Shown here: positions 1-64,000 of the stretch, piece after piece | How positions within the stretch are numbered: the stretch's first letter is position 1 | Layout of the letters: every line of letters starts with the position of its first letter | NCBI GenBank assembly: GCA_947473325.1 | Contig: CANJEJ010000001.1 | Coordinates: forward strand, 15,255-79,254 | Source of the DNA: Alphaproteobacteria bacterium | GTDB taxonomy: Bacteria; Pseudomonadota; Alphaproteobacteria; SHVP01 | Length of the DNA stretch: 64,000 nucleotides | Direction: 5' to 3' | Position numbers and translations under genes: made by a program | Notes under the pieces: generated by a model | The model's database searches: none | What the model saw: the letters and a program-made list of their open reading frames with translations, nothing else | What the model was told of the DNA's origin: nothing

Positions 1-56
1 AGCCAGCGCGCAAGGTCATCGTGGTGCCGAACCGCATCGTCAACATTGTGGTCTAG
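1..56 (+). CDS. leuS: C-terminal end of leucyl-tRNA synthetase (partial; gene starts upstream of window)
   Basis: Reading from nt 3 gives PARKVIVVPNRIVNIVV, then TAG at 54-56. This resembles the conserved LeuRS C-terminal tail, and leuS normally precedes lptE-holA. Only 17 aa are visible. Confidence 0.45.
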   Translation, partial: PARKVIVVPNRIVNIVV

Positions 57-70
57 CGGCCGCGGCGACC

Positions 71-541
71 CTAGCGTTTCACCGGTTCGAGGCCCAGGAC
101 ACGATCGAGCGACAGCGCGCCCGGCCCGCGCGTAAGCAGGAACAGGAGCGGCACCGCCCACATCAGGTGCTCGTTCCAGGCGTCGGGATAGACGAACACC
201 TCGATCACCAGTGTCATCGCCAGCAGCGGCAGCGCGGCGAGGCGCGTCAGCAGGCCGGCGAAGAGCAGCAGCGGAGCGCCGAGTTCCACTGCCGTTCCAA
301 GCACCGCCGCGAGTTCCGGCGGCAGCAGCGGCAATTTGTATTCGTCGCGGAACAGCAGCAGCGCCAGATCCCAGCTTTCGATCTTGAGCAGGCCGGAGCG
401 GAAGAACACGCCACCCACCGCGATCCGCATCAGGAGCTGCAAGACCGAAAGCGGCAGCGCGGATTCGAGTCGCGCCTGCACGGCGGCGAGGCGCGTGCGC
501 CAGGAGGCAGGGGCTGACAACTCCAGCGCGGTGGTGCTCAT
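71..541 (-). CDS. DoxX family membrane protein (last gene of the DUF2282/DUF692/DUF2063 operon)
   Basis: Track ORF 71..811 trimmed to the ATG at 539-541 (MSTTALELS...). Hydrophobic helices and LMRIAVGGVFFRSGLLK are typical of DoxX. ATGA start/stop overlap with the upstream gene. Confidence 0.8.
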   Translation of the reverse strand: MSTTALELSAPASWRTRLAAVQARLESALPLSVLQLLMRIAVGGVFFRSGLLKIESWDLALLLFRDEYKLPLLPPELAAVLGTAVELGAPLLLFAGLLTRLAALPLLAMTLVIEVFVYPDAWNEHLMWAVPLLFLLTRGPGALSLDRVLGLEPVKR

Positions 542-1320
542 GATCGGGTTCCTTCCAGCGTGAAGTCGGTGACGCAGCCTTCCGCCAGCACGGTGGCCAG
601 GTTGGCGGCGAGATCGAAGCCGTCTCCGGCGCTTTCCGCGGCAACGCCCAGTGAGGAGCCGCCGGCGAGGGCGGCACGGAAGGCAAACTCGACCGGCGAG
701 AGGTCGCGCGCTTCCACACCATCGGCTGCACGACGGATGAGCAGGCGGGTGGGTCCGGCATTCGCCATGTCGATCTGGGTGTCGAGCCGTCCCTCGCGCG
801 CCACGCGCCACAGCACGGCGGCTGGCAAGTTGGACGACACCAGTTGCGCAGCGGGATTCCAGAGAAATACCAGATCAGCGGCCTGTTCCGTCGGTATCGC
901 CGCGAGTCGAGCCGGGTCGATCGGATCCTGCAGCGGCGCATCGGCCACAGCGAAAGCGGCGTTTTCGATGCGCGCCACGTCCGGCAGCCAGGGATAGGCG
1001 TGCGCCGGTCCGAAGCGCGCAAGAAAGTCCGGCAGCGCGTCGCCATAGCGCGCCACGCGCGGATCGGCGGGCGGCGACGCCGCAATGAACTGTGCCGCCG
1101 CGAAGGCAAAGAAGCCATCGCCCACCAGCTTGACCACCGCAGGAAAGCGGCTCCGCAGCACGGCGGTCAGGCTGGTGCGGACATGGCGCTGATGGATCAG
1201 CAGGCGCTGTGGCACCACGAGCAGGCCCGCCGGTGGCACGACGCCCTCCGGCGTGGCGATGCCGAGGCGGATCTGCGCGGCGAGCGCCGCCTGCAGGTCA
1301 GGCAGCGCGGACATCGTCAT
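538..1320 (-). CDS. DUF2063-type protein (partner of DUF692 enzyme; MbnC/BufC-like position)
   Basis: Track ORF 538..1401 trimmed to MTMSALPDLQ (ATG 1318-1320). It overlaps the end of the DUF692 gene by 23 nt, the usual DUF692-DUF2063 pairing. Confidence 0.75.
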   Translation of the reverse strand: MTMSALPDLQAALAAQIRLGIATPEGVVPPAGLLVVPQRLLIHQRHVRTSLTAVLRSRFPAVVKLVGDGFFAFAAAQFIAASPPADPRVARYGDALPDFLARFGPAHAYPWLPDVARIENAAFAVADAPLQDPIDPARLAAIPTEQAADLVFLWNPAAQLVSSNLPAAVLWRVAREGRLDTQIDMANAGPTRLLIRRAADGVEARDLSPVEFAFRAALAGGSSLGVAAESAGDGFDLAANLATVLAEGCVTDFTLEGTRS

Positions 1321-2185
1321 TGGCTGCCGCGAAGGGGGCCGCGATGGCGTCGGCGCGCGCCGCTTCGTCCTGCAGCACACGGAAGTCGGGAATGTCGGCA
1401 TCCCATTCGATCAGCGTCGGGCAGGGACCGAACAGGCTCAGCGCCTCGGCATAGAGGTCCCACACCGCGCCATCGACGGCGGTACTGTGGGTGTCGATCA
1501 GCACGGAGTCACCGTCTGCGTCCTCGCGCACGAAGCCGGCGAGATGGATTTCACCGATCGCGGCCGCCGGCAGGCGGCGCAACCAGGCGCGCGCGTCACC
1601 GCCCAGGTTGTGCGCCGAGACATGGCTGTTATTAAGGTCGCAGAGCAGGCCGCAGCCCGAGCGGGCCACCAGTTCCGCGAGGAAGTCCGCCTCCGCCATG
1701 CCAGGGTCGGCAAAGGCAAGGTAGGCGGACGGATTCTCAACCAGCAGGCGCCGGCCGAGCGCCGTCTGCACGGCATCAACATGACGCACGACGGTGCACA
1801 GCGCTTCGTCGGTGTAGGGCAGCGGTAGAAGATCGTTGAGAAAGGCGCCGCCGGCGCCACACCAGGCAAGGTGCTCGGACACCGCAAACGGTTCGATGCG
1901 AAGGACGAGATCCTTGAGGCGCGCGAGATGATCGTCGTCAAGCGGCTCGGCACCGCCGAGCGACAAGCCGACGCCGTGGAGCGACACCGGATAGTCCTGA
2001 CGTACGCTCCACAGCGCCCTGAAGGCCGGCGTGATGTCGCCCGGCCGGTCCGTCATGTGATTCTCGGCATGCACCTCGAACCACGCAGCGGCAGGATGCG
2101 ACGCAAGCACCAGGTCGATATGTGGCGCGCGCAGGCCGATGCCGGCGCGCGCCACGATCGGGGTATTGGACTTTCCTGGGCTCAC
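1298..2185 (-). CDS. DUF692 (UPF0276) MbnB-like TIM-barrel enzyme
   Basis: 295 aa. GIGLRAPH, FEVHAENHM, SLHGVGLSLG, VSEHLAW, LLVENPS and IGEIHLAGF blocks are characteristic of the DUF692/MbnB family. Confidence 0.85.
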   Translation of the reverse strand: MSPGKSNTPIVARAGIGLRAPHIDLVLASHPAAAWFEVHAENHMTDRPGDITPAFRALWSVRQDYPVSLHGVGLSLGGAEPLDDDHLARLKDLVLRIEPFAVSEHLAWCGAGGAFLNDLLPLPYTDEALCTVVRHVDAVQTALGRRLLVENPSAYLAFADPGMAEADFLAELVARSGCGLLCDLNNSHVSAHNLGGDARAWLRRLPAAAIGEIHLAGFVREDADGDSVLIDTHSTAVDGAVWDLYAEALSLFGPCPTLIEWDADIPDFRVLQDEAARADAIAAPFAAANDDVRAA

Positions 2186-2207
2186 GCCGCGGTTCCCGGT
2201 CGGTCGA

Positions 2208-2480
2208 TCAGGCCTTCTTGGGCGTCATGCTGCCGCCGGTGATGCGTTCGCACATGCCGACGGGGACATAGACCCAGGCCGCCGGGTCGGCATCGCGCCG
2301 TGCCGTGCCGCCGCAGGAATTGTTGCCGGCCGAGGCACAGTCATTCTTGCCGGCCTTCGAGACGCCGTAGCATTTCTCGGCCTTGAATTCGGGGGCCTTT
2401 GCCGGCGCCTGCGCGCTGGCGGCAGCGGGGATGGCGATAGCGGCAGCGAGGGCCGAAGCGACGAGGAAGCGGGTATTCAT
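2208..2480 (-). CDS. DUF2282-type secreted Cys-rich peptide (candidate RiPP precursor, BufA-like)
   Basis: 90 aa. Signal peptide MNTRFLVASALAAAIAIPAAASA, then EKCYGVSKAGKNDCASAGNNSCGG...VPVGMCE with 4 Cys. Lies 22 nt upstream of the DUF692 gene on the same strand. Confidence 0.8.
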   Translation of the reverse strand: MNTRFLVASALAAAIAIPAAASAQAPAKAPEFKAEKCYGVSKAGKNDCASAGNNSCGGTARRDADPAAWVYVPVGMCERITGGSMTPKKA

Positions 2481-2539
2481 GGCGTAAGCTCCAGTTCAGG
2501 GTTCCGAAGGCCGCGCCGCAGCGGGCCTTCGCATCCCTG

Positions 2540-2565
2540 TTCTGTCGCGCCCGCCGCCGGGTTAC
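2540..2565 (-). promoter_or_regulatory. candidate ECF (SigF-type) promoter upstream of the DUF2282 gene
   Basis: The minus strand reads GTAACC-N16-AGAA about 60 nt upstream of the ATG at 2480. From memory, Caulobacter SigF-dependent promoters are GTAACC-N16-CGAA. Confidence 0.3.
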
Positions 2566-2598
2566 TGTCCGTCCGCAAATTTTTTCACCGGCGATGCC

Positions 2599-3174
2599 TT
2601 GACCGATTCCGCGCCCTTTGCCGAGACTCCGCAGGACCAGCAATGGCGCCGGCTGATGGCTGCTGCGCAGAATGGCGATCAGGTGGCCTATGCGGCCCTG
2701 CTGCGCGATCTCCTCCCCTATTTGCGCGCCATGGCCCGGCGGCGGTTCCGCCAGGCCGAAGAAGCGGAAGATGCCGTGCAGGACATCCTGCTGACGCTGC
2801 ACACCGTGCGGCACAGCTATGACCCGGCGCGGCCGTTCCGGCCGTGGATCGTCACCATCGCGCGGCGGCGCATCGCCGATCGCATGGTCAGGCTGGGCCG
2901 CCGCGCCGCCAATGAAATGCTGTCGGCGCTGGATGACGATGAAACCTTTTCGGTGCCCGTGACGAACAGCGATATGGAGACGGCCGTGCAGGCGCGCGAG
3001 GCCGTCGCGGCCGTGGCGGATCTGCCGCCCGGCCAGCGTCAGGCGTTCGAGTTGCTGAAGGTGCAGGGTCTGTCGCTGAACGAGGCGTCAGCGGCGACGG
3101 GCCTGTCAGTTACCGCGTTGAAGGTTGCGACCCACCGGGCCGTGCTGGCGCTGCGCCGGCGGCTGGGCAATTGA
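2599..3174 (+). CDS. ECF-type RNA polymerase sigma factor (SigF-like)
   Basis: 191 aa, TTG start. Region 2 (DAVQDILLTLHTVRHSYD, FRPWIVTIARRRIAD) and region 4 HTH (QRQAFELLKVQGLSLNEASAATGLSVTALKVATHRA). Confidence 0.9.
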   Translation: MTDSAPFAETPQDQQWRRLMAAAQNGDQVAYAALLRDLLPYLRAMARRRFRQAEEAEDAVQDILLTLHTVRHSYDPARPFRPWIVTIARRRIADRMVRLGRRAANEMLSALDDDETFSVPVTNSDMETAVQAREAVAAVADLPPGQRQAFELLKVQGLSLNEASAATGLSVTALKVATHRAVLALRRRLGN

Positions 3175-3190
3175 GTTGGAGCGGAAGGGA

Positions 3191-3853
3191 ATGCGTACGG
3201 AAGACCTGATCGAGCAGATGGCCGCGACGGCAGAACCCGTCCGCCGCCTGCCCGCGCCTTCCGTCCTCGCCCTGGCCTGGCTGGTCCTGGCGGTGGCGCT
3301 GGTCTCGCTTGTCGTGTTGTGGCAGGGCTGGCGGCCCAACCTGGCGGGTCAGCTGGCAGAGGTCGAAGTTCTGGTTCCCTGGCTCGCCTCGATCCTAACC
3401 GGCGTGCTTGCGGTGCTGGCGGCCACCCATCTGGCGGCGCCGGACCGCTCTGCGAGGTGGCGCTGGGTGCCCCTGCCCGCCTTCGCGCTGTGGGTGGCGA
3501 CGCTGGGCGGCGGCTGCTTTGCCGAATGGCGGGAGTCGGGCGATCTGACGATGGCGCCCGGAATGGATTGCCTGCCCGAGATCGCGATTATCAGCCTGCC
3601 GCTGTCGCTGCTTCTGTTCGGGCTGCTGCGCCATGCCGCGGCGATCCGGCCGGTTTCGACCGCCGTGACCGGTGCGCTGGCGGTGGCGGCCCTGGCGTCG
3701 GCCGGGATGGAGCTGTTTCACCACGCCGATGGCGCCTTGTCGGTGCTGGTCTGGCACGCCGGCGCGGTGACGCTGCTGGTCACCGGATTTGCGCTCGTCG
3801 GGCGTCCGCTCTTTCGGCTGATCGCCATTCGGAAACCGCGCTTCGCCCGCTGA
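3191..3853 (+). CDS. nrsF: NrsF-family (DUF1109) membrane anti-sigma factor
   Basis: Track ORF 3125..3853 trimmed to MRTEDLIEQMAATAEPVRRLP (ATG 3191). Multiple TM helices, two Cys (GGGCFAEW, GMDCLPE), directly downstream of the ECF sigma gene. Confidence 0.8.
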   Translation: MRTEDLIEQMAATAEPVRRLPAPSVLALAWLVLAVALVSLVVLWQGWRPNLAGQLAEVEVLVPWLASILTGVLAVLAATHLAAPDRSARWRWVPLPAFALWVATLGGGCFAEWRESGDLTMAPGMDCLPEIAIISLPLSLLLFGLLRHAAAIRPVSTAVTGALAVAALASAGMELFHHADGALSVLVWHAGAVTLLVTGFALVGRPLFRLIAIRKPRFAR

Positions 3854-3869
3854 CGCCGGGCTGTCCGCT

Positions 3870-4433
3870 GTGGCAGACTCGGCGCGCATGATTTCCCTGT
3901 TCCGCCCCCCCGACCGCCGCCGTTTCCTGCGCCTTGCCAGCCTTGGCGGCGCCATGGGACTGCTCGCCGCCTGTGGTTTCCAGCCGATGTACGGACGTCA
4001 GGAGGGGCGCCGGCCTGGCTTCGACGCCTTTTCCGAAGTGGCCATTGCGCCCATCCCCGAACGGGTCGGGCAGCTTATCCGCAACCGCCTGCTCGACCAG
4101 GTGAATCCCTATGGCGAGCCCGGCGCGGCGCGCTACACGCTGGGCGTCACCTTCGCGCGCAACAAGGTGGCGGTGGCGGTCGATCGCGACCAGACCATTA
4201 CGCGCTACAACATGACGCTCGTGGCGTCCTACGTCCTGACCGAGAACGCGAGTCGCTCCATTGTGACGCGGGGCTCCACACGCTCGGTCGCCGCCTTCAA
4301 TATCGTCGGGTCGGAGTTTGCCAACATCGCGGCGGAGCATGATGCCGAGGAACGTACCGCGGTGTCGGTGGCCGATGACATCGCGTTGCGCCTTGGTGCC
4401 TATTTCGCCGATCCGAACCGGCGCGCGGGCTGA
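3870..4433 (+). CDS. lptE: LPS-assembly lipoprotein LptE
   Basis: Lipobox LLAACG after a twin-Arg-like leader, LptE-like body, position immediately before holA. GTG start at 3870; alternative ATG at 3888. Confidence 0.75.
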   Translation: MADSARMISLFRPPDRRRFLRLASLGGAMGLLAACGFQPMYGRQEGRRPGFDAFSEVAIAPIPERVGQLIRNRLLDQVNPYGEPGAARYTLGVTFARNKVAVAVDRDQTITRYNMTLVASYVLTENASRSIVTRGSTRSVAAFNIVGSEFANIAAEHDAEERTAVSVADDIALRLGAYFADPNRRAG

Positions 4434-4436
4434 TCC

Positions 4437-5477
4437 GTGCAGCTGAAAGGCCGCCAGATCGAGGCTTTCGTCCGCCGGCCAGAGCCGGGCATCCGCGCCG
4501 TCCTGGTGTATGGGCCTGATGCCGGCTTGGTCAGTGAACGCGTCAGCCTGCTGGTCAAAAGCGTGCCCGGGGCCGCTGAGGATCCTTTTCGGTATGCGGA
4601 GCTAAGCCCTTCGAGTCTGAAGGACGGCGCTGCGCTGAATGACGAAGCGGCCGCGCTATCTCTCACTGGGGGCCGCCGCGTCATTGTCGTGCGGGGGGCT
4701 ACGGATGGGCTCGCCGACAGTTTCGCCGAGCTTGTCGATGGTCAGGTGCCGGGCGACAGTCTGGTAGTCGTCGAGGCCGGCGATTTGACCGGCACCTCCT
4801 CGTTGAGGAAGATGTTCGAGAAGGGCGAGACCGGTGCCGCCCTGCCCTGCTACGCCGATTCAGAGGAAGACCGCATTGGCCTGATCCGCGCCATGGTCGA
4901 GGATGCCGGGCAGCGGATTGAATCTGCCGCGCTGGACTATCTCGGCAGCTCCCTGCCCGCCGACCGGCTGGTGATGCGCCGCGAGATCGAGAAGCTGCTG
5001 CTCTACAAGAGCAGCGAAAAGGGCACGATCAGTATCGAGGAAGCCGAGACTGTGGTTGGCGACGCCGCGGCCGTATCGCTGGACGACGTCGCCTATGCGA
5101 CGACCGGTGGCAATCCACCGAGCCTAGACCTGGCGGTGCAACGGGCGCTTGCCGATGGCAACGACCCGATTGCGATCATCAGCGCCGTGCGCCGCCATCT
5201 TCACCGCGTGCAACTTGCATCCGCCGCCTATCAAAACGGGGCCAGCCCGCAGATCGCCATGGACCGGCTGCGGCCACCCGTCTTCTTCAAGCGCAAGCCC
5301 GAGTTCCAGGCACAGTTACAGCGTTGGTCGCCCCCGCAAATCGATCAGGCGCTGGAGCTGCTGACGGAAGCTGAGTTCGACTGCAAGACGACTGGCCTGC
5401 CTTCGGAGGCCGTGTGCAGCCGGGCGTTGCTTCGGATTGCCAATGCCGGCCGGCGGACTTCAGCCCGGCGAAATTGA
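4437..5477 (+). CDS. holA: DNA polymerase III subunit delta
   Basis: 346 aa. N-terminus QLKGRQIEAFVRRPEPGIRAVLVYGPDAGLV is typical of HolA; conserved lptE-holA order. Confidence 0.85.
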   Translation: MQLKGRQIEAFVRRPEPGIRAVLVYGPDAGLVSERVSLLVKSVPGAAEDPFRYAELSPSSLKDGAALNDEAAALSLTGGRRVIVVRGATDGLADSFAELVDGQVPGDSLVVVEAGDLTGTSSLRKMFEKGETGAALPCYADSEEDRIGLIRAMVEDAGQRIESAALDYLGSSLPADRLVMRREIEKLLLYKSSEKGTISIEEAETVVGDAAAVSLDDVAYATTGGNPPSLDLAVQRALADGNDPIAIISAVRRHLHRVQLASAAYQNGASPQIAMDRLRPPVFFKRKPEFQAQLQRWSPPQIDQALELLTEAEFDCKTTGLPSEAVCSRALLRIANAGRRTSARRN

Positions 5478-5592
5478 TTAGGGCACGGAACGAAAGCCCG
5501 TTCGCAATTTTCTTCTCATTACTTTTTTGGAACGAGCGGTGCGGCCTTGCCTTTTGGCTCTGATGAGTTATTACGTTATCAGAACGAAATGT

Positions 5593-6480
5593 TCAGGCCG
5601 GTTTGCCAACGTGATGTGCGAGGCGGCGGCAAATCTCGTCCAGCTGTTCCAAGGTGCGGTAGCTGACTTTCACCGAGCCACCCTTTTTTTCGCCCTTAAA
5701 GCTGACTTCTACTGATAAACCAAGGACTTGTGAGAGGTTTTGTTCCAATTCGCGGGTGTTGGGATCCTTCTCACCCGGTTTTGTTACTTTAGCGAAATGT
5801 TTTTTTGTTTTCGGCGCGGCATCTTCCACGTCGCGGACTGTCATTCCGCTGCCGATGATCTGTTTTGCCAGCGCGAGTGGGTCTGCTGCCGCCAGCAATG
5901 CGCGACCATGACCCGCCGTGATCTGGCCGGCGTCGAGCATGTCGAGCACTTCCTGCGGCAGGTTCATCAGCCGCAGCGTGTTGGCAACGTGGCTTCGGCT
6001 CTTGCCCACAAGCTGGGCGACCTGTTCCTGGGTGCGGCCGAATTCAGCGAGCAGGCGCTCGTAACCCTTTGCTTCCTCGATTGGCGACAGGTCGGCGCGC
6101 TGGATGTTCTCGATGAGTGCGACTTCCAACGCTTCGATGTCATTGAAGTCCTTGATGACAACCGGGACCTGGGTGAGCTGGGCGCGCTGCGCCGCCCGCC
6201 AGCGCCGTTCGCCGGCGACAATCTCATAGGAATCCGGTGCGCCTTCGATGCGGCGCACGAGAATCGGCTGCAGAATTCCATGCTCACGGATCGACGACAC
6301 CAGGTCGCTCAGCTGGGCCTCGTCGAAATGCAGGCGCGGCTGGTAGCGGTTCGGGCGCAGAAATTCGATCGGAACGTCCTTCGAGGGCCGGGCCTTGTCG
6401 AGCTGGGAGTAGTCTTGGGCTGCATCGCCCATCAGCGCGGAAAGGCCCTTGCCGAGTCCCTTGCGGGTGTCATCCGCCAT
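5593..6480 (-). CDS. parB: Chromosome partitioning protein ParB
   Basis: Track ORF 5593..6831 trimmed to MADDTRKGLGKGLSALMG (ATG 6478-6480). ParB box and HTH (GRTQEQVAQLVGKSRSHVANTLRLMNLP). Confidence 0.95.
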   Translation of the reverse strand: MADDTRKGLGKGLSALMGDAAQDYSQLDKARPSKDVPIEFLRPNRYQPRLHFDEAQLSDLVSSIREHGILQPILVRRIEGAPDSYEIVAGERRWRAAQRAQLTQVPVVIKDFNDIEALEVALIENIQRADLSPIEEAKGYERLLAEFGRTQEQVAQLVGKSRSHVANTLRLMNLPQEVLDMLDAGQITAGHGRALLAAADPLALAKQIIGSGMTVRDVEDAAPKTKKHFAKVTKPGEKDPNTRELEQNLSQVLGLSVEVSFKGEKKGGSVKVSYRTLEQLDEICRRLAHHVGKPA

Positions 6481-6494
6481 GGCGAGCTCCGGAG

Positions 6495-7325
6495 TCACGC
6501 GGCCACCGCCGGGGTTTCTTCGCGGCGAAGAAATTCGCGGGCCAGGTCCATATAAGCCCGGCTGCCCGAACAGGTGTGGTCGTAGATAAGGGCCGGCTTG
6601 CCGTGTGACGGCGCCTCCGAAATTCGGACATTGCGCGGAATGATGGTGTCGAACACCTTGTCGCCGAGATGGCCGCGGGCGTCCTGCGCCACTTGCTCTG
6701 ACAGATTGTTCCGCTTGTCGAACATGGTCAGGACGACGCCCTGCAGCTCGAGCTTCGGGTTGAAGCTGCGCTTCACCATCTCGACCGTGCGCAGCAATTG
6801 CGACAGGCCTTCGAGGGCAAAGAATTCGCATTGTAGCGGAACAAGAATTGCGTCAGCAGCGGTCAATGCATTTAGCGTAAGAAGGCCAAGCGCCGGCGGA
6901 CAATCGATGAGGATGTAATCATAGTCCGTACCGGCCCCTTCGAGGGCCTCGCGCACGCGGAAGCTGCGGCGGTCGACGCCGATCAATTCCAGTTCGGCGC
7001 CGAGCAGATCCACCGTGGCCGGCACGATATCGAGGCCAGGGATGCGCGTATGACGGATTGCCTGGCGCAGCGTCGCGGCGCCGGTCACCACATCGTAGGA
7101 ACTGATGGTCCGATCGTTGCGGTCAATACCCAGGCCGGTCGAAGCATTGCCTTGCGGATCGAGGTCAAGAATCAGCACCCGGCGATTCACCGCGGCAAGA
7201 CCTGTCGCCAGGTTGATAGTCGTGGTCGTCTTGCCCACACCACCCTTCTGATTGGCGACCGCAAAAACACGGTGTTTTCCGTGCTTTTCCTCGATTGTCA
7301 GGACTTCAGGGAGACTGTTTTCCAT
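6495..7325 (-). CDS. parA: Chromosome partitioning ATPase ParA
   Basis: Deviant Walker A VANQKGGVGKTTTTINLA. Start taken at MENSLPE (7323-7325); an upstream in-frame start at 7364 is possible. Confidence 0.95.
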   Translation of the reverse strand: MENSLPEVLTIEEKHGKHRVFAVANQKGGVGKTTTTINLATGLAAVNRRVLILDLDPQGNASTGLGIDRNDRTISSYDVVTGAATLRQAIRHTRIPGLDIVPATVDLLGAELELIGVDRRSFRVREALEGAGTDYDYILIDCPPALGLLTLNALTAADAILVPLQCEFFALEGLSQLLRTVEMVKRSFNPKLELQGVVLTMFDKRNNLSEQVAQDARGHLGDKVFDTIIPRNVRISEAPSHGKPALIYDHTCSGSRAYMDLAREFLRREETPAVAA

Positions 7326-7923
7326 GCTGGAAAGCCTCAATTTGGATGATCCGCGCCGCGGCATCGGTAATGCTCGGCACCAATCTGTAATCGATCTTCC
7401 AAGATTTAGTGGCTTCGGTCAATTCTTTCTCGACATCTTGTCCCTTTGGAAAGAGGCAGACCGTTCCTTCTTTCCTCAAACAGGAGGCGTATTCGAGGAG
7501 TTGCGTCAATGGCGCCAGGGCGCGTGCTGTTATGATGTCGGCCGGAGGGACCACGAGTTTCTCGATGCGAACAGACTGAACCTGGACGGCCAGCCCCATC
7601 GCCCGCGCAGCCTCGCGCAGAAATGTCGCCTTGCGACTGTCGGATTCCACCAACGTCATGTCGGGGGCTCCGAACGCCGCCAGCACTAGGCCGGGGAAGC
7701 CGGCGCCACTGCCGAGGTCGATCCAGCACCGTGCGCCGGTTGGAGCCAAGGACCAAAGCTGTGCCGAATCGAGCATGTGACGCTGCCACAATTCAGGAAG
7801 CGTCTTTGGCCCGACGAGATTGATTTTCGCCTGCCATTTGGCCAGCAGATCCGCATAAATCCGCAGCCGCTCCATCACGGCTTCGGCTGCACCCATTTGG
7901 CGCTGAAATTGCTCTGGCGTCAT
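7306..7923 (-). CDS. rsmG: 16S rRNA (guanine527-N7)-methyltransferase RsmG (GidB)
   Basis: 205 aa. SAM motif IDLGSGAGFPGLVLA; conserved mnmG-rsmG-parAB order. Confidence 0.95.
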   Translation of the reverse strand: MTPEQFQRQMGAAEAVMERLRIYADLLAKWQAKINLVGPKTLPELWQRHMLDSAQLWSLAPTGARCWIDLGSGAGFPGLVLAAFGAPDMTLVESDSRKATFLREAARAMGLAVQVQSVRIEKLVVPPADIITARALAPLTQLLEYASCLRKEGTVCLFPKGQDVEKELTEATKSWKIDYRLVPSITDAAARIIQIEAFQHGKQSP

Positions 7924-7931
7924 CCCGGTCC

Positions 7932-7947
7932 TGTTTCACATGAAACA
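7932..7947. other. parS centromere-like site 1 (TGTTTCACATGAAACA)
   Basis: 15/16 match to the parS consensus TGTTTCACGTGAAACA; in the rsmG-mnmG intergenic gap next to parAB. Confidence 0.85.
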
Positions 7948-7968
7948 TGGGGCGCGAATCCTGACCAA

Positions 7969-7984
7969 TGTTTCATGTGAAACA
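7969..7984. other. parS centromere-like site 2 (TGTTTCATGTGAAACA, reverse complement of site 1)
   Basis: Exact reverse complement of site 1, 21 nt away in the same intergenic gap. Confidence 0.85.
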
Positions 7985-7985
7985 G

Positions 7986-9848
7986 TCAGGCCGAGAGATC
8001 GAGGTCCCGCCGCTTCACATGCCCCAGAAGCGCGGTCAGGGCTGCGGGCGTCACGCCCGAGATCCGCGCTGCCTGGCCCAGGGTTTCCGGACGGTGCCGC
8101 AACAGCAGCCCTCGGACCTCGTTCGACAGTCCCCCGACAGTGGCATAGTCGAGGGCCCGCGGCAGGGCCAGTTCTTCGTCACGGCGGAAGGCCCGGATGT
8201 CAGCGTCCTGGCGATCGAGATAGCCAGCATAGTGTGCGTCGATTTCGATCTGCTCCACGACAGACGGTTCCAGTGCTGCAAGCTGCGGCCATATACCGGC
8301 GAGCCGATCCATGCTCACGCCCGGATAGGCGAGCAGCTCCATGGCGGATCGACGCTGCCCGTCATGCGCCACGGCGATGCCATGCTGGAGAGCCTCCGGC
8401 GGCGTCAACGACAAGCCGGTGATCTCGGCGCGCGCAGACACGAGGGCCGATAGCTTCTGGCCGAAGCGCGCCCGGCGCTCAGGGCCAACTGCCCCCATTG
8501 ACAGAGCATTTGGCGTCAGGCGCTGGTCTGCATTATCCGCACGCAGTGTCAGGCGATATTCGGCGCGTGAGGTGAACATGCGATAGGGCTCGCTGACGCC
8601 GCGCGTGACCAAATCATCGATCAACACGCCGATATAGGCATCAGCGCGATCCAGAACGATGCCGTCCTGGGCGCCGGCGAGACGGGCCGCATTCAACCCC
8701 GCCATGAGGCCCTGGGCCGCCGCCTCTTCATATCCGGTGGTGCCGTTGATCTGGCCGGCCATAAAGAGGCCCGGGACCTTTCGGGTCTCCAATGTCGGGC
8801 GCAGTTCGCGTGGATCGATATGATCGTACTCGATGGCATAGCCGGGCTGCAAAATAGTGACGCGCTCCAGACCAGGAATGGTGCGCACCAGATCCTCCTG
8901 CACCACGCGCGGCAGCGACGTCGAAATGCCATTGGGATAGACGGTATCGTCGTCGAGCCCTTCCGGCTCGAGAAAAATCTGGTGTCGCTCGCGATCAGCG
9001 AAGCGGACAACCTTGTCCTCGATCGATGGGCAGTAGCGTGGACCCGAGCTCTTGATCTGGCCACTATACATCGGCGCCCGGTGGAGATTGGCGCGGATGA
9101 CGGCATGGGTGGCGGTCGTGGTCGTGGTGATGTGGCACGGCACCTGCGGTGTCGTTATCCGGCTGGTCAGGAAGGAGAAGGGCACCGGCGGATCGTCGCC
9201 CGGCTGCACCTCGGTTACCGTCCAGTCGATGGTGCGGCCATCAAGGCGGGGCGGCGTCCCGGTTTTCAGGCGGCCGAGCTGGAAACCTGCCCGCTCAAGC
9301 GTAGCGGACAGGCCGAGCGAGGGTGGCTCGCCGACGCGACCGGCGGGGATCGTTTCCTCGCCCATATGGATAAGGCCACGGAGGAAGGTCCCCGTCGTGA
9401 GAATGACCGCTCGCGCTTGAATCTTCTGGCCGTCGGCCAGAACAACGCCCGTGACGCGGCCCTGATCGAGGGTCAGGTCTTCGACACTACCCTCCCGGAT
9501 CCTCAGATTGGGCTGCTCTTCGAGCGCCGCTTGCATGGCCAGACGATAGAGCTTTCGGTCAGATTGAGCACGCGGGCCGCGAACGGCCGGACCTTTGCGT
9601 CGATTGAGAAGACGGAACTGGATGCCCGCCGCATCGGCGACCCGGCCCATCACTCCATCAAACGCGTCGATTTCGCGGACGAGATGGCCCTTGCCCAAAC
9701 CACCGATGGCGGGATTACAGGACATGGCGCCGATCGTGTCAGTCCGGCTGGTGACCAGCAGGGTCCGGGCGCCTAGACGCGCGGAGGCCGCCGCGGCCTC
9801 GCAGCCGGCATGACCCCCGCCGATCACAATGACATCGAAGCCCTTCAT
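7986..9848 (-). CDS. mnmG: tRNA uridine-5-carboxymethylaminomethyl modification enzyme MnmG (GidA)
   Basis: 620 aa. FAD motif [14 protein letters not shown], then full-length GidA-like sequence. Confidence 0.97.
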
Positions 9849-9899
9849 CGCGCGCGCAATCTATTCCCGGCCTGTGGACAAGTCCAGCGACGTCACCGC

Positions 9900-9915
9900 T
9901 GTTTCACATGAAACA
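9900..9915. other. parS centromere-like site 3 (TGTTTCACATGAAACA)
   Basis: Identical 16-mer to site 1, in the mnmG-mnmE intergenic gap. Confidence 0.85.
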
Positions 9916-9933
9916 CACGTCATGACCCCTGCC

Positions 9934-11262
9934 CTATTTGCCGATGCAGAAGTCGCGAAAGATGACATCGAGAAGATCCTCGACATCGACCCGACCCGTA
10001 ATTCGTCCCATAGCGCGGGCGGCGATCCGGAGATCTTCAGCGACGAGTTCGACCTCTGACCCCTCCAACGCCCGGTCCAGCGCAGCCAGTCCTTCCGTCA
10101 ACGCGAGCCGGTGGCGAACCTGGGTCAGCAATGGCGCGGCCACACCGGCTTCCAGTTGATCAGCAACCAGCGATCCCAGCGCCTGCTCGAGCTGGTCCAT
10201 GCCCTGCCCCGTTCGCGCCGATACAACCACCTCGCCCGCTCGTGGCCGTGGCCAGACCGGCAGCAGGTCGCATTTGTTGCGCACGACGAAGCGCACCGCG
10301 GCGTTAGCCAGCACGGCTCGTGTTTCGCTGTCCTCGCCCCTGGCGGCATCGAATACGCCGATGACAAGATCGGCCTGGGATGCCCGCTGGCGCGCACGCC
10401 GCACGCCCTCGCCCTCGACGGCGTCGTCGGTGTCCCGCAATCCCGCAGTATCGGCGAAGGTGACGGGGTAACCCGCGAGATCAAGCCGGACCTCGACGAC
10501 GTCGCGGGTCGTTCCGGCTGTTTCATGGACGATCGCGGCGTCGCGCCGCGCGAGACGGTTGAGCAGGCTCGACTTGCCGGCATTGGGCGCCCCGATGATC
10601 GCGATATGAAACCCGTCGCGGGTAATCTCGCCAATCCGGCGGTCATTGAGATGCGCGGCCATATCGTCGCGCAGGAGCCGGATTTGATTGCGGGCCGATT
10701 CCGTCAGGCCGGCAGGCAGGTCTTCGTCAGCGAAGTCGATATCAGCCTCCGCAAAGGCCAGGGCATTGATCAGCCGCGCGCGCCAGTCCTCGAAAAGATG
10801 CCCGAGCGCGCCATCGAGCTGGCGCAAAGCCTGCCGCCGCTGCCCCTCGGTTTCAGCTGCCACCAGATCGGCGACCGCCTCGGCCTGTGTCAGGTCCATC
10901 TTCCCGTTGATGAAAGAACGTTTCGTGAACTCTCCAGGTTCCGCGGGCCGCAAACCCGGTTGCTGCACCAGCGCCGCCATTGTGCGCTGCACAACGGCCC
11001 GCCCGCCATGGACGTGGAGTTCAACCACGTCCTCGCCGGTGTAACTTGCCGGCGCAGCGAAGAGCAGGGCGAGGCCATGATCGATCACCGTGCCATCAAC
11101 CGGATCACGCAGGGTGACCCGCGTGGCGTGACGCGGCGCGGGGCTGATCCCCGTCAGGGCCAGGAGCGCGGGTCGCGCCGCGGCGCCCGACAGGCGCAGC
11201 ACGGCGATGCCGCCCCGTCCCGGCGCGGTCGCCAAAGCAAAGATGGTGTCGCGGTCGGACAT
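9934..11262 (-). CDS. mnmE: tRNA modification GTPase MnmE (TrmE)
   Basis: Track ORF 9934..11343 trimmed to MSDRDTIFALATAPGRGGIAVLRLSG (ATG 11260-11262). G domain GAPNAGKSSLLN; C-terminal FCIGK. Confidence 0.95.
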   Translation of the reverse strand: MSDRDTIFALATAPGRGGIAVLRLSGAAARPALLALTGISPAPRHATRVTLRDPVDGTVIDHGLALLFAAPASYTGEDVVELHVHGGRAVVQRTMAALVQQPGLRPAEPGEFTKRSFINGKMDLTQAEAVADLVAAETEGQRRQALRQLDGALGHLFEDWRARLINALAFAEADIDFADEDLPAGLTESARNQIRLLRDDMAAHLNDRRIGEITRDGFHIAIIGAPNAGKSSLLNRLARRDAAIVHETAGTTRDVVEVRLDLAGYPVTFADTAGLRDTDDAVEGEGVRRARQRASQADLVIGVFDAARGEDSETRAVLANAAVRFVVRNKCDLLPVWPRPRAGEVVVSARTGQGMDQLEQALGSLVADQLEAGVAAPLLTQVRHRLALTEGLAALDRALEGSEVELVAEDLRIAARAMGRITGRVDVEDLLDVIFRDFCIGK

Positions 11263-11373
11263 GGCGGGCGCATATGACGCCGCGCTGCCGCCGGCCTCAA
11301 GCCCCCTGCGATGCCCATTCCGATCCATAGCGCACAGAAGCACGCAATTCCGGCAGCATCAGGGCCGTGATGT

Positions 11374-11652
11374 TCAGCCCTTCTTCGGACCGCTGGCGCC
11401 GGGCATACCTGGCATGTTGCCCCAGCCGTTCATCGCCTGGCCCCAGAAGTTTTTCATCATCGATTCCCAGTTCTGCGCATCCATCGGCACCCAGGTCTTC
11501 ATCATCGTCTGCGGGTCCATGGCTTCCATGCCCGCCATCATGCGGCCGCGGATCTGGTCCATCATTTCAGCCTGCAGCTGGGTCACGTCCGGCAGGCCGA
11601 AAAACGTGCGCGCCTCTTCGGGCGTGCAATCAATGTTGAAGTTCACTTTCAC
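11374..11652 (-). CDS. small conserved Met-rich protein of unknown function
   Basis: Only the 3' 279 nt of track ORF 11374..12222 look coding. GTG at 11650-11652 is preceded by AGGAG. VKVNFNIDCTPEEARTFFGLPDV is followed by a Met/Trp-rich tail. The rest of the ORF is antisense to the next gene. Confidence 0.6.
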   Translation of the reverse strand: MKVNFNIDCTPEEARTFFGLPDVTQLQAEMMDQIRGRMMAGMEAMDPQTMMKTWVPMDAQNWESMMKNFWGQAMNGWGNMPGMPGASGPKKG

Positions 11653-11763
11653 GGAACGCTCCTGCTGGCACGGGGTTGGGTTTCCACTATAGCAGCACAT
11701 CGGTGACAACATGGGTGCCGGTACCCTCGCATGATAGGGTGCCGCCGCGTTCCGGAGCCCGTC

Positions 11764-13803
<2,040 letters not shown>

Positions 13804-14468
13804 CTAGCGGAGCCCCTCGCGCAGCCGCTCGCGATTGCGCACGGCATCGGCCAAGTACGGATCAAGCCGGATTGCTTCATCGAAATCTGCGATAGCAATG
13901 TCGTTGCGCCGCAACCCAGCGCTTGCCATGCCGCGGCCATTCAAAAGCTTGGGCACGCCATAGAGTTGGAGGAATCGGGGATCGGATCGATGTATTTCGG
14001 ACCATATGATCCCATCGTCAAAATCGATCCAAGCACGCTGGTAGTCGCGCTTTTCGAGCCAAGCTTCGCCCCTCTCGAAGTAGGCCGCTGCGCTTCGTTT
14101 GTCGGTCTTGAGAACGATGTCCAGCACCTCGATCGCCGCATCGACACCTCCCGATTCCCGCCTGATGCCGGCCGCCATGGCGTGATAGTAAGAATCGCGG
14201 GGATACAGCTTGATCGCTTCAAAGGCATCGGCAAATGCGCGTTGCCACTCGCGCTTGGCGCGAAACGCTGCGCTGCGCTGCGCCAGAAGTACAGCTCCGC
14301 CATCGCATTCGGACCATATTCGTTTGCCTCGATCACCCGCGTGCAATCATTGATTCGCACATCGGGTACACGGGTCAAATCCTGGCAGTTCGCTCGGTCA
14401 GATTCCGGCTGCGCGGCAACAGGCGTTGCAAAAATGAAGATCAAGACCGTCAGCCACGGAAGTCGCAT
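13804..14468 (-). pseudogene. secreted TPR-repeat protein with reading frame broken at a pentanucleotide repeat
   Basis: Signal peptide plus the first TPR half are in frame A (14468 downward, ...NAMAELYFWRSAAQ). The remaining TPRs are in frame B (...AAFRAKREWQRAFADAFEAIKLYP... to 13804). The switch is at (GCAGC)3; removing one unit gives a continuous ...ELYFWRSAAFRAKREWQRAF... Confidence 0.6.
14266..14280. repeat. (CGCTG)x3 tandem pentanucleotide repeat at the frameshift point
   Basis: Plus strand cgctgcgctgcgctg, followed by a partial cgc. Confidence 0.9.
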
Positions 14469-14542
14469 GTGCCGTCCCTCTCGACCAGTCTAACGGGTTG
14501 CTGCGCCACCGGCGACGGACTCTCTGGCATACTGGTGCCTAC

Positions 14543-15001
14543 ATGACCCCCGCTCCCCAGCTCTCCCTCCACACCCCCGTCGGCGACGTCACGCTGAGCG
14601 AGGACGGCGGGGCCATCGTGTCGGTCGACTGGGGCTGGGCGGCGGTGCAGACTGAAACGGCGCTGCTGAAGCGGGCGCGCAAGCAGCTGCAGGATTATTT
14701 CGACGGCAAGCGGCGGGATTTCGACCTGCCGCTCAACCCGCATGGCACCGCGTTGCAGAAGAAGATCTGGGCCGGCATGGTCGCCATTCCTTATGGCGCG
14801 ACGCTGGCCTATGGCGAGCTTGGCAAGAAGGTTGGGGCCGGCGCGCGTGTCGTCGGCAATGCCTGTGGCCGCAATCCGTTGCCCATCCTTGTGCCCTGCC
14901 ACCGCGTGCTGGCTGCCCATGGGAAGCTTGGCTTCTATTCTGGCGAAGGCGGGGTCGATACCAAGGTCGCCCTGCTGCGGCTGGAAGGCGCGCTGCTGTA
15001 G
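14543..15001 (+). CDS. ogt: Methylated-DNA-protein-cysteine methyltransferase (Ogt/MGMT)
   Basis: Trimmed to MTPAPQLSLH; active site LVPCHRVL, NPLPI. Confidence 0.9.
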   Translation: MTPAPQLSLHTPVGDVTLSEDGGAIVSVDWGWAAVQTETALLKRARKQLQDYFDGKRRDFDLPLNPHGTALQKKIWAGMVAIPYGATLAYGELGKKVGAGARVVGNACGRNPLPILVPCHRVLAAHGKLGFYSGEGGVDTKVALLRLEGALL

Positions 15002-15070
15002 CGCGCCGTGACAAGCCGCAGGCTCCCCCGCTAGAGTCCCCGCCCCACCTGCAGCGAACGGGAGGATGCG

Positions 15071-15766
15071 ATGGCTGGCGAGATGATCACCCTCAAGGGC
15101 AAGGACGGAAGCTTTGGTGCCTATCTGGCGAAGCCCGCGGGCGGCAAGGGCCCCGGCGTCGTCTGCATCCAGGAAATCTTCGGCGTGAACGACTGGATGC
15201 GCGCCATCGCCGACGATTTCGCCGCCGCCGGTTTCGTCGCCCTGGTGCCGGACCTCTTCTGGCGCATCGAGCCCGGCATCCAGATCAATGGCGAGGGCGA
15301 AAAGGAATTCGGCCAGGCCTTCGGCCTCTATGGCAAGTTCAACCCCGACACCGGCATCCAGGACGTGCAGACCGCGATCACCCATCTGCGCAAGATGGCC
15401 GGCGTGAACGGAAAGGTCGGCACCACCGGATACTGCCTGGGTGGTTTCCTCGCCTATCTGTCCGCCTGCCGCACCGATGCGGATGCCAATGTTGGGTATT
15501 ACGGCGTCGGCATCGATTCGAAGCTCGACGAAGCGAAGGCGATCAGGACGCCGTTGATGCTGCATATCGCGACCAAGGACAAGTTCGTCACGCCGGAAGC
15601 GCAGCAGAAGGTACGCGACGGGCTGAAGACGAATCCGCATGTCACGATCCATGACTATCCGGAAGACCATGCCTTCGCGCGCAAGGGCGGCCATTCCTAT
15701 GTGAAGGCTTCGGCCGACACGGCGAACAAGCGCACGCTCGATTTCTTCAACAAGCATCTGGGGTAA
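15071..15766 (+). CDS. Dienelactone hydrolase family protein
   Basis: 231 aa. GVVCIQEIFGVN, nucleophile region GTTGYCLGG, HDYPEDHAF; typical carboxymethylenebutenolidase-like layout. Confidence 0.85.
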   Translation: MAGEMITLKGKDGSFGAYLAKPAGGKGPGVVCIQEIFGVNDWMRAIADDFAAAGFVALVPDLFWRIEPGIQINGEGEKEFGQAFGLYGKFNPDTGIQDVQTAITHLRKMAGVNGKVGTTGYCLGGFLAYLSACRTDADANVGYYGVGIDSKLDEAKAIRTPLMLHIATKDKFVTPEAQQKVRDGLKTNPHVTIHDYPEDHAFARKGGHSYVKASADTANKRTLDFFNKHLG

Positions 15767-15834
15767 GTGCTGGGACCGATCGGCCTGCCGACCGGCGACA
15801 CTTCCCCGTTACAACGAACAAGGAATTCTCTCCA

Positions 15835-16800
15835 ATGGTCAAAGCGATCCGCGCCTCCAAGCCCGGCGGTCTCGATGTCATGTCCTGGGATGATGTGGAG
15901 GTCGGCGCGCCCGGCAAGGGCGAGGTGCGGCTGAAGCAGACCGCCATCGGCGTCAACTTCATTGACACCTATCACCGCGCCGGCACCTATCCCGGCAGCG
16001 TCTATCCCGTGGTACTCGGTGTCGAGGGCGCGGGCGTGATCGAGGCGGTCGGCGACGGCGTCACCGGTTTCCGGAAAGGCGACCGCGTCTGCTATGCGCT
16101 CGCCCGCGGCTCCTATGCCGAGGAACGGCTGATCCCGGAGACAGCGCTGATGACGATTCCGGAGGGCGTCAGCGATGACGAGGCCGCGGCCGGCATCACC
16201 AAGGGCGTCACCGTCCATCACCTGTTCACCCGCGTGCGCCCGGTGCAGAAGGGCGACTTCGTGCTCTATCACGCCGCCGCAGGCGGTGTCGGCCTCATCG
16301 CCTGCCAATGGGCGAGGGCCATCGGCGTCAAGCTGATCGGCACGGCCTCGAGCGACGACAAGGCGAAGCTGGCGAAGGACCATGGCGCGGCCGAAGTCAT
16401 CGTCTACACGCGCGAGAATTTCGTCGACCGGGTGAAGGCGATCACCGACGGCGCGGGCGTCGTGCTCGCCATCGACGGAGTCGGCAAGTCGACGGCGAAG
16501 GATTCGGCCAAGTGCCTCGCCACCTATGGCACGCTTTGCACGATCGGCCAGGCGAGCGGCCCGTCCGACCTCAGCGTCGCCGACCTGCCCGCCTCGACCA
16601 ATTTCACCAAGGGATCGATCGCCACGCTGGTGCCGCGCCCGGTGGAACTGCGCGCCTCGGCGGCGGCGTTCTTCGACATGGTGCGGCGTGGCGCGGTGAA
16701 GATCGACATCAACCACCGCTTCGCCCTGAAGGATGCTGCCAAGGCCCATGCGGCGCTTGAAGGCCGCCAGACCACCGGCTCCATCATCCTGAAACCCTGA
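15835..16800 (+). CDS. NADPH:quinone oxidoreductase (zeta-crystallin/MDR family), paralogue 1
   Basis: 321 aa. IGVNFIDTYHRAGTYP, AAAGGVG dinucleotide motif, C-terminal GRQTTGSIILKP. Confidence 0.9.
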   Translation: MVKAIRASKPGGLDVMSWDDVEVGAPGKGEVRLKQTAIGVNFIDTYHRAGTYPGSVYPVVLGVEGAGVIEAVGDGVTGFRKGDRVCYALARGSYAEERLIPETALMTIPEGVSDDEAAAGITKGVTVHHLFTRVRPVQKGDFVLYHAAAGGVGLIACQWARAIGVKLIGTASSDDKAKLAKDHGAAEVIVYTRENFVDRVKAITDGAGVVLAIDGVGKSTAKDSAKCLATYGTLCTIGQASGPSDLSVADLPASTNFTKGSIATLVPRPVELRASAAAFFDMVRRGAVKIDINHRFALKDAAKAHAALEGRQTTGSIILKP

Positions 16801-16807
16801 GGTTGCC

Positions 16808-17296
16808 GTGGCCGGCTATGTCGACAAGGTTCTGCTCGCGGACGAACAGGTGGTCCATCGCGCCGCCGTGCACTGGGTGGTCTATGCCGGCGGCATCGCC
16901 TGGGTGGTGCTGGCGCTGATTTCCTTCATCGCCTCGTCGTCCTATGGCGCGCGGCTTGCCGTGACTGTCGGCAGCCAAGCCTATCACCCCCTGACGTGGC
17001 TGGGCTATGTGCTGCTCGTGCTCGGCACGTTGCGCCTGATGGGTGCGGCGCTCGAACAATGGACGACGGAACTTGCCATCACCTCGAAGCGCACCATCGC
17101 CAAGGTCGGCTTCATCCGCCGCGAGACCTGGGAGATCAATGCCTCCAAGATCGAAAGCGTCGAGGTCGACCAGTCAGTGTTCGGCCGCCTGCTCGGCTAC
17201 GGCACCGTCGTCGTCAAGGGCACCGGCGGCGGCACCACGCCGATGAAGCTGATCGCCGACCCCATCGCCTTCCGCAACCACATCACAGCACGATAG
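16808..17296 (+). CDS. membrane protein with bacterial PH (YdbS/YdbT-like) domain
   Basis: 162 aa, GTG start. Two TM helices, then TSKRTIAKVGFIRRETWEINASKIESVEVDQSVFGRLLGYGTVVVKGTGG. Confidence 0.75.
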   Translation: MAGYVDKVLLADEQVVHRAAVHWVVYAGGIAWVVLALISFIASSSYGARLAVTVGSQAYHPLTWLGYVLLVLGTLRLMGAALEQWTTELAITSKRTIAKVGFIRRETWEINASKIESVEVDQSVFGRLLGYGTVVVKGTGGGTTPMKLIADPIAFRNHITAR

Positions 17297-17300
17297 AATT

Positions 17301-17712
17301 CCCTCTCCCTGCTTGCAGGGGGAGGGCTAGGGAGGGGGTCTTGCAGCAGTCACCCCGTGCACGGCAACTCCGCCAATCTATGACCGAGGCTGAAACACGG
17401 CTCTGGTTTGCCCTGCGCCGCCGCCAGCTGGACGGCTTCTATTTTCGTCGGCAATTTCCTGTGGGTCCGTACATCGCCGACTTTGCCTGCACGGAAGCGC
17501 GCGTCATCGTGGAAGCAGATGGCGGCCAGCATGCAGAACGTCAGAATCATGATGCTACCCGCACGCAGTTTCTGAACGATCGCGGCTATCGCGTGCTGCG
17601 CTTCTGGAACAATGATGTGCTGACGAATATCGACGGTGTCCTGACGATTGTCCGCAACACCCTGTTGCAGGCGAACCCCCTCCCCAACCCTCCCCTGCAA
17701 GCAGGGAGAGGG
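17301..17712 (+). mobile_element. DUF559 endonuclease cassette bounded by 37-38 nt imperfect inverted repeats (REP-like hairpins)
   Basis: Left repeat 17301-17338 ccctctccctgcttgcagggggagggctagggaggggg. Right repeat 17676-17712 is its reverse complement with 2 mismatches and 1 indel. The interior looks visibly lower in GC than its flanks. Confidence 0.5.
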
Positions 17713-17718
17713 AGAAAG
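17341..17718 (+). CDS. DUF559 (Vsr-like) endonuclease-domain protein; no stop codon of its own before the next gene
   Basis: A TTG at 17341 gives LQQSPRARQLRQSMTEAETRLWFALRRRQLDGFYFRRQFPVGPYIADFAC...VIVEADGGQH...RVLRFWNNDV. The frame continues without a stop into the following qor paralogue. Confidence 0.6.
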
Positions 17719-18708
17719 ATGTCTGACATGACCGCTACCCACGCGCTGCGCTTCCACAAGACCGGCGGGCCCGAAGTGCTGCAATGGGACCGCATCGAGG
17801 TGCCGGCGCCCAGGCCGGGCGAGGTGCTGCTGCACCACACCGCCATCGGCGTCAATTTCCTCGACACCTATCACCGCGCGGGCACGCATCACGTGCAGCT
17901 GCCGCTGCCGGGCATCACCGGCTCGGAGGGCGTCGGCATCGTCGAAGCCGTCGGTGCCGGCGTCACGTCGGTGACGCCCGGGCAGCGCGCCGTCTATCCG
18001 CTCACCGCTGGTGCCTATGCGGAACGCCGGATCATCCCGGAAACGGATCTCGCCACGGTGCCCGACGGCCTTGCCGACGACGCCCTCGCCGCCACCTTCA
18101 TGAAAGGATTGACCGCCGGACACCTGCTGTTCGACATCGCGCGGGTGAAGCCGGGCGATGTGCTGCTGATGCATGCGGCGGCCGGCGGCGTCGGCCTGCT
18201 GCTCGGCCAATGGGCCAAGGCGCTTGGCTGCACCGTCATCGGCACTGCCAGCACGCCAGCCAAGGCGGAACTCGCCCGCGCGAACGGCTATGCCCATGTC
18301 ATCGACTACACGCGCGAGGATTTCGTCGCGCGGGTGAAGGACATCACCGCGGGTCGCGGCGTGCGCGCCGTGTTCGACGGTGTCGGCGAGACCACCTTCC
18401 TCGGCTCGCTGCAATGCGCGAAGGCACCCGACAGCGTGGTGGCGAGCTTCGGTCTAGCTTCCGGTCCGCTGCCGCGCTTCGGCTTCGCCGACCTTCCGCC
18501 GTCGGTCTTTGTCACCCGCGCAACGGTGAAGACGATCACCGCTGACCGTCCCGCCTACCTGCGCCACGCCGCGCGCTTCCTTGGCGCGCTGGGCGACGGA
18601 ACGTTGCGGCCGGTGATCGGCGGCCGCTACACGTTGCGCGATGGCGCCGAGGCGCACCGCGCTCTCGAATCGCGGCGCACCACCGGCTCGCTGGTCCTGT
18701 TGCCGTAA
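17719..18708 (+). CDS. NADPH:quinone oxidoreductase family, paralogue 2
   Basis: MSDMTATHALRFHKTGGPEVL, preceded by GGAGAAAG; IGVNFLDTYHRAG, AAAGGVG, SRRTTGSLVLLP. Confidence 0.85.
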   Translation: MSDMTATHALRFHKTGGPEVLQWDRIEVPAPRPGEVLLHHTAIGVNFLDTYHRAGTHHVQLPLPGITGSEGVGIVEAVGAGVTSVTPGQRAVYPLTAGAYAERRIIPETDLATVPDGLADDALAATFMKGLTAGHLLFDIARVKPGDVLLMHAAAGGVGLLLGQWAKALGCTVIGTASTPAKAELARANGYAHVIDYTREDFVARVKDITAGRGVRAVFDGVGETTFLGSLQCAKAPDSVVASFGLASGPLPRFGFADLPPSVFVTRATVKTITADRPAYLRHAARFLGALGDGTLRPVIGGRYTLRDGAEAHRALESRRTTGSLVLLP

Positions 18709-18798
18709 AGGGAAGCCTTGGCAAACCCCCGTTTTATTCGGCTTTACCGCTGCAAAGCGGTTCCGTGCTAGGAGTCCGCCCCTGAGTCGGGAGGGGGC

Positions 18799-19767
18799 AT
18801 GCCGAAAGCGGCCGTACTGCACAAAGCGGGCGGACCGGACAGTTTTGTCTGGGAAGATGTGCGCGTGGGCGATCCAGGTCCCGACCAGGTGCGGCTGCGC
18901 ACGACCGCCGTGGGCCTCAACCTCGTCGAGACCATGTTTCGGTCGGGAGCCATCCCGGTCACCTATCCGGCAATCCTGGGTTTTGAAGGCGTCGGCATTG
19001 TTGAGTCTGTCGCGCCCGGCGTGACAGAGGTCAAGCCCGGCGATCGCATCGCCTATGTTTCCCCTCCCATCGGCGCCTATGCCGAGGCGCGGCTGCTGCC
19101 CGCGGCCGATTGCGTTCCCCTGCCGGACGGGATTTCCGATGAAACGGCGGCGGCCGGCTATCTCAAGGGCATGACAGCCTATTACCTCGTTCACCTGTCC
19201 ACGCGGGTCAAGCCGGGCGATGTTGTCCTGGTCCATGCTGCCGCCGGCGGCGTCGGCTTGCTGCTGTGTCAATGGGCCAAGCATCTCGGAGCCACGGTAA
19301 TCGGGACGGTGGGCAGCGATGAGAAAGCGGCACTTGCCCGTGCCCATGGCTGTGACCATGCGGTTGTCTACACGCGCGATGACTTCCTGCCTGTCGTTAG
19401 GGATGTAACCAACGGACGGGGCGTCCGGGCGGTCTATGAGTCCGTCGGACGCGACACATTCGACCGCTCAGCCGCATCGCTGGCGCTCGAGGGCATCCTC
19501 GTCGCCTATGGCGCGGCCTCGGGCCAACGTACGCCCGAACAGACCGCGAAATTTCCCACAGCCCGATACCTCATCGGTGCGACACTGCAGGACTATACCG
19601 CGACACGGGCCGAGCTTTTGGCCGCCGCCTCCGGCTTTTTCGACGTCGTTGCCAGCGGCGCCGTCCGGGTTACCATCGGGCAGAAAGTGCCCCTGCGGAA
19701 TGTGGGCGAAGCCCACGCCGCACTCGAGAGCCGGCGTACGACCGGCTCTACCGTCTTGACCGTCTGA
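18799..19767 (+). CDS. NADPH:quinone oxidoreductase family, paralogue 3
   Basis: 322 aa. MPKAAVLHKAGGPDSF, AAAGGVG, SRRTTGSTVLTV. Confidence 0.9.
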   Translation: MPKAAVLHKAGGPDSFVWEDVRVGDPGPDQVRLRTTAVGLNLVETMFRSGAIPVTYPAILGFEGVGIVESVAPGVTEVKPGDRIAYVSPPIGAYAEARLLPAADCVPLPDGISDETAAAGYLKGMTAYYLVHLSTRVKPGDVVLVHAAAGGVGLLLCQWAKHLGATVIGTVGSDEKAALARAHGCDHAVVYTRDDFLPVVRDVTNGRGVRAVYESVGRDTFDRSAASLALEGILVAYGAASGQRTPEQTAKFPTARYLIGATLQDYTATRAELLAAASGFFDVVASGAVRVTIGQKVPLRNVGEAHAALESRRTTGSTVLTV

Positions 19768-19791
19768 CCAGGGATCAGGAGTTCCGCGTCC

Positions 19792-20763
19792 ATGACCAAA
19801 GCCATTCGCATTCACAAGACCGGCGGCCCCGACGTCCTGCAGTGGGACGACATTTCGGTGGGCAAACCCGGCAAGGGCGAGGCGCTCGTGCGCCAGACCG
19901 CGGCGGGCCTCAACTACATCGACACCTATCAGCGCTCGGGCCTCTATCCCGTGCCGCTCCCCACCGTGCTTGGCAGCGAAGGCGCCGGCGTCGTGGAAGC
20001 GGTTGGTGAAGGCGTCACAGATGTGAAGGTGGGCGACCGGGTCGCCTATCACTCCGCGCTCGGCGCCTATGCCGAACACCGCATCATGCCGGCCTGGCTG
20101 CTCGTACAGGTGCCCGCCGAGATCGACGACAAGACCGCCGCCTCGATGATGCTGAAGGGCTGCACAGTGCAGTACCTGCTGAAGCGCACCTATCCCGTGA
20201 AGAAGGGCGACACGATCCTGTTCCACGCCGCCGCCGGTGGCGTCGGCCTGATCGCCGGACAATGGGCAAAGCATCTTGGCGCCACCGTGATCGGCACCGT
20301 CGGCAGCGAGGAAAAGGCGAAGCTCGCCAGGCAGAACGGCTATGACCACGTCATCAACTACAGCACGGAAGACTTCGTCGCGCGGGTGAAGGAAATCACC
20401 GGCGGCAAGGGCCTGCCGGTTGTTTATGACTCGGTCGGCAAGGACACCTTCCTGAAGTCGCTCGATTGCCTGCAGCGTCGCGGCATGATGGTGACCTTTG
20501 GCCAGTCTTCGGGTGCGGTGGAACCGATCCAGACCGGTCTGTTGTCAGCCAAAGGCTCGCTCTACATGACGCGGCCTACATTGGGCCACTACACCGCGAA
20601 CCGGGCCGAAGTGCTGGAAACGGCCAACGACCTGTTCGACGTGGTGAAGCGCGGCATCGTGAAGATCTCCGTCAACCAGACCTATGCCTTGAAGGATGCC
20701 GCGCAGGCGCATCGCGACCTCGAAAGCCGCAAGACCACCGGCACCACCGTCCTCACCATCTGA
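19792..20763 (+). CDS. NADPH:quinone oxidoreductase family, paralogue 4 (most QorA-like)
   Basis: 323 aa. AGGAG RBS, MTKAIRIHKTGGPDVLQWDD, GLNYIDTYQRSGLYP, AAAGGVG, SRKTTGTTVLTI. Confidence 0.9.
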   Translation: MTKAIRIHKTGGPDVLQWDDISVGKPGKGEALVRQTAAGLNYIDTYQRSGLYPVPLPTVLGSEGAGVVEAVGEGVTDVKVGDRVAYHSALGAYAEHRIMPAWLLVQVPAEIDDKTAASMMLKGCTVQYLLKRTYPVKKGDTILFHAAAGGVGLIAGQWAKHLGATVIGTVGSEEKAKLARQNGYDHVINYSTEDFVARVKEITGGKGLPVVYDSVGKDTFLKSLDCLQRRGMMVTFGQSSGAVEPIQTGLLSAKGSLYMTRPTLGHYTANRAEVLETANDLFDVVKRGIVKISVNQTYALKDAAQAHRDLESRKTTGTTVLTI

Positions 20764-20792
20764 CGGCAGCGCCAGGAACGGACAGCAGCATC

Positions 20793-22754
20793 ATGGTGAA
20801 CGGAGGCGTCCCGGGACCGCTCACCTGGCTCGGTCGCGAATTCCGCGACCGGCAGATGGAGGAGACCTTCCTCAGCGCCGCCTGGCCGCAGAGCCGCCGG
20901 CTGGGGCGGATCACCGCCTATCTCGCCTTCGGCGCCGCCATCGCCGGCGATATCGGCACTGCGCTTGACGACGCGGTCCATATCTCCCTGCCGGTCTTCA
21001 TCGCGACCCGGGTGGTGGCGCTCCTTGCGTTCTTCGTGTTGCTCCACGCCTTCATGCGGCCCGCGGCGCGCACCTACCAGGGACTGGCCGCGATTTTCGC
21101 CGCCCTGTCTCTGACGCTGGTGTGGCTGTCGCCGACGATCTTCGGTACCGCCACGCTGTCGGCACAACTGGCGGCGATGGTGGGCGCGATGCTGATCATT
21201 TTCGTCGTCCCGAAGCCGTTCCTCAGCACGATGGTGACGGTCCACGGCCTGATCGTACCCGCCTTCATCCTGGTCCTGCTGGCGCCGTCGCAAACCTTCG
21301 GCGGCAATCACCCCTTCAGCGTCTTCGCCTTCCTCGCCGCGATTGCGCTGACCGGCCTCTCCCTGATCCGGCGACTCAACGAATCCGCGCGCATCGGCTT
21401 TGCGACGCGCACGTCGCTGACCAGCGAACGCGACACCATCCAGCGGGCGGCGGAGGAGCAGACGCGTATGTTGGAACGCGTGGCCGCACAAGAGAGCGAG
21501 CTGCAGTCGAAGAACGCGCTGATGGAAAGCATCTTCGCGCATGCCGACCAGGGAATCGTCGTGATCGACAGCGAAAGCCGCGTGGTCGCCTGGAACGAGC
21601 GCTATGTCGAGATGTACGGCCTTTCACCGGAATTCATCCAGGCCGGCATCAGCCTGAGCGATCTCACGGCGCATTTCATTCAAACGGGCCTCTTCAGCCC
21701 GGACGCGCTGACGCCGGAAGCGCTGCTCATGGTGCAGAAGCCACAGGGCGGCCAGAGCTTTGAGCTGTCGCTGCCCGATGGCCGCTTTTTCGACATCCGT
21801 CGCAGCGCCATGCCCGATGGCGGCTATGTCTCGACGACGACCGATATCACCGGGCGGCGCCAGATCGAAGCGGAACTCGCCAGCCGCAACCAGTTTGTTG
21901 AAAGCGTGCTGCGCAGCATCTCGCAGGGCATCGTCGCCTTCGACCGGGAGAAGCAGCTCGTTGCCTGGAACGACCAGTATCGCGAGTTCTTCGACCTGCC
22001 GCCCGAGCTGCTGCGTCCGGGCGTCAAGCGGCGCACGATCATCTCCTATCTCACCGAGCGCGGCTATTTCGGCCGGCGCAATGTCGACGGCGACGCGCGC
22101 AAGCAGATCGACCTACCGCTGCCGGACCAACGCTTCGAGATCCGCCTGCCGGACGGCCGCGTGCTCGACATCCGGCGCGAGCCGCTTCCCGATGGCGGCA
22201 TCGTGTCCACCTACACCGACATCACCGAGCAGAAGCGGGCAGAGGACACGATTCGCCGCCTCGCCCTGCTCGACCCACTCACCGGACTCGCCAACCGCGC
22301 ACGCTTCGACCAGCGGCTGGCGGAAGCCATCAGCCATGCCAGCGAGAATCAGCGGCGCGTGGCCCTACTACTGATCGATCTTGACCACTTCAAGCCGGTC
22401 AACGACACGCACGGACATTCGGTGGGTGACGTTGTCCTGCGCCGCGTCGGCCGCATCCTGGCGCAGACCGTCCGCGACATCGACACGGCGGCACGCATTG
22501 GCGGCGACGAGTTTGCCGTCATCCTCACCCACCTGCCGGATACGTCGGTTGCCGAACGAATCGCGCAGCGCATCATCGAAACCGTCCAGCTGCCGATCCC
22601 GATCGATGAGCTGACGGTGGCGATCGGCGCGAGCGTCGGCATCGCCATTGCGCCTGACAACGGTTCGACACCCGAGACCCTGCGCAACCGCGCCGACGCT
22701 GCGCTGTACCTCGCCAAGGGCGCCGGCCGCGGCGTCTGGCGGCGGGCGGCCTGA
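20793..22754 (+). CDS. membrane-anchored PAS-PAS-GGDEF diguanylate cyclase, paralogue 1
   Basis: Track ORF 20466..22754 trimmed to MVNGGVPGPL (ATG 20793, after the qor4 stop). Multi-TM N-terminus, two PAS-like units ending DGGYVSTTTDIT / DGGIVSTYTDIT, GGDEF (RIGGDEFAV). Confidence 0.85.
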   Translation: MVNGGVPGPLTWLGREFRDRQMEETFLSAAWPQSRRLGRITAYLAFGAAIAGDIGTALDDAVHISLPVFIATRVVALLAFFVLLHAFMRPAARTYQGLAAIFAALSLTLVWLSPTIFGTATLSAQLAAMVGAMLIIFVVPKPFLSTMVTVHGLIVPAFILVLLAPSQTFGGNHPFSVFAFLAAIALTGLSLIRRLNESARIGFATRTSLTSERDTIQRAAEEQTRMLERVAAQESELQSKNALMESIFAHADQGIVVIDSESRVVAWNERYVEMYGLSPEFIQAGISLSDLTAHFIQTGLFSPDALTPEALLMVQKPQGGQSFELSLPDGRFFDIRRSAMPDGGYVSTTTDITGRRQIEAELASRNQFVESVLRSISQGIVAFDREKQLVAWNDQYREFFDLPPELLRPGVKRRTIISYLTERGYFGRRNVDGDARKQIDLPLPDQRFEIRLPDGRVLDIRREPLPDGGIVSTYTDITEQKRAEDTIRRLALLDPLTGLANRARFDQRLAEAISHASENQRRVALLLIDLDHFKPVNDTHGHSVGDVVLRRVGRILAQTVRDIDTAARIGGDEFAVILTHLPDTSVAERIAQRIIETVQLPIPIDELTVAIGASVGIAIAPDNGSTPETLRNRADAALYLAKGAGRGVWRRAA

Positions 22755-22761
22755 GCACGCA

Positions 22762-24354
22762 GTGTCAGATCGCGACGGGGGTCTTTTTGAAGACCGTATC
22801 TCGCGCCGCCTGTGCGAGTTTCACGATCCCGCGGTAGAACGTGCCTATCTGACAGATTCGTGGCCCAGCTACAGAACGCGGATGCGGAATGCGGTCCTGT
22901 TCTCGGGTGGCCTCGCACTTCTGGGAAGCCTGATGCCCGCTGTGGGTTTGACCGAGGTTGGTCACCTTGGTGCATTCATCCTGACCCGCATCCTGCTCTT
23001 TCTCGTTCTCGGCGTCATTTTCTGGCTCAGCTTCGAGGAGCGGGCCAGCCCCTGGGTGACCCGCGTGGTCTGCGCGGGCGTGGCATCGGGCGCGCTTGCC
23101 TGGATACTCCCGCAGGCCATCGCCGTCGGCGAGAGCGCTGCCGAGGGCCCCGGCGCGCTGATGTCAGCCCTGACGCTGCTCGTCATGTTGCCCATGCGCT
23201 TCTGGTACATGATCGCGGCCGCGACCTCGGTCGCCGCCGCGCTTATCGCAGAGGTGTTCGTGGGTCCGACGACAGGTGTCGACATCGAGTTCGTCATGGT
23301 CATGCTTCTCATCACCCTGATCAGCGCGCGCACGGTCATGCAGGCCAAGCTCACGTCACGCTTCCGCTTTTTCGCACGCCAGGAGCTCGACGGCGCCTTC
23401 CATGCCCTGCGCCTCAAGGAACTGGAAGTGAAGCAGCAGGCCTCGCACCTCAATGCCTTCATCCTGGCTATGGACCAGGGCGTGTCGGTGCTCGACAGGG
23501 ACCACAAATTTGTGGCCTGGAACCCCCAGTACGAGCGGATGTTCGACCTGCCCCAAGGTTTCATGAAGGCCGGGCTGCCGTTCGACAGCATCGTGCGACA
23601 TCTACGTTCCATCGGCTTTTTCGGTCAACGCGAGATGGACGAGCGGAGGCAGAACGCCATCGACAAGCCGCGGTCGGGCGACGCCTTTGAGCTGCCCTTG
23701 CCAGGCGGTCGCTACCTCGACGTGCGCCGTTCCGGCCTGCCGGATGGCGGGGTCGTCACCACCTACACCGACATCACCGAACGCAAGCGGGCGGAGAATC
23801 TGACTCGCCTTCTCGGCATGCAGGACCCCTTGACCCAGCTCGCCAACCGGGCCCTGTTCCTTGAAAACCTTGTCGCGGCGATCGGCGAAAGCGCCCGGCA
23901 CAACTTCCAGGTCGGGCTGATGATGATCGACCTCGATCACTTCAAGCCGGTGAACGACACCCACGGCCACCCAGTGGGCGATACCGTGCTGAAGAAGGTG
24001 GCCGAAATCCTGTCGGCGGCGGTGAGGGACCTCGACACCGTCGCGCGGCTGGGCGGCGACGAGTTCGCGGTCATCCTGACCAACCTGAGCTGGCCGGAGC
24101 AGGCCGACCTGCCGGCGCGCCGCATCCTCGCCGCCCTGCAGGCGCCAATGGACATCAACGGCCTTCGCATCCAGATCGGCGGCAGCATCGGCCTCGCGCT
24201 CTATCCCGATCACGGCCGGTCCCCCGACGCCTTGATTGCCAAAGCCGACGAGGCGCTATATGCGGCCAAGGCTGCCGGGCGCAACTGCATCCGACATGCC
24301 GGTGATACCGCCGTCACCGCACGCCCATCCGGCGCCACCCGAGCCCGCTCCTAG
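22762..24354 (+). CDS. membrane-anchored PAS-GGDEF diguanylate cyclase, paralogue 2
   Basis: GTG at 22762 chosen (start uncertain). N-terminus parallels paralogue 1 (CEFHDPAVERAYL vs REFRDRQMEETFL). One PAS unit (DGGVVTTYTDIT), GGDEF (RLGGDEFAV). Confidence 0.8.
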   Translation: MSDRDGGLFEDRISRRLCEFHDPAVERAYLTDSWPSYRTRMRNAVLFSGGLALLGSLMPAVGLTEVGHLGAFILTRILLFLVLGVIFWLSFEERASPWVTRVVCAGVASGALAWILPQAIAVGESAAEGPGALMSALTLLVMLPMRFWYMIAAATSVAAALIAEVFVGPTTGVDIEFVMVMLLITLISARTVMQAKLTSRFRFFARQELDGAFHALRLKELEVKQQASHLNAFILAMDQGVSVLDRDHKFVAWNPQYERMFDLPQGFMKAGLPFDSIVRHLRSIGFFGQREMDERRQNAIDKPRSGDAFELPLPGGRYLDVRRSGLPDGGVVTTYTDITERKRAENLTRLLGMQDPLTQLANRALFLENLVAAIGESARHNFQVGLMMIDLDHFKPVNDTHGHPVGDTVLKKVAEILSAAVRDLDTVARLGGDEFAVILTNLSWPEQADLPARRILAALQAPMDINGLRIQIGGSIGLALYPDHGRSPDALIAKADEALYAAKAAGRNCIRHAGDTAVTARPSGATRARS

Positions 24355-24836
24355 TTCGTCGCCTTGTGCCCGGCGTGGTCCGGTTCTGTGGCGCCGACAG
24401 TCTCGACTGACAGCTCCACATCGACGTTGCCCGCCTTTTCGAAGCGCAGGGTCAGGGGCACGCGCATCCCCACCCGGATCGGCGCCTTCAGACCCAGCAG
24501 CATGATGTGCAGCCCGCCCGGCTTGAGTACCGCGGATTCACCGGGCGGCACTTCAATGGCCTGGACGGGACGCATGCGCATCACGTCGCCGTCCATCTGG
24601 TGCGTGTGCAGCTCGGCCTTGTCGGCCGCGGGCGATGAAGCGCCGACCAGGCGATCAATCTCGGCGCCCGTGTTCGTGACGGAAAGATAGGCGGAGCCGG
24701 TCTTGCCCGGCGTCACGCGGGTCCAGGGATGCCCGACCTGCAGACTGCCCAGCTTGTATTCGTTCGCCGAGGCCGAGCCGGCGCATAGTGCGACGGTGAC
24801 AGCGGCGACAGTCCAGAATTTACGCAGCATGGTCAT
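24351..24836 (-). CDS. periplasmic copper chaperone PCu(A)C (DUF461)
   Basis: 161 aa. Signal peptide, then GHPWTR...AYLSVTN...HTHQMDGDVMRM (H-x-M-rich Cu site). Confidence 0.85.
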   Translation of the reverse strand: MTMLRKFWTVAAVTVALCAGSASANEYKLGSLQVGHPWTRVTPGKTGSAYLSVTNTGAEIDRLVGASSPAADKAELHTHQMDGDVMRMRPVQAIEVPPGESAVLKPGGLHIMLLGLKAPIRVGMRVPLTLRFEKAGNVDVELSVETVGATEPDHAGHKATN

Positions 24837-24929
24837 AATCCTTCCTCTGGGAGAAGGCTACTACCACGACCGCGGGACTCTGCGGCGGGCCGGCTCAGGG
24901 TGCAACACGCCCAACCTGCGCTCCAACCA

Positions 24930-26186
<1,257 letters not shown>

Positions 26187-26408
26187 GGGCGTGCGTGGGG
26201 ATCAACAGAAGGAAGGGAACGGGGAAAACCTGCCGGACGGGGTACTCGGGAAAAACGGCGGACGGCGCGTCCGGTTCTTCTGTCGGCGGGTTTGTCGGGG
26301 GAATCCCGCTCGGGCGGGATCGGTTGGTTGCCGAAGGATCGGCGAAAACTCCGTGCCTGTCAAATGACCGTTGATCGGTCGGATTTCAAGCCGGGTAATT
26401 GACGCCGC

Positions 26409-26858
26409 TCAGAACGGCTTCACGATCACCATGATGACGATGACGATCGCGAGCACCATCGGCAGTTCGTTCGCCAGCCGGAAGGTCCGCGCCGGCCGCG
26501 AGTTGCGGTCGGCGGCAAAGTCCTTCTGCCATTTGGCGAAGTTCCCGTGCAACGCGCCCAACCCGCCGACGCAGACCAGCTTCAACCATATCCAGCCACT
26601 CGACCAGTCGATGGGCGCAATCCATAGCAGCAAGGCACCAAGGACGAAGACCGCGATCATCGCTGGATTGATGATGCCCTTGAGCAGCCGGCGCTCCATC
26701 ACCTTGAAGGTTTCCGACTGCGGCGAGCCCGTGGGCACCCCGGCGTGATAGACGAACAAGCGGGGCAGGTAGAGCATCCCCGCCATCCAGGCAATCACCG
26801 CGATCAGGTGCAGGGCCTTGATCCACGGGTAGAGCGCAGAAACCCAGTCCATCGTCAC
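26409..26858 (-). CDS. hemJ: Protoporphyrinogen IX oxidase HemJ
   Basis: 149 aa. WIKALHLIAVIAWMAGMLYLPRLFVYH is the HemJ signature; next to hemH/hemE. Confidence 0.85.
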   Translation of the reverse strand: MTMDWVSALYPWIKALHLIAVIAWMAGMLYLPRLFVYHAGVPTGSPQSETFKVMERRLLKGIINPAMIAVFVLGALLLWIAPIDWSSGWIWLKLVCVGGLGALHGNFAKWQKDFAADRNSRPARTFRLANELPMVLAIVIVIMVIVKPF

Positions 26859-26865
26859 ATCCTAG

Positions 26866-27909
26866 TCAGGCGGCCGGGCAGGCGTGCCGGTCGGCGGGGC
26901 ACAGGCGGTCGCCCGTCAAGCTGCAGGGCCGCGCGCCGGTGGGGCTCAGCGCGCTGCGCGCCAGTCCGGCAAGCCCGGCGATGAAGGCCGGATGATCACC
27001 CAGCGCCGGCACGCGGACGTAGACGGGCACGCCACTCTCCCGCGCTAGCCGGGCATAGTCGCGGTCGAGCTCGACCAGCGTTTCCGAATGTTCCGACACG
27101 AAGGCGACGGGCAGCACCACCAGTGGCACGCCATCGGCGCCGGCCTGGCGGATCTCCGCCTCAGCATAGGGACCCAGCCATTCCAGACGCCCAACCCGGC
27201 TCTGATAGCAGACGCGCCAGCTGCCCGTCGTAAGGCCAGCCGCTGCTGCAATGGCCTCTGCGCCGCGCTCGACCTGCCAGGCATAGGGATCGCCACCTTG
27301 TGTCACGATCCGCTTTGGCAGACCATGGGCTGAGAACAGGATGCGGGGCTCCTGCCCGCCGGCAGCACGGGCCTCGGCCACGGCCTTTCGCAATAGCGCC
27401 GCGTATCCCCCGACAAAGCCCGGTTCATCCGGATAGCAGCACAGGGCCGATGTCGGAACCTGCAGCCCGATTTTTCCGGCCGCCCGATGCCAGTCAGCCA
27501 GCGACGACTGTGTTGTGGTCGAGGAAAATTGCGGATAGAGCGGCAGCAGCACGATACGGTCGGGCTTCCAGGCTGCCACCTCGCGCGCGACCTCGTCAGC
27601 GAAGGGATGCCAATACCGCATGACGACAAAGCTGCGCCAGGTGTGGCTTGGTTCTGCCAAGGCTTGATCGAGCGCCGCTGCCTGCTTCCGCGTTTCCGGC
27701 AGCAATGGCGAACGACCACCCAATTCCGCGTAGATCTTCTGTGCCACCGGCGTGCGGCTTGTTGCGATGTAGCGCGCCAGCAGGGGTCGCAATGGCCAGG
27801 GCAGGCGAATGATCGCCGGATCACTGAACAGGTTGGTCAGGAACCCTTTGACGGCCTCGGGCGAATCCGGGCCGCCGAGATTGAACAGAACCACGGCATG
27901 GCGGGCCAT
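26866..27909 (-). CDS. hemH: Ferrochelatase
   Basis: 347 aa. VVLFNLGGPDSPEAVKGFLTNLFSDP, ILFSAHGLP, FVSEHSETLVELD. Confidence 0.95.
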   Translation of the reverse strand: MARHAVVLFNLGGPDSPEAVKGFLTNLFSDPAIIRLPWPLRPLLARYIATSRTPVAQKIYAELGGRSPLLPETRKQAAALDQALAEPSHTWRSFVVMRYWHPFADEVAREVAAWKPDRIVLLPLYPQFSSTTTQSSLADWHRAAGKIGLQVPTSALCCYPDEPGFVGGYAALLRKAVAEARAAGGQEPRILFSAHGLPKRIVTQGGDPYAWQVERGAEAIAAAAGLTTGSWRVCYQSRVGRLEWLGPYAEAEIRQAGADGVPLVVLPVAFVSEHSETLVELDRDYARLARESGVPVYVRVPALGDHPAFIAGLAGLARSALSPTGARPCSLTGDRLCPADRHACPAA

Positions 27910-27912
27910 GGT

Positions 27913-28959
27913 TCAGCCGCGCCAGCTGCGCACGATCTCGGCCAGCTCCGCGACATGTTCCGGCGGGGTCTGCGGCAGGATGCCGTGGCCCAGGTTGAAG
28001 ATGTAGCGACTGCCGCCCAGCGCGCCGAGAATCCGTTCGATCTCGGCCTGCATCGCCTGACCGCCCGTCACCAGCATCATCGGATCTAGGTTGCCCTGCA
28101 GGATGCAGGTCGGTTGCAGCCATTCGGCCGCCCAATGCGCGGGCACGAATGGATCGAGGCTGACGCCATCGACACCCGTCTCGCTGATGTAGTCGGCCAG
28201 CATCATGCCGGCGCCGCGCGGGAAGCCCATGATTGGCACGTGCGGATAGCGGGCGCGGACGCGGCTGACGATGCGCCGTGTCGGCTCGATGCAGAAGCGG
28301 CGAAAGGCAAATTCCGGCAGCGCACCGGCCCAGGTGTCGAACAGCTGGATAACCTCGGCGCCTGCCTCGATCTGGGCGAGAAGGTAGTGCGACGTCGAAT
28401 CGACCAGCTTTTCCATGAGCTGACGAAAACCGTTTTCGTCGCCGTACGCCCAGGCCTTCGTGTGTTCGAAATTGCGGGAACTGCCGCCTTCGACCATGTA
28501 GGTCGCCACCGTCCAGGGCGCGCCGGCAAAGCCGATCAGCGCGACATCGGCCGGCAACTCCCGGCGCAGGTTGCGCACCGTCTGCATGACCGGCGCCAGC
28601 ACCTCGTCCACCCGGCTGACATCGAGCTTGCCCAGGTCCTCGCTTCGCCGGATCGGCTCCAGCACCGGCCCCTCACCTTCGACAAAGGCAAGCTTCTGCC
28701 CCATGCCGAAGGGAATCAGCAGGATGTCGGCGAAGAGGATGGCCGCATCGGGGTGATAGCGCCGGATCGGCTGCAAGGTCACTTCCGTGGCAAGATCGGG
28801 CGTCAGGCAGAGGGACAGGAAATCCTTCGTCTGCTTCCGCACGGCACGATATTCGGGCAGGTAGCGGCCTGCCTGGCGCATTAGCCAGAACGGCAGGGGC
28901 CGTACGGATTCACCCGCCAGAACACGCAGCAGGGGCTTCTCAGTCTGAAGGACGGTCAC
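27913..28959 (-). CDS. hemE: Uroporphyrinogen decarboxylase
   Basis: 348 aa. PFWLMRQAGRYLPEYR signature. Confidence 0.97.
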   Translation of the reverse strand: MTVLQTEKPLLRVLAGESVRPLPFWLMRQAGRYLPEYRAVRKQTKDFLSLCLTPDLATEVTLQPIRRYHPDAAILFADILLIPFGMGQKLAFVEGEGPVLEPIRRSEDLGKLDVSRVDEVLAPVMQTVRNLRRELPADVALIGFAGAPWTVATYMVEGGSSRNFEHTKAWAYGDENGFRQLMEKLVDSTSHYLLAQIEAGAEVIQLFDTWAGALPEFAFRRFCIEPTRRIVSRVRARYPHVPIMGFPRGAGMMLADYISETGVDGVSLDPFVPAHWAAEWLQPTCILQGNLDPMMLVTGGQAMQAEIERILGALGGSRYIFNLGHGILPQTPPEHVAELAEIVRSWRG

Positions 28960-29410
28960 GCCGAATCTTTCCGGGCCGGCGAAGCAGGTCTCCGCGTCTC
29001 AGGTTCAGCCCTACCTCTTCTTATAAGGAAGTAAAGAATCTGGTGGTAGTGGTAGTTGGTGGGTGCAAAAGCGGGGATTATTGCCCTGTCCCGAAGCTGT
29101 CCTTTCCTCGGAGAAACACGCTGTGAATCCCGGACAGTTGCGGACAAGAGACAGAAAAGCGTCAGATTCCCTGATTTTATTGCTGTGTGAATCACGAGGA
29201 ACATCGGGACAGAAGGCCGGACCGGAAACCGTCCCCAGCCAAACTCCCGTCTTTCACAGTCCGGTATGCGGTTTGCCCCCAGCGGATGACAGGGGGTTGG
29301 CGGAATCGGTGGTCGGGGATCGATTGGGCGTCAGGCCGATGGCCTGTTAATACTGTCGCCCTTGCCCCACTTCCATCCACAGGATGCTGGGGATACTTCT
29401 GGGTTCCTCA
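28960..29410. other. putative chromosomal replication origin (oriC) between hemE and the DUF299/RP001-like gene
   Basis: Largest non-coding gap in the window and visibly AT-richer. DnaA-box-like 9-mers: TGATTCACA (29186-29194, minus), TCTTTCACA (29250-29258), CCATCCACA (29373-29381), GGATTCACA (29122-29130, minus). Five GANTC sites. Flanking genes diverge. Same hemE/RP001 context as Caulobacter Cori. Confidence 0.6.
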
Positions 29411-30229
29411 ATGCGACGCTTCAACCTTCACCTGGTTTCTGACGCCACCGGAGAAACACTCGAACTGGTGGCACGTGCCGCCATCACCCAGTTCGAGGAC
29501 ACTGAACCGGAAATCTTCATCTGGAACATGATCCGTTCGCCGGGTCAGCTGCAGGTGGCGATCGACGGCATCCAGGAAAGCCCCGGTGTGGTCTATTTCA
29601 CGCTGGTGAATCGCGACCTCAAGCGCGACCTGCAGAATGCCTGCCGCAGCATGGAAGTGCCCTGCGTCGACATTCTTGATCCTGCCATTGCCGTGCTGCG
29701 CTCCTATCTCAAGACTGAAGCCAGCAACGAGCCGGGCAGCCAGCATGAGATGGACGAGGAGTATTTCCGCCGCATCGAGGCGATGACCTTCTGTCTCGCG
29801 CATGACGATGGCCAGTCCCTGCATGACATCGACCAGGCTGATGTCATCCTGCTTGGTGTGTCGCGCTCGTCGAAAACGCCAACCTGCATGTATCTCGCCA
29901 ATCGTGGCATCAAGGCCGCCAACATTCCGCTGGTGCCGGGGCAAGCCTTGCCAGATGAAATCATCGGCATGCGCGGCCCGTTGATGGTCGGATTGACCAA
30001 CAGCGCCAAACGCCTGGCCGAGGTCCGGCGCACACGGTTGCAGCAGCTGCACAAGGAAGACGACACGTCCTACACCGATGAGGAATCGATCAAAGAGGAA
30101 GTCGCCGACGCGCGCCGTCTGTTCAACAAGAACAAGTGGCCAGTAATTGACACCACGGGCCGTTCGATCGAGGAAACCGCCGCGGCCATCCTGCGCCTGC
30201 TGCAGAAGCGGAATGCGCCGAATGACTGA
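29411..30229 (+). CDS. Pyruvate,phosphate dikinase / PEP synthase regulatory protein-like kinase-pyrophosphorylase (DUF299, RP001 homologue)
   Basis: Trimmed to MRRFNLHLVSDATGETL; P-loop LLGVSRSSKTP. Confidence 0.9.
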   Translation: MRRFNLHLVSDATGETLELVARAAITQFEDTEPEIFIWNMIRSPGQLQVAIDGIQESPGVVYFTLVNRDLKRDLQNACRSMEVPCVDILDPAIAVLRSYLKTEASNEPGSQHEMDEEYFRRIEAMTFCLAHDDGQSLHDIDQADVILLGVSRSSKTPTCMYLANRGIKAANIPLVPGQALPDEIIGMRGPLMVGLTNSAKRLAEVRRTRLQQLHKEDDTSYTDEESIKEEVADARRLFNKNKWPVIDTTGRSIEETAAAILRLLQKRNAPND

Positions 30230-30824
30230 GGCGATCGTCATCCTCGCCTCAGGCAGCACTGCCCGCGCCCGGCTGCTGCGCGCCGCCGGCCTTCTGATCG
30301 AAGTCGATCCCGCCGGCGTGGATGAAGATGAAATCAAGGCGAGCATGAAGGCCGAAGGGGCGCCCGTCTCCGACGTCGCCCAGGCGCTGGCGGATCTGAA
30401 AGCCTCGCGCAAGTCAGTGGGCTATCCCGGTCATTTCGTCATTGGAGCCGACCAGATGCTCGACTGCGACGGCGCCTGGTTCGACAAGCCGCCGACGCTT
30501 GAAAAGGCCCGGGCACAGCTCGCCGCGCTATCCGGTCGGACGCACCATCTGCACACGGCCGCATCAATCGCGCGCGACGGCAGCGTGATCTGGCGGCACA
30601 TGACCCGCCCGGCCTTGACCATGCGCAAACTGTCGAATGAATTTCTCGACGCCTATGTGCACAGCGAGGGCGATGACCTGCTGGGCTCGGTCGGCGCCTA
30701 CCGGCTGGAGGGGCGCGGGGCGCAGCTTTTTTTGGACATCCGCGGCGACTATTTCTCCATCCTTGGCCTGCCGCTCTTGCCGCTGCTCGATTTTCTCCGT
30801 ACCCATGACGTGTTGCCGACCTGA
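30222..30824 (+). CDS. maf: Maf-like nucleoside triphosphate pyrophosphatase
   Basis: Trimmed to MTEAIVILASGSTARARLL; the ATG overlaps the upstream stop. Confidence 0.9.
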   Translation: MTEAIVILASGSTARARLLRAAGLLIEVDPAGVDEDEIKASMKAEGAPVSDVAQALADLKASRKSVGYPGHFVIGADQMLDCDGAWFDKPPTLEKARAQLAALSGRTHHLHTAASIARDGSVIWRHMTRPALTMRKLSNEFLDAYVHSEGDDLLGSVGAYRLEGRGAQLFLDIRGDYFSILGLPLLPLLDFLRTHDVLPT

Positions 30825-30835
30825 AAGAATCTAGC

Positions 30836-31678
30836 GTGATGTTTCTCACCGGTAAGGCGCTGATTGCCGGCGTGATCGGCTGGCCCGTTTCTCACTCCCG
30901 TTCGCCCCGCCTGCATGGCCATTGGCTGAAGACCTATGGCATCGACGGCGCCTATGTTCCCCTCGCCGTGCCGCCAACGCGCATCGAAGACGCCATTCGC
31001 GCGCTGCCGGCGCTGGGCTTTGCCGGCGCCAATGTCACCGTGCCACACAAGGAAGCGGCGGCGCGGCTGGCCGATGACGTCGACGACTTCGCCCGCCGCC
31101 TGGGCGCCGCCAACACGCTGGTGGTCAAGCCCGATGGCCGTATTGCAGCCAGCAACAGCGATGCCTTCGGCTTCCTGGAAAACCTGCGCCAGCGTGCGCC
31201 CGGATTCCGGGCGAACGCGGGACCGGTGGTTGTGCTCGGGTCCGGAGGTGCCGCGCGCGCGGTGGTCGTGGCGCTGGCCGATGCAGGCGCGCCCGAAATC
31301 CGGATCGTGAACAGGACACTGGCGCGGGCCTCGGGCCTTTGCCATCTGGCGCCCTCCGTCGCACGGGCGATGCCATGGCCGGACATGGCGGCGGCGCTGG
31401 CCGATGCGGTCCTGCTGGTCAACACCACGTCGCTCGGCATGGAAGGCCAGCCGCCGCTCGAGATCGATCTCGGCCGCCTGCCGCCGCGCGCGCTGGTCAA
31501 CGATATCGTCTATACGCCGCTCGAAACGGCTCTACTCGCATCCGCTGCGGCACGTGGCAACCCCGTTGTGGATGGTCTCGGCATGCTGCTCCACCAGGCG
31601 CGACCCGGATTCAAGGCGTGGTTCGGCCGCGAGCCGGAAGTGACAGACGACCTGCGCCGGGTTGTCCTTGCGCCATGA
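30836..31678 (+). CDS. aroE: Shikimate dehydrogenase
   Basis: 280 aa. GVIGWPVSHSRSPRLHG, NVTVPHKE, LGSGGAARA. Confidence 0.93.
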   Translation: MMFLTGKALIAGVIGWPVSHSRSPRLHGHWLKTYGIDGAYVPLAVPPTRIEDAIRALPALGFAGANVTVPHKEAAARLADDVDDFARRLGAANTLVVKPDGRIAASNSDAFGFLENLRQRAPGFRANAGPVVVLGSGGAARAVVVALADAGAPEIRIVNRTLARASGLCHLAPSVARAMPWPDMAAALADAVLLVNTTSLGMEGQPPLEIDLGRLPPRALVNDIVYTPLETALLASAAARGNPVVDGLGMLLHQARPGFKAWFGREPEVTDDLRRVVLAP

Positions 31679-32298
31679 TCATCCTCGGCCTGACCGGATC
31701 CATCGGCATGGGCAAGAGCGAGGCGGCGCGCGGGTTTCATCGCCTCGGCATTCCGGTCTTCGATTCGGATGCCGCTGTTCACAAAGTGATGCGCCGCAAT
31801 GGTCGGGCGGTGCCGCGCATCGCCCATGAATTTCCCGACGTGGTGACGGCCGGCGTGATTGACCGCCAGGCGCTCGGCCGCCACGTCTTCGCCAACCCGG
31901 CGTCGCTGCGCCGGCTCGAATCCATCATCCACCCGATGGTGCGCGACGAACGCGACCGCTTCCTGAAGCGCATGCGGGCGCGACGCCAGCCGCTGGTGGT
32001 GCTGGACGTGCCACTGCTGTTCGAGGGCGGCGGAAACCGGCAATGCGACTACACGGCGGTCGTGTCTGCACCGCATCGCGTGCAGCGGGCACGCGTGATG
32101 GCGCGGGCAGGCATGACGGCGGAAAAGCTCGCGGGTATCCTGCAACAGCAGATGCCAGACGCAGAAAAGCGCCGACGCGCCGATTTCGTCATTCCCACCG
32201 GGGGGTCGCGCCGGCAGTCCTTGCGCGTGATTCGCGGCCTCGTCACAATGCTGCGCAACGCACCCAAGAATCGGCACCGTCAACACCATCATGGCTGA
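31675..32298 (+). CDS. coaE: Dephospho-CoA kinase
   Basis: Track ORF 31339..32298 trimmed to MIILGLTGSIGMGKSE (ATGA overlap with the aroE stop). Confidence 0.93.
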   Translation: MIILGLTGSIGMGKSEAARGFHRLGIPVFDSDAAVHKVMRRNGRAVPRIAHEFPDVVTAGVIDRQALGRHVFANPASLRRLESIIHPMVRDERDRFLKRMRARRQPLVVLDVPLLFEGGGNRQCDYTAVVSAPHRVQRARVMARAGMTAEKLAGILQQQMPDAEKRRRADFVIPTGGSRRQSLRVIRGLVTMLRNAPKNRHRQHHHG

Positions 32299-32971
32299 AC
32301 GCGAAATCATCCTCGACACCGAAACCACCGGTCTGCGGCCCGACGAAGGCCATCGCGTGGTCGAGATCGGCTGTATCGAACTCGTCAACTACGTGCCGAC
32401 GGGGCGCGTCTATCACGCCTATGTCAACCCGGAACGGTCGATGCCGGCCGAAGCCTTTGCCGTGCACGGCCTGTCTGACGATTTCCTGCGGGACAAGCCA
32501 CTGTTTGGCGCCGTGGCCGATGACTTCCTGGAATTCGTCGGCGATGCGCCCGTCATCGCGCACAACGCGCGCTTCGACATGGGCTTCGTCAACGCCGAAC
32601 TGACGCGCATCAAGCGCAGCCTGCTGATGCCGCCGCGGGTGATCGACACCGCCGACATGGCGCGGCGCAAGTTTCCCGGTTCGCCAGCGTCGCTCGATGC
32701 ACTGTGCAAGCGCTTCAACATCGACAACTCGAGCCGCACCAAGCACGGTGCGCTGCTCGACGCCGAACTACTGGCCGAGGTCTATATCGAGCTTATCGGC
32801 GGCCGGCAGACATCGCTCGACATCGCGGCCGGCGGCACGGTGGTGATCGAGGAAACGACGGTCATGGTGCAGAGCTGGCCCGACCGTGTGTTCGCGGTGA
32901 GCGACGAGGAACTCGCCGCCCATGCCGAATTTGTCCAGAAGCTGAAGGAGCCGATCTGGCTCCTGCCCTGA
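32291..32971 (+). CDS. dnaQ: DNA polymerase III subunit epsilon (proofreading exonuclease)
   Basis: 226 aa. Exo I ILDTETTGL, Exo II VIAHNARFD, Exo III HGALLDAELLAEVY. Confidence 0.95.
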   Translation: MAEREIILDTETTGLRPDEGHRVVEIGCIELVNYVPTGRVYHAYVNPERSMPAEAFAVHGLSDDFLRDKPLFGAVADDFLEFVGDAPVIAHNARFDMGFVNAELTRIKRSLLMPPRVIDTADMARRKFPGSPASLDALCKRFNIDNSSRTKHGALLDAELLAEVYIELIGGRQTSLDIAAGGTVVIEETTVMVQSWPDRVFAVSDEELAAHAEFVQKLKEPIWLLP

Positions 32972-32978
32972 AGGGCGC

Positions 32979-33458
32979 TCAGGCCGTCGCGGGCGGCTGA
33001 CTGGCTTGTGCTTCGGCCGCCGCAAGCTGCTGCTGGTACATCGTGGTGAAATCGATCGGGTCGATCAGCAGCGGCGGGAAGCCGCCGTCGCGCGTCATGT
33101 CGGCAATGACACGACGGGCGAAGGGGAAGATCAGCCGCGGGCATTCCGTCAGGCAGATCGCCTGGCGATGCTCCATCGGGAAATTGCGCAACTCGAAGAA
33201 ACCGGCATAGACCACCTCGGCGACAAAGGCGGTGCGATCGCCCCGCTTGGCGGTGGCCGTGGTGCGCAGCGCCACCTCGTAGCGGTTCTCACCCATCGGC
33301 TTCGCCTGGATATCCACCGTCACCTCGATTTGCGGCGATGGCTCGCCCGGCGCCAGGCTGGCCGGCGTGTTCGGGCTTTCGAAGGACGCATCCTTCAGGT
33401 ACTGGGCCAGGAGCGCCATCTGCGGGCGCGTGTCCTGGGCGGCGGAAACGTCGGTCAT
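32979..33458 (-). CDS. secB: Protein-export chaperone SecB
   Basis: 159 aa. YLKDASFESPN, CPRLIFPFARRVIAD. Confidence 0.93.
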   Translation of the reverse strand: MTDVSAAQDTRPQMALLAQYLKDASFESPNTPASLAPGEPSPQIEVTVDIQAKPMGENRYEVALRTTATAKRGDRTAFVAEVVYAGFFELRNFPMEHRQAICLTECPRLIFPFARRVIADMTRDGGFPPLLIDPIDFTTMYQQQLAAAEAQASQPPATA

Positions 33459-33568
33459 GCAAGCTCCACGGGCCGAAAGGAAGTCAGGGACGAAAGAGGG
33501 CCCTGGCGAAAAAGGTCGGGCGCCTCGCTATCACAGACGGCGCCAGTGGCACAAGCCGAGGGCGCTGT

Positions 33569-34054
33569 TCAGCGCGGGGCAGCCGGGTTCGACCAGGGAC
33601 TGCCCGGCCGGCCAGAACCCGGCGGCGGCGTTACATCGGTGTAGTCGCCATCGATGACTGTGCCACCACTGGGCGCACGCGGCGCCGGCCCCGGAAAGGG
33701 ACCGCCCGCCATCCGCAGCGGAATACAGCGCGCCACCCAGACCTGAAAGGCCGGCACGAGCAGCAGCAGGGCCAGGATGTCGGTCAGGAAGCCGGGAATG
33801 ATCAGCAGGAGACCGGCGACGACGGAAAAGGCACCGGCGAGCAGCGCGTTTTCCGGCGACTTGCCGGCGGCGGCATCGGCGCGCGCCTGCCACAGCACGG
33901 CGAGACCGGAGGCACGGATCAGCAGCATGCCCGCCAGCCCGGTCAGGATGAGGACCAGCAGGGTCGGCCACAGCCCGATCTGGGTACCAACCGCGATCAG
34001 GACCGCGATTTCGGCAAGCGGCAGGCCGATCAGAATGGCGAGAAGAAGGGGCAT
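33569..34054 (-). CDS. fxsA: FxsA family membrane protein
   Basis: 161 aa. LPLAEIAVLIAVG, IIPGFLTDILALLLLVP. Confidence 0.85.
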   Translation of the reverse strand: MPLLLAILIGLPLAEIAVLIAVGTQIGLWPTLLVLILTGLAGMLLIRASGLAVLWQARADAAAGKSPENALLAGAFSVVAGLLLIIPGFLTDILALLLLVPAFQVWVARCIPLRMAGGPFPGPAPRAPSGGTVIDGDYTDVTPPPGSGRPGSPWSNPAAPR

Positions 34055-34209
34055 GGTGGTTGTGCTATCCCGGTAACGACCTTAGCTATATAGGGCAGGC
34101 GGTGGCCGGTTCCACCGTTGGACTCGCTGGGAATGACGCACTAGTGTGCGTTTTACCTTCCAAATCAAAGGAATAGCACCGCCCCGCCGTGCGGTGCCCA
34201 GAGGACACG

Positions 34210-34887
34210 ATGGGCGAAGGGTTTCAGTTTATCGAGATTGTCCTGTTCGCCATGGTCGCGGTCTTTCTGATCCTGCGACTGCGCAGTGTGCTCGGCCGCC
34301 GCACCGGCACCGAACGGCCGCCACAGCGTCCACCCTATGCCGAGCCGCGCGAGCGGACCGACGACAAGGTTGTCCCGCTGCCCGACCGCAAGGGGTCCAC
34401 GCCCGGCCCCGATGTCAGCTACAGCAAGGATCCGGCGGTGAATGCCGGCCTCAAGTCCATCATCGGCGCCGACCGCACCTTCGACACCGAGGGCTTCGTC
34501 GGCGGCGCCCGCACCGCCTATGACATGGTGCTCGCCTCCTTCGCCACCGGCGACACCGAAACACTGCGCGCGCTGCTCGATGACGACGTCTATGACCGCT
34601 TCCGCCGCGCCATCGCCGACCGCGAGACGCGGGGCGAGACACTGGAAACCACACTTGTAGCGCTGCGCTCCGCCGAGATCATCGAAGCGCGCCTCAACGC
34701 TCGCACCGCCGAACTCACCGTCAAATTCGTCAGCGAGCTTGTTTCGGTCACGCGCGACAAATCCGGCGCGGTCATTTCAGGCGATCCGCACGGCGCCAAG
34801 ACGGTTACCGACTATTGGACCTTTGCGCGCGACACAAGGTCGTCGGATCCCAACTGGAAACTTGTCGCGACCCGTAGCGAATCTTGA
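34210..34887 (+). CDS. Tim44-like domain protein
   Basis: Trimmed to MGEGFQFIEIVLFAMVAVFLILRLRSVLGRR; C-terminal Tim44-like fold region ...DYWTFARD...DPNWKLVAT. Confidence 0.85.
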   Translation: MGEGFQFIEIVLFAMVAVFLILRLRSVLGRRTGTERPPQRPPYAEPRERTDDKVVPLPDRKGSTPGPDVSYSKDPAVNAGLKSIIGADRTFDTEGFVGGARTAYDMVLASFATGDTETLRALLDDDVYDRFRRAIADRETRGETLETTLVALRSAEIIEARLNARTAELTVKFVSELVSVTRDKSGAVISGDPHGAKTVTDYWTFARDTRSSDPNWKLVATRSES

Positions 34888-36104
34888 TTACCGGTCGTCT
34901 TGCCGGACTGCTGTTTGTCTTTGCAGTCCTCGCCCTCGGCATCGCCGCTTTCTGGATTTTCCAGCCCGAGCCTCCTGAAGACCGGCAGAAACTGCAGCCC
35001 GTCACCTTCGCCTCGCTCGACGGTTGGGACAGCGACGCGATGGACCAAGCGCTCAGCGCCTTCCAGGTGTCCTGCCGCCGCGTCCTCACTTTCCCGGCCG
35101 AACGTTCCATGGGCGGCAGCGGCATGGCCGGCACCGCCGCCGACTGGAAGCCGGCTTGCGAAGCTGCCGTGGCGCTGCCGCCGACCGATGTGGAAGGGGC
35201 ACGCCGCTTCTTCCAGACCTGGTTCCGACCCGCGCGGGTGCAGAACAACGGCGACGATATCGGGCTCTTTACCGGCTACTACGAACCGGTGCTCAACGGC
35301 AGCCTGACACGCGAAGGCGCCTTCACCACGCCGCTCTATGCCGTGCCGCCGCATCACATCAGCGTCGATCTCGGCGAATTCCGCACGGAGTGGAAGGGCC
35401 AGCGCATAGTCGGCCGCGTCGAAGGCAACCGGTTTCGTCCCGCCGAATCGCGCAAGGAGATCGATGCCGGCGCGCTCACCGGCAAGGCGACGCCGCTGGT
35501 CTGGGTGGACGATCCGGTCGATGCCTTCTTCCTGCACATCCAGGGGTCGGGACTTGTCACCTTTCCCGACGGCTCGACGCGCCGCGTCGGCTTTGCGGCC
35601 ACTAACGGCCAGCGCTACTACGCCGTCGGCAAGACGCTGATCGACAAGGGCGAGGTGCCATCCGACCAGATGTCGATGCAGGCCATCCGTGCCTGGATGG
35701 AGAAGAACCAAGGCCAGGCCCAGAGCCTGATGGAAGAAAACCCCTCGTATGTCTTCTTCCGCTTCCTCGAAGGCACCGCACCGGTCGGTTCGACAGGCGT
35801 TGGCCTCACGCCCGGCCGTTCGCTCGCCATAGACCCGAAGTGGATCGCCTATGGCATCCCGCTCTGGCTCGACCTCAATGTGAATCCGAAGGACGCGGCC
35901 AGCCGCCGCCCGACACAGTTGCGCCGCCTGGTCGTGGCGCAGGACACCGGCGGCGCCATCCGCGGCATTGTGCGCGGCGACGTGTATTGGGGCACGGGCG
36001 ACGACGCGGCGAGTCTGGCCGGCGCGATGAAGGAATATGGCCGCTACTACGCGCTGCTGCCGCGCGATCTACTCGCGCGCCAGGCCAAGGAAAGCGGGAA
36101 CTGA
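34884..36104 (+). CDS. mltA: Murein transglycosylase A
   Basis: 406 aa, TTG start. GYYEP, VDAFFLHIQGSG, GRSLAIDP, VAQDTGGAIRG (3D domain). Confidence 0.9.
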   Translation: MITGRLAGLLFVFAVLALGIAAFWIFQPEPPEDRQKLQPVTFASLDGWDSDAMDQALSAFQVSCRRVLTFPAERSMGGSGMAGTAADWKPACEAAVALPPTDVEGARRFFQTWFRPARVQNNGDDIGLFTGYYEPVLNGSLTREGAFTTPLYAVPPHHISVDLGEFRTEWKGQRIVGRVEGNRFRPAESRKEIDAGALTGKATPLVWVDDPVDAFFLHIQGSGLVTFPDGSTRRVGFAATNGQRYYAVGKTLIDKGEVPSDQMSMQAIRAWMEKNQGQAQSLMEENPSYVFFRFLEGTAPVGSTGVGLTPGRSLAIDPKWIAYGIPLWLDLNVNPKDAASRRPTQLRRLVVAQDTGGAIRGIVRGDVYWGTGDDAASLAGAMKEYGRYYALLPRDLLARQAKESGN

Positions 36105-36105
36105 C

Positions 36106-36705
36106 ATGGCGCGCGCGCGCCGGTCGGGGGCCGGTGTCCGCGTTCTGGCGGCGGACGAGCAGGCGCTGTGGGACGCGGTGACGCGCGACATGCGCCGCCT
36201 CCATGGCCAGCGGAAGGCAACCCCAATCACCGTGATGGAAACCGCGGCTGCAAACCTGGCGGCCGCAACGCCGGCCAAGCCGCTGCCACGCACTACTGCC
36301 GTGCTGCTGCCCGCGATCACGATGCCCCCTGTCGAGCCCCTGTCCATCGACCGCCGCAGCGCGCAGAAGCTGCGGCGCGGCAAACTCGCCATCGAAGGCC
36401 GACTTGACCTGCATGGCATGACGCAGGACGAAGCCTATCAGGCGCTTTCCGGGTTCGTGACCTCCAGTGTGCGGCGTGGTCACAAATATCTGCTGATCAT
36501 CACCGGCAAGGGATCGTTCCGTGCGCTACGCGACGGGCGAATGTTCGAAACGCCCACCGGCGTGCTGCGCGACCAGCTGCCGAAGTGGCTGGCGGCACCG
36601 GGCCTGCGCCGCCACATCCAGGCGATCCAGCCCGCGGCCCGCTACCATGGCGGCGACGGCGCCTTCTACGTGCTGTTGCGACGGGCGCGAAAGGCGGTCG
36701 AATGA
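36106..36705 (+). CDS. Smr/MutS2-family domain protein
   Basis: Trimmed to MARARRSGAG; C-terminal Smr domain LDLHGMTQDEAYQAL...LLIITGKG. Confidence 0.85.
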   Translation: MARARRSGAGVRVLAADEQALWDAVTRDMRRLHGQRKATPITVMETAAANLAAATPAKPLPRTTAVLLPAITMPPVEPLSIDRRSAQKLRRGKLAIEGRLDLHGMTQDEAYQALSGFVTSSVRRGHKYLLIITGKGSFRALRDGRMFETPTGVLRDQLPKWLAAPGLRRHIQAIQPAARYHGGDGAFYVLLRRARKAVE

Positions 36706-37055
36706 CACCCTTCGGCGAAAAGATGCGCGCGTTGCGACACGAGCGTGGCCTGACGCTGAAGGAAATGGCCGCGGCCCTGCAACTCTCGCCGGCTTATCTT
36801 TCGGCGCTGGAACACGGCAAGCGCGGCAAACCGACGGCGCTTCTGTTGCATCAGATCTGCAGCTATTTCCAGATCATCTGGGACGAGGCGGAAGAGCTGA
36901 AGGAGCTGGCGGGCGTTTCTCACCCCCGTGTTGTCGTCGATACAGCGGGACTCAGCGCGCGGGCCACCCTGCTCGCCAACAAGCTCGCAGCCAAGATCGG
37001 CACCCTGCCGGAGGAGACGGTCGATCGCCTCCTCAAGGAACTGGAAAAACCCTGA
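36702..37055 (+). CDS. XRE-family helix-turn-helix protein
   Basis: Trimmed to MTPFGEKMRALRHERGLTLKEMAAALQLSPAYLSALEHGKRG; ATGA overlap with smr. Confidence 0.85.
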   Translation: MTPFGEKMRALRHERGLTLKEMAAALQLSPAYLSALEHGKRGKPTALLLHQICSYFQIIWDEAEELKELAGVSHPRVVVDTAGLSARATLLANKLAAKIGTLPEETVDRLLKELEKP

Positions 37056-37058
37056 CCG

Positions 37059-38375
37059 CTACAGGATGAACTTCGACAGGTCGGCGTTCTTGGCGAGGTC
37101 GGCTACTTGCGCGCGAACATAAGCGCGGTCCACCAAGACGGTCGTGTTGGGCCGGTCGGTGGCGGCGAAGCTCACCTCGTCCAGCAACCGTTCCATCACC
37201 GTGTGCAGCCGCCGCGCGCCGATGTTCTCCACCGTCGCGTTCACTTCGGCGGCCAGGTTGGCGACCTCGTCGATGCCGTCGGCGGTGAAATCGAGCGTCA
37301 CGCCCTCAGTGCCCAGCAGCGCGACATATTGCTTGATCAGGCTGGCTTCCGGCTCGGTTAGGATGCGGCGGAAATCGTCGCGCGAGAGCGGCTTCAGCTC
37401 GACGCGAATTGGCAAGCGGCCCTGCAATTCGGGCAGCAGATCGGACGGTTTCGCAATGTGGAATGCGCCCGAGGCGACAAACAGGATGTAGTCGGTGCGC
37501 ACCGTGCCATGCTTGGTGTTCACCTGTGTGCCTTCGATTAATGGCAGCAGGTCGCGCTGCACGCCTTCGCGGCTTACATCGGCGCCCATGCGTTCGCTGC
37601 GCGCACAGATCTTGTCAATCTCGTCGATGAAGACGATGCCGTGCTGCTCCACCCGCTCGATCGCTTCCTTGATCAGCTTGTCCTGATCCAGAAGCTTGTC
37701 GCTCTCTTCTGCAATCAGCACTTCATAGGATTCGAGCACGGTCATGCGGCGCGCCTTGGTGCGCTGGCCGAAGGCCTTGCCCAGCATGTCGTTCAGGTTG
37801 ATCATGCCCATCTGGGCACCCGGCATGCCGGGAATGTCGAAGGTGGGCATCCCGCCCGCCGCCGACTCGGCAACCTGGATTTCCACTTCCTTCTGGTCGA
37901 GCTCGCCGCTGCGCAGGCGCTGGCGAAAGGCGTTGCGCGTCGACTCGCTGGAATTTGCGCCAACGAGGGCGTCAAGTACCCGCTCTTCCGCCAGAAGCTG
38001 GGCGCGTGCCTTTACCTCTTCGCGGCGCTGCTCGCGCACCATGGTGATGCCGATCTCGAGCAAGTCACGGATGATCTGCTCCACATCGCGGCCGACATAG
38101 CCGACCTCGGTGAACTTCGTCGCCTCGACCTTGAGGAAGGGTGCGTTGGCGAGACGGGCGAGACGGCGCGAGATTTCGGTCTTGCCCACGCCGGTCGGTC
38201 CGATCATCAGGATGTTCTTCGGCAGCACCTCGTCGCGCAGTGCCTGCGGCAGCTGCTGGCGGCGCCAGCGGTTGCGCAGGGCAACGGCGACGGCGCGCTT
38301 TGCCTCGGTCTGGCCGACGATGTAGCGGTCGAGCTCGGAGACGATCTCGCGCGGGGTGAACGCGGTGGAACTCAT
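37059..38375 (-). CDS. hslU: ATP-dependent protease ATPase subunit HslU
   Basis: 438 aa. [17 protein letters not shown], full-length HslU-like sequence. Confidence 0.97.
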
Positions 38376-38379
38376 CAGC

Positions 38380-38928
38380 TTACAGGCTTTCCAGCGTAAC
38401 GTTGTCGTTGGTGTAAATGCAGATATCGGCGGCGATTTTCATCGCCTTGCGGGCGATGGCCTCAGCATCCATGTCCGGGCGGTCGATCAGCGCCCGGGCG
38501 GCGGCCAGGGCATAGGCACCGCCGGAGCCGATGCCGATCACGCCATCATCAGGCGACAGCACGTCGCCGCTGCCGGTCAGCACCAGACTGATGTCGGCAT
38601 TGGCCACCGCCATCAGCGCCTCAAGCTTGCGCAGGTAACGGTCGGTGCGCCAGTCCTTGGCCAGCTCCACGCAGGCGCGCTCGAGCGAGCCACCATGCTT
38701 CTCGAGCTTGCCTTCCAGCCGCTCGAACAGAGTGAAGGCGTCGGCGGTTGCGCCGGCGAAGCCCGCCAGAACCTGGCCATCGCCCAGCCGGCGTACCTTG
38801 CGGGCGGTCGCCTTCATCACCGTGTTGCCCATTGAAACCTGGCCGTCACCGGCGATCACGACCTTGCCGTCCTTGCGAACGGACAGGATGGTGGTGCCGT
38901 GCCAGGCGAGCGAATCGCGGTCCTGCAT
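38380..38928 (-). CDS. hslV: ATP-dependent protease subunit HslV
   Basis: Track ORF 38380..39072 trimmed to [30 protein letters not shown] (ATG 38926-38928). Confidence 0.95.
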
Positions 38929-38996
38929 GGATATCCTTTTTGGGGAATCCGGGCCTTCGGCCGGGAGGGGGCCCTGCGCGGCCCGGGGAACCCACG

Positions 38997-39024
38997 ATGT
39001 AAGCCCTTGTTCCGATGGGTCAAG
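38997..39024 (-). promoter_or_regulatory. possible RpoH (sigma-32)-type promoter for hslVU
   Basis: The minus strand reads CTTGAC-N15-CTTACAT about 70 nt upstream of the hslV ATG; similar to the alphaproteobacterial CTTG-N17-CYTATNT heat-shock consensus. Confidence 0.3.
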
Positions 39025-39122
39025 GGAGGCTTTTGGGCGCCGCAGGGGCGGCCATTGGCCTTTGCGGTCCAAAGTTGCTATAGGAGCGCCTTGATTCGCC
39101 GCCCAGCCTGAGGGAATCCGCC

Positions 39123-39722
39123 ATGCGCACGGCCACCGTCCAGCGCAAGACCAAGGAAACCGAGGTTTCGGTCACCATCAACCTGGATGGGACCGGCGTC
39201 TACGACGTCTCGACCGGGATTGGTTTCCTCGACCACATGCTGGAACAGCTGTCGCGCCATTCCCTTATCGACCTGACGGTGCGGGCGAAGGGCGACCTCC
39301 ACATCGACTTCCATCACACCAACGAAGACGTCGGCATCGTTATCGGCGAGGCGCTGACCAAGGCGCTGGGCGACCGGCGTGGCATCCTGCGATATGGCGC
39401 GGCCTCGATCCCGATGGACGAGACGATGACGCGTGTCTCGCTCGACTGCTCCAACCGCCCTTACCTTGTCTGGCGCGTGAAATTCCCGCAGGGCAAGCTT
39501 GGCGACATGGACACGGAGCTCTTCAAGGAGTTCTTCCAGGCCGTGGCGCAGGCAGGCGGCCTGACGCTGCATGTCGAAAATGCCTATGGCGACAACAGCC
39601 ACCACATCGCCGAATCCTGCTTCAAGGGGCTGGCGCAGGCGCTGCGCCAGGCGGTGGCGATCGACCCGCGGCAAAGCCAGGCCGTCCCGTCCACCAAAGG
39701 CGTGCTCGGCGGCACGCTCTAG
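39123..39722 (+). CDS. hisB: Imidazoleglycerol-phosphate dehydratase
   Basis: 199 aa. [35 protein letters not shown]. Confidence 0.96.
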
Positions 39723-39725
39723 ACC

Positions 39726-40133
39726 ATGCGGCTCTACACGGTGCACCAGAACCCGGATCCGCTGTCCGGGAACGACCTTGTGTTCCTGAAGGAAGGCTTC
39801 TGCTGGCCCGCGCTCTTCTTTCCCCTGCTCTGGCCGCTGTGGCATCGGCTCTGGCTCGTCACGCTGCTCGTGCTGGTCGCCAGTGGCGTGATCGACGCCG
39901 TGACGATGGAACTCGATTGGCCCGAAACGATGGTCGGCGTGCTGACGCTCGCCCTCGTCGTGCTCTACGCGGCCGAAGCCAACGATCTGCGGCGCTGGAC
40001 GCTGCGTCGTGGCGGTTGGCGCGAACTGGGCGTGGCCTCCGGCCGCACGCTCGCCGATGCCGAGCAGCGCTTCTTCACCATCCACGCGGTGACGCCGACA
40101 GGCGCTGTGGTGCCGCGCGGAGCTGTCGCGTGA
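39726..40133 (+). CDS. DUF2628-type small membrane protein
   Basis: 135 aa. [24 protein letters not shown]; commonly sits between hisB and hisH in alphaproteobacteria. Confidence 0.75.
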
Positions 40134-40771
40134 GCGTTGCCATCATCGACTATGGCTCGGGCAACCTGCGCTCGGCGGCCAAGGCCTTCGAGCGCGCGCT
40201 GCGCGAAAGCGGCAGCAGTGAAAGTGTCGCCGTGACGGACGACGCGAAGATCGTGGCCGCCGCCGATCGGATCGTGCTGCCCGGCGTCGGTGCCTTTGCC
40301 GACTGTCGCCGCGGACTTTACGCTGTGCCAGGCATGGTCGATGCACTGACCGAAGCGGTGCTGGTGCGTGGCCGGCCGTTCCTCGGCATCTGCGTCGGCA
40401 TGCAGTTGATGGCGACACGCGGGCTGGAACATGGTTCGCATGACGGCTTCGGCTGGATCCCCGGCGAGGTGCGCCCGATCGAGCCCGGCCCCGGCCGTCC
40501 TGTACCGCACATGGGCTGGAACGACCTGCAGCTGCGCGTGCCGTCGCACGCGGCGCTCACTGGCATTGCGCCCGGCGCCCATGCCTATTTCGTCCATTCC
40601 TATGCGATCGTCTGCGACAACCCGGATCATGTGCTGGCGACGGTCGACTATGGCGGAGCGATCACCGCGCTGGTCGGCCGCAACAACATGATCGGCACCC
40701 AGTTTCACCCGGAGAAAAGCCAGGCCACCGGCCTGCGTCTGATCGCGAACTTTCTGTCCTGGAGGCCGTGA
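40130..40771 (+). CDS. hisH: Imidazole glycerol phosphate synthase, glutamine amidotransferase subunit
   Basis: Track ORF 39839..40771 trimmed to a GTG at 40130 ([15 protein letters not shown]) overlapping the upstream stop; [14 protein letters not shown]. Confidence 0.93.
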
Positions 40772-40772
40772 C

Positions 40773-41297
40773 ATGCCCGTGACCCAGGTGCAGTGGCTCA
40801 CCCAGCTCAACGCCGTCGATCTTGAATCGATCTGCGACGCGACCGCGGAAGCGATCCAGAACGGCATCGGCTTCGACTGGATCCACCAGCCCCCGCGCGC
40901 CCGCCTGGAAGCCTATTGGCGCGGCGTCATGCTGGTGCCGGACCGCATGCTGGTGGTCGGCCGCTTCGATGGCGTCATCGCCGGCACCGGCCAGCTGGTG
41001 AAGCCCTCGGCCAACAACGAAGCTGGCGCCTTCAACACCATCCTGTCGACCTTCTTCGTGGCGCCCTGGGCGCGGGGCCATGGCCTTGCCCGTGCCATGC
41101 TGCGCGACATCTCCCGGCGTGCGCGCGAAGAGGGCTTCCTGCAGATTTCGCTCGACGTGCGCGAAACCCAGACGGCCGCAATCCAGCTCTACGAAGGTGC
41201 GGGTTTCAAGCGTTGGGGCATCAAGGACCGCTATGCCAAGGTCGGCACGAAATATATTCGCGGCTACTTCTATGCCAAGGACCTGACCGAGCCGTGA
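40773..41297 (+). CDS. GNAT-family N-acetyltransferase
   Basis: 174 aa. [16 protein letters not shown]...[10 protein letters not shown] acetyl-CoA-binding core. Confidence 0.8.
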
Positions 41298-42016
41298 TCC
41301 TCTATCCCGCGATCGACCTGAAGGATGGCGCCTGCGTGCGCCTCAAGCTCGGCGACATGCAGCAAGCGACGGTGTTCAACACCGATCCCGGCGCGCAGGC
41401 CCGCCAGTTCGAATCGCTTGGCTTCACGCACTTGCACGTCGTCGACCTCAACGGCTCCTTCGCCGGCAAGCCGGTGAATGCCGCGGCCGTCGACGCGATC
41501 CTGACAGCGACGAAGAGTCCGGTGCAGCTGGGCGGCGGCATCCGCAGCATGGCAACGATTCGCGACTGGCTGTCACGCGGTGTCTCGCGCGTCATTCTTG
41601 GCACCGCGGCGCTGCGCGACCCCGATCTCGTGCGCCAGGCCTGCAAGGAATTTCCCGGCAAGGTGGCCGTCGGCATCGACGCGCGCGGCGGTTTCGTCGC
41701 CGTCGAGGGTTGGTCGCAGACCAGCAGCATGAAGGCCATCGATCTTGCGAAGTCCTTCGAGGACGCCGGCGTGGCCGCGCTCATTCACACCGACATTGAT
41801 CGCGACGGCATCCTGCAGGGGGTCAATGTCGAGGCAACACTGGCACTCGCCCGTGCGGTGTCCATTCCCGTGATCGCCTCGGGCGGCGTCGCCACGGTCG
41901 ACGACGTGCGGGCGCTGGCGCGGCATGAGAGGGACGGCATTAGCGGCGCCATCATCGGCCGTGCCCTCTATGACGGCGGTCTCGACGCCAGGGCCGCGCT
42001 TGCGGCGGCGGCCTGA
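41294..42016 (+). CDS. hisA: ProFAR isomerase HisA
   Basis: Track ORF 40916..42016 trimmed to a GTG at 41294 ([17 protein letters not shown]) overlapping the GNAT stop. Confidence 0.93.
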
Positions 42017-42019
42017 ACC

Positions 42020-42775
42020 ATGCTGAAGGCCCGCATCATTCCCTGTCTCGACGTCAAGGACGGCCGCGTAGTCAAGGGCGTGCAGTTCGTCGACCTGCGC
42101 GATGCCGGCGACCCGGTCGAACAGGCGCGCGTCTATGACGCGCAGGGCGCCGATGAGCTATGCTTCCTCGACATCACGGCAAGCCATGAAAACCGCGACA
42201 CCATTTTCGATGTCGTGTGCCGCACCGCCGAACAATGCTTCATGCCTCTGACGGTCGGCGGCGGCGTGCGGACGGTGGACGACATCCGCAAACTGCTGCT
42301 GGCAGGCGCCGACAAGGTGTCGATCAATTCCGCCGCCGTCGCCAATCCCGAATTCGTCCGGGAGGCCGCCAACAAGTTCGGCAGCCAATGCATCGTCGTC
42401 GCCATTGACAGCCGGCGCGCGCAGGGACGGTGCGAGGTGTTTACACATGGCGGCCGCAAGGAAACCGGCATCGATGCCATCGACTGGGCCGCGCGGATGG
42501 CGGACTACGGCGCGGGCGAAATCCTGCTCACCTCGATGGATCAGGACGGCACGAAGAAGGGTTTCGACATCGAATTGACCCGCGCGGTGGCCGATGCGGT
42601 TTCTGTGCCAGTCATAGCGTCCGGCGGTGTCGGCAACCTCGACCATCTCGTCGCCGGCGTGCGCGACGGCCACGCGACGGCAGTGCTGGCCGCGTCCATC
42701 TTCCATTTCGGCGAATACACCATCGCCCAGGCCAAGGCGCACCTGAAGTCGCATGGCGTGGCAATTCGGGACTGA
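42020..42775 (+). CDS. hisF: Imidazole glycerol phosphate synthase cyclase subunit
   Basis: 251 aa. [28 protein letters not shown]. Confidence 0.97.
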
Positions 42776-42797
42776 GAGACGTTCGGGGGGACCTGTC

Positions 42798-43172
42798 ATG
42801 CAACTTGAAGCGCGCTACTTCCGGGCCGCGGTGATCTACGCCCTGCTTGGCCTTCTGCTCGGAATCCACATGGCGAGTTCGCAAGACCACACGCAGATGC
42901 CCACGCATGCGCATCTCCTGCTGCTGGGCTGGGTGTCGCTCTTTCTGGCGGGCGGCTTCTTCCGGCTGTACCCAACTGTGCAGGGCAAACTTGCTGCCGC
43001 ACATTGGTGGATCGCCAATATCGGGATACTGGTCATGGTGCCGGGTGTCGGCCTGATCATGGCGGGCATCGAGGGGCCCGGCGTTCCGCTCGCCAGTGGC
43101 GGCGCGCTGATCGTCCTGTTCGGCATGGCCATCTTCGCTTGGCTTGTGTTCCGCGCGACAAAGCGCGCGTAA
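42798..43172 (+). CDS. hypothetical 4-TM membrane protein
   Basis: Trimmed to MQLEARYFRAAVIYALLG; four hydrophobic helices with His pairs (HMASSQDH, HAH); no family recognised. Confidence 0.5.
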   Translation: MQLEARYFRAAVIYALLGLLLGIHMASSQDHTQMPTHAHLLLLGWVSLFLAGGFFRLYPTVQGKLAAAHWWIANIGILVMVPGVGLIMAGIEGPGVPLASGGALIVLFGMAIFAWLVFRATKRA

Positions 43173-43176
43173 CGCC

Positions 43177-44094
43177 ATGACCACCCCGGCCGCGACGGAC
43201 CCGTCTGGCGCAGCGGCCATCACGGGCATTGTCGCCGCGCTGGCCACGGTCACCATGTGGGGCGCCTGGGTGGTGGCGACACGCTTTGGCGTGGCCGGCA
43301 CGCTGATGCCGGTCGAGGTGGCGCTGCTGCGTGTCGGCCCGCCGGGTATCGTCCTGCTGCCGCTCTTCCTGCGCCTGTGGCCCGAGGTGCGCCGTATCGG
43401 CTGGGGCCGCACACTGGTCATCATGGTCGGCGCCGGCGCGCCCTTCCTGCTCGTGGTCGGTACCGGGATGCGTTTCGCGCCGGCTGCCGACGCAGGCGCC
43501 TTGCTGCCCGGCACGATGCCGCTCTGGGTTTCGCTCTTTGCCGCCGCCTTCTTCGCCGAACGCTTCACGCCGTCACGGCTCGCCGGTCTTGGCCTCATCG
43601 TCCTCGGCGGCGTCTGCGTCGGCGGCTACAGCCTCGTGGCGGGCGAACCCGGCGAATGGCGCGGCCATCTTCTGTTCCTCACCGGCGCGGCCATGTGGGG
43701 TTGCTACACGCTTGCCCTGCGTTTTTCCGGCCTGGGCCCATGGCAGGCTGCGGCGCTGGTCAATTGCGGCTCGTTTCTCGTCCTGCTGCCGCTGGCACTG
43801 ATCTTCGGCAACCTGCAGTTCAACGCCACCACCGGTGAGCTTGCCGGCCAGTTCGTGGCGCAGGGGCTGTTCTCCGGCCTGCTGGCGATGGCGAGTTATG
43901 GCTTCTCTGTACGGGCGCTTGGCGCGGCGCGCGCCTCGGCCTTCAGCGCCCTGACGCCGGTGATCGCCGCCCTGCTGGCGATTCCTCTGCTGGGCGAGAT
44001 CCCCGATCTGCTGACCTGGTTTGGCATCGCCGCCGTGGTCAGCGGCGTAGCGCTGGCGAGCGGCCTTGCCCGCATGCTGCGTCCCGCACCATGA
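43177..44094 (+). CDS. DMT-superfamily (EamA) transporter
   Basis: Trimmed to MTTPAATDPS; about 10 TM helices and a two-EamA-repeat pattern. Confidence 0.8.
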   Translation: MTTPAATDPSGAAAITGIVAALATVTMWGAWVVATRFGVAGTLMPVEVALLRVGPPGIVLLPLFLRLWPEVRRIGWGRTLVIMVGAGAPFLLVVGTGMRFAPAADAGALLPGTMPLWVSLFAAAFFAERFTPSRLAGLGLIVLGGVCVGGYSLVAGEPGEWRGHLLFLTGAAMWGCYTLALRFSGLGPWQAAALVNCGSFLVLLPLALIFGNLQFNATTGELAGQFVAQGLFSGLLAMASYGFSVRALGAARASAFSALTPVIAALLAIPLLGEIPDLLTWFGIAAVVSGVALASGLARMLRPAP

Positions 44095-44125
44095 CAGCGC
44101 GGCGCAAATCTGTTACGGGATTTGC

Positions 44126-44551
44126 ATGCCCGCACGAAAGCCTGCGAAACCCACGACGAAAGCCAAACCGACGGCCGTGAGCGCGCCGAAGACGAAGCCG
44201 AGCGATCCGGCCGTCATCGAGCGCCTCTACGCGGTGATCCGCGGCCGCCGCGGCGCCGACCCGGAAAAATCCTATGTGGCCCGACTCTACGCCAAGGGCC
44301 GCGTGAAGATCGCCCAGAAGGTGGGGGAGGAAGGCGTGGAAACGGCGCTGGCCGCCGTTGCGGGCAACCGCAAGGAGCTGGTGGGCGAAAGCGCCGACCT
44401 GCTGTTCATGCTGATGGTCCTGTGGTCGGAATGCGGTGTGAAGCCGGCCGATGTCTTCGCCGAACTCGCGCGGCGCGAGGGCCGCTCCGGCATCGACGAA
44501 AAGAAATCGCGCGCCGACGTGCGTGTTACCGCGCGCGGCACCAAACGCTGA
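44126..44551 (+). CDS. hisE: Phosphoribosyl-ATP pyrophosphatase with Lys/Pro/Ala-rich N-terminal tail
   Basis: Core LYAVIRGRRGADPEKSYVARLYAKG...EEGVETALAA...ESADLLFMLMVLW is HisE. Start uncertain: ATG at 44126, or an in-frame GTG about 50 nt downstream. Confidence 0.85.
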   Translation: MPARKPAKPTTKAKPTAVSAPKTKPSDPAVIERLYAVIRGRRGADPEKSYVARLYAKGRVKIAQKVGEEGVETALAAVAGNRKELVGESADLLFMLMVLWSECGVKPADVFAELARREGRSGIDEKKSRADVRVTARGTKR

Positions 44552-44559
44552 GGTCCGTC

Positions 44560-44925
44560 ATGGCCTATGATCGCAACAACATCTTTGCCAAGATCCTGCG
44601 CAAGGAAATCCCCAACAAGACGGTCTATGAGGACGATTTCGCCCTTGCCTTCCACGACATCCACCCGCAGGCGCCGGTGCATGTGCTGGTGATCCCCAAG
44701 GGCGATTTCATCTCGATGGACGACTTCTCGCAAAATGCGAAGCCGGCGGAAGTGCAGGGTTTCTTCGCCGCGGTCGGCAAGGTCGCGCGACTGGTCGGCG
44801 TCGACAAGACGGGGTACCGCCTGCTCGCCAACCATGGCGCCGACTCGCACCAGGAGGTGCCGCATTTCCATGTCCATATCGTCGGCGGCGGCGCGCTCGG
44901 TCCGCTGCTCGCCAAACGGGGTTGA
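44560..44925 (+). CDS. HIT-family (histidine triad) protein
   Basis: Trimmed to MAYDRNNIFAKILRKEIP; HIT motif VPHFHVHIVGG. Confidence 0.92.
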   Translation: MAYDRNNIFAKILRKEIPNKTVYEDDFALAFHDIHPQAPVHVLVIPKGDFISMDDFSQNAKPAEVQGFFAAVGKVARLVGVDKTGYRLLANHGADSHQEVPHFHVHIVGGGALGPLLAKRG

Positions 44926-44929
44926 CACC

Positions 44930-45616
44930 ATGCTGCGGCTGCACGGGACAAAGATTTCGCCCTACTACTCGCGGATCTGGCTGCAGGCGCAGCTCAAGGA
45001 CCTGCCACTGGAACTGGTCGAGGCCGGCCCGGACGATCCGACTCCGGACGCGATGAAGGCGCGCAACCCGCTCGGCAAGATTCCCTTCCTCGAGCATGAC
45101 AATCGGCTCTTCTTCGAATCGGAAGTGATCTGCGAATATCTCGAGGATTGCTTCCCTGAAAAGCCGCTGCGCCCCGCCAGCCCCGAGGACCGCGCCAAGG
45201 CACGCCTCATCACCCGCACGCTCGATCTCTATGTCATGCCGCCGCTGCACGCGCTGACGCCGCAGATCCGCGCGCCGCAGCGCGACGAGACGCTGATCAA
45301 GCTGCTCTTCACCCGCATCGGAGCCGGGCTTGACGTGCTGGCGACGTTCCTCGACCGCGGTCCCTACGCGATGGGCGCGGCGCCAAGCCTGCCGGACTGC
45401 GCGCTCGCCGCCGGCCTCTGGTATCTGCCCTGCATCAGCGCGCGCTTCCGGCCGGACGAGGACGTGCGCGAAGGCCATGGCGCGGCGACGGCCTATTGGC
45501 ACCACATCCGATCGGCGCCGGTCTTCATGCCGACCCTGAACGAGATGACGACCGGCTACGTCGCCTTCCGGGCCGCGTTGGAAGCGCGCCTCGCCGCCGC
45601 GCGGCAGAACGCCTAG
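44930..45616 (+). CDS. Glutathione S-transferase family protein
   Basis: Trimmed to MLRLHGTKISPYYSRIW; N-terminal thioredoxin-like domain and C-terminal helical domain. Confidence 0.8.
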   Translation: MLRLHGTKISPYYSRIWLQAQLKDLPLELVEAGPDDPTPDAMKARNPLGKIPFLEHDNRLFFESEVICEYLEDCFPEKPLRPASPEDRAKARLITRTLDLYVMPPLHALTPQIRAPQRDETLIKLLFTRIGAGLDVLATFLDRGPYAMGAAPSLPDCALAAGLWYLPCISARFRPDEDVREGHGAATAYWHHIRSAPVFMPTLNEMTTGYVAFRAALEARLAAARQNA

Positions 45617-47349
45617 GCCGGAACCTTTTCGGCCACGGGGACCTTGGTCGCGTCGTCGAGGATGTAGACATCCAGTGGTTCGGCACGCCCGCGTACATCC
45701 ACCGTCTTCTGCGTGATACCGCTGAAATCCGCACCGGCCCGCGTCACCACATCGCGGCTGACGATGAGCTGGGAGCGGTACTCCTTGTTCAGCGCCTCAA
45801 GCCGGCTCGCGGTGTTCACGGCATCGCCGATCGCGGTGATGGAGCGCACCTGGGCATAGCCCATATCGCCGACGATGACATGGCCAATGTGAATACCGAT
45901 TCCCATGCGCAGAGGCTGTGGCAGATCGTTCTTCAGGTTGGCATTGATCTCGTTGAGGCCCTGCGCCATCTGGCGCGCGGCCACCAGCGCGTCGGCGGCG
46001 CCCTGGGCGGGATCGCTTTCCACCCCAAACAGCGCCATCACGCCGTCACCAATGAACTTGTCGAGCCGCCCGCCGGCGGCTTCGACCGCGCTGCCCATGG
46101 TGCGGAAATACTGGTTCAGCACGAAGACGACGTCATAGGGCAGCTTCGTTTCCGAGAACTCGGTGAAGGAGCGGATGTCGGCAAACAGGATGGCAATCTC
46201 GCGCTCGGCGCCCGAATGGAACGAGGCCTTGGCGAAAGCGTCCTTTGGCTGTGCATCGGCGGCAAGCAGCGGTGTCACGCTCAGGTCGTGCGTCGGGCGC
46301 ACCTGGCAGGCGAGGCGAATGCCCTTGGCCGCGGTGCCGACGCGGAACAGCACGCGCTGCTCGTCGGCATTCGGCATCGGCAGATGCTCGGCGCCAATGC
46401 CCACCTTGACGCGGCAGGTGGAGCAACGGCCGCGTCCGCCGCACACCGAGGCATGCGGTACACCGGCCATGCGGCTTGCTTCCAGGATCGTGGTGCCGGC
46501 GGCAACCGTCACCTTGCGGCCGTCGGAATAGGTGAGCGTGACCTGCGTGCTGCGGTCGGTCCGGGCATGGCGGATCAGGCGTCCCGCGAAGACGAGCAGC
46601 AGAACCACCGCATAGCCGGAGAGCCAGCGGTACCAGAAACCGTAGAGATAGGCTTCGGCGGCGGCGGGATCGTCCGGGATGTTGACCAGACTCGCAAATT
46701 CGCCACCGAAGCCCTCTGCCTCGAACAGCGCCATGGTTTCGCGCCCGGCATTGGCGAAGCCTGCCAGCGCCAGAACCGGCAGCAGCAGGACGATGGGGTA
46801 GATCCAAGGCGCGACGGCGGGGAACCACGATTTCAGCCGCAGCCAGTAATACATGCCGAGCGATCCATGGGTCCACGCCAGCAGCAGCGTCACGACCATG
46901 GAGATGCCGAGCAGTGGATCGAACATCCAGTAGTTGGCAAGAACGTAGATGTAGAGATCGTTGAGGTCGAAGACGACGAAGGCCAGTCGCGTGCCGATGA
47001 TGTGCAGCGACAGGGCCGGCGGAATCAACAGGCCGCAGATGATCTGCACCATCTCGCGTGGCGGCATGATGAGCGAGCGGCGGCGATAGAGCGACCACAG
47101 CACCAGCAGCACATGCGTGATCATGCTGAAATAGAGGATCGCCGTGCCGGGCGCGGTCCGCCACACGCCGAGGAAGACTTGCCGCCCCTGTTCCATCGCC
47201 TCGAGCGAGAGGAAACCCAGGGCGTGGTTCAGGAAATGCGTGGTGACATAAACGTAGAGCACGACGCCCGAAATCAGCCGCGCCCGCGTGACCCAGTTGA
47301 CGCTGCCGCTCGCGGCAACGGCACGCGGATCAGCGACGGCAGTGGTCAT
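45613..47349 (-). CDS. membrane domain / 2Fe-2S ferredoxin / class III adenylate-guanylate cyclase fusion protein
   Basis: 578 aa. His-bearing TM helices at the N-terminus. Plant-type ferredoxin motif SVCGGRGRCSTCRV...LACQV. Cyclase core ILFADIRSFTEF...KFIGDGVMALFG...GIHIGHVIVGDMG. Confidence 0.88.
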   Translation of the reverse strand: MTTAVADPRAVAASGSVNWVTRARLISGVVLYVYVTTHFLNHALGFLSLEAMEQGRQVFLGVWRTAPGTAILYFSMITHVLLVLWSLYRRRSLIMPPREMVQIICGLLIPPALSLHIIGTRLAFVVFDLNDLYIYVLANYWMFDPLLGISMVVTLLLAWTHGSLGMYYWLRLKSWFPAVAPWIYPIVLLLPVLALAGFANAGRETMALFEAEGFGGEFASLVNIPDDPAAAEAYLYGFWYRWLSGYAVVLLLVFAGRLIRHARTDRSTQVTLTYSDGRKVTVAAGTTILEASRMAGVPHASVCGGRGRCSTCRVKVGIGAEHLPMPNADEQRVLFRVGTAAKGIRLACQVRPTHDLSVTPLLAADAQPKDAFAKASFHSGAEREIAILFADIRSFTEFSETKLPYDVVFVLNQYFRTMGSAVEAAGGRLDKFIGDGVMALFGVESDPAQGAADALVAARQMAQGLNEINANLKNDLPQPLRMGIGIHIGHVIVGDMGYAQVRSITAIGDAVNTASRLEALNKEYRSQLIVSRDVVTRAGADFSGITQKTVDVRGRAEPLDVYILDDATKVPVAEKVPA

Positions 47350-47365
47350 GGTGTTTCTCTCGCGT

Positions 47366-48355
47366 CTAGAGGTGGCGCTTGATGAGTTCGGCGAGCGCGG
47401 TTTCGGGCCGGGCTCCGAAGTGACTGATCACTTCACCTGCGGCAATCGAGCCGATGCGCCCGCTGGTGGCATGGTCATAGCCCTGCGTGTAGCCGAACAG
47501 GAAACCGGCGGCATAGAGATCGCCGGCGCCGGTGGTGTCGACGACTTTGCCGAGCGGCGCGGCATTGACCATGTGCGTCTTGTCGCCGGCCACCACCATC
47601 GCGCCCTTGGCGCTGCGGGTCAGCACGGCGACCTCGCAGCGGTGGCGGATCAGGGGCACTGCGGCGTCGAAATCGTCGACTTCGAACAGCGACATGATCT
47701 CGGTCTCGTTGGCGAACAGGATATCCACCCCGCCATTGAGCAGATCGAGGAATTCGGCGCGATAGCGGCCGACACAGAAGGCGTCGGACAGGCTCAGGGC
47801 CACCTTGCGCTTTGCGTCATGGGCGATCTTGATGGCCTTGCGGAAGGCTTCCTTGGCCTGCGGCGGGTCCCACAGGTAGCCCTCGAGATAGGTAACCTTG
47901 GAATCGGCCACCACCTTGGCATCGATATCGCCGGGCCCCAGTTCGACACAGGCGCCGAGATAGGTGGTCATGGTGCGCTGGGCGTCCGGAGTCACGAAGA
48001 TCAGGCAGCGCGCGGTGGAGGGTCCGTCGGCGAGGGCTGTCGTGTCAAACGCGACACCGGCGGCGGTCAGGTCGTGGCGAAAGACCTTGCCAAGCTCGTC
48101 GTTCTTCACCTTGCCGATATAAGCACCCCTGCCGCCCAGTGAGGCGATGCCGGCCATGGTGTTGGCGGCAGACCCGCCCGACATTTCCATGCCGGGGCCC
48201 ATCTGGCTGTAGAGCGCATCGGCCTGGGCGTTGTCGATCAGGGTCATCGATCCGGGCGCCAGCTTGTGCCGGGTCAGGAAATCGGGCTGGGCCTGGCTCA
48301 GGACATCGACAATGGCGTTGCCGATGCCGACAACGTCGAAACGGGCTTGGGACAT
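47366..48355 (-). CDS. PfkB-family kinase, adenosine kinase-like
   Basis: Track ORF trimmed to MSQARFDVVGIGNAIVDVL (ATG 48353-48355, AGGAG upstream); C-terminal DTTGAGDLYAAGF. Confidence 0.8.
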   Translation of the reverse strand: MSQARFDVVGIGNAIVDVLSQAQPDFLTRHKLAPGSMTLIDNAQADALYSQMGPGMEMSGGSAANTMAGIASLGGRGAYIGKVKNDELGKVFRHDLTAAGVAFDTTALADGPSTARCLIFVTPDAQRTMTTYLGACVELGPGDIDAKVVADSKVTYLEGYLWDPPQAKEAFRKAIKIAHDAKRKVALSLSDAFCVGRYRAEFLDLLNGGVDILFANETEIMSLFEVDDFDAAVPLIRHRCEVAVLTRSAKGAMVVAGDKTHMVNAAPLGKVVDTTGAGDLYAAGFLFGYTQGYDHATSGRIGSIAAGEVISHFGARPETALAELIKRHL

Positions 48356-48466
48356 GACGGGTGACAGTCTCCTCTGCACCGGCGTCAGAGGATCCATAGG
48401 CGACGCCGGGCGCCCGCCAGTATAGATTGCCCGGGCTGGCCGGCCAGCCAACTATCTTGCCGCGGC

Positions 48467-49192
48467 GTGTCCGAAATCACGCCCAGCCCGATCCTGAAAG
48501 GGGACGCGCGACGCATGATGTTTTCCGCCTTCAGCCGGGCGCTGGGGCAGTTGCCCGACCCCGCCTTTCGCAGTGTCCTGCTGCGCTCGGTCCTGCTTGC
48601 GATCGTCGTTTTTGTCGGCGTGGCGCTGCTGGTTGGCTGGTGGCTGTCGGGCATCGATGGCCTGACCCTGTTCGGCGTCACCATCCTGTCGGGCGAATGG
48701 CTCGGTGGCCTGGGCGGTTTCGCAGCCTTTCTGCTGACCGCCTGGCTGTTTTTTCCGGCGGTGGCCAGCCTGGTACTGGGCTTCTTCCTGGAAGACGTGG
48801 TCGATGCGGTCGACCGCCGTCACTACCCCGGCGATCCGCCCGGCCGCAGCCAGCCCTTCTTCCGCGCCTTGTGGCTGGGTTTGCGTTTCGCCGTCGTGCT
48901 GATTGTCCTCAACCTGCTCGCGCTGCCGCTATACCTGTTTCCGGTCATCAACATCGTGGTCTACCTGTTGCTGAACGGCTACCTTCTCGGTCGTGAGTAT
49001 TTCGAGCTGGTGGGTTTCCACCACATGGATCCGGCCAGCGTGACCCGGCTGCGCCGGCAGAATCGGGCGCCGGTATTCATTGCCGGTGTCATCACCGCCG
49101 GGTTCTTTGCCATTCCCTTCGTCAATCTGGTTGCTCCGCTGATCGCCACTGCCGCCATGACGCATATCTTCAAGGACCTGCGCCTGGCATGA
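48467..49192 (+). CDS. EI24/CysZ-like membrane protein
   Basis: 241 aa. Start uncertain (GTG 48467 or ATG 48515). Multi-TM, YPGDPPG loop, LNGYLLGREYFELV. Confidence 0.6.
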   Translation: MSEITPSPILKGDARRMMFSAFSRALGQLPDPAFRSVLLRSVLLAIVVFVGVALLVGWWLSGIDGLTLFGVTILSGEWLGGLGGFAAFLLTAWLFFPAVASLVLGFFLEDVVDAVDRRHYPGDPPGRSQPFFRALWLGLRFAVVLIVLNLLALPLYLFPVINIVVYLLLNGYLLGREYFELVGFHHMDPASVTRLRRQNRAPVFIAGVITAGFFAIPFVNLVAPLIATAAMTHIFKDLRLA

Positions 49193-49707
49193 CCGTCGGG
49201 CGCCTCTCCCTTACAGCCGTCGTGCTGTTGCTGGCCGCCTGCGGCGCACCGAGCGACCGCGCCATGGTGGCTAGCGCGCTTGATCAGTCCGGTCACATGG
49301 CGGTAACGCCGCGCGCCGAAACGCCGATCCAGCCGCAACCGGCACCGCCGCCCCGGCCGCCGGTACAGGCGCAAGCACCCGCTACTGCTGCCACGCCGCC
49401 GCGCCCGGCCGCCCCGACACAGCCGCGCCCGCGAAGCCGGCTGTCCGAGCTTGCCGGCCTGCATGCCGATCTCGTCGCCGATCGCCTGGGCAAGCCGACG
49501 CTGGTGCAATCGGAAGCACCCGGCCAGGTCTGGCTCTACCGCCATTCCGCCTGCGCGCTGCACGTCTTCCTCTATGAGGAAACAGGCGGCTACAAGGTCC
49601 GCCATGTCGAGACGCGCACGCCCAACGCCCGGCCGCGGCTCGATGCCGAAGCCTGCTATCAGGCAGTGGCGGGCGACGTGCCCAACCGCACGCTCGCGCG
49701 CGACTAG
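49189..49707 (+). CDS. hypothetical Pro-rich lipoprotein
   Basis: Lipobox LLLAACG, then a Pro/Ala/Gln-rich linker and a ~70-aa C-terminal domain; ATGA overlap with the upstream gene. Confidence 0.6.
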   Translation: MTVGRLSLTAVVLLLAACGAPSDRAMVASALDQSGHMAVTPRAETPIQPQPAPPPRPPVQAQAPATAATPPRPAAPTQPRPRSRLSELAGLHADLVADRLGKPTLVQSEAPGQVWLYRHSACALHVFLYEETGGYKVRHVETRTPNARPRLDAEACYQAVAGDVPNRTLARD

Positions 49708-50405
49708 GCCCCAGGACTTTTCTTCTTCAGCCGTGCCACCGGCTTGACCGGTGAGTCGCCGCCCAGCGTCGTCTTGCCCTTGAACAGGCACAGATCATTG
49801 ACGACGCAGTCCGGGCATTTCGGCTTGCGCGCCACGCAGGTGTAGCGCCCGTGCAGGATCAGCCAGTGGTGGGCGTGCTGTTTCCACTTTTCCGGCGTCG
49901 CCTTCTCCAGCCCGAGCTCGACCGCGAGCGGCGTCTTGCCGGGCGCAATGCCCGTGCGATTGCCGACGCGGAAGATGTGGGTGTCCACGGCAATGGTCGG
50001 TTCACCGAAGGCGACGTTCATCACCACGTTGGCGGTCTTGCGGCCGACTCCAGGCAAGGTCTGCAGTGTGTCTCGGTCGCGCGGAATCTCACCGCCAAAC
50101 TGTTCGACCAGGATGCGCGACAGGGCCGCGACATTCTTCGCCTTGGTGTTGAACAGGCCGATTGTCTTGATGAAATTGCGTATTTTTGCTTCGCCCAGCT
50201 TCATCATCTTTTCAGGCGTGTCGGCTGCGGCGAACAGCGCCGGCGTAGCCCGGTTGACACCTGCATCGGTCGCCTGCGCCGACAACACCACGGCGACCAG
50301 CAGGGTGAAGGGATTCTTGTAGACCAGCTCGGTTTCCGGTTCCGGGATGGAGCGCGACAGGCGGCGATAGAACTCGTCTGCATCGATCTTGGGGCGGCGG
50401 GCCAT
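49704..50405 (-). CDS. nth: Endonuclease III
   Basis: 233 aa. HhH-GPD LPGVGRKTANVV; C-terminal 4Fe-4S CVARKPKCPDCVVNDLC. Confidence 0.96.
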   Translation of the reverse strand: MARRPKIDADEFYRRLSRSIPEPETELVYKNPFTLLVAVVLSAQATDAGVNRATPALFAAADTPEKMMKLGEAKIRNFIKTIGLFNTKAKNVAALSRILVEQFGGEIPRDRDTLQTLPGVGRKTANVVMNVAFGEPTIAVDTHIFRVGNRTGIAPGKTPLAVELGLEKATPEKWKQHAHHWLILHGRYTCVARKPKCPDCVVNDLCLFKGKTTLGGDSPVKPVARLKKKSPGA

Positions 50406-50518
50406 GGGGCGCGATTATCGCGATTGTCCCGGGAATAGAAAGCGGCCTTGTGCTGTACCGCACAGTTCTGCAACTGGCGTGGGACTCCGGTGAAAATCCC
50501 CCCCTATAATCCGCGGCC

Positions 50519-51040
50519 ATGACGCTCCAGGCCACGATCGCGGACGCTGCCACCGAACCGCTGGTGTTCGACGCCGTGCTCTATCCGCACCGCTCGCTCT
50601 CGCCGCGCGGCTTCTGGATCCTGATGACCGGCGTGTCGCTGATCAGCTTCACCGCGGGGATCGCCTTCTTCCTGATCGGCGCCTGGCCGGTGCTGGGTTT
50701 CTTCGGGCTCGACGTGCTGCTCATCTTCGTCGCCTTCCGACTGAGCTATCGCGCCGCGCGCATGCTGGAGCGTGTGCGTCTGTCGGCCGACAGCCTGCAG
50801 ATCGAGCGCGTCAGCCCCTATGGCCAGGTGCGGCGCTGGTCGTTCCAGCCCTATTGGGTGCGCGTCGCGCTGGAAGATCCACCGCAGCTCGACAGCGTCG
50901 TCACCATCGCCTCGCATGGCCGCAGCGTGGGGGTCGGCAGTTTCCTGGTGCCCGGCGAAAAGGCCGAATTCGCCTCGGCCCTGCGCGCCGCGCTGCATGG
51001 GTTGCGGGCCGCCGAACCGCCGGGGAGATCCCACGCCTAA
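50519..51040 (+). CDS. DUF2244-type membrane protein
   Basis: 173 aa. LYPHRSLSPRGFWILM, two TM helices, then WSFQPYWVRV. Confidence 0.75.
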   Translation: MTLQATIADAATEPLVFDAVLYPHRSLSPRGFWILMTGVSLISFTAGIAFFLIGAWPVLGFFGLDVLLIFVAFRLSYRAARMLERVRLSADSLQIERVSPYGQVRRWSFQPYWVRVALEDPPQLDSVVTIASHGRSVGVGSFLVPGEKAEFASALRAALHGLRAAEPPGRSHA

Positions 51041-51095
51041 CTCGCCGCGCAAGAAGCGGGTGGCTGCGCGGGCGCGCCGGCGTGACACTGCCGCC

Positions 51096-51980
51096 ATGAA
51101 CACCATCGATCCCCACGTCTCCCGTGCCGCGCAGGACTACGACCGCGTCGTCGCTTGTGCCATTGCCGATCTCACCCAGGCCGAACCAGGTGACCACCTG
51201 CCGCTCGCTGACCTCGCGAAACGCGCCGGCCTGTCGCCATTTCACTTCCAGCGCATCTTCCGCCGCTGGGCCGGTGTCAGCCCGAAACGCTTCCAGCAAT
51301 ACCTCGCCCTCAACCGGGCGAAGGAAAGCCTGGCGCGCGACGGCAACGTGCTCGACGCCGCCTTCGATGCGGGCCTCTCCGGCCCCGGCCGGCTGCACGA
51401 CCTGTTCATCGCGCTGGAGGCGATGAGCCCCGGCGAATATGCGGCCGCCGCCGATGGACTTGTCCTGCGTTATGGCTTCCACCCGACGCCCTTCGGCGAC
51501 GGCCTGTTCATGGCGACGGAGCGCGGGTTGTGCGGCCTCGGATTCGTGACGGCGGGCGCGATGACGCGCGAACAAACGCTCGCCGATCTCGCGCGCAACT
51601 GGCCGCGGGCCACCTTGCGTATCGATGCCGGCGCCACAGCCCCTTATGTCGATCGCATCTTCGCGCCGCAATTTGACGCAACGCCGCTTCCGCTGCTGGT
51701 GAAGGGTACCAACCTGCAGGTGCGGGTTTGGGAGGCGCTGCTGCGTATCCCGCCGGGTGAAACCGCGACCTATGGGTCGATCGCCGCCGAGATCGGCCAG
51801 CCGCGCGCTGCGCGCGCTGTCGGCAACGCGGTGGGCCACAACGCCGTGTCCTGGCTCATCCCCTGCCACCGCGTCATTCGCGGAACCGGCATCATCGGCC
51901 ACTACCGCTGGGGCACCGACCGCAAGCGCGCCATGCTGGCCTGGGAAGCAGCCCGGCTGTCGGGCGAGGCGGCAGAGTAG
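51096..51980 (+). CDS. AraC-type HTH fused to methylated-DNA-protein-cysteine methyltransferase (Ada-like, lacks obvious N-terminal Zn domain)
   Basis: Trimmed to MNTIDPHVSRAAQDY; LSPFHFQRIFRRWAGVSPKRFQQ (AraC HTH); C-terminal IPCHRVIRG. Confidence 0.85.
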   Translation: MNTIDPHVSRAAQDYDRVVACAIADLTQAEPGDHLPLADLAKRAGLSPFHFQRIFRRWAGVSPKRFQQYLALNRAKESLARDGNVLDAAFDAGLSGPGRLHDLFIALEAMSPGEYAAAADGLVLRYGFHPTPFGDGLFMATERGLCGLGFVTAGAMTREQTLADLARNWPRATLRIDAGATAPYVDRIFAPQFDATPLPLLVKGTNLQVRVWEALLRIPPGETATYGSIAAEIGQPRAARAVGNAVGHNAVSWLIPCHRVIRGTGIIGHYRWGTDRKRAMLAWEAARLSGEAAE

Positions 51981-52054
51981 CAGCCGCCGCACTATCGCTT
52001 GCGCCGGCTCCGGCGCCGGGTCAGGCTCGATCCACAGCCAGACCGGACCCGCCC

Positions 52055-52975
52055 GTGACCATCCCGCCCATCGCCTTCGCCTATCTGCTCGCGCTCGCGC
52101 TAATGTGGGGCTCGTCCTATGCCTTCATCAAGCTGATGGTGGAGACGATCCCTCCGCTGATCGGCACGACGATGCGCATGGGGCTGGCCACACTGATCCT
52201 GGGCGTCGTGTTGGTTGTTATTGGCGGGCGGCTGCCTCGCGACCGGGCGACCGTGCTGAAGCTGTTCCTCATCGGCACCATCGGCAGCGCCGTGCCCTTC
52301 ACGCTGATCGCCTTCGCCACGGAGCGAATTCCGGCGACTTCGGCCGCCATCCTGATGGGTTCGGCGCCCGCCATCACCATGCTGCTCGCGCATTTCACCA
52401 CCCGCGACGACCGGCTGTCGGTGAACAAGCTGGCGGGCCTCCTCATCGGTTTTCTTGGCATCGCGGTGCTGTTCGGTCCGGCGGCGCTGTCCGGCATCGG
52501 CGACAGCCTGTGGGGCATGCTGGCGGTGATTGCCGGGGCCACGCTCTATGCCTGCACCAACGTGCTGGCGCGCACGCTGCGCGGCGTGACGCCGGTCGCA
52601 GCCGGGACCGCCGCCTTTGTTGGTGCGACGCTGGTGCTGGTGCCGGCGGCCTTCATTTTCGAAGACCCGGTCGGACTTGCGCGGGCCGGCAACATTTCCA
52701 CCGCGTCCTGGGTGGCGCTCGCCTTTCTCACGATCTTCTCGTCGGCGCTGGCGAATGTGATCTTCTATCGCCTGGTGGCGCTGGCGGGCTCCACCTTCAG
52801 TTCCTTCAACAACTACCTGTCGCCACCCATCGGCGTGATTTGGGGCGTGGCACTGCTGGGCGAAACCGTCAGCTGGAACGCCGCCGCTGCCCTCGTGCTG
52901 ATCCTGACGGGCATCGCCACGGCAAATTTCGGCTCCTTGCGCGCGATGCTGCGGCCGGCGCGCGTCAGTCCTTGA
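52055..52975 (+). CDS. DMT-superfamily (EamA) transporter
   Basis: 306 aa, GTG start; 10 TM helices. Confidence 0.8.
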   Translation: MTIPPIAFAYLLALALMWGSSYAFIKLMVETIPPLIGTTMRMGLATLILGVVLVVIGGRLPRDRATVLKLFLIGTIGSAVPFTLIAFATERIPATSAAILMGSAPAITMLLAHFTTRDDRLSVNKLAGLLIGFLGIAVLFGPAALSGIGDSLWGMLAVIAGATLYACTNVLARTLRGVTPVAAGTAAFVGATLVLVPAAFIFEDPVGLARAGNISTASWVALAFLTIFSSALANVIFYRLVALAGSTFSSFNNYLSPPIGVIWGVALLGETVSWNAAAALVLILTGIATANFGSLRAMLRPARVSP

Positions 52976-53777
52976 AGCCCAGCACGTCGTTCATGCCGTA
53001 AAGGCCGGCGGGCTTGCCCCGCGCCCACAGCGCGGCGCGCACGGCGCCGGACGAGAACAGGGAACGGTCCTGTGCCTTGTGGGTAAGCTCGATGCGTTCG
53101 GAGTCGCTCGCGAACATCACGGTGTGATCGCCGACCACGCTGCCGCCGCGCAGCGTCGCGAAGCCGATGTCGCCCGCCTTGCGCGCGCCGGTGATGCCGT
53201 CGCGGGCGCGGACTGCGACCTCGTCGAGCTTCACCTTGCGGCCCGCCGCAGCGGCGCGGCCGAGCGCGAGCGCGGTCCCGGATGGCGCATCCACCTTGTG
53301 CTTGTGGTGCATCTCCAGCACCTCGATGTCGAAGTCGGGGCCGAGCAGCGCGGCGACCTGCTTCGTCACCTGCAGCAGCACGTTGACGCCGACGCTCATG
53401 TTGGCGGCATAGACGATGGTGGCGGTCACGGCGGCCATGCGCAGTGCCTGTTCCTGCTCGGGCTTCAGGCCGGTGGTGCCGGCGATCAGGATCTTGCGCC
53501 GGCCGGCGGCCAGCGCCGCGTGCCTCACGGTCGCCTCCGGCGCGGTGAAGTCGATTACCGCGTCGCAGGCATCGAAGAGCGCCGCGGGGTCATAGAACAC
53601 GCGCGCGCCCGTCGCTTTCAGGCCCACCAGCGCGGCGGCGTCCTGGCCGATGGCGGCATGGCCCGGCCGCTCCGTGCCGCCGCCGATGGCGCAGCCCGGC
53701 GTGGCGGCAATCTGCTTCAGGAGAGTCTGGCCCATGCGGCCGGCACAGCCGGCGACACCGATGCGGAGGTCCGCCAT
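52965..53777 (-). CDS. dapB: 4-hydroxy-tetrahydrodipicolinate reductase
   Basis: 270 aa. RIGVAGCAGRMG, EMHHKHKVDAPSGTA. Confidence 0.96.
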   Translation of the reverse strand: MADLRIGVAGCAGRMGQTLLKQIAATPGCAIGGGTERPGHAAIGQDAAALVGLKATGARVFYDPAALFDACDAVIDFTAPEATVRHAALAAGRRKILIAGTTGLKPEQEQALRMAAVTATIVYAANMSVGVNVLLQVTKQVAALLGPDFDIEVLEMHHKHKVDAPSGTALALGRAAAAGRKVKLDEVAVRARDGITGARKAGDIGFATLRGGSVVGDHTVMFASDSERIELTHKAQDRSLFSSGAVRAALWARGKPAGLYGMNDVLGFKD

Positions 53778-53873
53778 GTCAAAAATTTCTGACTCGAAAA
53801 GGGAACGGGAACAGGGGCAGATTTAACACAAGCGCCCTGCGCACTCACCCACAACCCGAATCAGGCAGTCCCC

Positions 53874-54524
53874 ATGATCGATCTCTATACCGGCCGAACG
53901 CCCAACGGCATCAAGGTCTCCATCGCGCTCGAGGAGATGGGGCTGCCCTACACCGTCTATGCCCTCGACCTCATGGCCAACGAGCAGAAGCTGCCGGAAT
54001 TCCTCGCCATCAACCCGAATGGGCGCATTCCGGCCATCGTCGACCGCGACGAAGGCAATTTCCCGGTCTTCGAATCTGGCGCCTGCCTGATCTATCTCGC
54101 TGAAAAGACCGGCAAGCTGTTGCCGGCGGACCGGAAGGGCCGCAGCCGGGTATTCCAGTGGATCATGTTCCAGATGGGCGGCATCGGCCCGATGCAGGGC
54201 CAGGCCGGCTGGTTCAAGCGCAATGCCCCCGACAACCAGGTCGGGATTGATCGTTATATGAACGAAACGAAGCGGCTATACGGCGTTCTCGATGCCCGGC
54301 TGGCCGAATCGCCGTTCCTGGCCGGCGCCGACTACTCCATTGCCGACATAGCCAATTACGGCTGGGTCTGGGCCAGCGATTTCTCGGGCATCGACCTCGC
54401 GCCCTTCCCGCATGTGAAGACGTGGAAGGACGGTATTGCCGCCCGGGCCGCCGTGCAAAAGGGTCAGGCGATCCCAACGGATGAGCAGAAAACCAAGAAC
54501 AAGGCGCCCTTCGTCAAGAAGTAG
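53874..54524 (+). CDS. Glutathione S-transferase (YfcG/YghU-like)
   Basis: 216 aa. [37 protein letters not shown]. Confidence 0.85.
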
Positions 54525-54594
54525 GGCGTCCAGCTCTTTGATTCATAACCGATAATTTGGGTTCGTTCCGGCAAACCGCTTTTTGGAAGGCACC

Positions 54595-55326
54595 ATGGCG
54601 AACACGGGAAAGGTCGCAGTCGTCACCGGCTCCAACCGCGGTATCGGGCGGGACGTCGTCCGTCAGCTGGCCGCCAAAGGCTATCGTATGGTCCTGACGG
54701 CCCGGGATGCCGCCGATGGCGAGAAAGCCGCCGCTGAACTGCGTAAAGCCGGGGGCGACATCCGGGCGCATGATCTCGACGTCCAAAGTGATGCGAGCTG
54801 CCGGGCGCTTGCGGCGTGGGTGAAGGCCGAATATGGCCAGGTCGATGTGCTGGTCAACAACGCCGGCGTGCTGCTGGAGCGTGTCTATGGCGCGGATGGC
54901 CGCCCGATTTCCGAAGACGATGGGCTCGACGTCGATATCGGCGTGGTGTCGCGCATCCTCGACACCAACACGCTGGGCGCGCTCCGCATGATCCAGGCCC
55001 TGGCGCCGGTGATGAGCAAAGGCAGCCGGATCATTAACCTGTCGTCCCGGATGGGACAGTTCGGCATGCTCGGTCCGAACATGGTCGGCTACCGCATGTC
55101 GAAGACGGCGCTGAACAGCCTGACGGCCTGCCTTGCGCCGGCGCTCGAAAAGAAGGGTATTGGCATCTTCGCCATGTGCCCGGGCTGGGTGCGCACGGAC
55201 ATGGGGTCGCCGGCTGCGGCGAAGAGCGTCGATCAAGGGGCCGACACGGCGGTCTGGCTGGCGTCGGAAGCCCCGAATCCGAAGAGCGGCGGCTTCTATA
55301 CCGAACGCAAGGAAATCCCGTGGTAA
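54595..55326 (+). CDS. Short-chain dehydrogenase/reductase (carbonyl-reductase-like)
   Basis: ATG 54595 after GGAAGG; VAVVTGSNRGIGR, NNAG, Y-x3-K (YRMSKTAL). Confidence 0.88.
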   Translation: MANTGKVAVVTGSNRGIGRDVVRQLAAKGYRMVLTARDAADGEKAAAELRKAGGDIRAHDLDVQSDASCRALAAWVKAEYGQVDVLVNNAGVLLERVYGADGRPISEDDGLDVDIGVVSRILDTNTLGALRMIQALAPVMSKGSRIINLSSRMGQFGMLGPNMVGYRMSKTALNSLTACLAPALEKKGIGIFAMCPGWVRTDMGSPAAAKSVDQGADTAVWLASEAPNPKSGGFYTERKEIPW

Positions 55327-55410
55327 CTGGCCGCGCCCCTATCGGGCGGCATGCCGGATTGTGTAGACTTATCCCCATACGCCAACTCGTTCGCCAAAGG
55401 ATCCATCGCG

Positions 55411-56592
55411 ATGGCCTCCACTGACATCCCGGCATTCAAGTTCGACATTTCCGGCCTTGGCCGGCACGCCGTTATGGCCGAGCTGAACCATGAGGACACG
55501 TCGCGTCTCAACTACAGCATGGCCTTCATGCGCCACCTGCGCGAGCAGGTCGAGCCGAAGAACAAGACCGTGTTCGACTCCCGCGTCGAGCCCTCCTTCG
55601 AGAAGAAGAATGGCCGCAAGCCGAAGGACCGCCACGAAGTGCGCAAGGCGATGCTGGAAGACAACGCCTACCAGTGGTGGGCCTGCCTGCGCCGCCATCA
55701 GCAGGAACTCGGCAGCTCCAACAAGTGGCCGATCATCGAGCGCCAGGCGGCGGAACTGATCGCCAAGGCGAAGGTGAAGAATCCGAAATACGGCTCGCTG
55801 AAGCTCGACCCCACGGTGCAGACGCCGCGTTACCAGGCCGGCTTCGACATGCACTGGATGGCCGGCAGCTATCACGGCGAAGGCGGGTCTGACGATGTGC
55901 TGCCCGGCGCGATGTACGACCTTGGCGGCCTCTACATGGGGTCCGGCGGCAAGTTCGGTAAATGGAACGACGGCCCGGGCTACTCGGTCATCCATTGGCT
56001 GAAGACGCAGTATCCGGATTTCAAGCCGAAGAAGATTCTCGACGAAGGCTGCACCGTCGGCCAGTCGACCGGCCCCTATTGCTTCGGCTGGCCCGGCGTC
56101 GAGGTGCACGGCATCGACTACGCCGCGCCGATCCTGCGCTATGCCCATGCGCGCGCCCAGGCGCTGAAGCTGCCGATCCACTTCAAGCAGGCGCTGGCGG
56201 AAGACACCGGCTATGCCGACAACAGCTTTGACGTTGTCGTGTCGTCGATGTTCCTGCACGAGACCTCGCACAAGGCCGTGCATGCCATCGTCAAGGAAGC
56301 ACATCGCATCCTGAAGCCCGGCGGCATCATGATCCATGTCGAACAGCCGCCCTTCAAGACGATGAAGACAGTGTGGCAGCAGTTCGTGATGGACTGGGAC
56401 ACGCACAACAACAACGAGCCCTTCTGGGGTCCGATGCATGACATGGATCTCGAAGACGTCGCGGTGAAGGGCGGCTTCAAGAAGCAGGACGTGCTGCAGA
56501 CCTACGCGCCCTTCGTCACGCCGCTGGATGACGGCCGTGCCGTGCCGGCGGAAAGGGGCGAGTGGTTCTTCTTCACGGCGCGGAAGCGCTAA
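55411..56592 (+). CDS. unassigned N-terminal module + class I SAM-dependent methyltransferase, tandem paralogue 1
   Basis: Track ORF 55351..56592 trimmed to MASTDIPAFKF by alignment with the paralogues. MTase motifs ILDEGCTVG, VHGIDYA, FDVVVSSMFLHET, LKPGGIMIHVEQ. Confidence 0.85.
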   Translation: MASTDIPAFKFDISGLGRHAVMAELNHEDTSRLNYSMAFMRHLREQVEPKNKTVFDSRVEPSFEKKNGRKPKDRHEVRKAMLEDNAYQWWACLRRHQQELGSSNKWPIIERQAAELIAKAKVKNPKYGSLKLDPTVQTPRYQAGFDMHWMAGSYHGEGGSDDVLPGAMYDLGGLYMGSGGKFGKWNDGPGYSVIHWLKTQYPDFKPKKILDEGCTVGQSTGPYCFGWPGVEVHGIDYAAPILRYAHARAQALKLPIHFKQALAEDTGYADNSFDVVVSSMFLHETSHKAVHAIVKEAHRILKPGGIMIHVEQPPFKTMKTVWQQFVMDWDTHNNNEPFWGPMHDMDLEDVAVKGGFKKQDVLQTYAPFVTPLDDGRAVPAERGEWFFFTARKR

Positions 56593-56613
56593 GGGTTCAG
56601 GGGCGCGCGCGGC

Positions 56614-57795
56614 ATGCCGATTCAGGACATCCGCACCCAGCACGCTCACTGGTCGGGAATCGGCCGTCACGCGGTGATGGCCGAAACCAACCAGGAGGAA
56701 ACCGCGCGCCTCAACCACATGATGGCGCTGTATCGCCATCTGCGGGAAAACGTCTATGCGGGCAACAAGCTCGCCTATGACAAGCGGGTCGAGCCCGACT
56801 TCGTGAAACGCCACGGCCGCAAGCCGAAGGACCGCCACGAAATCCGCGAGGCGATGCTCGCCGATCCTTTCTATCGCCTGTGGGCGCATCTGCGCCGCGA
56901 CACGCAGGAAACGGTGTGGATGGCGCGCCAGCCGGTGGTCGAACGGCAGCGCACGGCGCTGGCGAAGAAGGCGCATGTGGCGAAGCCGAAATACGGCTCG
57001 CTGCACCTCGACCCGGACCTGAAGGCACCACGCTATCAAAGCGCCTTCGACATGCATTGGATGCCTGGCGGCTACCACGCCGACGAAGGCGCCGGTGACG
57101 TAGCGCAGGCGGCGATCTATGACCTTGGCAGCCTCTATGTTTCGACCGGCGGCAAGATGGGTCCGTGGAACGACGGTCCGGCGCAATCGGTCATTCGCTG
57201 GCTGAAAGACAAGTATCCCGCCTTCCAGCCGAAGAAACTTCTCGACGAAGGCTGCACGGTCGGCCACTCCACCGTTGCCTATTGCGGTGCCTGGCCTGGC
57301 GTCGAAGTGCACGGCCTCGATTTCTCGGCACCGGTCGTCCGCTATGCGCACGCGCGCGCCGAATCGCTGGGTCGCCCGGTGCACTATCATCAGGCGCTCG
57401 CGGAAGACACGAAATTCCCGGACGCGAGCTTCGATCTCGTCCTCTCGTCGATGTTCCTGCACGAGACGTCCCGCAAGGCGGTCTATGCGATCGCCGCGGA
57501 AGCACGGCGCATCCTGAAGCCTGGCGGCCTGATGCTGCATGTCGAGCAGCCGCAGTTCCACCAGCTGCCGACGCCCTGGTCGCAGTTCGAGAACGACTGG
57601 GACACCCACAACAACAACGAGCCCTTCTGGGGCCCGATGCACGACATGGATCTGGAAGACGTGGCCATGAAAGCCGGCTTCCGGAAACAGGACATCTTCC
57701 AGGAAAACGCCCCTTTCATCATGCCCCGGCCGGACGGTCGGCTGGAGGTTGCCAAGGGTGGCTACTGGTTCTTCTTCGGCGCCTGGAAACGCTAG
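56614..57795 (+). CDS. same family, tandem paralogue 2
   Basis: 393 aa. LLDEGCTVG, SSMFLHET, LKPGGLMLHVEQ, DWDTHNNNEPFWGPMHDMD. Lies 21 nt after paralogue 1. Confidence 0.88.
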   Translation: MPIQDIRTQHAHWSGIGRHAVMAETNQEETARLNHMMALYRHLRENVYAGNKLAYDKRVEPDFVKRHGRKPKDRHEIREAMLADPFYRLWAHLRRDTQETVWMARQPVVERQRTALAKKAHVAKPKYGSLHLDPDLKAPRYQSAFDMHWMPGGYHADEGAGDVAQAAIYDLGSLYVSTGGKMGPWNDGPAQSVIRWLKDKYPAFQPKKLLDEGCTVGHSTVAYCGAWPGVEVHGLDFSAPVVRYAHARAESLGRPVHYHQALAEDTKFPDASFDLVLSSMFLHETSRKAVYAIAAEARRILKPGGLMLHVEQPQFHQLPTPWSQFENDWDTHNNNEPFWGPMHDMDLEDVAMKAGFRKQDIFQENAPFIMPRPDGRLEVAKGGYWFFFGAWKR

Positions 57796-57855
57796 GCGCG
57801 CGATACACGAGGGGGATTCCAGCCCCCATATAGACAGGGATCAAGGAGAGCACGC

Positions 57856-59082
57856 ATGGCACAGGCCCAGAACGAAAACCTCGGCTTCAGCGACAGCGCC
57901 GGCAACCGGCCGAAGGAAGCGACGTGGCGCGGCCGCGGCACCCACGCGGCGAGCGCCGACACCAACCATGACGAAGCCTCGCGCATGGACTTCGTGATGA
58001 CGCTGTTCCGCCACATCGGCCGCAATGTCGCTCCTGGCCACCAGACGGTGTTCGACAAGAAGGTGGAGCCCGACTTCGTGAAGAAGGCCGGGCGCAAGCC
58101 GAAGGACCGCCACGAAGTGCGCAAGGCGATGCTCGAGAATCCATACTTCCAGTACTGGAGCCACCTGCGTCTCTACAGCCAGGAAGCGTCCTATTACGAG
58201 CGCAGCCAGATCGTTGACCGCCAGCTCGATGCGCTGATCGACAAGGCGAAGAAGGTTCCGGCCGGCAGGAAGGGCAAGAACGACAAGGGCTCGCTGACAC
58301 TGAACCCCGCTCTCGTCATTCCGCCCTATCAGGCGCATTTCGACATGCATTGGATGCCGGGCAGCTACTTCACCGAGTTCACCAAGGACGACGTCGCCGG
58401 CGGCGCGATGTATGACACCGGCGGGCTCTACATCACCTCGTCCGGTCACCTCGGCGCCTACAACGATGGCGCCGGCTATGCCATCGCGCGCTACATCCAG
58501 TCGAAGTTCCCGACCTTCAAGCCGAAGCGCATTCTCGACGAAGGCTGCACCACCGGCTCGAACACGGTGCCGCTGAAGGACGCATGGCCGCAGGCGGAGG
58601 TGCACGCCATCGACATCGGTGCGCCGGTGCTGCGAACCGCGCATGCGCGGTCGGAAGCGCTCGGCCTCGCCGTCCACTATTCGCAGCAGGATGCCGAGCA
58701 CACCAATTTCAAGACGGGCAGCTTCGACCTCATCAGCTCGTCGATGTTCCTGCATGAGACGGCGCGCAAGGCCGTCCACAACATCGTCAAGGAATGCTAC
58801 CGGCTGCTGAGCCCCGGCGGCATCATGGTGCATGTCGAGCAGCCGCCGTTCTCCTGGGCGAAGTCGCCCTTCGACCAGATGACGCGCGACTGGGACACGC
58901 ACAACAACAACGAGCCATTCTGGGGCGCCATGCATGACATGGACCTCGAGAAGGTCGCGCTCGAAGCGGGCTTCAAGAAGGAAAACATCACGCTCGAGAT
59001 GGTGCCGCTGGTGACTCCGACCGAGAGCGACAAATACGCGCTCGGCAAGGGTGCCTGGTTCGTCTTCGTGGCGCGCAAGTAA
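57856..59082 (+). CDS. same family, tandem paralogue 3
   Basis: 408 aa. AAGGAG RBS; ILDEGCTTG, SSMFLHET, LSPGGIMVHVEQ, DWDTHNNNEPFWGAMHDMD. Confidence 0.88.
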   Translation: MAQAQNENLGFSDSAGNRPKEATWRGRGTHAASADTNHDEASRMDFVMTLFRHIGRNVAPGHQTVFDKKVEPDFVKKAGRKPKDRHEVRKAMLENPYFQYWSHLRLYSQEASYYERSQIVDRQLDALIDKAKKVPAGRKGKNDKGSLTLNPALVIPPYQAHFDMHWMPGSYFTEFTKDDVAGGAMYDTGGLYITSSGHLGAYNDGAGYAIARYIQSKFPTFKPKRILDEGCTTGSNTVPLKDAWPQAEVHAIDIGAPVLRTAHARSEALGLAVHYSQQDAEHTNFKTGSFDLISSSMFLHETARKAVHNIVKECYRLLSPGGIMVHVEQPPFSWAKSPFDQMTRDWDTHNNNEPFWGAMHDMDLEKVALEAGFKKENITLEMVPLVTPTESDKYALGKGAWFVFVARK

Positions 59083-59108
59083 CCGACACACTGGAAGGAA
59101 CAAGAACG

Positions 59109-60284
59109 ATGGCCAACAGTCTCGGCGTTGCCACCTGGTCCAGCTTCGGCCGTCATGGTCTGTCGCCACAGACAGATCATGACGAGGCGAGCCGGATGGA
59201 ATTCACCATCAACCTGTTCCGCCACTTGAACTGGCAGCAGCCGGCGCACAAGGAGATCTACGACAAGAAGGTCGAGCCCGGCTTCAAGCGCGAGAACAAG
59301 CGCGCGCCAAAGAACCGGCACGAAGTGCGCGACGCCATGCTGAAGGACTCCACCTTCCAGGTCTGGTCGCACCTGCGCGTCTATGCCCAGGAAAACCTTT
59401 TCGAGAATGCGCGCTTGTCCGTTGACCGCCAGCTCGACACGCTGATCGGAAAGGCGAAGGAGAAGAAGAAGGGCAAGACCAAGGGCTCGCTCAAGCTCGA
59501 CCCGACATTCGAGGTGCCGCGCTACCAGAAGCATCTCGACATGCACTGGATGCCGGGCAGCTACTTCACCGAGTTCGTCGAGAAGGACGACGTCGCCGTC
59601 GGTGCCATCTATGACTTTGGCGGCATCTATGTTCTGACCAACGGCATGCTCGGCCAGTACAACGACGGTGCCGGCCATGCGGTGGTGCGCTATCTGCGCG
59701 AAAAGTTCCCCGGCTGGACGCCGAAATCTGTGCTCGACCTCGGCTGCACCGTCGGCCACAACACCTTGCCGTTCAAGCGCGCCTGGCCGAAGGCTGACGT
59801 GCACGCCATCGACATCGGCGCGCCGACCCTGCGCTATGCGCATGCCCGCGCCGAAGACATGGGCTATGCGATCCATTTCTCGCAGCAGAATGCCGAGGCG
59901 ACGAACTTCAAGGACAACAGCTTCGACCTCGTCGTCTCGACCATGTTCCTGCACGAGACGTCGCATTCGGCCGTCTACAACATCGTCAAGGAAAACCGCC
60001 GCATCCTGAAACCCGGCGGGCTCATGATTCATGTCGAACAGCCGCCATTCTCCTGGGCACAGTCGCCTTTCGACGCTTTCACGCGGGACTGGGACACGCA
60101 CAACAACCAGGAGCCGTTCTGGGGCCGCATGCACGACATGGATCCCGAACAGGTGGCGCTGAAGGCGGGATTCAAGAAGCAGAACATCTTCCAGGAAATG
60201 GCGCCGCTGGTGACGCCGATCCCGGGCGACGACTACAACCTCGCGCCCTTCGGTGCTTGGTTCGTCTTCGGTGCGCGCAAGTAG
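59109..60284 (+). CDS. same family, tandem paralogue 4
   Basis: 391 aa. VLDLGCTVG, STMFLHET, LKPGGLMIHVEQ, DWDTHNNQEPFWGRMHDMD. Confidence 0.88.
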   Translation: MANSLGVATWSSFGRHGLSPQTDHDEASRMEFTINLFRHLNWQQPAHKEIYDKKVEPGFKRENKRAPKNRHEVRDAMLKDSTFQVWSHLRVYAQENLFENARLSVDRQLDTLIGKAKEKKKGKTKGSLKLDPTFEVPRYQKHLDMHWMPGSYFTEFVEKDDVAVGAIYDFGGIYVLTNGMLGQYNDGAGHAVVRYLREKFPGWTPKSVLDLGCTVGHNTLPFKRAWPKADVHAIDIGAPTLRYAHARAEDMGYAIHFSQQNAEATNFKDNSFDLVVSTMFLHETSHSAVYNIVKENRRILKPGGLMIHVEQPPFSWAQSPFDAFTRDWDTHNNQEPFWGRMHDMDPEQVALKAGFKKQNIFQEMAPLVTPIPGDDYNLAPFGAWFVFGARK

Positions 60285-60311
60285 GCGTGTTGCCGCAGCT
60301 TCCGGCTGCAA

Positions 60312-60344
60312 GGCCCCGTCCGCAAGGACGGGGCCTTTGCATTT
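60312..60344 (+). terminator. Rho-independent terminator after methyltransferase paralogue 4
   Basis: GGCCCCGTCC-GCAA-GGACGGGGCC perfect 10-bp stem followed by TTTGCATTT. Confidence 0.7.
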
Positions 60345-60487
60345 CAGGGCCAGCACCGTGCTAATCTACGCGCCTGCTACCAGGGGGCAGATCGCGCGCA
60401 AGGTTCTGGATTTGCACCCTTTTTGGAATCCGCGCGACCAGACTTCAGAACAAGGCCGGCGCTGTGAACGGCCCGAGGGAGACGACA

Positions 60488-62059
60488 ATGACCACTTATT
60501 CGCGAAAACACCGCTTCGGTATGGCGGCAACCGGTACGGTGGCGGCGCTTGCCGCGCTCGCCCTTGCGTTGCCGGCCCTTGCCGCCAACCCGCCCGACAC
60601 GCTGCGTGTCGGCACCAACTCCAAGTCGCCGGCGCGCGGCAATCCGTTCGCCGCCGGTTTCAGCGTGCCCAACGCCTATTTCTGGGTGCCGATCTTCGAC
60701 TCGCTGACCCGGGTGAATAACAAGGGCCAGACGCTACCCATGCTGGCGGAAAGCTGGAGTGTCGGCGACGACAAGCTGACCTGGACCTTCGTGGTCAAGA
60801 AGAACGTTGTCTATTCCAACGGCGAACCGTTCAATGCGGCGGCCGTGGCGGCAACCTTCGACTACCTGCTGAAGGACGACAAGGGCAAGACCACCAACGC
60901 GGCGAGCGTGCTGCGCGGCGTCAAGGAAGTGACGGCCAGCGGCGACGACAAGGTCATCGTCAAGACCGAGAAGCCCGACCCGCTGCTCGCCGGTACGCTG
61001 GCGACGATCAGCATCGTCGGCCCCAAGGCCTGGCGCGAGATGGGCGTGGAAGCCTTCACCCAGATGCCGGTTGGCACCGGGCCGTGGAAGGTCGAGAAAT
61101 GGACCGACACGGAAACCTCGCTGGTCCTGAATCCGACGTCCTATCGGCCGGGCAAGATTCCGAAGATGACCATCACGGAAATCCCGGACGTGGTGGCACG
61201 CGGACAGGCGGTTCTGTCGGAACAGATCGACATCGCGACCAACCTCGGTCCCGATGACGTGACGCGTATTCGCGCCGCCGGCCATCAGGCCGACATCGCG
61301 ACGTCGCCCAACATCCAGTCGATCGCGCTGTTCACCGAAGACTTCTCGCCCAACAAGAAGTGGGGCGACAAGGGCACGCCCTTCAGGGACAAACGCGTAC
61401 GCCAGGCAATGAACTACGCCATCGACCGCGACTCGATCATCAAGAATCTGGTCAACGGCATCACCAAGCCGGCAAGCCAGCCGGCCAACCCGGCGACCTT
61501 CGGCTACAACCCGGATGTGAAGCCCTATCCCTACGATCCGGCAAAGGCCAAGGCGTTGCTGACCGAAGCAGGCTATCCGAACGGCTTCAAGTTCGTGTCG
61601 GAAGTGCTGCAGGGCTTCTCGCCCAACGACAAGGAAATCTGGACCCAGGTGTCAGAGTCGGTGGGCAAGCTCGGCGTGCAGATGGAATTGCGGCCGGTTC
61701 CCTTCTCCGACTGGCTGAAGAAATATCTGGGCGGCACCTGGGAAGGCGAATCGATGACGCTCGCGCTGCTCGTCGAGCCGCATATGGACGCGATCCGTCC
61801 TTTCCAGAACTACTCCTGCCTGTTCGCCAAGGCCTTCACCTGCATCCCCGAGCACATGCCGCTGATCGAGGCGGCTTCGCAGGAAATGGATCCGGTGAAG
61901 CGCGAGAAGATGCTGAAGGACCTGATGAAGGTGATGCATGACGACGCGCTGTCCATCGCGATCCAGGAAAACGTGGAAATCGCGGGCCTGAACAAGCGGG
62001 TCAGGGGCTTCACCAACTGGAACAAGATCTTCCTCTACGAAAACGTCACCTTCCAGTAG
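60488..62059 (+). CDS. ABC transporter substrate-binding protein, family 5 (peptide/nickel/opine type)
   Basis: ATG 60488 after GGGAG. Signal peptide ...ALALPALAANPPD. Family-5 SBP-like throughout (RQAMNYAIDRDSI, YPYDPAKAKALLTEAGYPNGF). Confidence 0.88.
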   Translation: MTTYSRKHRFGMAATGTVAALAALALALPALAANPPDTLRVGTNSKSPARGNPFAAGFSVPNAYFWVPIFDSLTRVNNKGQTLPMLAESWSVGDDKLTWTFVVKKNVVYSNGEPFNAAAVAATFDYLLKDDKGKTTNAASVLRGVKEVTASGDDKVIVKTEKPDPLLAGTLATISIVGPKAWREMGVEAFTQMPVGTGPWKVEKWTDTETSLVLNPTSYRPGKIPKMTITEIPDVVARGQAVLSEQIDIATNLGPDDVTRIRAAGHQADIATSPNIQSIALFTEDFSPNKKWGDKGTPFRDKRVRQAMNYAIDRDSIIKNLVNGITKPASQPANPATFGYNPDVKPYPYDPAKAKALLTEAGYPNGFKFVSEVLQGFSPNDKEIWTQVSESVGKLGVQMELRPVPFSDWLKKYLGGTWEGESMTLALLVEPHMDAIRPFQNYSCLFAKAFTCIPEHMPLIEAASQEMDPVKREKMLKDLMKVMHDDALSIAIQENVEIAGLNKRVRGFTNWNKIFLYENVTFQ

Positions 62060-62074
62060 AACAGTTGTATCCTG

Positions 62075-62116
62075 AACCCCGCCGCCGTCGCACAGATGGC
62101 GGCGGGGTTTTCTTTT
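62075..62116 (+). terminator. Rho-independent terminator/attenuator between the SBP and oxidoreductase genes
   Basis: AACCCCGCCGCC-N11-GGCGGCGGGGTT perfect 12-bp stem followed by TTCTTTT. The oxidoreductase RBS (GGAGGG) starts immediately after. Confidence 0.65.
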
Positions 62117-62127
62117 GGAGGGACATC

Positions 62128-64000
62128 ATGGCGGCGGCCTTTCCCAACCTGTTCTCGCCCATGCGCATCGGCTCGGTCGAACTGCGCAACCGCCTGTTCG
62201 TGCCGCCGCATGGCATCACTTTTCCGCCCGGTCATGGCGGTGCGATCGATCGGGTCATCGACTATCACGTCGAACGGGCCAAGGGCGGCGTCGGGCTGGT
62301 CGTGATGTCGAACTACGTCTGGCCGGCATCATGGGAACGGATGGGCGACTGGGGCGGCACCTTGCCGCGGACGCCGCTCGGCGGCCTTGATCTTGTCAGC
62401 AACGATGCGCTGGTGCCGCATTACACCCGCATGGCCAAGGGTATTCACGCCGAAGGGGCGCGTTTCTTCGTCCAGCTCAACTCCGGCGGGCGACAGGGCG
62501 GCGGGCCGGGCTTGAACTCCTTCAAGATTCCGCTCTGGGCGCCATCGGCCATTCCCTGCCCGGAGACGCGCGAAATTCCCAAGGCGATGGAAATCGAGGA
62601 CATCGAGGAATATGTCGCCGCCTTTGTGCAGGGCGCCACCAACGCGCGCAAGGCGGGCGCGGATGGCGTGGAACTGTTCGCGGCGCAGGGCTACCTGCTG
62701 TCGGAGTTCCTGTCCCCCCATGCAAATATCCGCACCGATCGCTATGGCGGTTCGCTGGAGAACCGCATGCGCTTCGTGGTCGAGTCGCTGCAGGCCATTC
62801 GTCGCGCGACGGGCGATGATTTCGTCATCGGCATCCGCATGAATGGCGACGACTACACGCCCGGTGGTCTCACGCTGCCCGATGCGCAGCAGATCGCCAC
62901 GCGCCTGCGGCGGGACGGACTGGTCGACTACATCAATGTCAGCGGCATGACCTATTTCTCCTGGCCGGGCTGGATCGCCGAGGCCAGCCAGCCCCCGGGC
63001 ATGTTCGCGCATTTGTCGGAAGGCGTGCGTCGCGTCGTGCCCGGCCTGCCGGTTGCGGTCGTCAGCCGCGTCGGCGACCCGCATCTCGCGGAACGCATCA
63101 TCGCGTCGGGTCAGGCCGATCTGGTAGGCATGGCGCGCGCGCTGATTTCCGATCCCGAACTGCCGGCCAAGGCGGCGCGCGGCGATCTCGACGATATCCG
63201 CCAATGCACCTATGGCAACAATTGCGTCATGGGGCTGATCGGCGGCAAGGGCGTGTCCTGCACGCACAACCCGGCGGTGGGCCATGAACGGCAGCTTGGC
63301 ATCGGCACGCTGAAGCCGACAGACAAGCCGCGGCATGTCGTGGTTGTCGGCGGCGGTCCGGCGGGGATGGCGGCGGCGCGAGCGGCGGCCGCGCGCGGCC
63401 ACCGCGTCACGATGCTGGAGAAATCCGACGCACTGGGGGGCCAGAACCGGATGACCGCACAGGTGGCCAGCCGCGCACGCTATGCCGAGACGACGCGCTG
63501 GTACACCCAGGCGCTCGACCGGCTGGGAGTCACCCGCCGGTTTCACGTCGATGCCGATGCCGACCGCGTGATGGCGGAACACCCCGATGCCATCGTTGTC
63601 GCCACCGGGTCGCGGCCGCGGCAGGACGGCTATTCCAGCCATCGTCCCGATGTCAGCCGGTTGCCCGGCTCCGACCGCGACCATGTCTTCACGGTGTGGG
63701 ATGTCTTCGCGCGCAGCAACAGGCTGGGCCAGCGAATTGTCCTGATCGATGAAGACCCGCACCTCTCGGCGATGCTGACGGCGGAACATCTGGCCGATCT
63801 GGGCAGGCAGGTTGTCGTCGTCACGCCGGCGATCCATGCCGCGCGATCCCTCGGCCAGGCCTTCGTTCCGGAGCTGCTGCGGCGCGTGCGGCCCAAGGGC
63901 GTCGTGATCCGGACGGACAGGATCGTCACCCGGATCGATGGCGAAGCTGTCCAGTTGGAAGACCGCTACACGGGCGAAACAGAGGCCGTTCCCGCCGACA
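62128..64000 (+). CDS. OYE-like FMN oxidoreductase fused to an Fe-S/FAD-NAD(P) domain (2,4-dienoyl-CoA reductase / amine-demethylase-type); partial, runs off window end
   Basis: Not in the ORF track because no stop is reached. My own translation from ATG 62128 gives MAAAFPNLFSPMRIGSVELRNRLFVPPHG...GADGVELFAAQGYLLSEFLSPHANIRTDRYGGSLENR...DIRQCTYGNNCV...VSCTHNP...VVVVGGGPAGMAAA. The frame stays open to nt 64000. Confidence 0.85.
   Translation, partial: MAAAFPNLFSPMRIGSVELRNRLFVPPHGITFPPGHGGAIDRVIDYHVERAKGGVGLVVMSNYVWPASWERMGDWGGTLPRTPLGGLDLVSNDALVPHYTRMAKGIHAEGARFFVQLNSGGRQGGGPGLNSFKIPLWAPSAIPCPETREIPKAMEIEDIEEYVAAFVQGATNARKAGADGVELFAAQGYLLSEFLSPHANIRTDRYGGSLENRMRFVVESLQAIRRATGDDFVIGIRMNGDDYTPGGLTLPDAQQIATRLRRDGLVDYINVSGMTYFSWPGWIAEASQPPGMFAHLSEGVRRVVPGLPVAVVSRVGDPHLAERIIASGQADLVGMARALISDPELPAKAARGDLDDIRQCTYGNNCVMGLIGGKGVSCTHNPAVGHERQLGIGTLKPTDKPRHVVVVGGGPAGMAAARAAAARGHRVTMLEKSDALGGQNRMTAQVASRARYAETTRWYTQALDRLGVTRRFHVDADADRVMAEHPDAIVVATGSRPRQDGYSSHRPDVSRLPGSDRDHVFTVWDVFARSNRLGQRIVLIDEDPHLSAMLTAEHLADLGRQVVVVTPAIHAARSLGQAFVPELLRRVRPKGVVIRTDRIVTRIDGEAVQLEDRYTGETEAVPAD

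Follow-up and report, generated by a model that had tools for sequence, protein, structure and literature searches.

An intact bufferin-type gene set with a predicted stress-sensing sigF-nrsF regulator pair in an uncultured soil alphaproteobacterium

Introduction

Bufferins, recognised only recently, are a very common means by which bacteria deal with excess copper. The closest described system to the locus considered here is that of Caulobacter vibrioides, in which buf1ABCD (CCNA_03363-03366) and sigF-nrsF comprise the same six genes (PMC11626156; PMC3511200). The four buf1 genes encode a DUF2282 precursor, an MNIO oxidase, a DUF2063 partner and a DoxX protein (PMC11626156), an architecture that the original prediction for the present locus, made from the sequence alone, had named correctly. 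The Caulobacter precursor is exported by the Sec pathway, its two central cysteines are converted to 5-thiooxazoles, its outer two form a disulfide, and the product binds copper 1:1. The experiments on this system include mass spectrometry and NMR, together with reconstitution in vitro and measurements of copper affinity (PMC11626156); the 5-thiooxazole assignment was confirmed in later work. Buf1 clusters are documented to include sigma and NrsF genes; the six-gene layout is a published major type, present in thousands of genomes, and in Caulobacter two periplasmic NrsF cysteines are needed to keep SigF inactive. Compared by their descriptions, the gig operons of Cupriavidus metallidurans and their Legionella and Bordetella homologues have the same DUF2282/MNIO/DUF2063/DoxX operon and are induced by metal stress, but their regulation is host-dependent (e.g., BvgAS in Bordetella).

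Here we describe a locus at one end of a 64-kb window (the whole stretch of DNA that was analysed, 64,000 nt) that is an intact, typical copy of this known and very widespread bufferin gene set, together with its stress-sensing regulator pair. We put at roughly 0.8 the probability that the locus is a Buf1-type bufferin (captophorin) biosynthetic cluster, complete and under a SigF/NrsF control module of its own.

Results

Layout and conservation of the locus

The original prediction placed four genes in a minus-strand operon, and an open reading frame check bore out both their positions, at 2480..2208 (bufA), 2185..1298 (bufB), 1320..538 (bufC) and 541..71 (bufD), and the tight junctions between them. 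The bufA stop at 2208 is separated by a 22-nt gap from the GTG start of bufB at 2185; the bufC ATG at 1320 overlaps the end of bufB at 1298 by 23 nt, or by 17 nt if translation begins at the alternative in-frame ATG at 1314, which is the start in public gene calls; and the ATGA at 541..538 is common to the bufC stop and the bufD start, giving a 4-nt overlap. Profile searches with DUF2282, DUF692, DUF2063 and DoxX all scored above the Pfam gathering thresholds, as expected from the predicted families, and the bufA-bufB-bufC order is found in 78-79 of 80 relatives represented by GTDB genomes, with bufD present in about 62 of them. Because the family scores exceed gathering and the gene order is conserved in relatives, the operon is not a chance arrangement.

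Two elements of the original prediction needed correction. The range 71-2480 is sound for the operon and too short for the system, which reaches position 3853; it left out the divergent sigF-nrsF pair and the predicted SigF promoter. The rarity claimed for such systems was also too strong: later surveys put these clusters at thousands to tens of thousands, and the families are by now named in Pfam and NCBIfam.

Within the 64-kb window, each of the six genes was found only once, and a buf2-type cluster was absent. Unlike in Caulobacter, the host is another, uncultured alphaproteobacterium, and the module lies between leuS and lptE. The placement of the host rests on HolA, whose closest comparison is a 90% identical protein in an unclassified alphaproteobacterial MAG; GTDB genomes searched for an exact match to the bufA 5' end gave no hit. 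Further genes for copper homeostasis were not seen among about 20 of the larger open reading frames sampled over 12-52 kb, and an Rfam search across the whole window returned no match.

A four-cysteine precursor in the Caulobacter register

The bufA gene (2208..2480, minus strand) encodes a 90-aa bufferin-1 precursor of the DUF2282/BufA1 family (MNTRFLVASALAAAIAIPAAASAQAPAKAPEFKAEKCYGVSKAGKNDCASAGNNSCGGTARRDADPAAWVYVPVGMCERITGGSMTPKKA), which matches Pfam PF10048 with E=9.9e-22 (77.1 bits against a cutoff of 22.4) over 52 of 53 profile positions. In agreement with the original prediction, the product carries four cysteines and a Sec-type signal peptide, the latter called by inspection: residues 1-23 (codons 2480..2412), with a predicted cleavage site at ASA|QA. 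Its n-region, MNTR, has a single arginine and is followed by a 17-residue h-region rich in Ala, Leu and Ile, with A-S-A at positions -3 to -1; there is neither a lipobox cysteine nor a twin arginine. Cleavage at this site would leave a 67-aa core (Q24-A90, 2411..2211).

The four cysteines, C37 (codon 2372..2370), C48 (2339..2337), C56 (2315..2313) and C77 (2252..2250), are invariant across 59 BufA homologues, and their spacing of 11/8/21 is identical to that of Caulobacter BufA1. Comparison via the residue numbers given in the text of the Caulobacter paper places the core cysteines at 14/25/33/54, which corresponds to 12/23/31/52 in Caulobacter shifted by +2, and the Tyr and Trp positions are likewise shifted by +2. 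The contexts of the modified residues are shared as well, with N46-D47-C48 and S55-C56 corresponding to D22-C23 and S30-C31. There are also differences: the Caulobacter core has 68 residues rather than 67, its register is offset by two residues, and its Met46, on the face of the sheet, is a Tyr here.

An AlphaFold (AF2) model of BufA, of moderate confidence (pLDDT 71), comprises a signal helix (4-21), strands at 34-38 and 69-73 and a short helix at 77-79, which is the topology of the published BufA1 model: a two-stranded sheet and a short helix bearing the last cysteine. When the PDB was searched by fold with this model, no match was better than E=4.6, and thus no solved bufferin-like structure was found.

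By analogy with Caulobacter, we infer that the mature peptide contains two 5-thiooxazoles and one disulfide and is a copper-binding product. The computed monoisotopic mass of mature BufA is 6863.20 Da in this predicted modified form as against 6873.28 Da unmodified, and if the 5-thiooxazoles are indeed formed, the tryptic peptide NDCASAGNNSCGGTAR would be shifted by -8 Da.

Predicted maturation proteins and the DoxX protein

The product of bufB (1298..2185, minus strand, GTG start) is a 295-aa MNIO (DUF692) oxidase, predicted from its Caulobacter counterpart to convert C48 and C56 of BufA to 5-thiooxazoles. It matches Pfam PF05114 (MbnB_TglH_ChrH; E=7e-95) and scores 352.2 bits against the cutoff of 310 for the curated NCBIfam equivalog NF050167 (MNIO_BufB, "MNIO family bufferin maturase"), a result that supports the earlier reading of the locus as a bufferin-type RiPP system. 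All nine iron ligands are kept (H70, H105, E150, D183, N186, H214, D231, H233 and E260); they are invariant in 81 of 81 sequences and in register with the ligands of the MbnB crystal structure. Among solved structures, 3BWW comes closest (E=1.4e-30).

BufC (538..1320, minus strand) is a 260-aa partner protein of PME type 1, with a DUF2063 and an RRE-like domain (258 aa if the start is at 1314), a length that falls in the 250-260-aa mode of such proteins. It matches Pfam PF09836 (DUF2063) with E=1.4e-16. A sequence search against the PDB gave no real match, and only the fold search succeeded: with the AF2 model (mean pLDDT 86), the top Foldseek PDB matches were TglI (8HCI_A, 8HI7_A) and NGO1945 (3DEE), with a probability of 1.00, a likeness to be expected of PME type 1 proteins from the literature.

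The last gene, bufD (71..541, minus strand), encodes a 156-aa membrane protein of the DoxX family (PF07681, E=8.3e-16), which scores below the NCBIfam HvfX cutoff (45.6 bits vs 80) and has a putative accessory role. In Caulobacter, the DoxX protein is dispensable both for modification and for copper protection (PMC11626156).

Relation to other MNIO-dependent families

Several families share parts of this machinery. The EGKCG captophorins (oxazolin, made by HvfABCX, fontiphorin, gonophorin and bulbicupramide) follow the same MNIO, PME type 1 and DoxX-like logic and have in common Sec export of the precursor, products with 5-thiooxazoles and the binding of copper, the products and their copper binding being presumed for our locus. 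However, BufA has no EGKCG repeat, and the Hvf models all score under their cutoffs (HvfB 202/360, HvfC 29/142, HvfX 46/80 and HvfA 17/95 bits), so that we rejected an assignment to this group. The Buf2 bufferins (BUF_6/12Cys) likewise share MNIO and DUF2063 maturation of a Sec-exported copper-binding thiooxazole peptide, as would apply here, but have six or twelve cysteines, lack the DUF2282 signature, usually lack DoxX and have no sigma or NrsF genes in the cluster; the precursor described here has four cysteines and reaches 25.7 bits with NF050166 (BufA2; cutoff 60). The methanobactin system MbnABC has an enzyme of the same superfamily with the same nine iron ligands, which oxidises cysteine by four electrons to a copper ligand. 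In contrast to bufferins, it yields an oxazolone-thioamide rather than a 5-thiooxazole, relies on MbnC rather than a DUF2063 protein as partner, has a short leader peptide and dedicated export machinery, and serves to acquire copper. Membership there was also dismissed, given that BufB scores 60 bits with the MbnB model TIGR04159 (cutoff 325) and is partnered by a DUF2063 protein.

A divergent sigF-nrsF pair and a predicted SigF-type promoter

Divergently from bufA, as in Caulobacter and in the same arrangement as found in relatives, lies a gene for a SigF-like ECF sigma factor (2599..3174, plus strand, 191 aa, TTG start), with matches to Sigma70_r2 (E=1e-13), Sigma70_r4_2 (E=8e-10) and Sigma70_ECF (E=1e-9). 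It is followed by an nrsF-like gene (3191..3853, plus strand) for a 220-aa multi-pass membrane anti-sigma factor of the NrsF (DUF1109) kind, which matches PF06532 (E=9.5e-26, 91.3 bits vs a cutoff of 26.8) and falls well under the NCBIfam NrsF equivalog cutoff (31 vs 300). The protein has only two cysteines, C109 and C127, both kept in 10 of 10 aligned homologues; they are spaced 18 residues apart, while the Caulobacter pair is numbered C131/C181, a comparison made by published numbering alone.

Upstream of bufA we found a candidate SigF promoter, GTAACC-N16-AGAA (2540..2565, minus strand), ending on its 3' side 59 nt before the bufA start codon. It differs by one mismatch from the experimentally defined Caulobacter motif, GTAACC-N16-CGAA, the -10 element having A for C at its first position, a variant common to the closest relative (BufA 88% identical). 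The distance to the start codon is Caulobacter-like, at about 55-60 nt in both systems, and GTAACC is the sole invariant block of the intergenic alignment. Across relatives, the presence of the motif was strongly correlated with linkage to sigF-nrsF: all 9 relatives that have a linked pair carried it, as compared with 8 of 55 without one, and none of the control regions did. The sigF-nrsF pair belongs to the bufferin system. The 5' end of the bufA mRNA is predicted near 2533 (minus strand).

A search of 1..4000 for sigma-70-type promoters gave none, and sigF itself could be assigned no promoter. A second, low-confidence candidate that would direct sigF itself (GTAAGC-N15-CGAA, 2484..2508, plus strand; one mismatch to the SigF motif) was rejected as probably a chance match because it was conserved in none of the 11 relatives checked. 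Four other one-mismatch motifs in the window (at 2941, 27840, 34726 and 44364) were dismissed as lying inside open reading frames.

A stem-loop at the bufA 5' end and the genomic position of the module

Folding revealed a GC-rich stem-loop where the bufA mRNA is predicted to begin (2505..2531, minus strand; MFE -26.1 kcal/mol, z=-2.38). A stem-loop occurs at the same site in 12 of 12 loci with unrelated sequences (median within-locus percentile 0.08), and a 5-sequence alignment contains two compensatory pairs. This structure may stabilise the bufA mRNA.

The sigF-nrsF/bufABCD module sits between leuS and lptE, which puts lptE and holA 16 nt downstream of nrsF, with a convergent operon between them and leuS. 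As the module is inserted in the essential leuS-lptE-holA cluster, transcription of lptE and holA could partly depend on the stress-responsive SigF unit, and the stem-loop could act as a regulatory element, so far undescribed, in SigF-dependent buf operons; we offer this pairing as a speculation that is unlikely to be correct.

Discussion

The gene content and order, the family memberships, the iron ligands, the cysteine register, the BufC fold and the co-occurrence of the promoter motif with sigF-nrsF are all directly established for this locus, and it is on these that the bufferin reading rests. An older view of the families involved would make the locus a membrane or regulatory module rather than a RiPP pathway, since the Pfam texts describe a "Predicted integral membrane protein (DUF2282)" and, for DUF2063, a "Putative DNA-binding domain", and JGI labels homologues "uncharacterized membrane protein". 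This view is effectively refuted: the sole hydrophobic stretch of BufA is its N-terminal signal sequence with an AXA cleavage site, the fold of BufC resembles the MNIO partners TglI and NGO1945, BufB and BufC jointly modify BufA in the Caulobacter in vitro reconstitution (PMC11626156), and a newer Pfam release has already renamed the families BufA1 and HvfC_N. We also regard it as very improbable that the module is an insert gained by horizontal transfer and now silent or in decay, with expression or function lost, even though it interrupts an otherwise contiguous leuS-lptE-holA cluster, has a G+C content slightly above that of its neighbours (0.68-0.70 vs 0.59-0.66) and carries an off-consensus bufA -10 element. 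All six open reading frames are intact with coupled junctions, every catalytic ligand and all four cysteines are retained, a relative whose BufA and BufB are 88% and 76% identical has kept the module together with its promoter and position, and an identical BufA occurs in several independent metagenomes.

A different question is whether the same machinery and product type serve a role other than copper buffering, be it towards another thiophilic metal (Cd, Cr, Au or Hg), reactive chlorine or oxygen species, or the delivery of copper to cuproenzymes. SigF/NrsF systems are induced by chromium and cadmium in Caulobacter and by chlorite and hypochlorite in Azospira, so that the inducing signal and the metal are uncertain here; homologous operons in Cupriavidus are gold-induced, some Buf1 domains carry a MerC fusion, and the operons of two relatives, one of them close, adjoin merR-merT-HMA genes in the close relative and a DsbD_N/redoxin gene in the other. 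Yet in the only direct tests, bufA reporters answered Cu and not Fe, Zn or Mn, and the peptide selected copper from a metal mixture with femtomolar or tighter affinity (PMC11626156), while the metal-binding cysteine positions and their flanking residues are unchanged in the BufA described here. Taken together, these data make a role other than copper buffering unlikely.

For the preferred reading, a bufferin cluster under SigF/NrsF control, a mechanism can be proposed in which induction, chemistry, export and cleavage, and copper binding are taken from the Caulobacter work. Periplasmic stress, from copper and possibly from other thiol-reactive metals or oxidants, would inactivate the membrane anti-sigma factor NrsF, probably through its two conserved loop cysteines, and the released ECF sigma factor would then drive transcription from the GTAACC-N16-AGAA element upstream of bufA. 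The iron enzyme BufB and the RRE-containing BufC would bind the BufA precursor in the cytoplasm and, with O2, turn C48 and C56 into 5-thiooxazoles, each by a four-electron oxidation. Following Sec export and cleavage after Ala23, the outer C37 and C77 would form a disulfide, yielding a 67-residue periplasmic peptide that could hold one copper ion through its two thiooxazoles (N2S2 coordination) and thereby buffer excess copper, with BufD (DoxX) as a putative accessory membrane protein.

The value of the locus is confirmatory, and it opens no new question alone. It adds a clean, complete bufferin example from an uncultured soil alphaproteobacterium, and yields testable predictions of where the precursor is cleaved, which residues are modified and what the exact masses are, as well as of the promoter and the likely transcription start. 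The six-gene Caulobacter design recurs here intact, moves between genomic contexts as a unit and retains its predicted SigF promoter.

Operon anatomy and family assignment

The minus strand and its predicted ORFs show four closely spaced genes at the start of the window: bufA (2480..2208, 90 aa), bufB (2185..1298, GTG start, 295 aa), bufC (1320..538, 260 aa) and bufD (541..71, 156 aa). A 22-nt gap separates bufA from bufB, bufB and bufC overlap by 23 nt (or by 17 nt if bufC starts at a second in-frame ATG at 1314, as in public gene calls), and bufC and bufD share an ATGA overlap. These positions and junctions are exactly those of the original prediction, whose quoted peptide sequence was also right, its four cysteines being C37, C48, C56 and C77. 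The profile searches it had proposed placed all four products above the Pfam gathering scores, as DUF2282 (BufA; E=9.9e-22), the DUF692-type family MbnB_TglH_ChrH (BufB; E=7.2e-95), DUF2063 (BufC; E=1.4e-16) and DoxX (BufD; E=8.3e-16). BufB additionally passed the NCBIfam equivalog "MNIO family bufferin maturase" (352.2 bits vs a cutoff of 310), and in the profile search it scored below the NCBIfam HvfB, ApyH, MbnB and ChrH models. On public contigs with the same genes, the precomputed labels are BufA1, MbnB_TglH_ChrH, HvfC_N and DoxX.

Divergently from bufA, the plus strand encodes an ECF sigma factor (2599..3174) and an NrsF-family anti-sigma factor (3191..3853; Pfam NrsF, 91 bits vs a cutoff of 26.8; NCBIfam NrsF equivalog, 31 bits, cutoff 300). 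The same divergent sigma/NrsF arrangement is drawn for Caulobacter buf1, and a later survey found that sigma and NrsF genes occur in Buf1 clusters and are absent from Buf2 clusters. The bufferin reading proposed for 71-2480 stood; its extent was too short, the sigma and NrsF genes having been missed. The locus carries every defining feature of a Buf1 bufferin cluster that can be read from sequence; methanobactin, EGKCG/oxazolin and Buf2 identities were each rejected on their own membership tests. In published surveys, Buf1 precursors number in the thousands and captophorin precursors exceed 21,000.

Conservation of the precursor and its maturation proteins

The four BufA cysteines are invariant in 59 homologues (57-88% identical), as are K36, G39, N46, D47, S55, W69, P73 and G75. 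Assuming cleavage after A21-S22-A23, the BufA core would comprise 67 residues with cysteines at 14, 25, 33 and 54. In Caulobacter BufA1 the core cysteines lie at 12, 23, 31 and 52, Asp22 and Ser30 precede the modified cysteines, Tyr13 follows the first cysteine and Trp44 starts the second strand (PMC11626156); each of these positions recurs in the BufA studied here at +2. The AlphaFold model of BufA (mean pLDDT 71) places the signal helix at residues 4-21, strands at 34-38 and 69-73, and a short helix at the final cysteine, a predicted topology that matches the one published for BufA1 (PMC11626156), and a fold search of the PDB returned no solved structure resembling it.

In the crystal structure of MbnB, the iron ligands are His54, His90, Glu133, Asp163, Asn166, His192, Asp208, His210 and Glu239. 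Their BufB counterparts (H70, H105, E150, D183, N186, H214, D231, H233 and E260) occur in the same order with near-identical spacing, and the motifs containing them align in HMMER with DUF692 and MbnB proteins of solved structure. All nine are invariant in 81/81 BufB sequences, and among solved structures 3BWW is the nearest match (E=1.4e-30). For BufC (AlphaFold model, mean pLDDT 86), the best Foldseek matches in the PDB are TglI (8HCI_A, 8HI7_A) and NGO1945 (3DEE), each with a probability of 1.00; these are the literature's two reference structures for DUF2063-RRE partner proteins, and its length of 260 aa equals the modal length reported for these proteins. BufD belongs to the DoxX family and falls below the HvfX equivalog cutoff. 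The Caulobacter DoxX protein is dispensable for both modification and copper protection (PMC11626156).

A predicted SigF promoter and a stem-loop upstream of bufA

The Caulobacter SigF site, GTAACC-N16-CGAA, was defined by 5'RACE and promoter deletions. On the bufA strand we found GTAACC-N16-AGAA at 2565..2540, one mismatch from this motif, with its 3' end 59 nt before the bufA ATG; transcription in Caulobacter starts at -61. The AGAA variant also occurs in the closest relative (BufA 88% identical). The motif precedes bufA in all relatives with linked sigF-nrsF (9/9 when a single mismatch is allowed, 8 of them perfect), in 8/55 relatives without a neighbouring sigma gene and in none of the coding control regions, and GTAACC is the sole invariant block in the alignment of intergenic regions. 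These comparative data support the predicted SigF promoter of bufA. All other one-mismatch matches in the window lie within ORFs, and a second motif facing sigF (2484..2508), conserved in no relative checked, is probably a chance occurrence.

NrsF contains only two cysteines, C109 and C127, which share a predicted loop with a spacing of 18 residues. Both, like an F-H-x-x-D motif near residues 177-181, are conserved in 10/10 homologues aligned; the published Caulobacter pair, a possible counterpart, is numbered C131/C181.

A few nucleotides past the predicted -10, where the bufA mRNA is expected to begin, lies a GC-rich stem-loop (2531..2505, minus strand; z=-2.38) with no Rfam match. Stem-loops of unrelated sequence occupy the same position in 12/12 SigF-linked loci examined (the window and relatives' loci L014, L015, L017, L019, L029, L033, L035, L054, L073, L087 and L089), in the median locus this region folds better than ~92% of windows from the same locus, and two compensatory pairs are seen when five of the loci are aligned. 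Because the loci are not independent, this evidence is only suggestive; the stem-loop could stabilise the mRNA or act in regulation.

Genomic context of the module

The locus lies in an origin-proximal housekeeping region (gidAB, parAB, holA, lptE and leuS; further along rho, hemH, hemE, aroE, hslU and hisF). Several metagenome contigs, of up to 283 kb, encode an identical BufA, and HolA points to an unclassified alphaproteobacterial MAG as the nearest genome (90% identity). In a comparison including relatives' loci L091-L097 and L087, six more distant alphaproteobacteria have leuS, lptE and holA side by side in one orientation. In the window and a close relative (L087), the 3.8-kb six-gene module (71-3853) lies between leuS (plus strand, ending at 56) and lptE (3870-4433), which is followed by holA (4437-5477); a short contig (L091) has nrsF immediately before lptE, as expected from the same insertion. 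From gene order, we interpret the module as an insertion into the leuS-lptE-holA cluster. Its G+C content is a little higher than in the flanking genes. In more distant relatives the module is found in unrelated surroundings, and it thus behaves as a transferable unit. As a result of the insertion, 14 nt separate the end of bufD from the stop of the convergent leuS, and 16 nt separate nrsF from the start of lptE, so that the essential lptE-holA may be co-transcribed with sigF-nrsF.

Elsewhere in the window, a run of three zinc-type alcohol dehydrogenase/quinone oxidoreductase paralogues (16996-20763, +) begins with an ORF running through an upstream DUF559 (endonuclease-like) domain, probably because the mechanical ORF call fused a small independent gene to it. 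Two tandem PAS_7-GGDEF diguanylate cyclase genes follow (20466-24354, +; mechanical calls overlapping at 22648-22754). A 578-aa ORF (45613-47349, -) combines Fer2 (2Fe-2S ferredoxin) and adenylate/guanylate cyclase catalytic domains, a possible redox-sensing cyclase. Three long ORFs at 12328-16749 (-; 445, 435 and 350 aa) match nothing in Pfam at E<=1e-5 and are overlapped by plus-strand ORFs such as 11731-13803; some may be non-coding shadows in GC-rich DNA.

Proposed mechanism and physiological role

Besides the gene anatomy, families, ligand and cysteine conservation, partner fold, promoter motif and co-occurrence documented here, experiments in Caulobacter suggest how the system would operate. 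Stress would free SigF from NrsF, and BufB and BufC would jointly oxidise the two central BufA cysteines to 5-thiooxazoles, an assignment that later work has confirmed in bufferins and also made for oxazolin and its relatives, the group now being named captophorins. Sec export and signal-peptidase cleavage would then follow, the outer cysteines would form a disulfide, and the peptide would bind copper 1:1 through N2S2 coordination with very high affinity.

The chief uncertainty concerns the physiological trigger and the metal handled. SigF/NrsF systems respond to chromium and cadmium in Caulobacter and to hypochlorite in Azospira, and some relatives' operons adjoin mercury or thiol-redox genes. 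In relatives whose BufA is ~72% identical, the same sigma/bufABCD module has other surroundings: on a contig of JGI sample 3300047160 (protein P0016) it lies beside merR-merT-HMA, with small unknown ORFs replacing NrsF, and in another relative (L089/L090) it adjoins a DsbD_N/redoxin protein gene. Such neighbours hint that other metals or thiol-redox stress may be involved.

Follow-up and report, generated by a model that had tools for sequence, protein, structure and literature searches.

The closest matches of four tandem paralogues (P1–P4), found in a 64,000-nucleotide stretch of alphaproteobacterial DNA (the window), are small-molecule methyltransferases. The phosphoethanolamine N-methyltransferases (PEAMT/PMT; PDB 5wp4, 5wp5, 4kri, and 3uj6) are class I SAM-dependent small-molecule enzymes which act on an anionic substrate, and among PDB entries they matched the sequence profiles best (E 1e-15 to 1e-14). 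The alignment, however, was limited to the core (residues ~199–322), and the Foldseek TM-score to the query was at most 0.38. The PEAMTs were also devoid of the ~200-amino-acid N-terminal helical module and of the DWDTHNN loop of the array family. Identity as a phosphoethanolamine N-methyltransferase was rejected, as the similarity was confined to the core and did not cover the full domain including the phosphobase-binding lid.

The bacterial Methyltransf_11/25-type enzymes (LahSB 6uak, RebM 3bus, and the UbiE/MenG, BioC, and CpaM models) have in common with P1–P4 the Rossmann core, a motif I (in variant form in P1–P4), an acidic residue after it, and the LHH-type strand-4 motif. They are ~200–310 amino acids long and lack the N-terminal module. 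All NCBIfam equivalogs scored far under their cut-offs, in agreement with the first-pass annotation, which had left the family unassigned. UbiE/MenG (TIGR01934, 37–43 bits against a cut-off of 158; PRK00216 models, below 36 against 216–378), the malonyl-ACP O-methyltransferase BioC (TIGR02072, 38–59 against 185), and CpaM (NF043040, 47–55 against 180, core only) were rejected. An ArsR-type regulator precedes the single family copy at locus L008 but not the copies in the window; the ArsM identity prompted by this regulator was rejected (PRK11873, 25–26 bits against 263).

The COMT/ASMT-like PF00891 enzymes (2r3s, DsyB 7wdq, SgvM 8ftr, and MfnG 7ux6) were among the top Foldseek matches. Their plan is similar, with a helical capping or dimerising domain at the N-terminus and a Rossmann methyltransferase at the C-terminus within 330–360 amino acids, but the full-length superpositions were poor (rmsd 15–19 Å, TM-score to query 0.40–0.44). 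PF00891 scored 17.3–17.6 bits, short of its gathering score of 22.3, and membership was rejected; a Pfam search of the N-terminal 200 amino acids alone gave no match even at E ≤ 10. The likeness is an analogy of plan and not membership. The methanethiol S-methyltransferase MddH is 24.24 kDa (PMC11445057); this identity was rejected, as P1–P4, at 391–408 amino acids, are roughly twice its size. No characterised member of the family was found in the literature on methyltransferases with hydantoinase, caprolactamase, isochorismatase, DUF1302, or DUF1329, or in that on novel marine methyltransferase families.

Domain architecture and conserved motifs

The methyltransferase core was found at residues ~205–315 in each protein (207–312 in P1 by Pfam). 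PF08241, PF13649, PF13847, PF08242, and PF13489 (Methyltransf_11, _25, _31, _12, and _23, respectively) exceeded their gathering scores in all four. Pfam and NCBIfam searches with the full-length proteins gave only generic matches to the class I methyltransferase core. In the AF2 model of P1 (pLDDT 91.6, pTM 0.92), strands and helices alternated from residue 208 onwards, as in a seven-stranded alpha/beta fold, and this core gave more than 1,000 Foldseek hits to methyltransferases in the PDB. The class I SAM-methyltransferase fold, already read from the sequence in the first pass, is thus borne out by the five Pfam models and by AF2/Foldseek. A ~200-amino-acid alpha-helical module precedes the core in each protein. 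The first-pass annotation had been unable to assign it to a family, and this held after profile-HMM searches of the full length and of residues 1–200 and a fold search: no relative of the module was found in Pfam, NCBIfam, PDB sequences, or Foldseek. In the PDB sequence search, profiles of 4 and 67 sequences matched only the core, and the N-terminal profile gave only two chance matches (E ~0.6). The Foldseek search of the PDB with the high-confidence model found no full-length analogue. The top sequence matches were small-molecule enzymes, e.g., PEAMT, LahSB, and RebM.

The canonical SAM-binding motif I is E/D-x-G-x-G-x-G, and strand 2 normally ends in an acidic residue. In the array family, motif I was D-E-G-C-T-V-G (family G-C-T-x-G). 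SAM binding is here presumptive, because a threonine stands at the canonical middle glycine position. The acidic D236 after strand 2 and E264 were conserved, and FLHET forms the strand-4 motif. The DWDTHNN(N/Q)EPFWG loop was conserved and flexible; together with the helical module it would form the acceptor pocket. The motifs quoted in the first-pass annotation were present with small deviations (LDLGCTVG and STMFLHET in P4; LSPGG and NHDEASRM in P3). Across 67 family members, 34 columns were invariant, including G213, C214, G217, E264, H283, E284, and the DW..N.EPFW loop, and all were kept in P1–P4. Judged by these residues, the four copies appear catalytically intact.

Organisation of the array and its flanking genes

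The features of the locus are given in Table 1.

Table 1. Features of the P1–P4 locus in the window.
Feature	Coordinates	Strand	Basis
Nu-class-like GST, conserved syntenic frame	53874..54524	+	Domain search; orthologues
SDR oxidoreductase, 84-nt gap before P1	54583..55326	+	Domain search
P1, 393 aa, clade C, resident copy at dapB-GST-SDR site	55411..56592	+	ORF, Pfam core
P2, 393 aa, clade C, tandem duplicate of P1 type	56614..57795	+	ORF, identity, tree
P3, 408 aa, clade D	57856..59082	+	ORF, 63% identity to P4
P4, 391 aa, clade D	59109..60284	+	ORF, orthologues in L028 and L025
GC-rich hairpin AAGGCCCCGTCC-GCAA-GGACGGGGCCTT, weak U tail	60309..60344 (hairpin 60309–60336)	+	Sequence, fold energy
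SBP_bac_5 family-5 solute-binding protein (SBP)	60488..62059	+	Pfam match 2e-67
Canonical intrinsic terminator after SBP gene	62074..62110	+	16-bp stem, 11 GC pairs, then T-run
OYE-type FMN/[4Fe-4S]/FAD oxidoreductase	62128..64000, truncated at window edge	+	Oxidored_FMN and Pyr_redox_2

The first-pass description of four same-strand paralogues was reproduced in coordinates, lengths, and intergenic gaps (21, 60, and 26 nt for P1-P2, P2-P3, and P3-P4, respectively), and tblastn among the paralogues gave E values of 1e-122 to 1e-168, far above chance. The proposed grouping in two pairs agreed with the tree and with the identities, which were 62% for P1-P2, 63% for P3-P4, and 51–53% for the cross pairs; P2 joins the P1 clade close to its base. 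No fifth family copy was found within the 64-kb window. AAGGA-type Shine-Dalgarno sequences were present upstream of P1, P3, and P4. The P1 start at 55411 was favoured over the upstream ATG at 55351, because the L054 orthologue is called as 393 amino acids. The minus strand opposite the array also contained long ORFs (757, 442, and 519 amino acids). They were treated as high-GC shadow ORFs, because homologues were found for the plus-strand frames and because P3 and P4 are under purifying selection.

Co-transcription of P1–P4 is plausible, and indeed probable, because the gaps are short and a convincing internal terminator is absent. The 76-nt stretch holding the hairpin after P4 (60285–60360) folded at −44.1 kcal/mol (shuffle z = −4.9), with a stem of 12 bp and a weak tail, UGCAUUUC; a consensus terminator scan did not call it. 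It is possibly a partial terminator. The earlier claim of a strong terminator closing the array is thus only partly upheld: a GC-rich hairpin lies there, but its tail is weak and it was uncalled, whereas the canonical terminator follows the SBP gene. The likely start of the SBP is the ATG at 60488 (523 amino acids) and not the GTG at 60464, because GGGAG lies 7 nt upstream and the orthologues have 523 amino acids. SBP orthologues were found in L028 (93%) and L008 (70%).

Domain searches agreed with the GST, SDR, SBP, and flavoprotein neighbours described in the first pass, the flavoprotein being of the OYE type with FMN, Fe-S, and FAD. Its closest NCBIfam model was mycofactocin-system FadH/OYE oxidoreductase 2 (534 bits, cut-off 793). 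The scanned neighbours (GST, SDR, SBP5, and OYE-type flavoprotein) included no corrinoid protein, and no riboswitch or leader RNA matched in Rfam at E ≤ 1 over 53000–64000. GST orthologues were found upstream of a P1-type copy in L006–L008 and L054–L056. SDR orthologues (53–57%) directly precede a P1-type methyltransferase in L001, L003, L004, and L006–L008, and the SDR cluster lies near 17 of 54 de-replicated methyltransferase groups. The suggested link to the SBP and flavoprotein genes was kept in L008, where both follow the single copy, and in L054, whereas the flavoprotein gene is precisely absent from L028 (a relative of ~87%) although P3, P4, and the SBP gene are kept. The flavoprotein is therefore a variable neighbour and not an obligate partner.

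Distribution of the family and conservation of the array

The N-terminal profile matched 608 representative clusters (50% identity), almost all from uncultured aquatic bacteria. The module was always found at the N-terminus of ~370–410-amino-acid proteins or fragments, in this architecture only. Distant genomes contained one copy, with single-copy loci in Algiphilus and Pseudomaricurvus (gammaproteobacterial), Binatota, and Acidimicrobiales; related genomes contained 4–6 paralogues at separate loci. The syntenic dapB-GST-SDR site contained one P1-type copy in L001–L008 and L056, and the P1 orthologues at this site in L001–L007 and L056 were 64–68% identical. P3 has an orthologue in L028 (93%, a fragment), and P4 in L028 (91%) and in L025 (77%), another contig of MAG VGES. 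In the tree, P1 and P4 fall in separate old clades, each with its own orthologues at differing loci in other MAGs; the duplications behind P1–P4 are old. The dN/dS values against L028 were 0.076 for P3 and 0.097 for P4, and both genes evolve under purifying selection. Only 4 positions, all conservative, were conserved per clade but differed between the P1/P2 and P3/P4 types, which is slender evidence for substrate specificities that differ.

Among 137 sources, the window and its 95% relative were the only ones with a run of four copies. Of the 109 copies flanked on each side by 1.5 kb or more, only 15 had a same-strand adjacent copy, and all 15 were in the window, L054/L055, or L013. Metagenomic contigs are often short, which lowers the power to detect arrays. 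The complete array was kept together with the SBP5 and OYE genes at 93% nucleotide identity in L054/L055; tight spacing and retention at this identity would also be expected of a co-operating set. The adjacency of the four copies is a local peculiarity within a single alphaproteobacterial lineage; the array is not a multi-component machine that has been conserved. This outcome approaches the lineage-specific amplification which the first-pass annotation had named as its counter-case, but the related genomes are multi-copy and dispersed, not single-copy. The reading as one obligate system, by successive methylations or as a hetero-oligomer, is not supported, in view of the old duplications, the dispersed orthologues, the single-copy loci, and the restriction of the four-copy run.

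The methyltransferase genes of other loci were found beside, among others, caprolactamase-like hydantoinase A/B, hydrolases (isochorismatase-like and deacetylase-like), amidase, flavoproteins of the VAO and OYE types, aconitase, PrpD, ICL-like enzymes, CoA-transferases, and uptake systems. As these neighbourhoods are heterogeneous, "catabolic" stands for a broad theme rather than for one particular pathway. A conserved helical protein of 110–120 amino acids adjoins the methyltransferase in 13 of the 54 de-replicated groups, in four phyla, and was missing beside the window copies and their clades.

Possible roles of the four paralogues

On balance we favour, with moderate confidence, the reading that P1–P4 are catalytically intact class I SAM-methyltransferase paralogues of one uncharacterised family, most likely small-molecule enzymes acting independently. 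An aquatic alphaproteobacterial lineage carries an old expansion of the family, with 4–6 normally dispersed paralogues per genome, and in the species-level lineage of the window four of them most likely came side by side by one tandem duplication and juxtaposition. P1 is the resident at the dapB-GST-SDR site and P2 its old tandem duplicate; P3 and P4 are members of the second clade, with orthologues elsewhere in relatives. The genes are probably co-transcribed, possibly with read-through of the leaky hairpin into the SBP gene. Each enzyme most likely acts alone or as a homo-oligomer, and the four would methylate related but distinct imported organic compounds, in a presumably catabolic role.

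It seems unlikely that the four enzymes serve one pathway, methylating one substrate, or the intermediates that follow from it, in successive steps (e.g., exhaustive N-methylation) with the SBP and flavoprotein as partners. The same strand, the 21–60-nt gaps without a convincing internal terminator, the retention in L054/L055, the apparent intactness of all four copies, and the SBP5 and OYE genes after the single copy in L008 are consistent with such a pathway. However, in related MAGs the orthologues of P1 and of P3/P4 occupy separate loci and their neighbours differ, the array is absent from most genomes with the family, and the OYE gene is gone from L028 while P3, P4, and the SBP gene stay. 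Known exhaustive N-methylations (EgtD, PEAMT) usually take only one or two enzymes, which also argues against it.

We consider it improbable that the acceptor is not a small molecule, i.e., that the fold methylates protein or RNA or has a non-methylating SAM-dependent or regulatory role, with the small helical protein as the target or partner in other clades. The recurrence of this protein, the non-canonical G-C-T-x-G, and the few clade-discriminating positions would fit, but the window copies and their clades lack the helical partner, small-molecule enzymes gave the best matches in both sequence and fold, and the genes nearby encode metabolic enzymes and transporters instead of translation or regulatory functions.

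A speculative reading, to which little weight is given, is a new class of enzyme serving catabolism and not biosynthesis, e.g., for transient methyl-ester masking of the carboxylates of imported dissolved organic compounds of the polycarboxylate or amide type. Once masked, these compounds could be processed by aconitase/PrpD/ICL-like enzymes, CoA-transferases, and lactamase-like enzymes, and co-located alpha/beta-hydrolases or deacetylase-like hydrolases might later strip the methyl group, by analogy with the BioC/BioH logic. Multi-paralogue sets such as the array would broaden the substrate range, and in other clades the enzyme and the conserved small helical protein would together make up a two-component unit.

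A hetero-oligomer of the paralogues is very improbable. Some methyltransferases pair a catalytic with a non-catalytic subunit, co-expressed tandem paralogues often interact, and the helical module could be an oligomerisation surface, by analogy with the plant-type O-methyltransferases among the Foldseek matches. Every family-invariant residue, however, was kept in all four copies, with no degenerate scaffold-like subunit, and single-copy genomes and dispersed paralogues in relatives were found. A defence or epigenetic system of several DNA/RNA methylases is effectively refuted: its sole support was a weak match to mad2, the only PADLOC model found (Rossmann core, 35–51 bits over ~110–185 of 492 profile positions), whereas no (D/N/S)PP(Y/F) motif was seen in the four-sequence alignment, the domain searches gave no target-recognition domain, the neighbours included no nuclease, helicase, or other defence gene, and P1–P4 lie in a conserved chromosomal frame beside dapB.

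The paralogues represent a subfamily of enzymes as yet unannotated rather than a system of a new kind. The family comprises ~600 clusters, is multi-copy in one alphaproteobacterial lineage, carries a domain without known relative, and sits in uptake and breakdown neighbourhoods for organic acids, amides, and lactams. The array offers four diverged, apparently intact variants in one probable operon, which is useful for comparative biochemistry. To our knowledge, methyltransferases rarely take part in catabolism, and the substrate of this family could therefore reveal an unrecognised step in the bacterial turnover of dissolved organic matter.

Gene array and its possible transcript end

The array was found to contain four tandem genes on the same strand (P1 to P4, see table), separated by spacers of 21, 60 and 26 nt. 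The amino acid identity was 62% between P1 and P2, 63% between P3 and P4 and 51–53% in the cross pairs, with tblastn E values of 1e-122 to 1e-168; by sequence, the four are clearly paralogues. The first-pass annotation had described four such paralogues of 393, 393, 408 and 391 aa with short gaps, and the ORFs, identities and tblastn searches confirmed this. The motifs it quoted were also found, P3 or P4 departing from them by single residues. No fifth family copy was found in the 64-kb window. P1, P3 and P4 are each preceded by an AAGGA-type ribosome-binding site, and the four genes are probably co-transcribed. The P2-P3 spacer contained a small hairpin (GGGGG-ATTCCAG-CCCCC) without a T-run. 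Three long minus-strand ORFs, rich in Arg, Ala and Gly, overlap the array and were read as high-GC shadow ORFs on the basis of plus-strand homology and selection.

A strong terminator had been thought to close the array. A GC-rich 12-bp hairpin was indeed found 3' of P4, and the 76-nt stretch containing it has a folding energy of -44 kcal/mol (z = -4.9); however, its U tail is weak, and the consensus scan called a canonical terminator only after the following gene, which encodes a family-5 solute-binding protein (SBP5). The transcript may therefore continue from the array into the SBP5 gene. The mechanical ORF of SBP5 begins at GTG 60464, whereas the alternative ATG 60488 lies 7 nt downstream of a GGGAG and yields a protein of 523 aa, the called length of the orthologues; judged from these features, ATG 60488 is most likely the start, which leaves a P4-SBP5 spacer of about 203 nt. 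An Rfam search over 53000–64000 gave no structured RNA.

Coordinates of features in the window and in the compared loci (L numbers, from other genomes)
Feature	Location	Strand	Remark
P1	55411-56592	+	ORF, 393 aa
P2	56614-57795	+	ORF, 393 aa
P3	57856-59082	+	ORF, 408 aa
P4	59109-60284	+	ORF, 391 aa
Hairpin in P2-P3 spacer	57817-57833
Hairpin 3' of P4	~60309-60336
Canonical terminator	62074-62110		after SBP5 gene
Shadow ORFs	55369-57642; 57841-59169; 58797-60356	-	757, 442, 519 aa
Regions compared for the OYE gene	window 62128-64000; L028:3522-3594; L054:16718-18745
Regions compared between EamA and dapB	window 52055-52975; L054:5941-7544
ArsR/HTH_20-family regulator	L008:9065-9376
Tandem P3-like copies	L013:7521-11128		three copies
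Convergent second member	L056:11812-12993	-	example
Copy in two frames	L019:1270-2317
dapB in two frames	L004:8306-9117
Small helical protein	L053:11175-11504; L051:11568-11930; L049:11184-11540; L047:9612-9944; L036:3836-4165; L037:11239-11502; L043:9647-9955; L022/L023/L040 ~2270-2600

Domain identity and conservation of the family

In all four proteins, Methyltransf_11, 25, 31, 12 and 23 scored above the Pfam gathering threshold, at about residues 205–315 only. The N-terminal ~200 residues gave no Pfam match at E<=10 and no relative in the PDB by sequence. CpaM, BioC, UbiE/MenG, ArsM, TehB and every other NCBIfam equivalog scored several-fold under the cut-off. MddH, a different, 24-kDa enzyme (PMC11445057), was rejected, as was a defence or nucleic-acid methylase (PADLOC). 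The best sequence matches, phosphoethanolamine N-methyltransferases and LahSB, share only the core. The AlphaFold2 model of P1, made from an alignment of 67 sequences, was confident (pLDDT 91.6, pTM 0.92) and showed a helical N-terminal module (helices 27–120), a linker and a Rossmann core from residue 208; the low-confidence loop 331–340 coincides with the DWDTHNN(N/Q)EPFWG block. Foldseek matched the model to more than 1000 methyltransferases in the PDB through the core only, with TM-scores to the query of at most 0.44 and rmsd of 15–19 Å in full-length superpositions. The proteins are thus class I methyltransferases with a novel N-terminal module, as the first reading of the fold and of an unassigned family had held; profile searches with the full length and the N-terminus alone bore this out.

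The protein search returned 841 relatives, and all the named ones were labelled only 'class I SAM-dependent methyltransferase'; a literature search found no characterised member. When 1.84 billion proteins were searched with a profile restricted to the N-terminal module, 608 representative clusters matched, 360 of them at E<=1e-10. The module exists only in the methyltransferase architecture, because it was always found at the N-terminus of proteins of ~370–410 aa or of obvious fragments. The hosts were mainly uncultured freshwater and marine Alphaproteobacteria; Algiphilus, Binatota and Acidimicrobiales also carry the family, as does a single cultured strain, Pseudomaricurvus hydrocarbonicus JCM 30134 (locus L037). 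The 67-member alignment contained 34 invariant columns, all retained in P1–P4, including G213, C214 and G217 of motif I, E264, H283-E284-T285, H309 and D328-W329...N334.E336-P-F-W339. Motif I reads G-C-T-x-G, with Thr where the middle Gly is usual. The dN/dS against the L028 orthologues was 0.097 for P4, 0.076 for P3 and 0.079 for SBP5. With the invariant residues kept and low dN/dS for P3 and P4, all four copies look functional.

Distribution of the paralogues in relatives

L054/L055, from the 95%-identical relative, aligns with the window collinearly (93% of nucleotides identical) and shares its layout, dapB-GST-SDR-MTx4-SBP5-OYE-GST-CBS, where MT is the methyltransferase and OYE an OYE-type FMN/Fe-S/FAD flavoprotein. 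It carries a DJ-1/PfpI gene between EamA and dapB that the window is without; the EamA gene is ~76% identical in nucleotides and the flanks 91–93%, which suggests that this patch was replaced or recombined locally. In L028 (~87% nucleotide identity) the order was P3-P4-SBP5-GST, and the alignment skips exactly the OYE gene, SBP5 being followed directly by the GST that follows OYE in L054. The OYE gene, which the window, L054/L055 and L008 all have, is thus a clean presence/absence polymorphism. The proposed SBP/flavoprotein link is kept in L054/L055 and L008, but in L028 only its SBP5 half remains.

In more distant relatives (P1 orthologues 64–68%) the dapB-(GST)-SDR frame was kept and contained a single P1-type copy. 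In L001–L011 and L056 the syntenic site also bears a convergent second member of a separate old clade, 39–46% identical to P1–P4; a CBS-domain gene parts the two, and ADH-DnaJ-DnaK come after the convergent member. L008, from the Lake Tanganyika MAG VGES, reads SDR-ArsR-MT-Spondin_N-SBP5-OYE, with a single methyltransferase against four in the window. There, the regulator lies directly upstream of the sole P1/P2-type copy, whereas the window has just an 84-nt spacer between SDR and P1. Three P3-like copies (57–62% to P3) lie in tandem on a separate VGES contig (L013), and a P4 orthologue (77%) on a third (L025). The three-copy run is a second, independent array, flanked by a VAO-type flavoprotein, CoA-transferase III, molybdopterin oxidoreductase and a deacetylase-like hydrolase. 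The pilon-polished contigs of the MAG JAYQJC have dapB and one family copy broken into two frames each, probably through assembly indels rather than as pseudogenes.

The NJ tree gave at least four old clades, with 4–5 paralogues per freshwater MAG at separate loci. Among the 137 sources compared, from searches limited to 136 loci, no four-copy same-strand run was found outside the window and L054/L055, and no three-copy run outside L013; the array is thus not a conserved unit. Of the 109 copies flanked by 1.5 kb or more on each side, 15 had a neighbouring copy on the same strand, all 15 in these loci. The clades, dispersed loci and rare runs indicate that the duplications are ancient and the side-by-side arrangement lineage-specific: the resident P1 type was duplicated in tandem, and two copies of the P3/P4 clade came to lie next to it.

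Neighbourhoods and predicted role

Neighbours, identified by Pfam and NCBIfam, were counted over 54 de-replicated methyltransferase groups. SDR was found in 17 groups, Hydantoinase A and B (caprolactamase-like) in 7 and 5, and a VAO-type flavoprotein in 6; SBP5 and OYE were found in 7 each, counts that overstate independence because several copies of one locus were counted as separate groups. Individual loci contained an amidase, deacetylase-like and isochorismatase-like hydrolases, aconitase, PrpD, ICL-like enzymes, CoA-transferases and DUF1302/DUF1329/BNR/MMPL uptake genes. The neighbourhoods are heterogeneous with a common theme, and define no single pathway; the context resembles that of genes for importing and degrading organic acids, amides and lactams rather than for making secondary metabolites.

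In 13 of the 54 groups a small helical protein of 110–121 aa was present, always immediately adjacent, with the conserved motif KGERPxFFxDPxxDxLLxxxMALAGEVSVLRxRLDTxERL and no match in Pfam or NCBIfam. Its hosts were Gammaproteobacteria, Binatota, Acidimicrobiales and marine Rhodospirillaceae; no homologue was found in the window or in the clades of P1–P4. It may be a partner, substrate or regulator of the methyltransferase.

The best-supported reading is that P1–P4, co-located members of one uncharacterised family, act independently of each other as small-molecule methyltransferases, with related acceptors predicted. The first-pass annotation had instead proposed successive methylation of one substrate by the four proteins, or a hetero-oligomer of them. 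Both are weakened by three findings: in relatives the paralogues lie scattered, some genomes have a single copy, and P1–P4 are each catalytically complete by their conserved residues. Its observation was confirmed and its interpretation partly supported.
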